From Eledone cirrhosa (taxonomy: Eukaryota), in contig OZ024741.1 in the NCBI GenBank assembly GCA_964016885.1, forward strand, positions 200,260,001 through 200,324,000: a stretch of 64,000 bases of DNA, in the 5' to 3' direction. Below the pieces are notes generated by a model. It was not told the DNA's origin. It did no database searches and worked only from the letters and a program-made list of their open reading frames with translations. Of this stretch, positions 1 through 64,000 are shown in pieces (position 1 is the first letter of the stretch; the number at the start of each line of letters is the position of its first letter). The position numbers and the translations under genes were made by a program.

Positions 1-590
1 ACTCAGCGCCTATGGTGCTAAGTAGGGAGGTAGCCCTAGGGCCAAGGACACCAGAAGTCTCCACTGCTAGGGGCTCAACGGCAAACCTGTCGGAGAGCGA
101 CCTATACTTGGAGAGTTTACTCTCCTCAGCGCGAAGTGCAGTAGAACCTGGGTTAGTCGCTGACTGCACCGGGTTGCCACTGGAGAATGTGTCGCTGCAT
201 GTGGCATCCCAGACAAGGGGTTTAACACCGCGGAACGGGAAGATGATCATACCGACTGGCCTTTTGCCGTCCCCTCGGTGAAGCCCCACCAGCTCGAGTT
301 GGGAGGGGAAGCCTGCAGCATCCAAGCCATGCTTTATGACCTCGTTGAGGGCAGCATGGCACTATAGCGACAGGAAAGTGGATGGAGGCCGAAAGAGTCT
401 ACGGTGGATCGGCACGACATGTGTGTGGCTCGCAGATCCAGACGCCAAGCCTCAGGGAAACCCTGATGCGCACGCAGGCTATCATTGTCCGGCGTTGCCT
501 GGCTCCATGCCTTCTCCAGTGCAAAGTTGTCAACCTCGATACACACTTGTCGAAAGAAACCGCTACCCTTAGCTTTACAGCCTGCAATCT
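1..590 (-). mobile_element. CRE-clade non-LTR retrotransposon fragment (C-terminal zinc knuckle and restriction-like endonuclease), decayed
   Basis: The minus strand reads HAALNEVIKHGLDAAGFPSQLE..GDGKRPVG..LVWDATCSDT..KY..LAVETSGVLG, the CRE-type RLE domain, with frameshifts. Confidence 0.85.
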
Positions 591-1429
591 TGATATAGAT
601 GCGTATTGTTTTCGTTCGTTTGCACGTTACACTTTAGTTAGTTAGAGAGAGAGAGGGAGGTGCAGTGAGTGAGAGGTGGAGTATTTTTCTCCCTCCACAT
701 AGATAACGTGACGGACGAACAGACAGACAGCGTTCATAGTTTAGTATAGATTATTATTATCTGGAATGCGTTACACCACCGATAGACCGCCTAGCTGTCT
801 TCTGAGTACCTGCTGGACGCCAGGATTTAGTCCTCTACCTGGAGTGCTTGGAATAAACTGAACATAATGTTCGAGAAATGTTTCCTTTTTTGCAATATAT
901 GGATATACTCGGTGACATAAACTCTTTCCCGATTTCTGCAGAACTCAAGAGAACTGTTACGTCAGTTTCGTTGGAAGGTCATACCATCACAAACACACAC
1001 ATTGTTACTAACCCTTTAATTAATTAAGTATTTACTTTTAACTAATCATTTACATTAGAATTAGAATCATCTACTTTTCCTAACTTTATACCTTTGATAC
1101 CTTTCACAATTCTTTATAATCTTTATTTTTTTATTATTTTTTACTATTTTTTTTTTTCACTTTACTTAATTTATTTATCGTTATAATAATTTACCTCTGG
1201 TTTCTCATTTTTACAATCCTTTAAATTGTTATATCCTCTGTCCCCTTTAAGCGATTTACCGTTACGCAACGCTGGGTTTCAGTCGGAGCCTGCAGCCACA
1301 AAATATTTAGCATCACTGACTTGTTTGAACGGCAGACAAATGGTTTTGATTAATAGCGTAGCGTTATCTGAGGACAGCATCATTTCTGTCACCACCAGGC
1401 AACCCCCATCCTCTTGGTCATGATAGTAA

Positions 1430-1650
1430 CACTGAATGGCATGTCGTCCCGAATCTAGTCTATTCTCTGTTTATGTTCGCCATACTCCTGTAATTGATTA
1501 CTTAATCTTTGTAATTTACACCTGATGACGTCGGTAAAGTCTTATGCCATGATCTGATGATGTAAGCAGGCCATAGAAATACGTATTGTGGTTTTTTACA
1601 ATATTCAAAGAATATTTGGAATGCGGCCTTCTGTTGTCTTTGGACTACAC
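1430..1650 (+). mobile_element. Penelope-like terminal fragment with a degenerate hammerhead motif
   Basis: CAC-CTGATGA...GAAAT-ACGT-ATT-GTG with a palindromic stem III, ending in (CA)n/(TA)n. Stem II is imperfect. Confidence 0.45.
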
Positions 1651-1829
1651 ACACACACACACACACACACGTACATATATATATATATATATAAAGATAG
1701 ATAGAAAGAGAGTGAGAGTGAGAGGGAGTGAGAAAAATTGACATCGGGTTTATACTTTTCTCTACACCCACTGTGTATCTTCACATGCATTGAGTACTCC
1801 CACTGTTTGTTGTCTCCCTGGTCTCAATT

Positions 1830-1886
<57 letters not shown>

Positions 1887-1995
1887 TCTCTCCATCTCTC
1901 TCTCTCACTCACTCACTCTCTCTCTCTCATTCACTCACTCTCTCACTCTCACTCTCTCTCACTCTCTCTCTCTCTCTCTCTTTATATATATATAA
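1647..1995. repeat. (CA)n, (TA)n and (CT)n microsatellite cluster
   Basis: Directly visible simple repeats. Confidence 0.95.
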
Positions 1996-2085
1996 TATAT
2001 ATTATACTAAGCCCTAATACTACGCCCTAATAAAAGAACACGCACTTTTGAATCTGCTACAACAGCTTTGCAGCTTTAGAACATA

Positions 2086-3452
2086 CTAGCAGAATGACCT
2101 GGCGTTGCTCGGGATTTGCTCTAGGGTTCTTATATATTTGATATATATTTATCCTTATCGAGCCTCGTGAAATAAATATGTTTGTTTATATTTTGTTATT
2201 GTGTATGCAAAAATATCTGTACACGAATATATATATATATATTCTAGGACGGGTAAAATTCCCGAGATCCATGGACGAGTTCTCTCCAGCGGTCTCTGTC
2301 CCTCATTATCGCTGCCATGTCTTGTGTCTCCAACAGACCAATGTCTCTCCTTAGGGCATCAACACACGTTAACCTTGGTCTTCCTCTTCCAGTGTGTCCA
2401 TGTAGCGGCTCCCACAGGAGCACTGAGTGCAATGTCAACTTTGGATGTCGGTGAGTATGTCCAGCTAACCTCAGTCTCCTCTGTGTCACTTTTGAGCTGA
2501 CTTTTGGGAGGCTCCCATACAGCTCTGAGTTTTTCATCCTCAGTGTATACTGATTAATGTTCAGAGCCATCCTCAGCATTCTATTGTAGCACCCATCCAC
2601 CATCTGAGTGAGTCTCTTGGTCAGTGTCCAAGTCTCAAACCCGTACAGCAGCACAGACTCCACTACAGCAATGAAGAGGCGGATTTTCAGGTCGTTACGA
2701 AGGTCCGACTTCCACACCGATCTCAGGCTGTAGCACGCTACCCAGGCTTTGCTCTTCCTCTCAACCACATCATCTTCCGTATTCCCAATCTTTGCTCCCA
2801 AATACAGGAAGTCCTCAACCAATTCTAGCGGCTTCCCGCCTACATTAGTGATCCCCTCTGGCTTCTCAACATTCTCTACCAGATATTTTGTTTTAGTCTC
2901 ATTCATTCTCAGCCCCACACTCATCGACACAGTCTCGACCTCCTGCATCAAATCCTCTGCCTCCTTCACTGTATATGTCACCAAAACTATGTTGTCGGCA
3001 AATTCAGTATCCGATATCTTTTTCGCCTTAAATCTCCAGATTAAAGTTTAAGCAAAGAATCGCTGCTTTCACCCTTAACGGGATCTTCTGAAACTAAAAA
3101 TATCAATCTGTGAACGCAGAAGTAAATATTTCGAAAAACGTTACACACTATATATACATATATACACACACAGCGTCATAGTGTCGTAATGCAGACAGTC
3201 AGACATACAGACAGATATTATAAGGGCGCAACGTATGTATCTATCTAAAAAGAAAGACTAAGAATTATAGAGAGAGATCGCTAAATCGCCTAATGCGGTC
3301 CCTAGGGCATTGAAAATTTGATTTTTTTTTCTCAAAACACTCACAGGACTATAAGTATTATATGTGTAAAGTTTGAAAACAATCGATTGGGTGGTTCTCG
3401 GGTTTTAGGTAGCTGACAGACAGACAGACATTCTCTGTTTGAGATATATAGA
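2086..3452 (-). mobile_element. Non-autonomous Helitron with nested insertions
   Basis: The minus-strand 5' end is A|TCTATATATCTCAAAC followed by (TGTC)n at 3452. The 3' end is the hairpin CCCGAGCAACGCCAGG..CTAG|T at 2086. Pairing these two ends as one element is inferred. Confidence 0.6.
2244..3035 (-). mobile_element. RTE-clade LINE 3' fragment (end of RT and C-terminal region)
   Basis: ORF 2244..2984 contains GLRMNETKTK, DFLYLG, SVLLYGFETWTL, RRLRLAGH and GRGRP. Confidence 0.9.
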
Positions 3453-3464
3453 TAATTACGTGTT

Positions 3465-3835
3465 ATGACTCGTTCTTTACCTCCAACTTTGTTGCTTCAG
3501 CCGCAAACCGGGGCGCCGCCACCCGCAATGCAGAGTAGACGAGGATAATCAAATACAGGGCATTGACCAACCTCTTCCTTTTTGTACCGGTCGCCATCGA
3601 GACCCCTGGTGTCCTTGGTCCCTGAACTGCTGATTCCACCATCAAATTGGAAAGACAGCGGCCTGGCAATGTCTTCGCCATTCTGTCTGCAGGCCATAGT
3701 CAAATTACCGCTCAGACTAGGGTGTACTCTATCCCTCCCTTCCTTCTCCCTTTCGTTCGCAGCTTAATTCTCTCTCTTCTTTTTCTTCTTCCCTTTCCTA
3801 TTTTTTCTGTTTCACTTAGATATTATTTTTTTTTA
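3465..3835 (+). mobile_element. CRE-clade LINE 3' end (RLE C-terminus and pyrimidine-rich 3' UTR)
   Basis: The plus strand reads DSFFTSNFVASAANRGAATRNAE*..KY..FLFVPVAIETPGVLG..GNVFAILSAG. Confidence 0.8.
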
Positions 3836-4672
3836 ATGACAGCTAATTGCAATATCTATACCTAATATAAAAAAGAGATGTTTGTTGGTTGGTTCCTTGG
3901 TTCCTTCACGCTCACCCATACAAGTAATACAAACACACAAACACACAGCCAATTCGCTACACATACACACACACAGCTGTGACGAATCTTAGAACGCTGG
4001 ACTTCTATAGTCATCACATCGATGTGTGTGTATGTAATAATTAGTGTGCCTGTTTATATATATGTATGTGTAGATGTGTGTGTGTTTGTAATTCTATTGT
4101 CTATGTATCTTTCTAAATAAACATCCACAAACACATACACTCACATAAATATTATATATAAATATAATTTACACAAACACACAGATGCTTACATAATCAT
4201 AACAAGCAATGTGTGTAGCCAATTCGCTATACATATAGACCTGTGTGTGTGTATGTGTAGCGAATTGTCTGTGTTTGTGTGTTTGTATTACTTGTGTGGG
4301 TGAGCGCGAAGGAACCAAGGAACCAACCAACAAACATCTCTTTTTTATATTAGGTATAGTTATTACAATTAGCTGTCATTTTTGACGGGGCGAGCTAATT
4401 AAAAAAAAATAATATTTAAGTGAAACAGAAAAAATAGGAAAGGGAAGAAGAAAAAGAAAAAAGAGAATTAAGCTACGAACGAAAGGGAGAAGGAAGGGAG
4501 GGACAGACTACACCCCAGTCTGAGCGGTAATTTGACTATGCCCTGCAGACAGAATGGCGAAGACATTGCCACGAAGAATGACCAATTTTACTCGCTGCAA
4601 CAGTCACCCCGTAAAGGGGGCTCTTTCCTCAGGCAAGCTGCTGTCTTTCCAATTTGATGGAGGAAATCAGCA
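3628..4672. repeat. Long imperfect inverted repeat (arms ~3628-3976 and ~4240-4672) of a CRE 3' end / Helitron 5' end junction
   Basis: The arms are reverse complements over ~350 bp. The right arm carries an extra ~65 bp of CRE coding sequence (4572-4636). Confidence 0.9.
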
Positions 4673-4945
4673 TTCACTACACACACACAGGTGTAGTGAA
4701 TGTTAGACGCTGCTTTCTGTAGTTTGTCATCCCCCCCCCCCCCTCCTTCCCTAGTCATCTCTAGTGCGTGACGTTATCACCCCATCCTTCCTCAGTCAGT
4801 TTTAGTGCTTGGCGGACAAGAACACATTGGCTATTATTATCCCGCGAGGTTAACTTTGCCTTTCATCCTTACGGAGTCGATAAAATAAAGTACCAGTAAT
4901 ACACTGGGTAATTGCTGGCCTTGTGCCAAAAGTAGAAACAATTAT

Positions 4946-7905
4946 ATTTTATTGTAAATTGTCGTGAAGAAACGTAGGGACCTACCTTTGTGTCTCCACT
5001 TGAGTCCGGACGGAATCTTCCTGCGCCGATGTTCACCTGTTTTACGTCTGGCCAAAAGATACAGAGAGTCTCTCATACAGAATCATAGCCCGTCCACACA
5101 GTACCGCGTCTTGAAGAAAGAGAGCGCGAAAGGCCTGCGAACTCTGATGTCACGTCACTGGCCCCTTGCTTCCGACAAAATCTACCCTGAATTTCCGGCA
5201 CCCTATCTCCACACCTACCCCTGATCTCAAGAATCAGTCACCTCATCATATCACTCCATGTCAAAGTCCGTCATCCACCTGGATGAAAGACGCTCCCGTG
5301 CGATCTCCGCACAGTTGGGGCGGCACTTTCGTTCTCCTATTCTCCGAAGCCCGTTAAATCAACGATTCTACGGACATCCAAGACGTGACACGGGATTCCG
5401 CCCACAGACACGTTGTTTCGGGATTTACAGCTGTTACCGTTCCCTTCCCCATTGAAATGTGCAACACGCATCCAGGGGCTTGACCCAGACTTCTTAGACC
5501 ACTTGTACGAACGCATTCTCTCTCTTCCACAGGTCGTTGAAATAACGTGCATGTGTGTCGCCATTCATATCTATATATCACCCTATGTGGCACCACTTCT
5601 TCAGCTTCTCCCGCCCAAGGAGACACGTTGTACCAATACACCGCCTCCATTGGTGAAATGTGTCGCCTCTCCGCCATGGCCTTGATCGTGTGATGGTGTC
5701 TCTCCACGATTCCATTTCCACTCGGCCTGTACGCCGCTCTGAAGGAGCGGCTCACATTCCACCCATCGAGCATCTCTTCAGGACCTCCGAGGGGAACGCC
5801 GTGCTGTTAACCATCAACAGTTCATCTACAGGGCCCCGCTACAAGAATATCTCTTTCAGCGTCCGTGCTATTTCCCCCGCAGTCCCTGTCTTCATCTTCC
5901 TCCATCTCGCCATTCGCCTTGGTCCGCAATCGACCATCGAGTGATACGTCCCCTGTCGATAGAATATCACATCCACTACCAATTACTTCTTGCTTTGCTC
6001 CTCTGGGTAGTTACCCGTCTCGTCCACATCCGGGGCGGGGTCGATAGACTGACATCTGTCCCAACTCCCAACCAGTTTCTGGACACTCTGTCTGGTAACG
6101 TCGGAGTCGACTTTCCTGGTTAGGAACTGGGTCCTATCTACTCCCATATGATGCATGGTATGCAATCTCCTCAACTCTTAATCACTCAGCCAATACACTG
6201 CTACTATCCCCTTTTCCGCATCCTGTGGCGCTTACAGTAGGGCTTTCTTCGTCCTGGTTAGGATGTCCGCCCTATTTTTCTCCGAGGGTACAAAGACCAC
6301 ACTCAACTTCCGGCCGAACTCAGCAGCCAGCTCTGCCAGAGTTACCAGGCGGCGTTTTATTAACATTCCTGCCGCCCCTCTCGTTCACACCCTCCTCTCA
6401 CTGGTAAGACTGATTTCACCCATCCGAGTACAGTGGCCAAATAAGTACGAATCTTTGTGGTACGCAGCCGCCATTTCAGGGCGAGATTCCCTCCCTTCAG
6501 CACAGCTTCCAATTCAGCCAAGGGGATGTGGTTACTGTCTTCCTTCTTCTTGGACCAGGCTGCGCCCTCGACCGCGACACCCCTATTTCCAGAGCGACCC
6601 CAAGCGCTATGCTATTGGCATCACACCATATGGTCCCGTTCTCCGATTTGGGTACGCACCAGCTTCCTCTTACTGGGTTATCCGCCTTTACCCTCTTCAT
6701 TATCTCCTGCATTATGGCCACCGCCCTCTCTCCTACCCTGTCTCCCCAGCTCACCTCGTCCGCTCGTCACTTGACATATCTGCGTGCTGTTCGGAGCCAC
6801 CCTGCCATTGAACAGTGGCCCACAAATTTCCCACACATTGATAAGTTCTCGTCTGACTATGTCGGTGCCCAGTTCTGGGACTTCATTTCCCCTCCAAAAT
6901 ATTAGTGTACCCGTATTGTCTATTTGCAGCTTGAATCCCAGTGCGGCTCCTTCTTCCATCACTTTTGGCGGTTTCGTGGTTAACCCGAACCTTTCTAGGT
7001 GGCTTGAGACGTCTGCTGCCGATACAACGGTCTCATCTACCAAAATATAGTCAATGTAGGAATTAGTGGCCCTCTTCACCTTGTCGACCTTCTCCAGAAT
7101 GGCCTTGAGAACCGTCGCCATGATCTTTGGTGCCGAATTCAACCCGAAACCCAGCCTAAGTGGCCAATCGCATCCATGCCCATTACCACATCAATTTCAT
7201 CCACCACGTGATAGATCTCGATCGCCCGCAGCCTTATTTTCATTCCTCTTACTACCATCTCCACCTCACTGCTACCTCTGCATCTAATCTACCTGCCGTC
7301 GACTGCCCTTACACTACTCATCCCGCTCCACTTTTTAACCACCTCCGGGATCTCTGATGCCGTTGTGCAGCCCATGTCCACAAGGGCTCGTGACGGCTCT
7401 CCGCCACCAGAACTTTTATTACGGGCAGCAACTACAAGAGCGCCTCTACTCGCTTCCGGGGGCAGCTACTGGTGCAGTAACTTCCCTTTGACAGTTTCCC
7501 TGGTCACAATGGTTGGTGATGCGACCTGCCCGCTTACATCGGTACCAGATTATTTTAGGCTTCAGCTCCCTGCAGTCCCTTGCCATGTGCAGACACTGAC
7601 ACCTGAAGCACTGTCCTCTGAACGCCCGCAGCCGAGCGTCCACAGGGCCTCTTCTCTCCTCGTCGTTCGTCAATCGCTGTCGACTGCTATGGGCTTCCAT
7701 CGCTGCTAACGCTGCAACATTCCGCTCAACGGCTCGTGTCACTACGCCGGTCTGTGTGTTTAGCTCGCTCATGACCATTTTGTTGTTGCCCGCCAACTGT
7801 TGGAGCCTCACCGAAATTCCACCGAGGAAACCATTCACAAACGCAATCCGCACGGCCCTTTCGAAATTCTCTCCTGTGAATTCGGCTACCGTAGCCAACC
7901 TCCGG
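4946..7905 (-). mobile_element. Gypsy/Ty3 LTR retrotransposon remnant (gag CCHC, protease, RT, RNase H, integrase, PPT, partial 3' LTR)
   Basis: Motifs in Gypsy order: CFRCQCLHMARDC knuckle; ALVDMGCTT; NSAPKIM..SYIDYILV; IWCDANSIALG; AAYRPSGNGIVERHHHTIK. The purine tract AGGGGTAGG is followed by TGTGGAG at 5213. Confidence 0.9.
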
Positions 7906-9230
7906 ATTTCTGGGCAGTTCCCTCGCATCCGCTGGCTACGCCAACACCCAACCGCACCGGGTTGAGTTCCTTGCCGAGCTCAGTTATAACAGATTTTCAG
8001 ATGATCTTGGCAGCGAAACCCCAGAAGACATTTCCTACCGTGATGGGGCGTATTCTACCGTCTTTCTTCCTGAGAGCGGTGAAGCGGACTGAAAAGAAAA
8101 TGTTTCGAGATTAAGGGTCCAGGGTGTCGTGAATGAACCTGTTGGTGATGGCCACAATGGTGCTCAGCAATGGTGCTCGCAATGGTGCTCAGAAATGGCT
8201 CACGGCTTCAGCAGTGAGTGGGGGTACCAAGTCTTTGAGGTTGACGAGTCGGAGTCCATCGGCGCCCCCGCTGCTATTGGTAAGGAAATACCTCAGAGCA
8301 GAGAGGATGTTTTCCTCGGAGGCCATGGAAATTGGTTGTGGGTCAGTTGGGTGAATGTGTCTGAGGTTTACAGGTGGCTCGGGATATTTGAACTAGAGAG
8401 TAGCCAAGACCTCGGTGGGGTAGAGGATGGTGTCGTCAGAGACGACTACTCTAACGGCAGCCGAGATATCACCCTCGTTAAGCTTGGCGTTTACGCGTTT
8501 GCATATACGCTTTGAGCTGTGTGGAGTGTGGCCTGCTCAGACACATGGGTACGGGCATCTGCCCGAAGGTCGTGATGCTGGTCTTAACCAGAGCCGCTTT
8601 CGACAAGCCACCTCAGTCGGTACCAGAGTGAAGAGACCGAGGACATGAGGAGTGAAATAGAACAATCAATCCCAATCACTGTGTCGATCAGAGTCTAAGG
8701 CTTTGCAGATTGAGGCCGTGAAGGCATTGGACACTGACACCCGGGCTGTTTTCGGCATCTTGAACGGGATCTTGCGAAGTCGTCTGAGCCGAGCGATGTT
8801 GACTAGTGTTTGTTGAGCGTCGGACAGGCATTCTGTGTCTGGGGTGTTGTGGGGAACTGCAGCTGCTCAGGCAAGAAGAGGAAGCTGCTGCATCTCCACG
8901 TTGGGAGTCCGTTCGAGACTTGAGGTGTCAGGCCGACACAAAAGAGGTGATGGAAACTGTCGCATGTTGTACAGTTCCGGTCTCTCTTCCGCCTGTTGAC
9001 GGTGGTGCATGTGCTGCAAGTAGCTCCCTGTGAGGGTGTTGACATTTTGTTGTTCGAGTTGGGGCATTGATTGGCATCTTGAAAGTGGGTGGGGGATAGG
9101 TTTGTGATACTGATGTGAGTTTGCGAAGGGCAAGGTTCTGACTAGTGTAGGAATGGACGTCGTGTGTGCGCGTGCGTGCGCGTGTGTGAAGAAGAAAGAA
9201 AGAAGAATAAAAGGGGAGAATTGAAGTGTG
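7906..9230 (-). mobile_element. CRE-clade LINE 5' half (PHD-like finger and RT N-terminus), decayed
   Basis: CSTC..CTTCDSFHHLFCVGL..WRC; KRVNAKLNEGDISAAVRV; GGADGLR; ALRKKDGRIRPITVG; LGVGVASGCE. Confidence 0.85.
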
Positions 9231-9567
9231 CAAAAATGTATCTCAAAGGCCAGCTTGGCGCAAATTGTCGCATGATTTCACTTAAGAAATACATTATAAA
9301 TTCACGTATGTGTGGAATGTTCAGTCATTTACATGTCAATATCATGAGGAGGTAAATCGCTTCCGACCTCCCAAAAGACAAGCCTTTAATTCCTGGAAAA
9401 CTGTACGTCCGGTATTAATAAACAATGACACTTCAAATTCACTTGACTCTCTTTTTACATTACTCCACTTTCCAAATCAAACGGTTCAACGGTTGAGTTA
9501 TATTCAAACGTTGTATGCGCGTCCATTGAATATATCGTTACGATGTATGTGTAAATGAAAACAAATA

Positions 9568-9739
9568 CCGTATTTCTCGGCGTCGAAGACGCTACTTTTT
9601 TTCCTAAAATGAGTCTCAAAAATCTACCATGCGTCCTGGAGGCCGAAAGTTGATTATTATTTTTTTTTTTTTTTATTTTTGTTGTCAAAATTAGGGTACG
9701 TCCTCGAGGATGAAGCGTCTTCGGCGCCGGGAAATACGG
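9568..9739. mobile_element. Tc1/mariner-pogo type MITE
   Basis: TA|CCGTATTTCTCGGCGTCGAAGACGC ... GCGTCTTCGGCGCCGGGAAATACGG|TA: ~25-bp TIRs with a TA target duplication. Confidence 0.85.
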
Positions 9740-10551
9740 TATTTTTATTCCAGACAGAAATTTTCATTTTTTATTTTGTCTTCTGGTCGATTTTGTATTT
9801 CACTCTATAACTTAAATGAACTTTCTGTGTTATCGCTGCTATGAAATTTTGGTTATGCAATTTCATGTAAAATTATGTTTGCTAAAATTCCATGTTATTT
9901 CGTACGATTCCATTCTGATTTCAAATATTTCTCGACATTATATTTTCCTGCATTTATCTATTTATCGTGTAAAGTGTAACCTACACAAAAATTATTTCGT
10001 TCCAAAGTTATATCTGTATATACACAAATGATATGGGAGTAAATAATCCCTGCAATAAGCACGGTATCGAATACTAAACTTTAACTAAATTTGATCATTC
10101 ATATTAGTCATTCAGATTGAAATGTGATGAATTGATGATTGTTCTAGGAGAAATTATAGCAGAAAACCTTCCAGTTGCCGGTTCTTCTTCTAGTTTTGAT
10201 AATGTGATGTAAAATAATTGTTTCTACTGTTGGCACAAGGCCAGCAATTACCCATTACTTTATTTTATCGACCCCGTAAGGATGAAAGGCAAAGTTAACC
10301 TCGGCGGGATTTGTTTGTAAAGTTTGTAAAATAATAAACTGGACACAGTCTCACAGGTCTCCAATCATTTTAAGTAAGGCTAGGTGTCGAACCACTCTCC
10401 AGCGGTTTTCTGCTGCCATATATAGTGTGCATATTGATATTATACGCAAATATATATGCATATAGATATGGTGGTGATGGTGTTGGTGGTGGTTATAGTT
10501 AGGGGGTGATAGTGATTTTGCTTCTGATGAAGATAAAAATATTTATGACAA

Positions 10552-11050
10552 TCTATACATAATATAAAAGAGAGATGTTTATTGGTTGGTTCCTTCGCGC
10601 ATTACCAAAAATCGAAAAATGACAATCGAAAAGTAAATATAGCAATGGAATAAGGGTATACTCAGGAAGGTTTACTGTTACTAATTTTATAACGTCAAAG
10701 AAGAAGAAAAGATCCTGGGTATGCTAACCAACCTGAATGCTATTTCTAACAGGTTGGAAATCAACCCTAAGGGATTCTCTCTGTGCGTTCGTTGTCAGTG
10801 ATGATCGTGTTTTGCGGCCAACGTCTCCGATTCGAATGCTGATTTACACACACACACGCATACATACACACACGCGTGCCCATGCACCCCCCCCCCCCCA
10901 CACACACACGCATACATACACACACGCGTGCCCATCCCCCCCCCCCCCCACACACACACATTTAACGGCATTACGGCGAAATGTTATATGACGAGCGCTA
11001 ACGGAAGTTGACATTTGAAAGTTTTAACAGGGGTGAATCTTGAAATAAGA
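10552..11050 (+). mobile_element. Helitron-like 5' portion
   Basis: Starts A|TCTATACATAATATAAAAGAGAGATG, the same family start as at 3855. No 3' CTAG end was found. Confidence 0.5.
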
Positions 11051-11074
11051 TTATTTGTTTAATCAAGAGCTAAG

Positions 11075-12620
11075 AAATTTAGTAGATAAATAATATAATA
11101 TTCATTCATGATTGGAATATAAAAAAACAGATAAAAACGAAAAGGGATAAGGGGTAAAGAAGAGTAGATCTGGTTGATAGAAAGGTAGAGGAAATGATTA
11201 TAAATGACACACATGAGAGGAACGAGAGGGGAAAAGCCAGGGCTATTAGGCCATGGAAGAAAGGAAGGGGGAAGGGGACAATGGCCGATGACAACCTCTG
11301 CAACAGGCACCCCATCTCGCAGGGTTCCTTCCTCATACGGGCTGTTGACGTTCCGATTTTACGGAGGAGCTTGGCAATACGGGATCTGAGGATGCCTGAG
11401 GTCTCGACGGCAACCGGTACGAAGAGGAAGCGGCCCCAGTATTTGCTTGCCTTCCTGTCCTCTGCATTGTGGGTCGCAGTACCGGGGTTTGTGGCCAAAG
11501 TGACTAAGTTGGAAGTGAAAAACGTGTCATAGTATGTGGCGTTCCAGATGAGGTATTCACCTCCTTCGAATGGGAAGACGGTAATTCCGTAAGGGCGCTT
11601 GTCGTCTATGTGGTCGATGTTTGCTGGCTCCAGTTGTGATGGGAAGCCAGCTGCATCCTGGCTCCTTCTCAATATGTCGTTGAGAGCGGTGTGTCGGGGA
11701 ACCGGCCTCTGCTCTGGCGGCATGACATTGGGGGCAGGTCAAACTCGTCAACGACGACCCCGCAACAGCATTTGTGTGGCTCACACATGCAGAGACTGAG
11801 GCGTTGGGCCACTCTATGCAAGTGTACTCATTATCGAGAAGGGTACCAGTTGACGAGGAGGGCACCGAATTGAGATACGCACCGCTCTTTGGCTGCAAAG
11901 TGGATCGGCGGCAAGCGATGTGATGTTGGTTCAAGCCAGCCTCGATCCATCTGAAAGAAGACACATTTAATGTTGTCCCAGTTACGTTGGACAATTGTAT
12001 ACTGGGCGACAGAAGGGCCTTCACTTGTCCACACGGCCAGAGCCTGCTCAGGTTCGGCCGTTTTGCTGGGGACCTCACTAACGAGGGTGCGACTGGCGGA
12101 GATTGGGGAGATGTAGACCGGCAGTGCCAGATCCGAAACGGATCGGAGACCGAGGCCACTGAATCTCGGCGGGAGCTTCGCCTGTTGCTAGCCGGTGGTG
12201 CTGAAACTGACATTGCAGATGAGTTCTACACAGCGTCGGATAGTGGTGTTGAGTTCACCAAAAGATTTGCGTGGGGTGACAAGGTGCACTACGCAGCGTG
12301 AACAAAAATTTGGGGAGGGCGAAGCAGTTCCTCAAGAGAAAGAGCGTATAACAAAATACTGGAGTGTATGAATATAACAAGGAGACGTGGTTTGTGTGTA
12401 TAATATTTAATTAACAATTTGTGGATATATAGAACAGTATAGTTGACATGTCAATGAATAGATGAAAGAATGAAGCAAAGTTATTAGTTACTGTTTTGGT
12501 TGCCAGGTGAACGCGCCTGGCCGAAGGCCAGGAGCCGAAAAGGCAAATGAGAGAAAGGGAGCTGAAAGTTATTCGTTTTATAGGGTTCTGCCGGAAGTTA
12601 CAGAAAGGGTTCTACTTCCT
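11075..12620 (-). mobile_element. Internally deleted CRE-clade LINE (5' region fused to RLE domain and 3' UTR)
   Basis: ORF 11106..11723 reads PRHTALNDILRR..AGFPSQLEP..DDKRPYGIT..LIWNAT..FVPVAVETSG..LLQRLS. Upstream lie SGAYLNSVPSSSTGTLLDNE and a degenerate WHCR. No RT core is present between them. Confidence 0.8.
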
Positions 12621-12679
12621 ATCTAGAGAGCGTTAATCTATTGGTGATGCGAGTGTCACAACAAGGGAGGCAACTCCTG

Positions 12680-12875
12680 CTACAAGCGCCTGGTGAGCGT
12701 CAATGAGAAGCAGCCTCTCTGCCATTCGGGACAAATCTGCCAGCTTGGTCTCCAGGCACTCTCGTATGGCTTTCGAGAGAATTGGAGAGCCGAGAATGAT
12801 GGTGGCGTCTTTCGGTGTAAGCCGAGCTCCGAATAAGACAGGATGGCTGCTGAGCACGGCGTCTCTAAAATTAAT
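12680..12875 (-). mobile_element. CRE-clade LINE internal fragment (post-RT)
   Basis: DATIILGSPI..LETKLADLSRMAERLLLIDAHQAL. Confidence 0.75.
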
Positions 12876-13838
12876 CTCACTATTCTCGGGTTTCAATCTC
12901 ACTATTTTCTTCTTGCTGTTGTTTTTGTTGTCACTGTTGTTGTTTTTATCGTGGCTTTGTTTGCTGCTACAAAACTGCTGAATCATTCTCTAATGGCTCC
13001 ATTCTGTTTAACTCATTACTCGTTTTAACAGCTTCTAAAAATGCTGATTCGCCATCTTTTTAATTTTGGGGAAGATGATAACAAAATCCCAGTTTGAAAC
13101 AAGCGTTTTAGAGGAAAGATACTTCTCCAGCGAATAGAACACAACCTTATGTAATCGATTATACAAACATTTTGTGATAATTGTCAACAAAAATATAATA
13201 GAATTTAAAAACTCATCATCGGCGAAAACAGCGTTGACACATTGAATTATGTTTTAAATGTCTACACACATCTGCATACATTTCAGCATGTTACACACAT
13301 TTTCTCAGAAACACATGTCTATAGTTTTCTGTATGTGGATGTTTTGGATGGAATTTGCAAGATATTCTATTTATTTTTCCTTTTCTTTCTTGACCTTTAA
13401 ATCATTTTTTGAAGGATGGAATAGCTGATATTGGCCCATATCGCAATCTATACGCACTTGAACATTGCAGCCCAACACTTCAGACATACTTGATAAGAAG
13501 CTGCACCACGTGGCCATAGTAAAACTAAAGATATTCGTCAATTGATTCTTCAGCATGTTGCATTAATGAAAACTCTAATTGTTCAATCTATTTATTTGTT
13601 TTTGTTTCTTTTCTTTTTCTTTGTATCAGATGGGCTTTAGAAATTCTGAATAAATTTGCTGATGTTTCTATATGTTCGGCCGTAAAATTTGCATATTTTA
13701 CTACTGCACGAAGTAGTTGAACTGGTCTCTCGACTGTTCCAACCCATTGCTTCACATGGCTACAGAATTGTATGAAGCCATTTTACGTTTTCAGCCAGCC
13801 CACATCTTGATCCCAGTAATTCATCCCATACATAGCCA

Positions 13839-13924
13839 TGACATATCCAGGAAAGAGATCTTAACGGTTCAAGTTTTTCCTGGATGAAACTTGAACCGTT
13901 AAGATCTCGTTCCTGGATATGTCA
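13839..13924. repeat. Fold-back hairpin with ~38-bp arms
   Basis: TGACATATCCAGGAAAGAGATCTTAACGGTTCAAGTTT and its reverse complement, with one mismatch and a 10-nt loop. Confidence 0.9.
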
Positions 13925-13929
13925 ATATT

Positions 13930-14429
13930 TATAAAACAAACTTTGTATTTTATCTGATGAGAGCTTTGGTACCCTTGCAATATATGTAATAGAATAAATA
14001 TGGTTTTATAAATATAGTTTCTATTTATTAATATTATTGATATTATACTCCAGAAAACATGTCGAGTGTTTCGAATCAGTTATAAATATATATATTTGTT
14101 GAATTACCAACAAATTAAATATCCCTTTGCTTATATATATATATATATATATATAGGAACGAGTAGGACCCCGACGGCTGAGCTCAAGCCGTTTCGACGG
14201 CTAATTCTGGACTACTACCCTAAGTATTGAGTACTCTGGTGCGTTATGGACCATCTGGTTCCTTATCACATTTCCTTCGTTATATATATATATATATTGA
14301 TAGATAGATAAATCTACATAGATCTTTAATATGATATACATACCAACATACACATATATATCCCAGAAACGATCGTAAAATGATGATTTTTTTTAAATAT
14401 AAGGAACCTGTTTTTTTTGTTTTTTATTA

Positions 14430-14489
<60 letters not shown>

Positions 14490-14807
14490 GGAGTGTAACT
14501 TGGAGTTACTGTAGGTTCACCCGTGGGCACTTGAAATATAATATGTAGAAAAGATAACACACGAGAGAGAGAGAGAGTGTGTTTATCAATGTACAGGGAA
14601 AACCACCAGTGTATGGAATCTATAAACTAAGAAAGGTGAGGTAGACGCATGATAATTAAAATATAAATCAGAATGAATTTACCCACCTTATATTTTTAAT
14701 TATTATGCGTCTACCTCACCTTTCTTAGTTTATATATTCCATACACTGGTGGTTTCCCTGTACATTGATAAACTCTCTCTCTCACTCTCGCGTGTTATCT
14801 TTTCTAC

Positions 14808-14852
<45 letters not shown>

Positions 14853-14894
14853 GAATATATATATAAAGAATCTTGCTAAACAAATTCAGAAACG

Positions 14895-14936
<42 letters not shown>

Positions 14937-15036
14937 ATAATAATAAATTTGAAGACTAAAATCCAAAGAGGGGTCGATAAGGATAAATATATATCAAATA
15001 TATAAGAACCGTAGAGCAAATATTTATTAAAATAAC

Positions 15037-15082
<46 letters not shown>

Positions 15083-15262
15083 AGTGTAACTTGGAGTTAC
15101 TGTAGGTTCACCCAGGTGAGCACTCGATGTTTAGGTTCACTTCTGTGTAGAGGTGTAGAGCTAGACAGAGTGTATTATATTGAAAAGATAACAAGGACGA
15201 TTGGTTACTCCTTCATTACATGTATTGGTAGGTGACGCGCGTTTCGCCACTGATCAGCTCAC
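13930..15262. mobile_element. Cluster of short Penelope-like terminal fragments separated by (TA)n tracts
   Basis: Hammerhead half-motifs: CTGATGAGAG..CTCCAGAAAACATGTC (+, ~13954); GAAACGGCT..AGCCGTC (-, ~14172-14196); GAAACGCGCGTC (-, ~15234-15245). Pieces recur at ~2110, ~3040 and ~17255-17400. Confidence 0.55.
14537..14815. repeat. Inverted repeat with ~130-bp arms and a 21-bp spacer, adjacent to (TA)n
   Basis: 14537-14666 is the reverse complement of 14688-14815 with few mismatches. Confidence 0.92.
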
Positions 15263-15282
15263 GGTTCGATCTGTATCGAAAC

Positions 15283-15362
15283 GCAGCAAGGCGCGGGTAA
15301 TTAAGCTAGTATATATATATATATATATATATATACTAGCTGAATTACCCGCGCCTTGCTGC
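15283..15362. mobile_element. Two Helitron 3' termini facing each other across (TA)n
   Basis: GCAGCAAGGCGCGGGTAATTAAGCTAG-T(AT)n-A-CTAGCTGAATTACCCGCGCCTTGCTGC. Confidence 0.7.
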
Positions 15363-16013
15363 ATTTTACACATTTTTTTTGTAAGAAAATGATGATTGAT
15401 TTTAAATCAGTGATATAATTTACTCAATGTAAAATGTAATGCATGAAAAATTGGAAAACATTATTTTTTGTAATATATCAAATCAAAATTATATTATTAA
15501 ATCTTATTCTTATTTTGTTTCTTGTAAATGATTTTTTTCAAAATATCAATTCAAAACTTTTGTGAATAGGCATCAAATCTTGTCATTTACATATGGTTTA
15601 AATTTCATATAAATTGAAGGGAAAACATTTTCAGCGGGGGTTTGTGTCTCCGGGAAACCCTATTAGGGTGTCTTAATATTATTGAAATTTGCTGAAAATT
15701 TGTGAATAGGCATTATATCTTGTCATTTACCTACGGTTTAAATTGAAAGGCTAGCAACTAGTGTCCTCTAGCAGATTCCAGCAGAAGCAGTGGGGCACAA
15801 CTGTTAATATACAACTCTGGCTGTGGCCCTCATCAGGTCAATGCTTCCCCTACTCCCTGCTGGAACTCGAAACAGTCGAAAATATATGTAGATGGGCTGA
15901 TTAGCCTCATTTTCTAATGGGGCTCAGCTTAAAAGTAGAATTAAAATTTTAACTCAGACATAGCTATATACATACAACTATGTGGATGTTGTATAACTAA
16001 TTATATATATGCT

Positions 16014-16396
16014 ATCATCATCATCATTTTACGTCCGCTTTTCCCTGTTTGCAAGGGTGGGACGGGAACTGATTCTGGCTTGATTTCTACAGCTGGATGC
16101 CCTTCCTAACACCAACCTCATTTACAGTGAGTGCTGGGTGCTTTTTTGCTGTGGCACCTCCCGACCACTTTACAGTGTGGGCTGGGTGCTTTCTTGCCGT
16201 GGCACCTCCACGACCACTTTGCAGTGGAATGATAGGGACCCCAGTCCCTATCATCTCATTTCTACAGCTGAGTAAACTGGAGCAATGTGAAATAAAGTGT
16301 CTTGCTCAAGGAAACAACACATCACCCGGTCTGAGAATTGAACTCACAACCTTTCGATTGCAAGGCCAATGCTCTAACCACTAAGCCATGCGCCTC
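16014..16396 (-). mobile_element. tRNA-derived CORE-type SINE with an RTE-LINE-derived 3' tail
   Basis: A box TGGCTTAGTGG, B box GAGTTCAATTC, CORE-like CCTTGAGCAAGACACTT. The tail is shared with the RTE 3' UTR and ends in (ATG)n. Confidence 0.85.
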
Positions 16397-16520
16397 CATC
16401 AATAAATAAACATAGGCGAAAAAACTATATATTTTCGTCTGTTTCAAATTCCAGCAGACAGCAGGGGAAGCACTGTCATGATGACGACCACAGCCAGAGT
16501 TGTACATTGAAAGTTGTCCC

Positions 16521-16788
16521 CAGTAGTGTGCAGAGGTGGGGATTGACGGTGCATTGGCCCCGGGCATCTTTTGGATGTGGGCATCATTTGGGGAAAAGAA
16601 CTTAATAAATTTGATTGATTTATATTAAAATCGAATAAAGCGTTTATTTCATGTTTCATCTGTGTTTATTTATTCAAAATATTTTCCTTTCTCATAATAT
16701 TTCTCAGTATATTAGGCCTTATACTTGAGTCTTTGGGGCACACAATCAAGATTTGCCCTGGGCATCATCAGAGCTCCGCATCCACTAG
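16521..16788. mobile_element. Possible hAT-type MITE
   Basis: Imperfect TIRs CAGTAGTGTGCAGAG / CTCCGCATCCACTAG with subterminal GCCCYGGGCATC repeats. No target duplication was seen. Confidence 0.4.
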
Positions 16789-16839
16789 ACTGCGCCAGCA
16801 GTCAACCTTTCAATATTTATAGCTAGAAGCATATTGTAT

Positions 16840-17022
16840 TCCAGTATCGGTAGAGGGTCGGACACTATGCTTTGCAAGTATAGAGTTACGGCCCTTTATG
16901 ATCTGAGTTCAAATCCCGCCGAGGTTAACTTTGCCTTTCATCCTTACGGGGTCGATAAAATGAAGTACCAGTAATGTACTGGGTAATTGCTGGCCTTGTG
17001 CCAAAAGTAGAAACAATTATTA
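16840..17022 (+). mobile_element. tRNA-derived SINE with a Nin/Deu-like domain (dominant family in the window; representative copy)
   Basis: GAGTTCAAATCCCGCCGAGGTTAACTTTGCCTTTCATCCTTACGGGGTCGATAAAAT..GTACCAG. Further copies near 4840, 10215, 19075, 19275, 21015, 21200, 28.2-29.6 kb, 41.2-42.4 kb, 54885, 56600, 60680, 62570, 63175 and 63380. Confidence 0.9.
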
Positions 17023-17397
17023 TTATAGAAACATATTGTATATCATTAGATATACGAAATTCACATACTTGTATTTAGTTATGTAATAAACAACATAAGA
17101 CAATTATTCTATTTACATGAAACCTTTGGTAAATGGAATAATTGTCTTATGTTGTTTATTACATAACTAAATAGCTCTGTAGCCTATATAGAGCACTCTC
17201 CTTTCCTTTACCTTTCCTACGGAAACATTTAATACTTGTATATATATATATATATTTATTAAAATAACAGATTAAAGTTTAAGCAAAGAATCGCTGCTTT
17301 CACCCTTAACGGATCTTCTGAAACTAACCTATATATTTGATATATATTTATCCTTATCGAGCCCTCTTTGGATTTTAGTCTTCAAATTTATTATTAT

Positions 17398-17468
<71 letters not shown>

Positions 17469-17861
17469 AAAGTAAGTCCATAGAATCATTTGATAAAATA
17501 TATACAGTATTTCTCCTCCCAATCAGCATAATTAACCACATAAAAAATCAATTAAACGAGGCTATAAGTTTAAAATGTACCTATGAAGAAACAATAGATA
17601 AATAAATGATAGCTATTTTATCCGCGATCAACAGCCACAGAAGATTTACCCAATATTTCTAATAGCCCGTAGAAACTGACTAGACATATAGTTAACCATA
17701 TACAATTAGATACAAAATCAAAGTTAGAAGAAAAAATGTACATAAACATACCAAAATTATGTTTCTACCCCATGAGGTTTCATTCGCTTTTTGGAAATAT
17801 CCGATCATGGATAAATTCCCGAGTTTCGAAATCATCAGGAAACAAACTCAATTGGACAAAG

Positions 17862-17989
17862 ATTTAATATAGAAAGGCTTCTACAGGACTAGAACTGTTT
17901 CATTCGGTAGAAATTATCAGGAAGCAACTCCTGATGATTTCTACCGAATGAAACAGTTCTAGTCCTGTGGAAGCCTTTCTATATTAAAT
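17862..17989. repeat. Inverted repeat (61-bp arms, 6-nt loop) of a Penelope-like end with a hammerhead-like core
   Basis: Arms are 17862-17922 and 17929-17989. The right arm reads CTGATGA-TTTCTACCGAAT-GAAAC. Confidence 0.85.
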
Positions 17990-19859
17990 ATTTATACTCT
18001 GATTTGTATCGAGTACCTTACTTACTGTGGTTACCCCCGATTGAACCTGGGATAAACTTATATATATATAATATTCTGTTTTTAACATTTGCAACAACTT
18101 AATCAATGGAACTGAATTAAGATATCTACTTCAAGCTCTGACAAAATCTACGACATACATAGGCAATGGGGTTTTTTATTACCTAGAGACAATAAAAATG
18201 CATAGTATATAAATAAATAATTTGTGACAAAGGTCAAAATACAACTTTAAGAATCATCTTCGTATTTAGTCTAAGATTTAAATAAATCACCAAAATGTCA
18301 TTAGAACAAATTCTAGCAGGAAATGTTGGTGGTAAAATGAATGTATTGATTTATTGACCAAAATTTGCTTGATTCAGTTTGATGGGATGACTTCACAAAT
18401 AAAGGTTGTTATATCTCAAAACTAGTAACTAATTCAAAATTTAGAAAAAAAATGTGTTATGCAATGGAGTGAGAGAGAAGGGGAGACTAAAGAAAAAGAC
18501 CCAATAGGGATAGAGACTAAAAAATTAAAAAAACAAGAAAGAGAGAGAGAAAGAAAGGGTATTAAAAAAAAAGAAAGAAATGTGATAATTTGAATGTTGA
18601 AAAGATTTGATAACAAATCTGTAAGATGAGATCTTTCGGGTGAACAAATCTAATAAAATATGGTATTCCTGGAAAGATAGTGCTCATAATTCCAGATTTT
18701 TGTTTGTTTGTTATTTATTTATTTATCTATTTATTTCATAGCTGAGCAGAAAGGGAAATAATGAGCTTCAACGGAAACTAAGATTCTGGTTGATGCGAAT
18801 ATCTAAATTACAAAGCTAAATAAATTAGAAATAAGACGTTATTGAATAAACATATATTTATTGCTTTCTTCCAACTACATATAGAATTTTCTGATTAGGT
18901 TAAAATTCCATTTCTGTTTTGCATTACTATGCTTTTCTTTCTCTGTTGATTTGATAAAGATATTGAATAAGAAAATCTAGAAATTTTCATTCAGGTACAT
19001 GTCACAAAAATTTAATTTGATGTCAATTAACCACACCAATAACAATAACAATGATTTCTTCCAATAATGATAATAATTGTTTCTACTTTAGGCACAAGGC
19101 CAGCAATTATCAGTTCATTACTGGTACTTTATTTTACCGACCCCGTAAGGATGAAAGGCAAAGTCAACCTCGGCGGGATTTGAACTCAGATCGTTAAGGG
19201 ACGTAACTATGCTGGAAAACATGGCGTCTGACCCTCTACCGATACTGCCAATCCACCGCCCTTTATTAATGATAATAATGGTTTCTGAATTAAGCACTAG
19301 GCCAACAATTTTGTTGGGAGGTAAAAGTTGATTAAATCAACTCCACTGCTTTACTGGAACTTTATTTTATCAACCACCAAAAGATGAAAGGCAAAGATAA
19401 CCTTGGCGGGATTTGAATTCGGAACGTAAAAGGCCATAACTCTATACTGCAAAGCATGGCGTCTGATGCTCTACTGATACTGCCAAATGAATTAAAACAT
19501 ATTAAATATGTTTAGAATTTTGTGCATCTCAATAAGCAAGCTCAATAGACTTTATCTAGAGCCATAATAACCAAATGAAAAATATATATGTATATATATA
19601 TAGAGAGAGAAAGAACCATATATCGTATAAGAAATACAGTATATTGTATATATAGTATACTAAATACATAATTCATACAAGAATATGTACATAGGTGGAA
19701 TCATAAGATAGATATTATGATTCCACCTGTGTACATATTCTTCTATAGAATATGTATTTGGTATATATATACAATATACTGTGTTTCCTATATGATATAT
19801 GGCTCTTTCTCTCTCACCAGAAAGATGAAAGGCAAAAATAACCTCAGCAAGATTTGAAC

Positions 19860-20922
19860 TCTGCCCCAAATGCAAACAATGGGTACACAAGAGATGTAGC
19901 GGGATCTCAGGAAGCTTAATTAAGAATGTAGGATTCACATGCAGCAGCTGTGCTGGGACTGCAAGCAGCAAACAGCCACAGGAAACAAGTACCACCAATC
20001 TCTGGGAGGGCTCTGTAGAAACAGTAGACAGCTTCTGCTACCTAGGTGACCGAATTAGCAGCGGAGGTGGGTGTTCAGAAAGTACAATAACTAGGGTAAG
20101 AACGGGATGGAAGAAGTTTAGGGAACTACTACCACTGCTAGCTGCAAAAGGCTTCTCCCTCAAAATGAAAGGCAGACTGTATGATGCGTGTATCCGAACA
20201 GCGATGTTGCATGGTAGTGAGACCTGGGCGCTGAAGGTGGAAGACTTACGTAGATTAGAGAGAAACGAAGCCTGCATGCTCCGATGGATGTGTAATAGTA
20301 ATATACGCGAACGGCAAAGCATAAATGAATTGAGAGAGAGACTGAGCATAAGAGGAATCAAATGCTGTGTGCAGGAGAGGCGGTTGCGTTGGTATGGACA
20401 TGTGATGTGTATGAAGGATGACAGCTGCATAAAAAGGTGCAGAGCACTAGAAGTCGATGGAAACTGCGGAGTGGGGAGACCCAAGATGACCTGTGATGAG
20501 GTGATAAAAGCCGACCTTACCCAATTACACCTCTCAAAGGCGATGACACACAACCGTGACCTCTGGCGTCACGCAGTAATACAGAGTACCCGACCTCCCA
20601 TGGGTACAAGCTGAAGCATATAGAAATATGCCCCCCCCCCCCCCACTGCAAGGTGGTCGTGGAGGTGCCACGGCAAAAAAGCACCCAGCCCACACTGTAA
20701 AGTGGACGTGTAGGCGCCACGAAAAAGCACCCAGCACTCACTGTAAATGAGGTTGGTGTTAGGAAGGGCATCCAGCTGTAGAAATCAAGCCAAATCAGTT
20801 CCTGTATGAGCAAGGCATGGTCAGCCGACCAGACACTGCCCACAACAGGACAACTCGTCTAACCCATGCTAGCGTGGAAGAACGGACGTAAAACGGTGAT
20901 GATGATGATGATGATGATGATG
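19860..20922 (+). mobile_element. 5'-truncated RTE-clade LINE inserted into a minus-strand SINE
   Basis: Partial PHD-like finger, FCYLGD, MLHGSETW, RRLRWYGHV, GVGRPK, then the 3' UTR and (GAT)n tail. SINE halves flank both sides. Confidence 0.92.
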
Positions 20923-21640
20923 AATATAAAGGAACATAATTGTATGTCGCAAAGCATGTTGTTCAATGCTTTACTGATATTGCCAATTCACTGCCCTTTA
21001 TTTCTTCTATAGAAATAATTGTTTCTACTTTAGGCACAAGGCCAGCAATAACCCAGTACATTACTGGTACTTTATTTTATCGACCCCGTAAGGATGAAAG
21101 GCAAAGTTAACCTTGGCGGGATTTGAACTCAGACTGTAAAGAGACGTAACTATGCTAGAAAGCATGGCGTCCGACCCTCTACCGATACTGCCAATTCACC
21201 AGGCACAAGACCAACAATTTTTGGGGGAGAGGAAAGTCGATTAAATCTACCCCACTGTGTTACTGGTACTTTATTTTATCAGCCCCATAAAGATAAAAGG
21301 CAAAGCTAACCTTTGTGGGATTTGTACTCAGAATGTAAAAGGAGGTAACTCTATGCCACAAAGCATGTTGTCCGATGCTCTACCGATACTGTCAATCCAC
21401 CATCCTATATTTCTTCCATAGATGTAATACCATCACTTTACATAGAAAGAAGTGTTATCAGATTCACTAGAATTTATGCCTTTTCCCAAGCTGTGAATGC
21501 TTAGAAATCATACTCAGATATTCATGACCTAACCTTTAAAATCTTTAAACAGATCTAATGATCTGTTATTCTGAAGACAGATTTATGTTTAAAACACCAC
21601 AAAATTTGTGTAATACATAAACTATTCTTAAGAGTCCTTA

Positions 21641-21850
21641 TCATCATCATCATCATGATCATCATCATCACCGTTTTACGTTCATTCTTCCATACTAGCA
21701 TGGGTTAGACAAGTTGTCCTGTTGTGGGCAATGCCAGGTCAGGTGACCATGTTTTGCTTATACGGAAATTGATTTTGGCTTGATTCCTACAGCTGGATGC
21801 CCTTCTTAACACCAACCTCATTTACAGTGAGTACTGGGTGCTTTTTTACA
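21641..21850 (-). mobile_element. RTE LINE 3' end that runs into the 50-bp satellite
   Basis: (CAT)n tail followed by the reverse complement of the 3' UTR seen at 20740-20920 and 32770-32950. Confidence 0.9.
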
Positions 21851-24800
21851 GTGCCACCTACATGACCACTTTACAGTGAGTACTGGGGGACTTTTTTACA
21901 GTGGCGCCTACACGACCATTTTACAGTGAGTACTGGGTGCTTTTGTACAGTGGCGCCTACACGACCACTTTACAGTGAGGACTGGGAGACTTTTTTACAG
22001 TGGCGCCTACACGACCACTTTACAGTGAGTACTGGGTGCTTTTTTACAGTGACGCCTACACGACCACTTTACAGTGAGGACTGGGAGACTTTTTTACAGT
22101 GGCGCCTACACGACCACTTTACAGTGAGTACTGGGTACTTTTTTACAGTGGTGCCTACACGACCACAATACAGTGAGGACTGGGAGACTTTTTTACAGTG
22201 GCGCCTACACGACCACTTTACAGTGAGTACTGGGTGCTTTTTTACAGTGGCGCCTACACGACCACTTTACAGTGAGGACTGGGGGACTTTATTACAGTGG
22301 CGCCTACACGACCACTTTACAGTGAGTACTGGATGCTTTTTAAAAGTGGCACCTACACGACCACTTTACAGTGAGGACTGGGAGACTATTTTACAGTGGC
22401 GCCTACACGACCACTTTACAGTGAGGACTGGGAGACTTTTTTACAGTGGCGCCTACACGACCACTTTACAGTGAGGACTGGGAGACTTTTTTACAGTGGC
22501 GCCTACACGACCACTTTACAGTGAGGACTGGGAGACTTTTTTACAGTGGCGCCTACACGACCACTTTACAGTGAGTACTAGGTGCTTTTTTACAGTGGCG
22601 CCTACACGACCACTTTACAGTGAGGGCTGGGGGACTTTTTTACAGTGGCGCCTACACGACCACTTTACAGTGAGGACTGGGGGACTTTTTTACAGTGGCG
22701 CCTACACGACCACTTTACAGTGAGGACTGGGGGACTTTTTGACAGTGGCGCCTACACGACCACTTTACAGTGAGGACTGGGGGACTTTTTTACAGTGGCG
22801 CCTACACGACCACTTTACAGTGAGGACAGGGGGACTTTTTTACAGTGGCGCCTACACGACCACTTTACAGTGAGGACTGGGGGACTTTATTACAGTGGCG
22901 CCTACACGACCACTTTACAGTGAGGACTGGGGGACTTTTTTACAGTGGCGCCTACACGACCACTTTACATGAGTACTGGGTGCTTTTTTACAGTGGCGCC
23001 TACACGACCACTTTACAGTGAGGACTAGGGGACTTTTTTACAGTGGCGCCTACACGACCACTTTACAGTGAGGACTGGGAGACTTTTTTACAGTGGCGCC
23101 TACACGACCACTTTACAGTAAGGACTGGGGGACTTTTTTACAGTGGCGCCTACACGACCACTTTACGGTGAGGACTGGGGGACTTTTTTACAGTGGCGCC
23201 TACATGACCACTTTACAGTGAGGACTGGGGGACTTTTTTACAGTGGCGCCTACACGACCACTTTACAGTGAGGACTGGGGGACTTTTTTACAGTGGCGCC
23301 TACACGACCACTTTACAGTGAGGACTGGGGGACTTTTTTAAAGTGGCGCCTACACGACCACTTTACAGTGAGGACTGGGGGACTTTATTACAGTGACGCC
23401 TACACGACCACTTTACAGTGAGGACTGGGGGACTTTATTACAGTGGCGCCTACACGACCACTTTACAGTGAGGACGGGGGGACTTTATTACAGTGGCGCC
23501 TACACGACCACTTTACAGTGAGGACTGGGGGACTTTATTACAGTGGCGCCTACACGACCACTTTACAGTGAGAAATGGGAGACTTTTTTACAGTGGCGCC
23601 TACACGACCACTTTACAGTGAGGACTGGGGGACTTCTTTACAGTGGCGCCTACACGACCACTTTACAGTGAGGACTGGGAGACTTTTTTACAGTGGCGCC
23701 TACACGACCACTTTACAGTGAGGACTGGGGGACTTTTTTACAGTGGCGCCTACACGACCACTTTACAGTGAGGACTGGGGGACTTTTTTACAGTGGCGCC
23801 TACACGACCACTTTACAGTGAGGACAGGGGGACTTTTTTACAGTGGCGCCTACACGACCACTTTACAGTGAGGACTGGGGGACTTTATTACAGTGGCGCC
23901 TACACGACCACTTTACAGTGAGGACTGGGGGACTTTTTTACAGTGACGCCTACACGACCACTTTACATGAGTACTGGGTGCTTTTTTACAGTGGCGCCTA
24001 CACGACCACTTTACAGTGAGGACTGGGGGACTTTTTTACAGTGGCGCCTACACGACCACTTTACAGTGAGGACTGGGAGACTTTTTTACAGTGGCGCCTA
24101 CACGACCACTTTACAGTAAGGACTGGGGGACTTTTTTACAGTGGCGCCTACACGACCACTTTACGGTGAGGACTGGGGGACTTTTTTACAGTGGCGCCTA
24201 CACGACCACTTTACAGTGAGGACTGGGGGACTTTTTTACAGTGGCGCCTACACGACCACTTTACAGTGAGGACTGGGGGACTTTTTTACAGTGGCGCCTA
24301 CACGACCACTTTACAGTGAGGACTGGGGGACTTTTTTAAAGTGGCGCCTACACGACCACTTTACGGTGAGGACTGGGGGACTTTATTACAGTGACGCCTA
24401 CACGACCACTTTACAGTGAGGACTGGGGGACTTTATTACAGTGGCGCCTACACGACCACTTTACAGTGAGGACTGGGGGACTTTATTACAGTGGCGCCTA
24501 CACGACCACTTTACAGTGAGGACTGGGGGACTTTTTTACAGTGGCGCCTACACGACCACTTTACAGTGAGGAATGGGAGACTTTTTTACAGTGGCGCCTA
24601 CACGACCACTTTACAGTGAGGACTGGGGTACTTTTTTAAAGTGGCGCCTACACGACCACTTTACAGTGAGGACTGGGGGATTTTATTACAGTGACGCCTA
24701 CACGACCACTTTACAGTGAGGACTGGGGGACTTTATTACAGTGGCGCCTACACGACCACTTTACAGTGAGGACTGGGGGACTTTATTACAGTGGCGCCTA

Positions 24801-27800
24801 CACGACCACTTTACAGTGAGGACTGGGGGACTTTATTACAGTGGCGCCTACACGACCACTTTACAGTGAGGAATGGGAGACTTTTTTACAGTGGCGCCTA
24901 CACGACCACTTTACAGTGAGGACTGGGGGACTTTATTACAGTGGCGCCTTCACGACCACTTTACAGTGAGGACTGGGGGACTTCTTTACAGTGGCGCCTA
25001 CACGACCACTTTACAGTGAGGACTGGGAGACTTTTTTACAGTGGAGCCTACACGACCACTTTACAGTGAGGACTGGGGGACTTTTTTACAGTGGCGCCTA
25101 CACGACCACTTTACAGTGAGGACTGGGGGACTTTATTACAGTGACGCCTACACGACCACTTTACAGTGAGGACTGGGGGACTTTATTACGGTGACGCCTA
25201 CACGACCACTTTACAGTGAGGACTGGGGGACTTTTTTACAGTGGCGCCTACACGACCACTTTACAGTGAGGACTGGGGTACTTTTTTAAAGTGGCGCCTA
25301 CACGACCACTTTACAGTGAGGACTGGGGGATTTTATTACAGTGACGCCTACACGACCACTTTACAGTGAGGACTGGGGGACTTTATTACAGTGGCGCCTA
25401 CACGACCACTTTACAGTGAGGACTGGGGGACTTTATTACAGTGGCGCCTACACGACCACTTTACAGTGAGGACTGGGGGACTTTATTACAGTGGCGCCTA
25501 CACGACCACTTTACAGTGAGGAATGGGAGACTTTTTTACAGTGGCGCCTACACGACCACTTTACAGTGAGGACTGGGGGACTTTATTACAGTGGCGCCTA
25601 CACGACCACTTTACAGTGCGGACTGGGGGACTTCTTTACAGTGGCGCCTACACGACCACTTTACAATGAGGACTGGGAGACTTTTTTACAGTGGCGCCTA
25701 CACGACCACTTTACAGTGAGGACTGGGGGACTTTTTTACAGTGGCGCCTACACGACCACTTTACAGTGAGGACTGGGGGACTTTATTACAGTGACGCCTA
25801 CACGACCACTTTACAGTGAGGACTGGGGGACTTTATTACGGTGACGCCTACACGACCACTTTACAGTGAGGACTGGGGGACTTTTTTACAGTGGCGCCTA
25901 CACGACCACTTTACAGTGAGGACTGGGGGACTTTATTACAGTGGCGCCTACACGACCACTTTACAGTGAGGACTGGGGGACTTTATTACAGTGACGCCTA
26001 CACGACCACTTTACAGTGAGGACTGGGGGACTTTATTACGGTGACGCCTACACGACCACTTTACAGTGAGGACTGGGGGACTTTTTTACAGTGGCGCCTA
26101 CACGACCACTTTACAGTGAGGACTGGGGGACTTTATTACAGTGGCGCCTACACGACCACTTTACAGTGAGGACTGGGTGCTTTTTTACAGTGGCGCCTAC
26201 ACGACCACTTTACAGTGAGGACTGGGGGACTTTATTACGGTGACGCCTACACGACCACTTTACAGTGAGGACTGGGGGACTTTTTTACAGTGGCGCCTAC
26301 ACGACCACTTTACAGTGAGGACTGGGGGACTTCTTTACAGTGGCGCCTACACGACCACTTTACAGTGAGGACTGGGGGACTTTATTACGGTGACGCCTAC
26401 ACGACCACTTTACAGTGAGGACTGGGGGACTTTTTTACAGTGGCGCCTACACGACCACTTTACAGTGAGGACTGGGGGACTTTTTTACAGTGGCGCCTAC
26501 ACGACCACTTTACAGTGAGGACTGGGTGCTTTTTTACAGTGGCGCCTACACGACCACTTTACAGTGAGGACTGGGGGACTTTATTACGGTGACGCCTACA
26601 CGACCACTTTACAGTGAGGACTGGGGGAGTTTTTTACAGTGGCGCCTACACGACCACTTTACAGTGAGGACTGGGGGACTTCTTTACAGTGGCGCCTACA
26701 CGACCACTTTACAGTGAGGACTGGGAGACTTTTTTACAGTGGCGCCTACACGACCACTTTACAGAGAGGACTGGGGGACTTTATTACAGTGGCGCCTACA
26801 CGACCACTTTACAGTGAGGACTGGGGGACTTTATTACAGTGGCGCCTACACGACCACTTTACAGTGAGGACTGGGGGACTTTATTACAGTGGCACCTACA
26901 CGACCACTTTACAGTGAGGAATGGGAGACTTTTTTACAGTGGCGCCTACACGACCACTTTACAGTGAGGACTGGGGGACTTTATTACAGTGGCGCCTACA
27001 CGACCACTTTACAGTGAGGACTGGGGGACTTCTTTACAGTGGCGCCTACACGACCACTTTACAGTGAGGACTGGGGGACTTTATTACAGTGGCGCCTACA
27101 CGACCACTTTACAGTGAGGACTGGGGGACTTTATTACAGTGGCGCCTACACGACCACTTTACAGTGAGGACTGGGGGACTTTTTTACAGTGGCGCCTACA
27201 CGACCACTTTACAGTGAGGACTGGGGGACTTCTTTACAGTGGCGCCTACACGACCACTTTACAGTGAGGACTGGGGGACTTTATTACGGTGACGCCTACA
27301 CGACCACTTTACAGTGAGGACTGGGGGACTTTTTTACAGTGGCGCCTACACGACCACTTTACAGTGAGGACTGGGGGACTTTTTTACAGTGGCGCCTACA
27401 CGACCACTTTACAGTGAGGACTGGGTGCTTTTTTACAGTGGCGCCTACACGACCACTTTACAGTGAGGACTGGGGGACTTTATTACGGTGACGCCTACAC
27501 GACCACTTTACAGTGAGGACTGGGGGAGTTTTTTACAGTGGCGCCTACACGACCACTTTACAGTGAGGACTGGGGGACTTCTTTACAGTGGCGCCTACAC
27601 GACCACTTTACAGTGAGGACTGGGAGACTTTTTTACAGTGGCGCCTACACGACCACTTTACAGAGAGGACTGGGGGACTTTATTACAGTTGCGCCTACAC
27701 GACCACTTTACAGTGAGGACTGGGGGACTTTATTACAGTGGCGCCTACACGACCACTTTACAGTGAGGACTGGGGGACTTTATTACAGTGGCACCTACAC

Positions 27801-28181
27801 GACCACTTTACAGTGAGGAATGGGAGACTTTTTTACAGTGGCGCCTACACGACCACTTTACAGTGAGGACTGGGGGACTTTTTTACAGTGGCGCCTACAC
27901 GACCACTTTACAGTGAGGACTGGGGGACTTTTTTACAGTGGCGCCTACACGACCACTTTACAGTGAGGACTGGGAGACTTTTTTACAGTGGCGCCTACAC
28001 GACCACTTTACAGTGAGGACTGGGTGCTTTTTTACAGTGGCGCCTACACGACCACTTTACAGTGAGGACTGGGTGCTTTTTTACAGTGGCGCCTACACGA
28101 CCACTTTACAGTGAGGACTGGGGGACTTTTTTACAGTGGCGCCTACACGACCACTTTACAGTGAGGACTGGGGGACTTTTT
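21822..28181. repeat. Tandem satellite, 50-bp unit, about 127 copies
   Basis: Consensus GTGGCGCCTACACGACCACTTTACAGTGAGGACTGGGGGACTTTTTTACA. Copy number is estimated as length divided by 50. Confidence 0.98.
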
Positions 28182-31132
28182 AGTAAACCAAAAATGTGGT
28201 GGATTGAAAAAACTGGTAGAACATCAGATAAAATGCCATTGCAATATTTGTTCTGGTTCTTTACATTCTCAATTCAAATCCTGCCATAATCAACTTTGCA
28301 TTTCATCCATCTGAGGATAGTAAAATAAAATACCAGTTAAGTACTGGGGTTGATTTATTCAACCTTCCCCTCCCCCAAATTGTTGGCCTTGTGCCTAAAT
28401 TAGAAACCATTTAAAGGTGGTGGATTGGTGGAACTGTTAGAGCATTGGATAAAATACCATTACAGTATTTCTTCCGTCTCTTGACATTCTAAGTTCAAAG
28501 TATTGGGGTTCCCTTTCTCAAAATTTGCTGGCCTTGTGTCTAAATTAGAAATCAATATCCTTAACAAATTCCATATATTCTCCTAATCAGTTGCTGAAAT
28601 GTCAAACTGTGTTTACCATTATCATTTATAAATTAGTCTAAATTTATCTACTCTACCCATTTGTTTGGTTCTTTTCTCATCTCAACAATTTTCCTGTTTC
28701 TAGATAAAACTTCATTGCCTGAGATTTCCTTATAATTTTTATATAGCATCAAGTCCTACGAATCTCCCCCTTATGCAGTCTCTTTGTACTCGATAAACTT
28801 CATGACACTGATTGGGATATGGTAGCTTCTGCCACTTCAATATAGGGTCATTCAAGAGTTTTATGACATGCTGTTGGAAGATTGTGCATATCTATTAAAT
28901 AAACACGACAGAAATGGTACTGTTATTATCATAACTGAGTGTTGATAATATTATCATATTGGTTTCATTATTATCATAGAGCGGTGGATTGGCAGTATCG
29001 GTAGAGGGTTGGATGCCATGCTTTCTAGCATAGTTATGTCCCTTTATGGTTTGAGTTTAAATCCCGTCGAGGTTAACTTTGCCTTTCATCCTTACGGGGT
29101 CGATAAAATAAAGTACCAGTAATGTACTGGGTAATTGCTTTTGCCTAAAGTAGAAACAATTATTATCATAGGGCAGTGGATTGGCAGAGTCATTAGATCA
29201 TTGAACGAATGCTTAGTAATATTTGTTCCAGCTCTGTAAGTTCTGAGTTTAAATCCCACTTTGCCTTTCATCCTTATGGGATCAATAAAATAAAGTACTA
29301 GTAATGCCCTGGGGTCTATTTAATTGACTCTCCCTCCCCCCAAATTGTTGACTTTGTGCCTAAATCAGAAACCAAAAGCATGGGCAACAGGCTTTGCTGC
29401 ATGGAATTACGGCTCTTTACGATCTGATTTCAAATCCTGCTGAGGTTAGCTTTGCCTTTCATCCTTCTGGGGTCAATAAAATGTAGTACCAGTCATGTAC
29501 TGTGGTCGATGTAATCTGCTTTCCCCTCCCCCAAAACTTGTGGCTTTGTACCTATATCTGAAACCATTATTATCAGAGCTAAGTTCTTGTTTATCAATGA
29601 AAAACTGCTGTACAGCTGTCTGCACTGTTTCCACATCTAATGCACCACTGGTAAAAGCTCCAATATTGGAATCCTAATATTCTCTATTATAAGAGATTTA
29701 TTATGCATAACTAATAGTACTTAAACTTTTTTTCTTTTTTTAAACTCACCAACTATCAATGGTGAACTGTGATTTCTGTCAATTCTCCCTTAGCATTCAC
29801 ATTACTCTATATATATTATTATATTTTCATGGTAATGGCTTTACTTCACATAATAACTCACATAATATTGAATTTATGAGATTTTGAAAGTATATATTTT
29901 GAGAACAATACCTTAACATCAGTTTCAGCGACCAGTTACAGCCAGTTTCAACAGAAAGAGGTAGAGAATTCTGGCTGGTTTTGGACGGTTTGAACATTAA
30001 AGGGTTAAGTTAAACATTTTATTTATGTAAACCTTCAATGTTGATAAAGACATCTTTATATCGCAGAGTAGGTACACTTCTAGCTTGATTAGCCCTTTTA
30101 TAACCATAATTTTCATAAAAGACACTGCTTATAATTTTCAGATCATTTTGAAAATAATCAAGAATTTGGAAGTAAATATTTCTCATAATTTATGTGGAAT
30201 TTGGAACATAAATTAACAGATTCTTATATATAATTATAATCAAAGGATTTTAGATAAATATTAACACCAAAATAAGCAACTTTGTATTGTATAACCAGGG
30301 GCCATTTTCTTTTGGTTTGGTATCAAAAGGGTTGCTTTTATTGACGGCTATCTTTGTTGAACAAAACATCATGGTCATCATCGTCATTACTGTTTTATGT
30401 CTATTTTCCATGCTTTTATGAGTTAAATGGGATGTCATATTCAGATGAGTGTCTCCCTCATATACCATTCTGGCATGGTTTCTATGGTTGGATGTGCTTC
30501 CTAATGCCAAATACATCACAGTCTCTACTATTTGTATTTTTTCATGGCATTAGCACTACCACCAGACAAGGTGGATTGGGTGCTTTTTATAATGGCATCA
30601 GCATTACCACATTATAGTATGGGTAAAACATAATCTAAAATTATAAATATGTTGACAATATGCTGTGGTTTGATAATTAGATTATTGCTTGTGGATTTTT
30701 ACATATCCACAGATGCAAAACCTTGGACACGTCATCAGTGTTGTATCCTGAAGACACTTGATGTTTTAAATCTTCCAAAATAGACCTTCATCCAAGTGGC
30801 CCAACTGAGGTCAATCAAGTTTCAGTCTGTGTCTATGTGTCATACATACAACTGATCCCACTAGTTACTTCTCTTCATTTATTCATTTATAATCACCTAA
30901 ATCCCCTCTCTGCTGCTTCTATCTTGTTCCTGGTGGCTCTCCTCCTGCTTGCTCTAGTAATACCCAGAGTTCCATAGGTTTTCATTTAGGAATATTGAGA
31001 GAATATACAGGGAGCATAGTATTAAATGCATGAAAACTACAAATCATGCATTTTTTTTTTTTTTATATGAACTGTTAACTTCAGGACAGGTTTATGTCTA
31101 AATGCCATTATTTGTATTTGTATTTGTATATA

Positions 31133-31720
31133 AGGCGGTGGATTGGCAGTATAGGTAGAGGGTCGGATGCCATGCTTTCCAGCATAGTTACGTCCCTTTA
31201 CGATCTGAGTTCAAATCCCGCCGAGGTTGACTTTGCCTTTCATCCTTGCGGGGTCGATAAAATAAAGTACCAGTAATGTACTGGGTAATTACTGGCCTTG
31301 TGCCAAAGGTAGAAACAATTATTTGTATTTGTATTGAAGGGTGGTGGATTGGCAGTATCGGTAGAGGGTTGGACGCCATGCTTTGATGCATTGAGTTACA
31401 GCCCATGCCATTCTGAGTTCAAATCCTGCCGAGGTTAACTTTGCCTTTCATCCTTACAGAGTCGATAAAATAAAGTACCAGAAATACACTGGGATAATTG
31501 CTGGCCTTGTGCCAAAAGTAGAAACAATTATTTATATTTGGATTCGCAGTATCAGTAGAGCATCAGACACCATGCTTTCCAGCATATGGCCCTTTACGTT
31601 CTGAGTTCAAATCCCTCCGAGGTTAACTTTGCCTTTCATCCTTATGGGGTTGATAAAATAAAGTACCAGTAATGTGTTGATATAATTGCTGGTCTTGTGC
31701 CAAAAATAGAAACAATTATT
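31133..31720 (+). mobile_element. Three head-to-tail Nin-like SINE copies
   Basis: Units of ~190-200 bp at ~31133, ~31338 and ~31545, each ending GTAGAAACAATTATTT or a close variant. Confidence 0.9.
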
Positions 31721-31745
31721 TGTATTTAAAATCTCGTGTTAGGGA

Positions 31746-32950
31746 GAAGCAGGGACTAGAGAGAAAGGGCCTCAAAGTCAACATGACAAAGACTAAGGTC
31801 CTTATAAGTAGACGAGAAAACAGAACCCAGATCCCCTCAGGGAAATGGCCTTGCTCAGTATGTAGGAAAGGTGTAGGTAGGAACTCCATTCTCTGCCCCA
31901 AATGCAAACAATGGGTACACAAGAGATGTAGCGGGATCTCAGGAAGCTTAATTAAGAATGTAGGATTCACATGCAGCAGCTGTGCTGAAACAGCAAGCAA
32001 ACAGCCACAGGAAACAAGTACCACCAATCTCTGGGAGGGCCCTGTAGAAACAGTAGACAGCTTCTGCTACCTAGGTGACCGAATTAGCAACGGAGGTGGG
32101 TGCTCAGAAAGTACAATAACTAGGGTAAGAACGGGATGGAAGAAGTTTAGGGAACTACTACCACTGCTAGCTGCAAAAGGCTTCTCCCTCAGAATGAAAG
32201 GCAGACTGTATGATGCGTGTATCCGAACAATGATGTTGCATGGTAGTGAGACCTGGGCGCTGAAGGTGGAAGACTTACGTAGATTAGAGAGAAACGAAGC
32301 CTGCATGCTCCGATGGATGTGTAACAGTAATATACGTGAACGACAAAGCATAAAGGAATTGAGAGAGAGACTGAGCATAAGAGGAATCAAATGCTGCGTG
32401 CAGGAGAGGCAGTTACGCTGGTATGGACATGTGATGCGTATGAAGGATGACAGCTGCATAAAAAGGTGCAGAGCACTAGAAGTTGATGGAAACCGCGGAG
32501 TGGGGAGACCCAAGATGACTTGGGATGAGGTGATAAAAGCCGACCTTACCCAACTACACCTCTCAAAGTCAATGACACACGACCGTGACTTCTGGCGTCA
32601 CGCAGTAATACAGGGTACCCGACCTCCCATGGGTACATGCTGAAGCATATAAACAATATGCCCCCCCCCCCCCCACCGCAAGGTGGTCGTGGAGGTGCCA
32701 CGGCAAAAAAGCACCCAGCCCACACTGTAAAGTGGACGTGTAGGCGCCACGAAAAAAGTACCCAGCACTCACTGTAAATGAGGTTGGTGTTAGGAAGGGC
32801 ATCCAGCTGTAGAAATCAAGCCAGATCAGTTCCTGTATGAGCAAGGCATGGTCAGCCGACCAGACACTGCCCACAACAGGACAACCCGTCTAACCCATGC
32901 TAGCGTGGAAGAACGGACGTAAAACGGTGATGATGATGATGATGATGATG
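31746..32950 (+). mobile_element. 5'-truncated, little-decayed RTE-clade LINE
   Basis: Uninterrupted ORF to 32643 (GLKVNMTKTK, WPCSVCRKGVGRNSILCPKCKQWVHKRC, FCYLGD, LRWYGHV, GRPKMTW), then the 3' UTR and (GAT)n. Nearly identical to the 19860 copy. Confidence 0.95.
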
Positions 32951-34479
32951 TTACTGCAATGAAGATAGAAACTGGAAATAAAATTAACTATATAAGTTTA
33001 TTGTTGGAATAGAAATATCTAATGCAGATTGAATAGGTAGATGAAGTGCTCATTGCATGGGTCATAATATTGGGGTTTGACTGACTGCTTCTTCTTTGAG
33101 CTGATTGCTGTAGAGTCTGCTCCTCCCTCCCTACTGCATCATATTTTCATTATTTTATTTTATTTTATTTTTTTTATTGCAAACATTATATAATTCAACT
33201 GAAATGTATTGAATAAAGATTTTTATTTTGCTTGGACTAAAAAAAAAAAAAGTATTGATCTAACCAAAGAGGAGCTCTGATAGGAACATCATAACCCTAG
33301 TTCCTACATTGGCCATCACACACATGCAATTCAGTCTCCTACTCAATTAATTAGTTGAAAATATATTACACTTTTAGAAAATGTGTGTAACAAAAACTGA
33401 ATATTTGACTTTCTCAAATGCTTTAAGCATGTTTTGCAAAAATGCAATGTCTATTATCACATATTAATTGTGGATAAAATGTCCATTAGTAAAATGTTAA
33501 CTTTATACACGAAGTATTGTTTCTTTATTTTATGGAATGACACGGCTATCAGCATGTGATAGTAATTCAATTTTCACAATTCTATATTGATAACTAATTA
33601 GATCTGCAAGGATTAATAAGGATTAATCAGTGTCATCGCCATTTAACATTTTCCATGCTTGCATGGGTTAGATGGTTGTTGTGTGATAAGGCCGGACTAG
33701 TCAGGTTCTCATACATTCATTACTTCTATTCTCTGGTTGCGTATATATCCTCTTTATTGGGGAAGGTAAGAAATTCTCTAATATTTTCTATTCCTCAGAT
33801 CCTCTAGCTGTCCAGTTAGCTAGTGAACTCAAATGATTGTTCTTAATATAGTGGACTGCTTGTAATACATTTTTATACTTTTGAACTCTCTGTTAATGTG
33901 TAGAGTGTGCAGTACAAGGAAACTATTTTAAAATATCCACCAATTATTTAAAAATTGATACATATATAGTTATTTTTTTTTAATTTTCTAAAAGCCATAA
34001 AAATGGCAAGAGCATAAAAATAACAATAATAGAAGTAAGAGGAATATTAAAAGTAGAAGAAATCAAAACCATGTAAATTTATCCTTTATTTTTAGATTGG
34101 CTAGAGCAAAGGAAGTGGTGGTGATAGAATTATTGGCAAATGTACGTTTAATAAAAAAAACAATATATGTACAAGTTGTTTGAAAGAAATCTCTTTTGAA
34201 AAGAACAAACAAACAAATGATGTATATGTATGAAGATGTGGTATTGACTGCAATGCCGTGATTTTCATAAGAAGATATAGCTATCTCTTTGACAGTAAAA
34301 AGTCTTCATTAAAAATATTGAAATTGATATATATAGATTTATTGAACTTTATTTTCAGTGAGGTTAAAAATTCTTAAAGTTACAGTATACTTCCAAAAAT
34401 GTATAGTTTACATTAATCAAAAAATTATTTTAAAATTCAATTACAAAGCCTGAATGTGTCCCTTGATATCCTGAAAGAA

Positions 34480-34850
34480 TAGGATCATGAAGAGTCTTTG
34501 GAGTAATGTTACTTGATAGAGTGCATAGCTCAGAGATCAGAGAGTCACTCCAGGTAGAACTGCTACTTCTCCAAATTGAGAGATCACAGCTCCAGTACTA
34601 TGAGTTGGTTAGAATGTCTCAGGAAAGAATCACTGGACAGATTTTACGGACAAAACCAACCAGCAGGAGACCCAGGGGTAGACCCCATGCAAGATGGTTG
34701 GATAACACCCATGAGCTTGGTTGGTCTCACTTGTGGAACCAGCCAGATCAGTTGTAGACAGTTGCTTCTGACAAGACCTGCTGGAAGGAGTGTTTGAGGA
34801 CTCTGTCCCCCACAACCCTCTCAGGAATAAATGGGAAAAGAAGAATGAAG
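34480..34850 (+). mobile_element. RTE (Rex3/Expander-like) LINE 3' fragment
   Basis: DRVHSSEIRESLQVELLLLQIERSQL..RRPRGRP..RW. Confidence 0.8.
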
Positions 34851-37800
34851 AATTCAATTATAACATTCTGTATTTACATTTGGTATTACTGCATACTGCC
34901 AGTAATATGCACAGTAAATGTATACTGTAATTAGTAAAGAAAAAAAAAAATCTATTCGCAAAAATTTTAATTGCATCTTTTTGTTCCCACTTAAGTATTT
35001 TTTGAAAATTTTATTTATTCCTTATAACAATTAAATGATCGCATTGTAGTTGTGGATGGGTCCTCTTTGTATCCTGGCAACAAATATTTTATACCTAGTC
35101 CACCACTGCACACAAGCATTGTATTTCATTAGAAATACGATAGCAAAAGGGTTAATCCAGAGTAGAATGGAATTCAGTCAGGTTCAAATATTGGACTCAA
35201 CTGAGTTTCTCACCAATGTTCAATAGTATTTAACTAGGTCTGGCATATGAGTCGAGGTTTGGAAAAAAATTTGAATGATTACAGCCTTCCCTCTTCACTT
35301 ACCCAAACCACTCCAACTTCAACTAATTCCTTATTTATTTGCCTGCAGCCCAAGTGACACATTTTCCTTTCTTTTAAATGAAAGAATAGGCCCAAAACAT
35401 TAGCTCCAGCATACATCATAGCAATTCAACTTATCGAACACTTTTCTATGGACTAATTGTTCTGACACATGCCTTTATCAGTCTCCTTGGATTTCAGATT
35501 TTATCTGTCTTCTCTATAGTTGCAATCCTCTGAAATTCTCTCTTTGTTTATATTTCCCTACAGAACTTCAAACTAACAACTGCATAATCTCAGCTGTCAA
35601 GAAGGGCATGTAAAAGTCATGTCCACTGCCCTGCCTTCTGATAATTAACAAAAAAAAAATCATGTCTACAATAGTCAACAATCTCATTAGCACATCTAAT
35701 TAAAGGCAAATAGCTCTCTTTTTTAAACTATCTCATGGAATCTATATGAATGACAGAACTTTGTTGAAAATGGAGTTACTTAACTGAAAATTAGCAACAT
35801 TTTCAATTAATCTCAAAATTTAACCATTTTGTTTCCATATTTCAAATGAAAAACAGTCTATGATTTTCAAATAATTTTGAAAATATTCAAGATTTTGGAG
35901 GGATATTTAATACAATGACTAGCTTTCTCATTATTAAGCTGGCATTTAGGACAAAATTTAACAAATGTTTTAACATAAAATACTGATTGAAGGTTCTTTT
36001 TAGATAAATATAAACACTAACATAAATTGTATAGTTGAACCGGAGGGCCAGCTTCAGCTGGTTTCGTATCGAAAATGGTTAAGCCTAACTGAACTTCATC
36101 CTATTCAAATTGCCTGGATTAACAGACTCTTTGTTGGCCATTGAGTTGCAGCATGCATAACTGGTGTCTTTTTCTTATAATTGGTTAATAGCCATCATTC
36201 TTATATAAGTTGCTCCAAGATGTTCACCTGCTGGTTATCAACCAACTCAGGAATTATACTCACTAAAAAAAAATTAAATCAGTAACTTTCTAGTGGATCA
36301 AATCAATCAAGCTCCCAGACCTCATCAAATTGGACCAAAGAAACAATGTTTCCATTGGTCTTTCCACTGCTGATACTATCTACAGGCTGCAACTCCTGGC
36401 AGAAAAAGTAACATGAAATAAAGTGTCTTGCTCAATGATATAATGCATCGCCCAATCCAGGAATCAAACTTGCAACCTCATGATTGTGAACCTAATTCTA
36501 TAACCACTAAGCCACATGCCATCTAATAAAACAGTTTTCTACACTTTAGCAAACTACAGCACCTTGAAATTCTCAATGTCAGATTTAATTGTCTAGTGCA
36601 AAGGACCAGTAAAGTAACTGCAATGTATTCAAATTTGTGTCCCATGAAGTCAACAATCTAACATCTAATTTACTCAGCCATTTAAATACATTGCAGTTAC
36701 TTCTACAAGAACACTACCTGTACCGAATAATATATTCCATGAAAAGAAATTTACTTTAACCCTTCCATTACTGTATTTCTAATTAAATATACTGCCAGTG
36801 TTTCAGTTAATTTTGAAAATAACCAAATATTTGGTAACTTTTTCATTAATAAGTGAACACAGAACATTACTTAACAAATATTTCTAAAAGTAAAATTATA
36901 ATGTAAGATTTTAATATAAACACTTTAGAATGTGCAATGTTGTATCTTAGAACCAGAGGCAATTTCAGGCAGATTGATATCAAAAGGAACAAATATTGGA
37001 TGCAAAATAGAAACAAAGTTCCCTTAGTAAAAATCAAAACAAAACAAATGTATGAGCAATGAGATTTTATTAGTAGGTAGGACTGATCAAGGTTGCGACT
37101 GAAAACAATAAAAACGAGCAGGAAGGGAGGTAATTAATCTCAATTTCATTTAACCCGGTACCAAGCCTATGTCTATAAGGATATAGCCAACTGACTCGGA
37201 ACATTACTGGTTCTTGATTTATCAATTTATGTAAATGAAATGCAAAGTCAATGTTGGTAGGATTTTAATTTGGAATGGGCTGCGGTGGGAGTATGTCACA
37301 TTGATTTCATGTATAGGTCCAACATCTGATATTGATAGCAGAAATAAGATTGTTGTATGTTTAAGTTTTCCTAAAGTGAAGTAAAATTGCTACAACTGAG
37401 GGAAAAAAAAAACAAACTATATTGCACTTGTCACCTCAAGACCATACCTTGTTTTGAAAGCATCCTTTTATTTCATTTTAAATAACAAAATAGTTTAATC
37501 CAGCTAGTAGGGGTGTTTCTATACAGTCCTTAAATTGCTAAAACAGCCCAATCTCCTTCAATAAACATCCTTGAATAGGGACCAATCTTAAGACAGCATG
37601 CTCCAACTCAAGGTGACAAATCAGACAGCTGATATCTGTATAGCTACTCAACTCAATAGAAATACATTCTGTTGGCTCCTCTTCAAGCAAATATGACTAG
37701 TGCTACTAGTGCAAAATCAAATTTCAAATTATACAAAATTAGGTCAAAATAATAAAATATATCAATTTTAAGTAATCAATTTTAAAAACTGCAATAGGCT

Positions 37801-37929
37801 AGCTTATTTTACATATTAAATGTTATTATTGGTAATTATTAATTTTTTTTAGTTCTAAAAACACTTTTTGAATTCGTAAAAATATTTAGGCAGTGTGAAT
37901 ATGTAATGACTAGTTTATTTGGTCATCAT

Positions 37930-39210
37930 ACTCCTTATTCTTGTATTTCTTTCGGTCATGACCATTATTGGAGGAGATCCCACGGAAAACTTATCTCCTA
38001 TGATTGGAAGGAGACAGATCTTCTCCATAACATGTCATTAGCCCCAGGCTGGAAGTCAAAGCTGGAAGCATGGATAGACCTGGAAGGTGAACTCGTAATA
38101 CCCAAAAGGTGCAGTCCTAGAGTCATTGAGAAAAAGGTTAACATTCTGGAAGATTCTCTCAGGAGTGTGAATAAGGTTCTGTGCAATAACTGTAACATGA
38201 ATTATTTAAACTTTGTTGATCGCCCACAACCTCCAATTCATCTATGTCAAAAGCAGTTCCTGGGCTTCATTTTAGGGGCTGTTGGCACTGGGCTAGAGTC
38301 CGCAGCCCTAATAAAGGTGGAGAACCCTCAGACTCAACCCAACAGCAACTTTCAGCATATACAACAAACCTTGAGAGCTCAAACATATAGTTTCACATAT
38401 TCTGAGAGATCAGCTCTTCACAATAGCCTGAGCTGAATCTGCCGTTCAGAATGAAACAAAGGGAAATTTGAACGCAAGGTGCATACGCAGTAGAATTCCA
38501 CAAGGTTCAAGTGAGTTAAAACACGAGCTATCAAAGCATTGGAGGGAGCCATATAATTCCCCAGTGTGCTGGGCTTGAAGAACACTATATGTCCCTCCTA
38601 CATGAGCATGAGAATAAGGCTGCTCTAGAATTTCTGTCAGGCCATATCCTGGAATGGGTTAATGAGAGTTAGGAAAGCTGACAGAGGGGAAGCCAAACAT
38701 CAAGACATCCTCAATTCCCTCCAAGAACCCCCTCCCCATATTGTTTTCATCAGCTCAACTCATTATTGAGTGTATGGAGACCTCTTCCAGGGTCGGTCTT
38801 ATCCCTTGGCCAAGATAACCTTTGCTCCTAACTTCAAGCAAGGAACCTCTGAATCCGTTTTCAGTATTATCAACAATATTATTTTTCAGGGAAAGTATGT
38901 CTATGAACTTTTTGATCACATCAGATGCACCACCAGGGATCAACAATTCAATTACCTCTCTCCTAATTTGTGAGACACGGATTGTACAAGCTCGTTATCT
39001 TTGAAGATTTGTGCGGGGGTGCCCTTTTAGCGTCTTTAACAGAGAACCTCAATGTGAATGCATAAAGTATATTTTAGAGGATTTTATCTGGTTACATGGA
39101 ACACGCAGGATCACTAAGATATGTCATAATCCTGATACCAAAGAAGTTATCAATCTGCGCGAGAGCACTCTGATGGTGGTTCCAGTCGGAGGATGCTTTT
39201 AGATTATCGA
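37930..39210 (+). pseudogene. Decayed class I viral fusion glycoprotein (F/Env-like), endogenous viral or retroelement-derived
   Basis: CQKQ-FLGFILGAVGTGLESAAL (eroded furin site plus fusion peptide), then a heptad-like segment and a Cys-rich C-terminal region spread over frameshifted ORFs. Confidence 0.65.
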
Positions 39211-39299
39211 ACAGTGACTTATGGCCAGAAAGAGAAAGCTAGTTATTCCAGGATTAGAAAATTGGTATTATTTGCACTTGGAAAATTAAAAAAGTAACA

Positions 39300-40168
39300 A
39301 GCACATTCATATCCTAATGGGAGACTTCAAGGCTCATGTTGACACTGAAAACCTGACATGGAAAGGAGTGATTAGAAGGAATGGTGAACCCAATCTAAAT
39401 ACGAATGGAGAGGCCTTATTTGACTTCTGTTCTAGCAATGGACTCTCTATTATAAATGCCTTCTTCAAGCACAGAAACATCCATAAATATACTTGGTATA
39501 AGGGGAATCAAGGACAGAGATCAATAATATCGATTTTGTTATTGTCTCTTATCTCTTCAATTTTGTGTTAGACGTTTGTGTTAAGAGAGGGGCTGAGCTG
39601 TCATCTGATCACCATCTAGTTATCTGCAACTTCAGACTACCTAAAGCCTAAGAATCCCACAAAACTGGCTGGTTCAGGGCAACCTACCAGATAAAGTGGG
39701 ACCAGATATGTAGATACTATTGCATCCAAATTCAGAGAACTCCCTGAGCAAACTGAGCACATTGAAATGGAGTGGAGATGGTTCAGCTGTTATATGTTGT
39801 GGGCAAAATAGGCTTGGTGTGGCGCTGGATAACAGGAAAACCCTGTGGTTCAATCAAGAGGTGAAAGATGCGATTCGAGCAAAGATGGAGGCATACAAAG
39901 TTTGGCTTGGAAATAAGTGCTCCTTTTTTTGTATTTGCCATACAAGTAGGAACGAAGAATCATAGCAGTCAGTAAAGGCGTCTAAAATTAAGACATGGGA
40001 AGACTTTGGGGTGAAGCTGGAATCTGATTTCAGATCAGTAAATAAAGTGTTGTGGCAGACCATCTGCTAACTTTGTAATATGAAGCCCTCCACACATGCT
40101 ATCAGAGATGCGTCTGGGGTTCTCTCTTCAGAGAGCTGTATCCTTGCAAGGTGGAAAGAATACTTTGT
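39300..40168 (+). mobile_element. RTE (Rex3/Expander-like) LINE fragment, AP endonuclease and linker
   Basis: MGDFKAHV..WKGVIRRNG..FDFCSSNGLSIINAFFKHRNIHKYTW, SDHHLV, WFNQEVKDAIRAK. Confidence 0.88.
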
Positions 40169-40174
40169 TCATAT

Positions 40175-40913
40175 CATTTGAGCAGAGACTGGAGGGGAAG
40201 TGGCTGTATCCCCAAGGGCTTACCAAGGAGACAAGTGGCTATGAGTATTACACTCATGCGAAGTGCTTCAGCTCCCAGGTTCATACTGGCTCATCAAAGG
40301 ATGCTTGCAGTGTGAAACATGCTGGTTTCGTGCCACCTCACCTTCTAAGATTACTGACTTTCAACATGTAGTGAATAGTGGTGCTTACCTGACCAAGGAG
40401 TTGACCTTTCCCAGCCCAGGTCCTGAGCCAGGCCCGTTGTCTTCCTGGGCTTGGTGGGCTTTAGTCAGCTAGGTCTGGTTACCATGGTTGGACCTCTGGC
40501 TAAGCTTAATCTTGATACATGTCTCCCATGAGTGGATGAAAAATAGTGTCTATGGGCAAATATACATTGAATACTGGAATGACAATGGGGAGCCGAAGAT
40601 CCTGAAATTTGAGAAGGGGAAGGCCTGTGCCTATCAATTGAGGACAATCAACATTAACAGTACTAGAGGAATCAGGGTTTGGATTGCCTATGTGTCCAAT
40701 TTCCAATACCAGGATCAGATTGTAGATCTAATCTGGCATAGAGTAAGGAATTGGAAATGCGAGCATGATAAGGTGGTCACACTGTTCATCACCTTTGTGG
40801 TGTCCATGCAGTTCCACAGGGAAAGGATCTTACTCCTGATGAAAGAGCAGAACTCCATGGTCACGAGGCCCAGCAACTTGTTGGCAATGAAAAAGCTCCA
40901 CTCTTGCATGTAA
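40175..40913 (+). pseudogene. Unassigned decayed coding region, possibly a second glycoprotein C-terminus plus a downstream ORF
   Basis: GKWLYPQG..LQLPGSYWLIKGCLQCETC..SSWAWWALVS, then a 141-codon open frame (40488..40913). More GC-rich than the downstream flank. Confidence 0.35.
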
Positions 40914-42644
40914 CTACATTCTAAGCCTAAATGATGACTGATAAACTATATTTTAAAAAATTAAGAATTCTCAACAATACATTAAATAAAACAATAGAAA
41001 CAATTCCCTTTGATTTGTCATGAAACCACCAACGTACATTCAGGACTCTGTATAATGCAGGTACTTATTTTAATACCCTGCACCTCAACACCAAAGAAAG
41101 AAAGGGAAAAATCAGCTCCAGCTTACACTCAAAACTGAAGTCTCATGCTAAATAATTCTATAATATTAATAGAAGGAAAATAGATATAAGTTTGCAATCA
41201 TAATAACAATGTTTTTCTTTCAGCTTTGGCATTAAGCCAAAAACTGTACAGAGGAACTTACACATTTCTAGCACTTATCTTATCAACCCAACACAGATGA
41301 TAAGCAAAGTTGTCTTGGCAGGATTTGAACGTAGAATATAAAGGGACGTAACTGATCTACCAAATTTCATTGCCTTTAAAAGTAATAATGATTTCTTACA
41401 TTGGTGCAAGGCCACGAATTTGTTTGGGGCTCGTATAGTTAGTTAACCTAACCCAATTACAAACATGATACCTATTTTTCTGATCCCAGAAGGGTGAAAG
41501 GCCTAGTTGACTGTAATGAGATTTGGTCACAGAACAGAGAAAATGAACTAAATACTATTTCTTTAAGCCCCTATTTTATTACTTCTGCCACCTCATTAAC
41601 TTAATAATAATGCTGATTTCTAATTCAGGCACAAAGCCAGCAATCTGGGTGAGGGAAAAGTCGGTTACATCGATCCCAGTTTTTAACTTCTACTATATCT
41701 TATCAACACCAGAAGGGTGAAAGGCGAAATTGATCTCAGAACATAAAGTATTGGCGAAATTAGCACATGCCATTCTACCAATCACTGTAAAGATTCTTCC
41801 AATCCACCAACCTCATAATATTTTACACAGGTACAAGGCAAGAAATTTAGGAGGAGGGGTTAGTCGATTAAATCGATCTCACTACATGACTGGTACTTTA
41901 TTTTATTGATCCTGGAAGAATGAAAAGTAAAGTTAACCTCGGCAGGATTTAAACTCAGAATATAAAGAGTTAGAATTAAATACTGCAATGCCTTTTTTCT
42001 GAAGCTCTAATGATTCTACTAATCTGCTTTCCTAACAATTGTTTCTATATTTGGCACAAGGCCAATAACTTGAAGGGAAGAGAAAAGTCCATTAAATCGT
42101 CCTCAGTTCATTACGGGTGCTTATTTCATCAATCCCGTAAGGACAAAAGGCAAAGCGAAATTTGGCAGGATTTGAACTCAGAACGTAAGTATATGCCGTA
42201 CTGGTGCTGCCAATGCACTGCCTTTGGTGCCCTAATAATAAGAATAATCATTTCCAATTTAGGCACAGGGACAAAAATTTGGGAGTGGGATTATTAATCT
42301 CTGAAATCAACCACAATACTTCACTGGTACTTATTTTATCAACCCCAGAAGGCTGAAAATCATAGATGACCTCAGAACATAAAGAGCTGAAACAAATACA
42401 AGATATTTTCTCCAACACTCTAATGATTCTACTAATGGCCACTTAAGATATCTTTAGAGCTGTTTGTTGTTAATGAGATGTTAGATTGAATTGAGTAATG
42501 TTTCAATGTCTTTGGTGATACAGCAGTGGTCAGTATAAGAAAATCAAGGATGATTTCACTTTATGAAGAAAAGGCCACAGTTAATAAGTCTCATATAATG
42601 TCTAAATGAATGTGTTGATTTATTTTTTGTTTTATCCAGCACTG

Positions 42645-42883
42645 CTAGCAGAGGTTAGCAGAGTTATTGTCCTCACAGCTTTGACACACTCTAACTGGAT
42701 AGTCCCAACCTCGATGTGGTACACAGCTCTTGTTTGGAGAGCATTTGTTGCAAACCACTTTACCACAATTACGGCAATGATGTTTAGATACTTTAGTACC
42801 AAATTCTGCATTACATACTGCACAATGTGTTACTGTTTCATCAGGGATCCAGTATGCTGGACGTACACTGTCTTTGATGATTC
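42645..42883 (-). CDS. ZFYVE1: ZFYVE1/DFCP1 last coding exon (second FYVE domain)
   Basis: AG acceptor at 42885-42884, phase 1. IIKDSVRPAYWIPD..CAVC..SKHHCRNCG..RGWDYPVRVCQSC, TAG stop at 42647-42645. Confidence 0.96.
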
Positions 42884-43975
42884 CTAAAATAAGAATAATA
42901 AAAAAAATGTTATATAGGTGAGATATATTAAATTCTTCAGCCTGCAAAACATATAAACTTAATGATTGCACTTTCAAATATTAGCTTCTGATATTGATAC
43001 AAGGCAACAAATTTGTAGCAAAGCATATAATGAATTTGACTGTTGCATGCATCTGATAGTAGCTATATAAATCCTATAACCCTGATAGTAGCTTTGTAAA
43101 TCATTATGCAAAATTTCTGTTTTAAAAATAATCTGTAATTATCAATTTCATTGTAAAAATAAACAATTTATAAAAAAAAAAAATGATCGATAAGATCCCA
43201 GACCTCATTCGTATACCGAGTGGGATGGAACCAAGGAAACAATGTTTCTATTGGTCTTAATTATCTGATATTATCTACTGGTTGCAACTCCTGGCAGAAA
43301 AACCAACGCAAAATAATTTCTTGCTCAAGGACATAATACATTGTTTGTCCAGGAATCCAACTTGCAACCTCACAATTGCAAATTCTCTAACTACTAAGCC
43401 GTCTGCCTTCACAACAATTTATAAAGGAGGGGTAAAAGATTTATATTTATGATTTTCTTGGTGATATCAGTAGTGCAACTGGAGTGGATTGGGTTCATTA
43501 GGAGGAAAAACAGCTTATACACTTGGCTAGTCTTTTCTTAACCTTTTTGATACCAAGTTCTACAAAACAAATCACCATAATTTATATTTATCTAGAAACC
43601 TTCCAACATGTAAAACACTTTATGTTCCAAACACCAACTTCATAATGAGAAAGTTATATTACTAAATCCCTCTACATTTTTTAATATTTTCAAAATGATT
43701 TGAAAATTATAGGCTGCATATTTCATTAGAAATATTGTAACATCTTATATTCTACAAAAAATTTCAATAGAGAGTTGAGATGAATTAAGAAAAATGAAAT
43801 AATTGAAGTGAAATTAAAATGTTCAACATTTATAGAAGATGAGATTAATATTTCAAAATATTTTTTGAAATGCTAAAGATAGTACATTTAAAAGATAATG
43901 AAGGTGCAATAAAATTTCTAGAAAACATTTCTGATAACATAAATATAAATCATAAACTATACAAGTTAATCTTAC

Positions 43976-44095
43976 CTAATGGATAATCAACAATGGATGC
44001 TACTGCACCAATAGTGCTCCCCAAAACTTCCCCAACTTTACGTGCAGTCACTGGTGTTGAGTGAGATGGACTTGTTGATGGTTTGTGATTGGTTA
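43976..44095 (-). CDS. ZFYVE1: ZFYVE1 coding exon (inter-FYVE linker)
   Basis: 120 bp, AG/GT, phase 1-1. VTARKVGEVLGSTIGAVASIVDYPL. Confidence 0.93.
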
Positions 44096-44609
44096 CTAAA
44101 AATAAAACAAGAAGTAGTTTGAAATTACAATTTACTAAATTGTGTACAAGTGATTAAAGTCAAGATCACAAATTTTGAAAATACTCAGAATATTTAAACG
44201 TTAGCTAATAGCTGCATGGACCAGATATAATATATGTGTGTATGTGCGCATGTCTGTATAGGTATTCCTGCATGTCATAGAAAGTGATTAAGAAGGTTTA
44301 TGTCAGGAAAGGCATCCACCTGTAAAATATCAAATATCAAAATGTCTTGTCTAACTTGTGCCAGCATGGACATCAAATTGGTAATAATGATGATATAATT
44401 GAGTAAATATCGAATTTCTTAAAGTAATTTTTCAGTCAACTATTACAGATACTACTTTCAAGGAGCTGAAGTTGACACAACAATCCAAAATATCAATAAA
44501 CAGAAGACTAAATGAATTCTAAATAAATGAAAGTAACACAACAAATTAGAGAAATAATACCAATATTTCACTGGATAAAAAAAAACATTTCATATTACCA
44601 AAACAGTAG

Positions 44610-44915
44610 AGACAGTAAGAGGACTTTGGGGTTAAGCTAGAATCAGACTTCAGATCAGCAAATAAAGTGTTTTCGCAGACCATCCGCCAACTTCGTAATA
44701 TGAAGCCCTCCACACCTGCTATCAGGGATGCGTCTGGGGTTCTCCTCTCTTCAGAGAGGTGCATCCTCGTGAGGTGGATAGAATATTTTGCTGAACTCCT
44801 AAACCCGATCACAACAGCATCTTCCGATGTACACGAGGTGCAACTGGAAGCGGTGATAAATCTCTCAGAGGCTGAGGTCACAAGAGCAGTTAAAGAGCTT
44901 AAATGTGGCATAACC
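44610..44915 (+). mobile_element. RTE (Rex3/Expander-like) LINE internal fragment
   Basis: Same family as 39990-40168. FSQTIRQLR..RWIEYFAELLNP..EAEVTRAVKELK. Confidence 0.82.
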
Positions 44916-45370
44916 ACTGGAGGAGGAGGAGAAGAAGAAAAAGGGAGGAAGAGGAAGAGAAGGAGAAGGCTCTTGTCTCCCCTCATTCTCACTTCTACTC
45001 TATGAATCTTTATACAAAGTTCTCTTATTCGATCGTTTGCTTTCAAAGTGCTCCAAGCAAAAATTCAAGAAACTTGTTGAAACTTCACATAATGGAAACT
45101 CATTACATAGTGGAGTTGTGAAACAAAAACTATATATTAAACAACACTTAAAATATTTTAAACATCAACATTTTTTAATTTCATAAATGTATTCATGACA
45201 ATTTCAAAACCACAACTTGGCCTATAATTTGGAATTTTGCCCCTTTCTTAGACTTAAAATAAGTGATGGAGGGGGAGGGGGGGGGGACTTACATTCAGAT
45301 TGGCTTATATTCGAGTATATACAGTAACTCATTTTTATAGTATTTCAGAATTCTGTACAAAAACATTTAC

Positions 45371-45545
45371 CATTATTTCTTTCTAGATGACAGTTATCAC
45401 AGGTTCTCACTAATGTGTCACCCCAGCCTCGTTCAGGTACAGGGTCTTTGTGGTTGGAGCAACTATCACAAAAGCCTTTCCCACAACCTCGGCAGTGGTG
45501 CTTCTGCTCATTTGCTTCAAATAATTTCTCACAATTTGTACAGTG
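45371..45545 (-). CDS. ZFYVE1: ZFYVE1 coding exon (first FYVE domain)
   Basis: 175 bp, AG/GT, phase 0-1. HCTNC..QKHHCRGCGKGFCDSCS..VPERGWG..VRTCDNC. Confidence 0.96.
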
Positions 45546-45804
45546 CTGAAAGATAAAATGGCAACTGTATAGTTGAAAGACAATTATTACATATTTCATT
45601 TAGTAAAACTTGATTTTGAAAAGCTGGTTATTTGGAGTAATAATTGTAACATTTAGAGGATCAATTATAACATTTTAATTAAATACAAGTTTCTTTTAAT
45701 GAAGCATACGACCCATACTTTTTAGAGAAGGGAAATTAGGATATTATGACATTTATTCTTGTTGATAGAACATCAATGATATAAGTGAAGAGGAGCAATT
45801 TTAA

Positions 45805-46052
45805 CCCTTTTGATACCAAACCATCTGAAACTACCTTGGTTCTGTGATAAACATCTGTCTATTTTAAAGTTTTTGTATTTATTTAACCATTCCATCAGAA
45901 TTTTATGTAACAATCTTTAAGTTATGTTAAAAAGAACAACTTAATAGTAAAAAAGTTACTTATACCATTAAATTCATCCAAATTCTTAATTATTTTCAAA
46001 ATGATTTGAAAGTTATAGAGTATCTTTCACTAGAAATATGGTCATGAAAGGG
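45805..46052. mobile_element. piggyBac-type MITE (~250 bp)
   Basis: TTAA|CCCTTT ... AAAGGG|TTAA. Related copies near 30090, 35820, 36757, 43540, 46260, 46615, 54727, 61507 and 61931. Confidence 0.8.
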
Positions 46053-46841
46053 TTAACTATAAATTAATATTGAATCGTGATCTACAGCATTTGATCCAGA
46101 TATAAACTAAATATTGACTTCTTACATTGGTATTAAAAAATAATTTAGTAAAGAAGTTTAGGTAAATTGAACAAGTATATGACTGGTATTTATTTTATAA
46201 TTTACATGACATGGAATTAAACGTTGTAAGGTCTGATACTTTTGCCAACTTATTATATTTACTCTTTCATAACCATATTTTTAAAGAAATACACTTTTCT
46301 AAGTTCCAGTTCACCTTGAAAATAATGAAGAATTTATCTAATGTTTTGATTAATTGGGAATATTAGCCAGCATTTAGTGCATACAAAATTTTCACATAAA
46401 ATTATAATGGAATGTTTTAAATTTAAATATAAACATTTTTAAATAGATGATCTTGTATCATAAAATCAGGAGGTGAGGTACAAAAGGGTTTAAATTTGAT
46501 CTGCTAATAATTTTAAATAATTGTTACTGGTTCAGTATCTAACTTAGAAGGGTTAAATAGAAGTATCTAATAAAGAGAATTTTGTTTAGCAGGTAATTTT
46601 AGTTAAACCCATTTAACCCTTTCATTACTGTATTTCTGATAAATTAGATAGTGAAGAATTTGGAGATATTTACTAATGTTAGTTATTTCATTATTAAGAG
46701 GGTATTTGTAACTTAACAAAAGTAAAAATATGTTGGAAGGTTTTAATTTAAAAAGAAACCTTAAAATGGATGATTTTGTTTCATAGAACTAATGACAGTT
46801 TTAACTAGTTTGGTATCATAAGGGTTGAGTAGATATATATA

Positions 46842-47180
46842 GCCCACACTGTAAAGTGGCCAGCACACACTGAAAAGTGGTCGTATAGGTGTCAAGACAA
46901 AAAAGCACCCAGCTCGGACTGTAAAGTGGTCATGTAGGTGTCACAACAAAAAGCATCCAGCTCACAATGTAAAGTGGTCGTAAAGGTGTCACAACAAAAA
47001 GCACCCAGTAGACACAGTAAATGTGGTTGGCGTTATGAAGTGCATCCAGCTGAAGAAACGAAGCTGAAATCAGTTCTATGTGAGCAAAACATGGTCACCT
47101 GACCTGACATTTCTCACAACAGGATAACTCATCTAACCCATGCGAATGTGAAAAAAATCGACATTAAATGGTGATGATGA
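46842..47180 (+). mobile_element. Diverged RTE LINE 3' UTR with about four copies of the 50-bp module
   Basis: Repeated CACTGTAAAGTGGTCGTA..AAAAAGCACCCAG followed by the RTE tail. Confidence 0.75.
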
Positions 47181-47249
47181 ATCACTCATTGGTCAGACAA
47201 TCTTTCCAAGTTACATTCAAAGCCCCTTTTAGTATGCGAGTGTAGGCTC

Positions 47250-47650
47250 CATCCAATTTTCTTTCCAATTTTGAGGTAAGGATCCATGCTGGTAAGCAGT
47301 CATATAATAGAAGAGGTAACAGTTGCTTGAAAGAGACTCTTTTTCATCTTGTCTGTATGTCTAGATTTCCACACTAGAGATAACATGCCGATGGCGCCCA
47401 GTATTAGACATCATCAAAGAGTGTAGAGTCAGATTTACAGGGCATTGCTGGAGAACTAAAGGTTGTTAGTACAGTTCTTCTGTGGGAGCCTACACAAGGA
47501 AGAGCTAGCAGAGGACAATGAACCAAGACCTATATCAAGCAGATTTGTGACGACATAAACTACAATCCCTCTGACTTGTCGAACATGATGAACAATAGAA
47601 TTGGATGGCGACAATGTCACGGGAATCCATGCAAGCAGCGGAACCTTTTG
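47250..47650 (+). mobile_element. Old RTE LINE 3' fragment, related to the 2244-3035 family
   Basis: Reads GHCWR..VLLWEPTQGRASRG with stops and frameshifts. Confidence 0.6.
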
Positions 47651-47802
47651 AGATATATATGAGTTGTAATTAACTGGAATAACACATACTGGTTAGTTAC
47701 ATTTTACAGAAATTATTGAACTGAAGAAATAGTATTATTTCATAACTTATTTCTTTCTTTCTTTATTTATTTATTACAACTTATGAAAAATAGTGTCTTG
47801 GC

Positions 47803-48170
47803 TCATCATCATCATCATCATCACCGTTTTACGTCCGTTCTTCCACGCTAGCATGGGTTAGACGGGTTGTCCTGTTGTGGGCTGACCATGCCTTGCTCAT
47901 ACAGGAACTGATTTGGCTTGATTTCTACAGCTGGATGCCCTTCCTAACACCAACCTCATTTACAGTGAGTGCTGGGTGCTTTTTTGCCGTGGCACCTCCA
48001 CGACCACCTTGCGGTGGGGGGTGTGGGGGCATATTGTCTATATGCTTCAGCTGGTACCCATGGGAGGTCGGGTACTCTGTATTACTGCGTGATGCCAGAG
48101 GTTACGGTCGTGTGTCATTGCCTTTGAGAGGTGTAATTGGGTAAGGTCGGCTTTTATCACCTCATCCCAT
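47803..48170 (-). mobile_element. RTE LINE 3' end
   Basis: WDEVIKADLTQLHLSKAMTHDRNLW, then the 3' UTR with one 50-bp module and the (ATG)n tail. Confidence 0.9.
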
Positions 48171-48457
48171 TGGCTATAGGTTTCAAACAAGCCAATAACT
48201 GGTTTACTGCATTTCTGACAAGGGAGTATCACCATTTTCTTTTTAGTTTCTTGGTGGTGTTTATGTCCTTTGCCGATATTCATTGGTGAAAAATATACAC
48301 ATACAGATAAATCATATACACATACAACAGGTTTCAACATTAGTTTCCATCTATCAAATTTGAAAGATAATGGAAAAAGCAGAAGCTATAGTGGAAGAGA
48401 CTTCAATTGAATGAATGTTAGGTAGTGATTCTCCAATTCTAAACAAAAACAACTCAC

Positions 48458-48628
48458 AGCAATAAGTGCATTAGGAATCCAATAGCTTGGTGCAATTTGG
48501 TCTGTCATCCAGTCAGCTAGCACTTTGGTAGGTTTAGCACCAACACTACTGACAGTATCAGCAACATAATGAAATCCATCAAGCAATTTTCGAGCAGCAT
48601 TGTGGGCCCCTTGCATGTTGCGTTGGTC
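48458..48628 (-). CDS. ZFYVE1: ZFYVE1 coding exon
   Basis: 171 bp, AG/GT, phase 0-0. NAARKLLDG..KPTKVLADWMTDQIAPSYWIPN. Confidence 0.95.
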
Positions 48629-49794
48629 CTAGTAAAAGATAAAAGTTAATCCTAATAAAAAAAGAATAGGTTGTAAAATTATAAGAGAATTACATCTGCA
48701 GTCTAACATCTATGAGCTTGGATGGTCTTGCTTAGGGATATAGCTGGATCAGTTGGAAACAGTTGCTTCTAACAGGACTTGCTGGAAGGTCTGCTTAACG
48801 ACTCTGCTTCTTGGGAATAAGTAGGAGAAATGGGAGAAGAAGAAAAAGAAGTATGGTTGCACCTATTTTACACAGCAGAGTAAACAGGTTTTAATGCTGT
48901 TGCCTCATTCAAATCTATACACACCTTTTTCCAGATATGCTGCACACATGAACACACATAGCTAAAAAATACCCAAACATACACCCTCCTCCCACTTCCC
49001 TTAAAAAAAAATCACAAAATGTCAGGTAGCGACTAAATAATTCCAAACAACTGACTGTCAGTCAATGACTTAAACACAAACACATAAACTTTTCCAAAAA
49101 GTGTCAAGCTTGAAGGCACATAAAATAACACTACACAACCCTCAGTCACTGATATATATATACACACATACATACAAATAAAAAAAAGAAGTCTTTTGAA
49201 TGCACACTAAATAACTTCACACAACAGCCTTAGAGAGACAGAGCAACTGAATATGAAAACATGGGTTGTATAAAAGTCAGAAATATGATATAAAATATAA
49301 TATAATGAATTCATTAAGCTAAGATACAAATACAGTTATTCATGTAGATTTAGAATTACATAGATTAGAAAAAAAAAAATTTATTAGTATAAATTAGCAG
49401 CTACTTAGCTAATACTATTTAATGGGTCATGAAGAAATAATATATAAATCAATAATTTAGGGTTAATTTATTTAATTTTATTTCAATTAAATTATATAAT
49501 GTTTGCAACAAACAGAATAATCAAATAATGAAAGGGGGTGAGGGAATATTGCTATCGGGGCAGTATACCTCAGCTGCGCCCAAGATGACAAAAACACTGC
49601 TGCAGAAAACAACCAGCAACACCTGCTGCATCAGCCACTCCACCTCACAGAGTTCTTTCCTCAAGTAGGATGCACTACTTCCAATTTTGCAGAGAAAAAC
49701 AGCAGTTCAGGGACACTATAGGTCTTGACAGTAATGAGTTTCAAAATTATATATTCATCATTTATAAATTTATAAATATATATATATATATAAG

Positions 49795-51530
49795 ATGCTT
49801 TCGACAATAAGGAAGAGCAATTAGAGTCGTACAATATAGAGGAACAGTGGGTATTCCTGAAAGCTAACCTGCTGAAGGCGGCAGATGAAGTCTGTGGCTG
49901 GAGCGGGCCTATAGGCAGGAGGAGAGTAACGTGGTGGTGGAATAGTAAGGTGGAGGAGTCAATTAAGGCTAAAAAGCAGGCTTGGAAAGTATGGCGGGAT
50001 GGGGGAAGTAGAGAAGACTATCAAGTGGCCAGGAGGGAAGCTAGGAGACAAGTGTACTTCGCAAGAAGGGAAGCAGAGGAAAGAAAGTTCAAGCATGTTC
50101 TACAACGCGAGGACCAAAAACGTGAGGTGTTCAGGATTGCTAGGCAATGTGTCAAGGAAAACCGTGATATTGTCGGGGAGAAGTGTGTCCTTAATGATGA
50201 TGGCGTACTTGCCATCACTGACGCTGATAAGAAGGTAGCTTGGAAGTGTCACTACGAAAGGCTACTAAATGAGGAGAATAAATGGGAGAAAGACAGTCTC
50301 CCCCACATCAATCCAATAGAGGGACCAGCAGTGCTAGTTGAAGGTAGTAAGGCAATCAAAGATATGAAGAGGGGTAAGGCGGCTGGGCCTTCGGAAATAG
50401 TTGCTGAAATGCTGAAAACATCTGGAATGGTGGGACACACTATGGTCACCCGGATAGTAAACCAAGTCATACAGAATGGGGCCGTTCCGAAGGACTGGCG
50501 TAGCAGCATCATCATTAACTGCTACAAGATGCTCTTGATAGGGGTAACTATAGAGACATTAAATTAATCGACCAGGTCATGAAGGTCACAGAAAAAGTAA
50601 TAGCGCAACTAATCAGAGAGAGAATTGATCTAGATGAAATGCAGTTCGAGTTTGTACGACAACTACAAGAGAAGTACCTAGCTAAAAGTAAACCCCTATA
50701 CTTAGCTTTTGTTGACTTGGAGAAAGCCTTTGACAGAGTCCCCCGCTCCATTATCTGGTGGGCGCTTAGAAAACTAGGTGTTGATGAATGGCTTGTGAGA
50801 GCTATACAAGCCATATATAAAGAAACAGTCAGCAAGGTTAGAATTAACAAAGAATATAGTGAAGAGTTTAGCGTAAAAGTTGGTGTTCATCAGGGCTCCG
50901 TTCTTAGCCCCCTATTATTTATTATTGCCCTTCAGGCTATAACAGAGGAGTTCAAGTCCGGCTGCCCATGGGAACTCCTATATGCAGATGATCTAACGCT
51001 CATAGCTGAATCAATGGCTGAACTAGAGAAGAAATTCCAAACATGGAAGCATGGCCTAGAATCAAAAGGCCTTAAAGTTAACTTGTCCAAGACTAAAGTT
51101 CTAGTTTATAGGAAGGAAAATAGGGCACCGGTCCCATCTGGGAAATGGCCATGCTCAGTGTGTAGGAAAGGAGTAGGCAGAAACTCCATTTTATGTCCCA
51201 AATGCAAAGTATGGGTGCATAAAAGATGTAGTGGGATCACAGGTAAGCTAACTAAGAATATAGATTTTATATGTGGCCGGTGCTCTGGTGCAATAAGTAG
51301 CAGCAAATGCCCACAGAATACTAGCTCATTCCATTGCACAGATGGTTCTATAGAAATAGTGGACACCTTCCGTTACCTGGGTGACAAAATCAGCAGTGGG
51401 GGAGGGTGCTCTGAAAGTACAGTAGCTAGAGTCAGAACAGGATGGAAAAAGTTCAGAGAGCTTATACCACTACAGGACAACCCGTCTAACCCACGCTAGC
51501 ATGGCAGAACGGACGTAAAACGGTTATGAT
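49795..51530 (+). mobile_element. RTE-clade LINE with RT domain, internally deleted before the 3' tail
   Basis: AFVDLEKAFDRV, GVHQGSVLSPLLF, LLYADD, PHD-like finger. The sequence jumps at ~51472 to the last ~55 nt of the 3' UTR. Confidence 0.93.
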
Positions 51531-51850
51531 TAAGGATAGGTTGAGAGAAATACTGGGTATAAGAGGAATCAAGTGTAGTGTACAAGAGAGAAGACTGCAC
51601 TGGTATAGACATCTGATGCACATGGATGATGATTGTTAAGTAAAGAAGTGCCAGGACTTCCTAGTGGAAAGAAGATGCAATAGAAAAAGATCAAAGAAGA
51701 CCTGGGCAGAAATAGTGAGAGCAGATCTCAAAATGCTGAACCTCATACAGATGACAAAAGATTGTGCTGGAAAAGACTTGTTCAATCCATGTAAGCATGG
51801 AAAAGTGGACATAAAAGGATGGTGTTGATGATGATGATGATATATATATA

Positions 51851-52183
51851 TCATCATCATCATTTTACGTTCACCTTTCCCTGCTTCCAAGGGTGGGACG
51901 GGAACTGATTCTGGCTTGATTTCTACAGCTGGATGCCCTTCCTAACGCTAACCTCATTTACAGTGAGTGTTGGGTGCTTTTTTGCCGTGGCACCTCCACG
52001 ACCACTTTGCAGTGGAATGATATGGACCCCAGTCCCTATCATCTCATTTCTACAGCTGAGTGAACTGGAGCAATGTGAAATAAAGTGTCTTGCTCAAGGA
52101 AACAACACATCACCCGGTCTGAGAATTGAACTCACAACCTTTCGATTGCAATGTCAATGTTCTAACCACTAAGCCATGTGCCT
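51851..52183 (-). mobile_element. tRNA-derived CORE-type SINE (second copy)
   Basis: Near-identical to 16014-16396 but with one 50-bp module instead of two. Confidence 0.87.
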
Positions 52184-52501
52184 GCAGGGAAAAGCGGACG
52201 TAAAATGATGATGCTGATGATGCTATATACGTACACATATATATATATATGTGTGCATGTATGTATATATACATACTACTGTACGTCTGTATACATATAT
52301 GTATGTACGTATACATACTTATATTTAAGTAACAGCCGTACTAAGAGTGAGAAATTAAATTTCGTTTCATTTTTTCCATTTATCGTTTTCGGTGCGCCCG
52401 GTCGATTAACTCACTCGATATGCAAATTAGGCTGCTCAGCCGTTAATATGCATAAGAAAAGTATATACTTTCAGACGTTCAATCATTTGGCAGGAAGGTA
52501 T

Positions 52502-52544
52502 ACGTTGCTGACGATAGCTAATAAGCTTGAAACTAGTACAGCGT
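52502..52544 (+). ncRNA. Minimal type I hammerhead ribozyme motif
   Basis: ACGTTG-CTGACGA-TAGC-TAATAA-GCTT-GAAA-C-TA-GTA-CAGCGT: 6-bp stem I (one G.U), intact core, palindromic stem III (ACTAGT). Predicted cut after 52538. Confidence 0.8.
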
Positions 52545-52931
52545 TCCTTTGTCAGTGTTGAACAAATGAGCAACGATGGTTGTTAGACACTGTACGGCTT
52601 AATTCGGGATGTTTGTTTACAAACACACCGAGCATTATAATAAATGTTCGGTGAATCCATACGTACATATATATATGTGTGCATGTATGTATATATATAT
52701 ACATACTACTGTACGTTTGTATACATATATGTATGTACGTATACATACTTATATTTAAGTAACAGCAGTACTAAGAGTAAGAAATGAAATTCCATTTCAT
52801 TTTTTCCGTTTATCGTTCTCGGTGCGCCCGGCCGATTAACTCACTCGATATGCAAATTAGGCTGCTCAGCCGTTAATATACATAAGGAAAGTATATACTT
52901 TCAGACGTTCAATCATCTGGCAGGAAGGTAT

Positions 52932-52975
52932 ACGTTGCTTGACGATAGCTAATAAGCTTGAAACTAGTACAGCGT
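52932..52975 (+). ncRNA. Second hammerhead copy with a 1-nt insertion in the core
   Basis: Identical to 52502-52544 except that the core reads CTTGACGA. Confidence 0.65.
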
Positions 52976-53863
52976 TCCTTTGTCAGTGTTGAACAAATGA
53001 GCAACAATGGTTGCTAGACACTGTACGGCTTAATTCGGGATGTTTGTTTACAAACACACCGAGCATTATAATAAATGTTCGGTGAATCCATACGTACATA
53101 TATATATGTGTGCATGTATGTATATATATATATACATACTACTGTACGTCTGTATACATATATGTATGTACGTATACATACTTATATTTAAGTAACAGCC
53201 GTACTAAGAGTGAGAAATGAAATTTTGTTTCATTTTTTCCGTTTATATATATATGGAATAATGAGAGTCTATGGCTCCGTTAATTTATCGTGATATATAT
53301 ATATATATAATCACCACCACCACTTTACAGCATGGACTGGGTGCTTTTATTCGTGCCACCAGCACTAGAGAGCTTGTCTTACTGGACTCAGGGGCCCTCT
53401 CCACCCCATACTTTGGTATGGTTGTTAATGGCTGAACGCCACTTCCATTTCCTCCATTTTATAGCATGAGCCAGGTGCTTTTATTTGTGCCACCAGCACT
53501 AGGGAAGTCATTTTACTGGACTTAGGGGACTTTCCACACTGCACCAATTTATTCAGAGTGGTAGCTCTCCTAGACGGGTTGCCTACACTACAGCTTACAG
53601 AGCCTCCGTCTGCCCCGTGACTACTCTGAGCGGTGCTGGGCCCCTATTCATCTATATTAAGGTACTCTTATTAAATCTACATTTATCACATATATATAAA
53701 AATAAATTAAAGGTTAATTAGTCTCTAATACTTAATCATCTCAATGAGAGGAATCTCTCAGAGAATCAATTTTATATATTAAAATCTAGTGAGAAAAAAA
53801 TATTTATGGGAGTACAAAGATGGACAAAAAAAATATTCTATCTAAACTTGCTTATATATAGAT

Positions 53864-53942
53864 CTCCCTACCATGGTTTCACATGGGAAAGAAATCTTAT
53901 TGGAACTACCAATAATTAAATTGCCCATACTCTTCAGGGGAG
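53864..53942 (-). ncRNA. Type I hammerhead ribozyme motif (Penelope-type), sense to the ZFYVE1 pre-mRNA
   Basis: The minus strand reads CTCCC-CTGAAGA-GTATGGG...CCCATGT-GAAA-CCATG-GTA-GGGAG: perfect 5-bp stem I, 7-bp stem II (two G.U), palindromic stem III (ACCATGGT). Confidence 0.82.
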
Positions 53943-54454
53943 TTTTCATTCTTCAAGAGCTAAGAGAAATTGAACAAAATATCATACATACTGTTATATA
54001 TATATATATAAGTAGTTCCACAACAGTTAGTTCATCATACCGAAACAAATGTTTCACCTTATACGGATCTTCAGCTTGGTCTATATATATATCATCATCA
54101 TTTTAATGACCACTTTCCCTTCTAGCAAGTGTTAGACAGGACTACATTGACCAAGTCAGTACTGAAGTAGGGCTACTAATCTCTCAGACAGGCCAGGGAT
54201 CTGTGTCTCAGTTATGTATGGTCTAACATTCTACTGAGTGCACAGGAGAGGTTGTCATGCTTTTGAAGGTCCTCCCAACCCTTTGGTAAGTTTTCAACAG
54301 CTGGATGCCCTTCTTATCCCCAACCACTTTACAGCATGTACTCGGTGCGTTTATTGTGTAGATCTCCAACACTAAGGAGGCTGTCATGTCCTTGACATGA
54401 CTGAGGGTTCTTTCCAGCCCTTTGTGTGAGAGAGAGACTATAGAAGTTACTTAC

Positions 54455-54569
54455 ACCTGGCCAAATATGACTGACCATTACTTGTACAACTTGTTCAATA
54501 TCTTGATTACCATACCAATATTCATGGCTACGATAAATTATACCACAGTTTGGACATTCTAAAACATAT
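54455..54569 (-). CDS. ZFYVE1: ZFYVE1 coding exon
   Basis: 115 bp, AG/GT, phase 2-0. YVLECPNCGIIYRSHEYWYGNQD..HIWPG. Confidence 0.95.
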
Positions 54570-55277
54570 CTGAAACAAAATTAGATATAGATGTTTTAAA
54601 AGCAGAAACAGTTACAAAAACAAACGTACATGGATTAATTTATCACAATAACTCAAACAGAAAAGTGATGTATAACAAATAGAAAATAAATTTTAAATGT
54701 TCAGTTATCTTCATTTTGCATACTGTAACTCTTTCGTTACCACATTTCTGATGAAAAACACTGCCTATGATTTCAATAAATTTGAAAATAATCAACAATT
54801 TGAAGAGATTCAGTAAAATAACTAAGCATAATATTAATTTTGTATTTAGTGCATAACTTAAAGTTATTACTTGATAACATTACGGTGGATTGGCAGTATC
54901 GGTAGCGAGTCGGACGCCATGCTTTGCAGCATAGAGTTACGGCCCATTATGATCAGAGTTCAAATCCCGCCGAGGTTAACTTTGCCTTTCATCCTTACAG
55001 GGTCGATGAAATAAAGTACCAGTAATACACTGGGATAATTGTTGGCCTTGTGCCAAAAGTAGAAACAATTATTATTTTTAAATATGAATACTTTAATACA
55101 AGGAGTTTGTCATCATAAATTTGAAGTGGTTCTGAGTAGGTTAATATAAAAAGGTTTATGCTACTATTATCTATATCATATAAGCTTTATTGCTGAAATA
55201 TGTTGTTTTAAATTATGAAAGATTGACAACTTCGTTTACCATATTTAATTGCAATAATTTAGGAGAGAAAAACTTAC

Positions 55278-55378
55278 CCTGACCAAACATACTTAGCAAA
55301 ACCAAGCCAAGCATTATCTGATGATGCAGATGTTTTGGGGACAACAATGATATTTTTCCCACTTTTAAAATAACATTG
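55278..55378 (-). CDS. ZFYVE1: ZFYVE1 coding exon
   Basis: 101 bp, AG/GT, phase 0-2. QCY..VVPKTSASSDNAWLGFAKYVWSG. Confidence 0.95.
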
Positions 55379-55627
55379 CTGAAAGTAAATAAACAAAAAT
55401 AAATCTTTATAATAAAACAAGCGTCATGTGATAACCATTTTGTACTAGATTTGTTTGTGGAATGGTAATTTGATATTTTCTTCCCTATACAGTATTGACA
55501 AGCAGGTCAGTTGTCAAACTGCTATTATCTATAGCTATCTATCATTGGATAATAAAAAACACCTAACCATCTATCTGTCTGATCTTCCTAATTGTCAACA
55601 AAGCAATAAATAATAATAAAAAAACAA

Positions 55628-55658
<31 letters not shown>

Positions 55659-55901
55659 ATATATCTTTCTGATCTACCTATCTATCTACCTACCTACCTA
55701 CCTCTCTATCTGTCTGCCTGGCTGTCAATCTATATATCTAAGATTCAGTCATAACTTGTAATATACATTCTCTCTGGCACTGTATGCTTTTACATCATAA
55801 TATATGTGTGTATATGAATTTGAATATATATGCACACATTTTTATATATCTTTTCATATTGTTAGAAAGTGTCAAATTTTAATGAAGGCGGATGTACTTA
55901 C

Positions 55902-56016
55902 TTTACATAAATATACTTTATTCTCGTACTGATGTTGATACTGGCAATTTCTCCCCTTCTCTGTCTCATGAGGTACATGATCTAGTTCGTGGTTCATACT
56001 TCGAATACATCGGGTA
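55902..56016 (-). CDS. ZFYVE1: ZFYVE1 coding exon
   Basis: 115 bp, AG/GT, phase 2-0. CIRSMNH..VPHE..CQYQHQYENKVYLCK. Confidence 0.95.
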
Positions 56017-56849
56017 CTAAATTAAACAAAAAAGGAGGATAAGATATAGGTAAATTTAATAAAACTTAAGAATTATCAGAGTACTGGGAGTATTTGAAAT
56101 TGGAAAAAGTGAGAGTCCCAAATGCAGAAAATAAATTTAATAATAGTCGATTACTATAGATAATAGTTGAGAAAAATGAATAAATTACACTTAGAGACAG
56201 GAAAAAGTGAACAGAAGTGTCCCTACCCAATTTTTTTCAACTATTATTTATAGTGATCAACTGTTATTATAATTATTTTCTGAGTTTTGAGCTATCTCCT
56301 TTTCAAATTATAAGAGTAAAACTTTCACTGAGATAATTAAGCTCAGAAGTATTCAGATACTTTCATATTATATGTTTCCTGAAGATAAAGCATGTAACAT
56401 ATCATATAACAGTAGAAATTTAAAAAAAAAAAGGAAAAGGAAAAGAACCTACACGTCAGATTGGACCAAGGAAACTATATTTCCATTGACCTTTCTATTG
56501 TTGATACTATCTGCCAGTCACAATTCCTGGCAGAGAGAAGTGGAGACTTGAATTCAGAAAGCACAGAGCTAGATCACATACCACAAAGTCTTCTGGCCAA
56601 CTGTTTGACAATTCTGCCAATTCACCACCTTTAGACTTGTATTTTATTGATCAACCTCAAAAGGATGAAAGGCAAGGTTGACTTCAATGAGATTTGAACT
56701 AATAGCAAAGTGACTCGGAACAAGTACCACAACATTTAAATCCAACACCCTAATGACTGCCATATTCACTGTCATATGAACTACAAATTAAAAAGATACA
56801 AATTACTAAATGGACAAAACAATGAAGGAGACAGATATATGGTTCTTAC

Positions 56850-56947
56850 CTACAAGAAAGACATTTTGATGTACAAGTAAAGTACTGGTCTGGGAATGTG
56901 AGTGCATCTGGTTTCTCTATTTCTCCACTAAATTTACCATTCAGAAC
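56850..56947 (-). CDS. ZFYVE1: ZFYVE1 coding exon
   Basis: 98 bp, AG/GT, phase 0-2. VLNGKFSGEIE..FPDQYFTCTSKCLSC. Confidence 0.95.
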
Positions 56948-57898
56948 CTTCAGAAAAAGACAATATACAGAATATTGTGAACATGTAAGAAGTGTTTATT
57001 CAGCTGATAATTTTTATTACTCTTTCATTCACCCCAAAAGTTATGGCAGTTGAATACAGAACGTTAGGACACAGAGACAGACAAATAGATATACACACAC
57101 ATAGATTCAATGGCAAAACGAAATCAATATGGTGAATCCACTAAGATGTATGTATAAGTTGGTTATTTATAGACCATCATCATCATCATCAAAAGACACT
57201 AAGTAACTTGTTTCAGTTGATTTTTAATACATTTAGATACTAAAGATAATCAAGTCTTTTAAAGAATGCTCTATTAATAGGATACACAATTAAGCATACA
57301 GATCTAAATCAAAATTTTAAAAAATATATTTTAAAAAAAAGCTGCGATTATATATGAGAAGTCAATAAAACCTTGAATTATAGTGGACAAGTGTTTGGCA
57401 TTTATTGGAAACAAAGAAAAATATCTGCAACAGATTCAAAGAGTCCTCAGAGAGCAATTTTAAAATGTACTCAATCAAGATACCCTTAACATCAAGAAGA
57501 GAGTTAGAATGAAGTTGCAGACAGATAAAACTCAATATTTTATGATTTTTCTCTGTCATTTCAACTGCTAAACTCTTTCCACTACCATTCAAAATCTATA
57601 CAACTTCATACTTTCTGCTACTTTCTCTTTCCAAGCTTGATGGTGATACTGTCCGTTTTACTCTGTCATATCATCTGCTTACCTCTATCTACAACCCACA
57701 CATTTTGCTACTTTCTCTTTTATACTTCAAATTATTACATTTCATACGAAACGACAATTATTCAAAAGCAACAGATACATTTATTCAACAACAAGCGATA
57801 AATCTTTTTTAAAACCTCTTTTCCAAACACATACAAACACACACTCACTTCAACAACAACAACAACAATCTGCCTTTTATAGATAATGATAAACAATA

Positions 57899-58174
57899 AT
57901 ATCCTCTATGAGGTCACTAAACCTGCTAGAAACAGCAGCTAACTCTCCCCCATACCACACCCCTCCCTACTGTCTTAAATTTAGAAAACATATCTTCTAT
58001 GAGATCACTAAACCTGCTAGAAACAGCAGCTAACTCTCCTCCATATCACACCACTCCCTACTGTCTTAAATTTAGAAAACACATATCCTCTATGAGATCA
58101 CTAAACCTGCTAGAAACAACAGCTAACTCTCCCTCATATCACAACCCTCCCTACTGTCTTAAATTTAGAAAACA
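57899..58174. repeat. Tandem repeat, ~91-bp unit, 3 copies
   Basis: ATATCCTCTATGAGRTCACTAAACCTGCTAGAAAC..CTACTGTCTTAAATTTAGAAAAC occurs three times. Confidence 0.93.
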
Positions 58175-58179
58175 CACAG

Positions 58180-58754
58180 ACAACCATGCAGAACAACTCC
58201 ATCGCAGCTCTGTTGTTCGGCTGGCATCGTCTACACGCGTGTTGCGCAAGTACTGTGAAACAATACATTTCAACACTTTTTTGCACAGAGATAATATCCA
58301 TAGGCGAAACTACAATTGTCACTGCTGGCGCAGCTCCTGCTTCGGCAGTCCAGGTCTGCAATTCATTCACCCAGTGCCTGGCAGACAAAAAAGTGCTGCC
58401 ATAAAATGGGTGGTGCAACCTAACTTTGGTAACTTAATGACCCCGAGCAACGCTGGGCTTTAATGCTAGTCACTAATATTATCATTTGTTTCTTGTTTAT
58501 TTTTTGTTGCACTTTCAAAGTTAACGTGTATTGTCTTTAATCATTTGTATAACTACATCCTGTTCAGTGTTTTCCTTCATTATCAGCATAGTTTTATGTG
58601 TACAAAGATTGCATTAAATATTCGTTTGCATTAATTATTGAAGACTTCTGCTTATTTTGACAGGTTGGGGACAAATAATGTTCTTCTTTTACTTCCTAGC
58701 TGTATATTCTTAGCATAATTTCAAACCCCGAGCAACGGCGGGTAAATCTGCTAG
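58180..58754 (+). mobile_element. Helitron 3' region with two successive termini
   Basis: CCCGAGCAACGCTGGG..CTAG|T ends at 58469 and CCCGAGCAACGGCGGG..CTAG|T ends at 58754. Confidence 0.65.
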
Positions 58755-58839
58755 TATAACTATAAAATGAAACAATGTCCTTAGTTCAGTGATTGTCTTT
58801 GAGTGAGGCTTTAATGAACAACAATGTTAAGCAAATACA

Positions 58840-59130
58840 CATGGGTATAAGAGGAAGCAGATGTGTACAGGAGAGGAGACTGTGCTGGTATGGATAAGTG
58901 ATACATATGGATGATGATGATTGGGTGGAAAAGTGCCAAGAGACCCCAGTGAATGGAAGCTGTAGTAGAGGAAGATCAAAGGGCAGAGGTTATGAGAGCT
59001 GATTCCAAATCATTGAAGCTCACAGAAGAGATGATGAAGGACCACAATTAATGGAAGGATGCTGTGCTGGAAAATACCCATCCAACCCATATAAGGATGG
59101 AAAAGTGGATGTAAAAGGATAATGATGATG
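58840..59130 (+). mobile_element. Old RTE LINE 3' fragment
   Basis: Degenerate QERRLCWYG..GSCSRGRSK and an (ATG)n tail. Similar to 51535-51840. Confidence 0.65.
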
Positions 59131-59997
59131 TGTGTGTGTGTGTATGCATATAAAGAGGCGTAGCTTAGTAGTTAGAGGTGTTTCGCTCCTAATCATAAGT
59201 TCAACTCCCAGTGGCATGTATCTTTGAGCAAGTAATTTTGTTCCAATTCACACACCTAGCAAAAATGAGTTGTACCTGTAATTCAAAGAGCCAGCCTTCT
59301 CATAGCGTCATACCAAATCTCCATAAGAACTAGGTTAATGGTACACATGTCTTTGGAATGCTCAGTCACTTACATGTTTATTTCATGAGCAGCTTGTTCT
59401 ATAGATCAAATAACTGGAACATTCATTGTCAGAACCAATGAAGGTCCAACAACAGATATATATAGGGCAGGAGTGATCATATCAATAGTCCTTAACCTTA
59501 ACTTCAAGGATGCAATAAGGAAAAATAGTTATGCGACGTCTAGGGATATTTGTCATATGTATGTGTGTTGGAGGTGGGGTGTATATAAAATGATACTCTG
59601 TAGCATTACAGGAAACTAGAATCAGTATTGAAATTTGTTTTTAGTTCTAGGTGAGCCCTGATGAAGCAGACCCATGATCAAAAGTATTTACAGGTTAGTA
59701 GATTGAAGCCTACATCTTTATTCTAATCTGTCCTTCTCTTTTTTTTTTTTCTTTACAGAGTGTAAGTTGTGATATTAATGAAATTTGGCTGCTATGTCTA
59801 ACAAGTTGAGCAACTGAGTAAAGTTTCTCTTACAGTTAGTGTGATTATGACTGAAATGATGAAGGAAGAGGTAACTAGAATATCATCAACAGATAATACA
59901 TATTTGAAACCAAGGAAATATGTGGAAGATAGATGTTAAACGATGATGATGATGATGATGTGTGAAAGGGAGAGAGAGTGAAAGAGAATTGACTTAC

Positions 59998-60206
59998 TTT
60001 AAGAACTTTGAATATAATTTCTGGTTTTCTTGGTGACCTGATTGATCGATTATTCAATTGATCCTGTACAATTTTACGTAAAGTTCCAAAATCTGTTGGT
60101 GGCACCTGTGTTTGTATCCCCACATATTTCAAATCACTAAAACTTTCAAAACTGCAATCTAATTTCTTGAATCGTTCTCTCAGAGCCATTTCAATTGGAT
60201 TACCAT
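59998..60206 (-). CDS. ZFYVE1: ZFYVE1 coding exon
   Basis: 209 bp, AG/GT, phase 1-0. RERFKKL..PPTDF..RSPRKPEIIFKVLK. Confidence 0.95.
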
Positions 60207-61930
60207 CTAGATTAAAGGATGTAAAATAAGACTATATAAAGCTGTCAAAGATTATCTTAACAAAGTAGCAATGAGGGTTTCATACAGATAAAAAGAATGG
60301 TACACATTAAAATGTGTATACCAGGATGGAATAGAAAGCAGATAAGTTTGTCTGCTTGTCAGTCATGGAAACAGTCACAAGTAGCAACACAGCTAGACCA
60401 AAATTCATTAAGACTAAATTATTACTAAGACAATTTATCACACTAACGTTTCTTATATAAAATAGGCTAAACATTAAAATAATGTGGTTGAAGAGTTATG
60501 TTGAAGACATGCTGAACAGGGATTGTTCGTATTCACAGTTTTGATATAAGTAATGATAATATACTTCAATTATCAACTTTAAATTTTAATTTAGCCAATC
60601 AGCAGAATGTAATGAAGTAAAAGAGCAAGTGGAGAAATTTATAAGAGCTACAAGTTTTGTTTGTAGGAATTGTGTTCTAGTGGGTGGATTGGCAGTATCG
60701 GTAGAGGGTCTGACGCCATGCTTTACAGCACAGAGTTACGGCCCTTCGCGGTCTGAGTTCAAATTCTGCTGAGGTTAACCTTGCCCTTCATCCTTACGGG
60801 GGTCGATAAAATAAAGTACCAGTAATGCACTGGGATAATTGCTGGCCTTGTGCCAAAAGTAGAACCAATTATTACTCTAATCCATTGTTTTGGTTTTTTG
60901 TATATTTAGAATCCATCTGGGCTTCAGCTTATTAATATGCCATTTTGAATTGTAGTATGAATTTCAGCCCCTTGAAAGTAGTGGCCATACAATCATCAAT
61001 ACTATACATAAATTTAATTTAAAAAAAGGTCTAAAAAATTTAAATTTTACTTATCCAAATTTCTGAGAGAGGAATTATTATCATATCTAGCATAATTGGA
61101 CTAGCATCTTCAACTTGGTTATTATATTTACAATGATTTAGCTATTGTACCCTCTTGCCTTTTTGAGGCACAGATCATCTTTGGTAATTAATATTCACAG
61201 AATTTTGAACAAAATCTTTATTGAAACCACAGGTTAGATTGTTCTCATTCTTATACCTATGCCAAGAGTATTGTTGTAATAATTAGTTTGTGAGAAACAT
61301 TGTAAACCCATGGAGAGACAGAGTATTCAAGGATGGCTGATCATTTGTGGAGTAAAAAGAAGAATTAACAACACTTGTAGAACAAAGTGACAATAACAGA
61401 TAGAGAACAACACTGAAAGAACCAACACATATGTTTGGCTGTGATAACATACTCCATAGGCCTAGCATGAACACCATATGGACACCTCTAATTAAGAAAG
61501 AACATTAACTCTTTTGATACCAACCCGCCTAAAACCACCACTATTTCTATGAAACAAAACCATCCATTTTAATGGATTCCTACTTAAATTAAAACCTTCC
61601 AAAATAATTTTATATAAGAACATTTTATGTTACAAATACCATCTTAATGAAATTATAATTTTAGTCAATCTTTCTCATTAATTAAAATAAAAATTACTTC
61701 ATAAATAAAAAGTACTTCATAAGAAATACGCTAATAAAGCAGTAAACCTAAGTCCACAGTTAAAAAGAATGAGATAGTTAGGTTTAAAGCTCCTACATTT
61801 CAACATATAACTGTCATACACTACAATAGCACAATCAAGACAAACGTTTGCTTATTGGTAAATGTACTAAACGACCTGCTAGCCTTAAGTTAATGCCTTG
61901 GTTAGTATCTATAGATATACCCTAGTTTAA

Positions 61931-62180
61931 CCCTTTCATTACCAAATTTCTAATGAAATACACTGCCAATGTGTTTCAATTAATTTTTAAAATATCCAAA
62001 CATTTGGCAGAATTTAATAAAATTATGTTTTTCATCAGTAAGCTTATATCTAGAACATTACTTAACAAAACTTTCTAAAATAAAATTATGATGGAAGGTT
62101 TTAATAGGATAAACATTTAAAAACGAAGAGTTTTGTATCATAAATGCAGGGCAGTTTCAGGCAGTTTAGTATCAAAAGGG
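61931..62180. mobile_element. piggyBac-type MITE
   Basis: TTAA|CCCTTTC ... AAAAGGG|TTAA. Confidence 0.82.
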
Positions 62181-63629
62181 TTAAACAACATTACAAGTAA
62201 CTAATTAAGGTACAAGGCCAACCATTTGTGGGGAAGGAAAAATTGATTACATTGTTCTGACCTGGAGAGGGGGTGAGATGTCACAATAGCACTCCTATGA
62301 CTCCTACCAGGAGTTACGGTCCATCCATAGTTGCAATTTTCTTGAGAATGCTAGCAAATAATTGTATAATGGTTAAGTGTGCTTTCCAGGACCTGTTTGT
62401 TGCTGTTCTCAGCAGCAAGGTATATAACCCATTTAGGTATTTGTATGTATATATGGACTTGATGGAATTGTTGGAGTTCATCCCCTCTCCAAGTCTGAAC
62501 ACAGCTTTTTCCAGAGAATAGGAGAGAGAGTGAGATAGGAATATAGAGGAAGAATCATCCAAGAGCTGAACTGGTACATTTTTTTTTTATCGACCTCAAA
62601 AGGATGAAAGGCAAAGTTGACCTCAGCAGGTTCTGAACACAGTACATAAACAGCATGAAGGAATACCACAAAGCATTCTATCCAAAGTTCTAATGACTTT
62701 GCCAATTCACCTTCTATTTAGGTATTTAGTAAGCCACATCATGCATCAACTCCATCACTCACTTGGCAATCCCTGGCACTAGAGATCACGGCAGACCAAG
62801 GAAGACGTGATTGGAGTGCGTGAAGAGTGATTTGTATAAATGGAACTTGGTCGATGTCGATACTCTGGACAGAAATTCATGGAGAGCAGCTGTGAGACAT
62901 TGCCTGGTGTTGTCTACCTCAGAGTCTGGGACAACCACAACACCCTAAAGACCAAAACTGGATGTGGATGGATGGAAGTGAGAATTCAGCTTTAGCCCAC
63001 CATCACTAGCATGAATATGGACCATGCAAATGACACAGTTACAATATCTGATAAACTAGAAGTGATTACATAACTTCATAGAATTGAAAATACTGCCAAA
63101 AAAAAAAAAATAGGGCTATACATCAAAAACTGAATTCATGCAAATGTTATGTACCATTATTATTAACATTTTGAGGGCAGTGGATTGGCAGTATCGGTAG
63201 AGGGTCGGACGCCATGTTTTGCAGCAAAGAGTTACGACCCTTTGTGGTCAAATCCAGCCAAGGTTAACTTTGCCTTTCATCCTTACGGGGTCGATAAAAT
63301 AAAGTACCAGTAATTACACTGGGTAATTGCTGGCCTTGTGCCAAAAGTAGAAACAATTATTATTAACATTTTGAAAAAGGCAGTAGATTGACAATATTAG
63401 GACTAAATGCTTTGTGGTAGTTAGTTATGATTTTCTACATTCTGAGTTACAAATTCAACAATGGTCAACTTTGCTTTTCATCCTTTCAGGGTCAATACAA
63501 AATATCATTTAACTACTGGGGTTGACATAATCTATTTTTCCCTTCCTCCAAATTGTTGGCCTTGTGCTAATGTTAGAAAGAATTATTATTTTGAAAATTG
63601 TGTCAAATTAATAAAAATAACAAGTTTAC

Positions 63630-64000
63630 CTGTCCGTAACACTTTAGTGTGCATAGTTTCATGGAATATAATGACACTTGGTCCCATAGTAGAGAGTGAA
63701 AGGTTCAAATTGCACCGCTTATTCGCTGCTTTCAGTTCTTCAGCAAAATGTTTCCCATAAGCATTTGAAGCATCCCCCAGAAAGTAGAAGAGATCATTGT
63801 GTAGACGCTCAGCACGTGTCCTGTAGATAACAATATCAGAGACAGCTAGTACTTTAAGCAGAAGACGTGTTCTTTGGTTTTGGTTTTTTGTCACACCAAG
63901 CATACCTTCTGTATCTATGATTATTGCTTTACTTATGGGATCATAAGCTGCCCAGACTCCTATAGTACAGGAGTCCTGAGATGTTGAAGTTGGAAAGACT
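63630..64000 (-). CDS. ZFYVE1: ZFYVE1 coding exon (GBP/atlastin-like NTPase domain), continues past the window end
   Basis: SCTIGVWAAYDP..IDTEGMLG..QRTRLLLKVLAVSDIVIYRTRAERLHNDLF..GPSVIIFHET. GT donor at 63629, phase 1. Confidence 0.96.

What the first reader, a model, noticed from the sequence alone, without database searches (positions are those of the whole stretch)
37930..39210. Endogenous class I viral fusion protein remnant with a reconstructable furin site
Seen: TGT CAA AAG CAG (38245-38256, CQKQ) becomes CGT CAA AAG CGG (RQKR) by reverting two CpG-type transitions. It is immediately followed by FLGFILGAVGTGLESAAL and a heptad-like run (IKVEN..NSNFQHIQQTL). Upstream is GW..C..KVNILEDSL; downstream is a Cys-rich region. 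Established: R-X-K-R plus a hydrophobic Gly-rich peptide plus a heptad repeat defines class I fusogens, and the pneumovirus F fusion peptide begins FLGFLLG. Inference: a fossil of an enveloped virus or of an env-bearing retroelement in a cephalopod. No gag/pol or LTR is adjacent, so the carrier is unknown.
Basis: partly seen in the sequence, partly recalled or inferred. Interest (0 to 1): 0.75.

Follow-up and report, generated by a model that had tools for sequence, protein, structure and literature searches.

The report
Broken viral fusion gene in octopus
A single-copy, broken stretch of foreign-looking DNA in an octopus-type genome carries a fusion-peptide-like motif and a second unknown gene, and is likely the dead remains of a membrane-fusion gene from an enveloped virus not yet found, though only the fusion-peptide region matches known proteins better than chance.

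Summary
The letters are as described: CQKQ at 38245-38256, then FLGFILGAVGTGLESAAL, inside a 197-codon open frame. No furin site exists today, and the heptad is weak. The site/fusion-peptide/helix segment is the best match to a paramyxovirus F profile in the window (33.8 against 11.5; about 0.02 expected per window, but 700-1000 per genome). A signal-peptide-like stretch lies 119 codons upstream, the spacing seen in F proteins. The rest of the ectodomain and the expected stalk and membrane anchor do not score. No homologue or paralogue was found, and folding failed. The unit is larger than reported: a single-copy island of about 2.3 kb (37814-40988 without the LINE), bracketed by a 35-bp inverted repeat. 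An RTE LINE piece with an 8-bp flanking repeat splits it, and it ends in a second orphan gene with strong, non-host codon bias. There is no gag, pol or LTR. It lies 1.7 kb past the stop of a FYVE gene. Verdict: likely (about 0.75) a dead F-type fusogen fossil; carrier more likely an enveloped virus than an LTR element, but unproven.

The parts
37814..37848 (.). Left arm of a 35-bp inverted repeat, in a T-rich tract at the left edge of the GC-richer island
   Evidence: 29 of 35 match; 0 of 1000 shuffles, 13 and 6 of 2000 local shuffles, 36 of 1081 natural AT-rich pairs reach the score
37901..37975 (+). Signal-peptide-like hydrophobic stretch after an ATG and two stops, in a different frame from the main ORF
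   Evidence: Hydropathy 3.33, 6th of 71 such stretches in six frames; 119 codons before the fusion peptide, F references median 109, 136, 154
37843..38436 (+). 197-codon open frame holding the F2-like part, CQKQ, fusion peptide and helix
   Evidence: 0.02-0.15 frames this long expected per 64 kb; GC3 0.45
38032..38197 (+). F2-like core (GW..C..KV helix)
   Evidence: RSV F 46-95 profile: 4 of 300 shuffles, range chosen after seeing the motif; paramyxovirus 31 of 300; whole F2 not significant
38245..38256 (+). CQKQ at the position of the F cleavage site; not a furin motif as it stands
38257..38310 (+). Fusion-peptide-like FLGFILGAVGTGLESAAL
   Evidence: in register with the fusion peptide of paramyxovirus and RSV F
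38311..38492 (+). HRA-like segment, weak heptad, broken near 38434
   Evidence: alone 17 of 200 shuffles (paramyxovirus), 162 of 200 (RSV)
38437..39305 (+). Broken remainder of the likely ectodomain: 8 stops in the main frame to 39012, Cys-rich piece in a second frame at 39005-39202
   Evidence: profile scores not significant; no Atlas or PDB hit
39306..40175 (+). Internal fragment of a high-copy RTE-type LINE, flanked by an 8-bp direct repeat (39306-39313, 40168-40175)
   Evidence: 77-79% identical to 11 fetched copies, most of which share further sequence beyond one or both ends; repeat; weak endonuclease Pfam hit E 0.022
40176..40523 (+). Single-copy continuation with a Trp-rich hydrophobic stretch (40446-40523); candidate membrane anchor, unsupported by profiles
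   Evidence: HRB and HRB+TM tests 177-291 of 300 shuffles
40473..40913 (+). ORF2, 146 codons (125 from the ATG at 40536), orphan coding sequence
   Evidence: codon-position bias p 4e-7; GC3 0.64 against 0.21-0.33 in three host exons; no homologue
40955..40988 (.). Right arm of the inverted repeat, inside an A-rich tract (31 of 49 A, 40955-41003) that may be a decayed poly(A) tail
   Evidence: arm unique in the genome at up to 2 mismatches
42645..42878 (-). Last coding exon of the neighbouring host two-FYVE gene (context; ZFYVE1-like by recall)
   Evidence: FYVE E 4e-19 and 2.5e-14 for two exons; stop at 42645

Best explanation
The island is single-copy, broken, foreign-looking coding DNA that is likely the dead fossil of an F-type (paramyxovirus-like, class I) membrane-fusion gene and a small downstream gene from an unknown enveloped virus. 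In the living virus the protein would have entered the secretory route by its signal peptide, been cut about 120 residues in, and used the freed hydrophobic peptide and following helix to fuse membranes (inferred from F proteins). One copy likely entered the germline by reverse transcription of viral RNA (inferred; A-rich 3' end, no LTR or pol). An RTE LINE piece later inserted into it (8-bp flanking repeat shown; order inferred). It has since decayed and is predicted to make no working fusogen.
For: Site+fusion peptide+helix is the best paramyxovirus-F match in the window, 33.8 against 11.5, 0 of 200 shuffles. Whole ectodomain: 1 of 150 shuffles, 0 of 172 window tiles. hhalign 11.7% against a maximum of 0.45% in 30 shuffles. 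Best of 177,635 PDB sequences is a fusion glycoprotein F0, in register, E 0.28. 6 of 8 Atlas rows carry class I fusogen families. These four tests lean on the same segment. Separate features: signal-like stretch at F spacing, 197-codon frame, F2 core, 0.65% chance rate for a CpG-decayed basic site. For a virus over an LTR element: no gag, pol or LTR near; single copy; a second gene with non-host codon bias follows; a published survey lists 0 pol-env hits in all 12 octopod rows of 15 cephalopod assemblies (PMC13524379 supplement).
Against: Without the fusion peptide the signal vanishes (52 of 150 shuffles). F2 as a whole, the post-helix head and the stalk/anchor do not score. 700-1000 chance hits of this score are expected per genome. 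No homologue among 5.8 billion or 1.84 billion proteins, Pfam or IMG/VR. Atlas recognition 1794 is below its 2300 mark, so those hits are weak; the Cys-rich piece gives no hit. The F frame alone has no significant codon-position bias (p 0.17). No nucleoprotein or polymerase piece is present, and no outer target-site duplication above chance. Lokiretrovirus Env has the same local motif style, so the motif does not name the carrier.
Confidence: 0.45

Rival explanations
1. It is the orphaned F-type env of an LTR retroelement (Ty3/gypsy errantivirus or a lokiretrovirus-like element); gag, pol and LTRs were deleted or an env transcript was retroposed, and ORF2 is a long cytoplasmic tail or an accessory gene.
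For: F-type env elements are reported in bivalves (15 of 15 mollusc rows seen, of 46) and three squid-group assemblies have non-zero hits. Lokiretrovirus Env has signal peptide, RXKR, an FLG-type peptide and similarity to PF00523 (PMC7947760). The top Atlas row is a retroviral env cluster. ORF2 begins with a hydrophobic helix in frame with a Trp-rich stretch across one stop.
Against: No pol, gag or LTR within the island or its flanks. Single copy; no other F-type env found in the genome (these searches are insensitive and their controls did not ring). Baculovirus-F profile fits poorly (12 of 200 shuffles). The only gypsy remnant seen is 30 kb away on the other strand.
Confidence: 0.28
2. It is foreign or transposon-derived coding DNA of another kind, and the fusion-peptide look is chance.
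For: Only about 45-80 codons match; hundreds of such scores are expected per genome. All homology and fold searches are blank. Heptad, stalk and anchor are unsupported.
Against: Signal-like stretch, spacing, long open frame, F2 core and a decay-compatible site all fall where F predicts; three different methods rank F proteins first or near first.
Confidence: 0.22
3. It is a domesticated, working host gene (a syncytin-like fusogen or a secreted receptor-blocking fragment from the 197-codon frame).
For: The first 197 codons and ORF2 are free of stops.
Against: The signal-like stretch is out of frame and behind two stops; 8 stops follow in the main frame; a LINE piece splits the unit; a 1-base deletion segregates in the right part.
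Confidence: 0.05

Closest known systems
Paramyxovirus and pneumovirus F glycoproteins (PF00523; PDB 3maw; RSV F from L043/L057)
   Same: Signal peptide, about 100-135 residues before the site, F-x-G-rich fusion peptide, following helix; best profile fit
   Different: No basic site now; head, stalk and anchor do not score; no Pfam hit; found in a mollusc genome with an unknown downstream gene
F-type env of Ty3/gypsy errantiviruses (PMC13524379; abstract, passages, section 6 part 1, section 14, supplement rows seen)
   Same: F-type ectodomain with furin site and fusion peptide; present in molluscs (bivalves)
   Different: Those lie behind gag-pol within LTRs and are mostly multicopy; none listed for cephalopods. 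Their env alignment is a figure I could not read, so no sequence comparison was made
Lokiretrovirus Env (PMC7947760; passages and two supplement excerpts seen)
   Same: Short N-terminal subunit, RXKR then an FLG/FIAG-type peptide, similarity to PF00523
   Different: Vertebrate hosts; gag-pol-env with LTRs; not compared by alignment here
Baculovirus F (PF12259; 36 loci fetched)
   Same: Class I, early cleavage site
   Different: Different fusion-peptide motif, longer N-terminal subunit (142-166), no significant score in any part
Non-retroviral endogenous viral elements made by LINE reverse transcription (recalled, no call)
   Same: Single copy, decayed, no LTR, A-rich 3' end
   Different: No outer target-site duplication detected; ends form a short inverted repeat instead

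Membership tests
F-type class I fusogen (PF00523-like) | Gly-rich hydrophobic fusion peptide directly after the cleavage position | tested here: met
F-type class I fusogen (PF00523-like) | Basic cleavage site (R-X-K/R-R or single R/K) | tested here: not met
   reads CQKQ today; compatible with decay; ancestral state untestable without an intact relative
F-type class I fusogen (PF00523-like) | N-terminal signal peptide 100-170 residues before the site | tested here: inconclusive
   hydrophobic stretch at 119 codons, out of frame, no signal-peptide predictor available
F-type class I fusogen (PF00523-like) | Heptad repeat A | tested here: inconclusive
   6 of 11 a/d hydrophobic; alone 17 of 200 shuffles
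F-type class I fusogen (PF00523-like) | Cys-rich head region | tested here: inconclusive
   17 and 44 of 300 shuffles; no Atlas hit
F-type class I fusogen (PF00523-like) | Heptad repeat B and transmembrane anchor | tested here: inconclusive
   no profile support right of the LINE, 177-291 of 300 shuffles; Trp-rich stretch only
F-type class I fusogen (PF00523-like) | Family profile score over threshold | tested here: not met
   no Pfam F hit
F-type class I fusogen (PF00523-like) | F ectodomain fold | tested here: inconclusive
   single-sequence model pLDDT 32
Ty3/gypsy errantivirus or lokiretrovirus | gag-pol next to env | tested here: not met
   none in or beside the island
Ty3/gypsy errantivirus or lokiretrovirus | Flanking LTRs | tested here: not met
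   no long direct repeat around the island in 35500-43000
Ty3/gypsy errantivirus or lokiretrovirus | Sequence similarity to mollusc errantivirus or lokiretrovirus Env | not testable with these tools
   no such sequence could be obtained as a stored protein
Mononegavirus-derived endogenous viral element | Homology to a mononegavirus gene | tested here: inconclusive
   fusion-peptide segment only; no N or L piece
Mononegavirus-derived endogenous viral element | Gene-start and gene-end signals | not tested
   looked at by eye only; flanks too AT-rich
Mononegavirus-derived endogenous viral element | Poly(A) tail and target-site duplication of a retroposed mRNA | tested here: inconclusive
   A-rich tract 31 of 49; longest outer direct repeat 10 bp, reached by 44 of 200 shuffles

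The most novel reading that the evidence does not exclude
The island is the fossil of an unknown paramyxovirus-like negative-strand RNA virus of cephalopods: an F gene plus a small orphan gene between complementary ends (a genome segment or defective genome). It would place a class I F fusogen in an invertebrate-infecting virus of this group, against the proposal that the switch to class I came with vertebrate hosts (bioRxiv 10.1101/2024.12.15.628590, passages seen).
Probability: 0.22. Interest if true: 0.7.

Novelty: new member of a known kind. Interest (0 to 1): 0.4.

Why it matters
Cephalopod viruses are barely sampled. My searches for octopus or cephalopod paramyxo-like or mononegavirus records returned nothing on the subject (open-access library only). 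An F-type fusogen with no detectable relative among billions of proteins marks an unsampled lineage, whether virus or retroelement, and gives a probe for cephalopod transcriptomes and genomes. If the carrier is a negative-strand virus, it bears on when paramyxovirus-type fusion arose. As it stands it is a dead single copy with modest statistical support and no predicted host role.

Tried and rejected
Homologue searches blank: 5.8-billion set, near and longer lengths (ORF2); 1.84 billion representatives; IMG/VR; Pfam on 8+2+11 frames; PDB for pieces. Own-genome searches found only the locus itself; one E 0.65 hit was unrelated on inspection. PF00523 and PF12259 found nothing, with silent controls. 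A furin+FLG pattern gave 4 matches against 11 for the reversed control. A metagenome motif scan gave 24 loci, none F-like; 34 IMG/VR loci with the window's peptide pattern were unrelated. Plain HMM and local alignment with F profiles did not single out the locus (second-best peak, behind an AT repeat). AlphaFold models were poor (pLDDT 32 and 49); ORF2 fold searches gave no clear match (best E 0.018; best Z 5.2). No RNA holder listed; RAD-seq runs do not cover the island. Rfam nothing above gathering score. My early note that the island is intronic was wrong. Troyka elements (PMC12440569, part 1 of 5 read) are not relevant. The F-type env alignment of PMC13524379 is a figure that could not be read; it bears on the errantivirus rival. 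In building reference sets, 1 of 40 paramyxovirus loci gave no complete F frame and was dropped; cleavage-site counts use only rows matched by the pattern (28 of 39, 2 of 3, 22 of 36).

Full report
Observation. The 12 bases at 38245-38256 read CQKQ in a 197-codon open frame (37843-38436), followed by FLGFILGAVGTGLESAAL; GW..C..KVNILEDSL is upstream in the same frame. The frame then holds 8 stops up to 39012, and a Cys-rich piece lies in a second frame at 39005-39202. There is no furin motif today (0 of 2146 windows). The heptad is weak (6 of 11). Read contigs run from the island into its flanks at flat single-copy depth, so it is not an assembly join (4 runs, at most 2 samples, 1 study).

The island spans 37814-40988, GC-richer than its flanks. 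A signal-peptide-like stretch at 37901-37975 lies in another frame (hydropathy rank 6 of 71). An internal RTE-type LINE fragment occupies 39306-40175; it is 77-79% identical to 11 fetched copies, most of which share more sequence beyond one or both ends, and is flanked by an 8-bp direct repeat. I infer that the two sides were one unit of about 2.3 kb before it inserted. The right side is single-copy and ends in ORF2 (40473-40913), which has strong codon-position bias (p 4e-7) and GC3 0.64 against 0.21-0.33 in three host exons: real, foreign-looking coding DNA with no relative or fold match. A 35-bp inverted repeat (29 of 35) brackets the island; 13 and 6 of 2000 local shuffles and 36 of 1081 natural AT-rich pairs reach its score. 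The right arm lies in an A-rich tract; no outer target-site duplication stands above chance. The island lies 1.66 kb past the stop of a minus-strand FYVE gene, not in an intron. No gag, pol or LTR is near.

Is it an F protein? I fetched 39 paramyxovirus, 3 RSV and 36 baculovirus F genes from IMG/VR and scored the DNA with a frameshift-aware aligner. Site+fusion peptide+helix scores 33.8 on the paramyxovirus profile (z 6.1, 0 of 200 shuffles; next best in the window 11.5), 17.6 on RSV (0 of 200, but 19.3 is reached elsewhere) and -0.6 on baculovirus (12 of 200). A fitted tail gives 0.015-0.02 such hits per window and 700-1000 per genome. The whole ectodomain gives 1 of 150 shuffles and 0 of 172 tiles, but 52 of 150 without the peptide. 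F2 as a whole (43-44 of 200), the post-helix head (34-69 of 100) and the stalk/anchor (177-291 of 300) are not significant; an RSV F2 core reaches 4 of 300 and the Cys core 17 of 300, both ranges chosen after looking. hhalign gives 11.7% against at most 0.45% for 30 shuffles. The best PDB hit is an F0 at E 0.28 in register, lost with a shorter query. 6 of 8 Atlas rows carry class I fusogen families, with a recognition value below the tool's mark; the Cys piece has no hit. All large homologue searches are blank. Features outside the scored segment add weight: spacing of 119 codons from the signal-like start (references median 109, 136, 154), a frame length expected 0.02-0.15 times per window, and a 0.65% chance rate for a site within two CpG-type transitions of a furin motif in a CpG-poor island (observed/expected 0.34). 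I put an F-type fusogen origin at about 0.75.

Mechanism. Shown: single copy, many breaks, LINE piece with flanking repeat, second coding frame, no LTR or pol. Inferred from F proteins: signal peptide, cleavage about 120 residues in, fusion peptide insertion and helical refolding in the original virus. Inferred: one germline integration by reverse transcription of viral RNA, then LINE insertion and neutral decay. The LINE's divergence from its family suggests the unit is old; no date can be given.

Carrier. F-type env occurs in bivalve errantiviruses (15 of 15 mollusc rows seen, of 46), but that survey lists no cephalopod element and 0 hits in all 12 octopod rows of 15 cephalopod assemblies (PMC13524379). 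Lokiretrovirus env has the same local motif style (PMC7947760). A second gene after F, complementary ends and no LTR fit a virus better (0.45) than an orphan env (0.28); chance mimicry stays at 0.22 and a working host gene at 0.05. It is not filed as a member of any of these families: the basic site and the family profile threshold were tested and not met.

Novelty and score. Endogenous viral fusogen fossils are a known kind; this would be a new, very divergent member in a little-sampled host. The boldest reading, a paramyxovirus-like virus of cephalopods with a class I F, would bear on the proposal in bioRxiv 10.1101/2024.12.15.628590; probability 0.22, interest 0.7. Overall interest 0.4.

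Noticed in passing
window 5350-8000 (-): Decayed gypsy-type LTR element: gag-like zinc knuckles (7449-7979), RT-like (6681-7190) and integrase-like (5357-5806) frames, named by eye from translations; no Pfam hit at 0.001. Opposite strand and 30 kb from the island.
   Followed up: partly
window 21821-28181: Satellite of a 50-bp unit, 127.5 copies, 95% matches; short related arrays elsewhere in the window.
   Followed up: no
window 49794-51496 (+), 31681-32643 (+), 19829-20611 (+): LINE pieces with PHD-like fingers; 50519-51496 also has a reverse transcriptase domain.
   Followed up: no
window 42645-63999 (-): Host gene with two C-terminal FYVE fingers, likely ZFYVE1 (name recalled); a second RTE piece at 44619-44790 is 87% identical to the one in the island.
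   Followed up: partly
window 40297, 40423, 38683, 38789, 38954: Allelic differences in read contigs: a 3-base insertion, a 1-base deletion and three substitutions within the island.
   Followed up: no
window 11109-11738 (-): 210-codon open frame in a GC-richer stretch, resembling the end of a LINE-type protein by eye; no Pfam hit.
   Followed up: no
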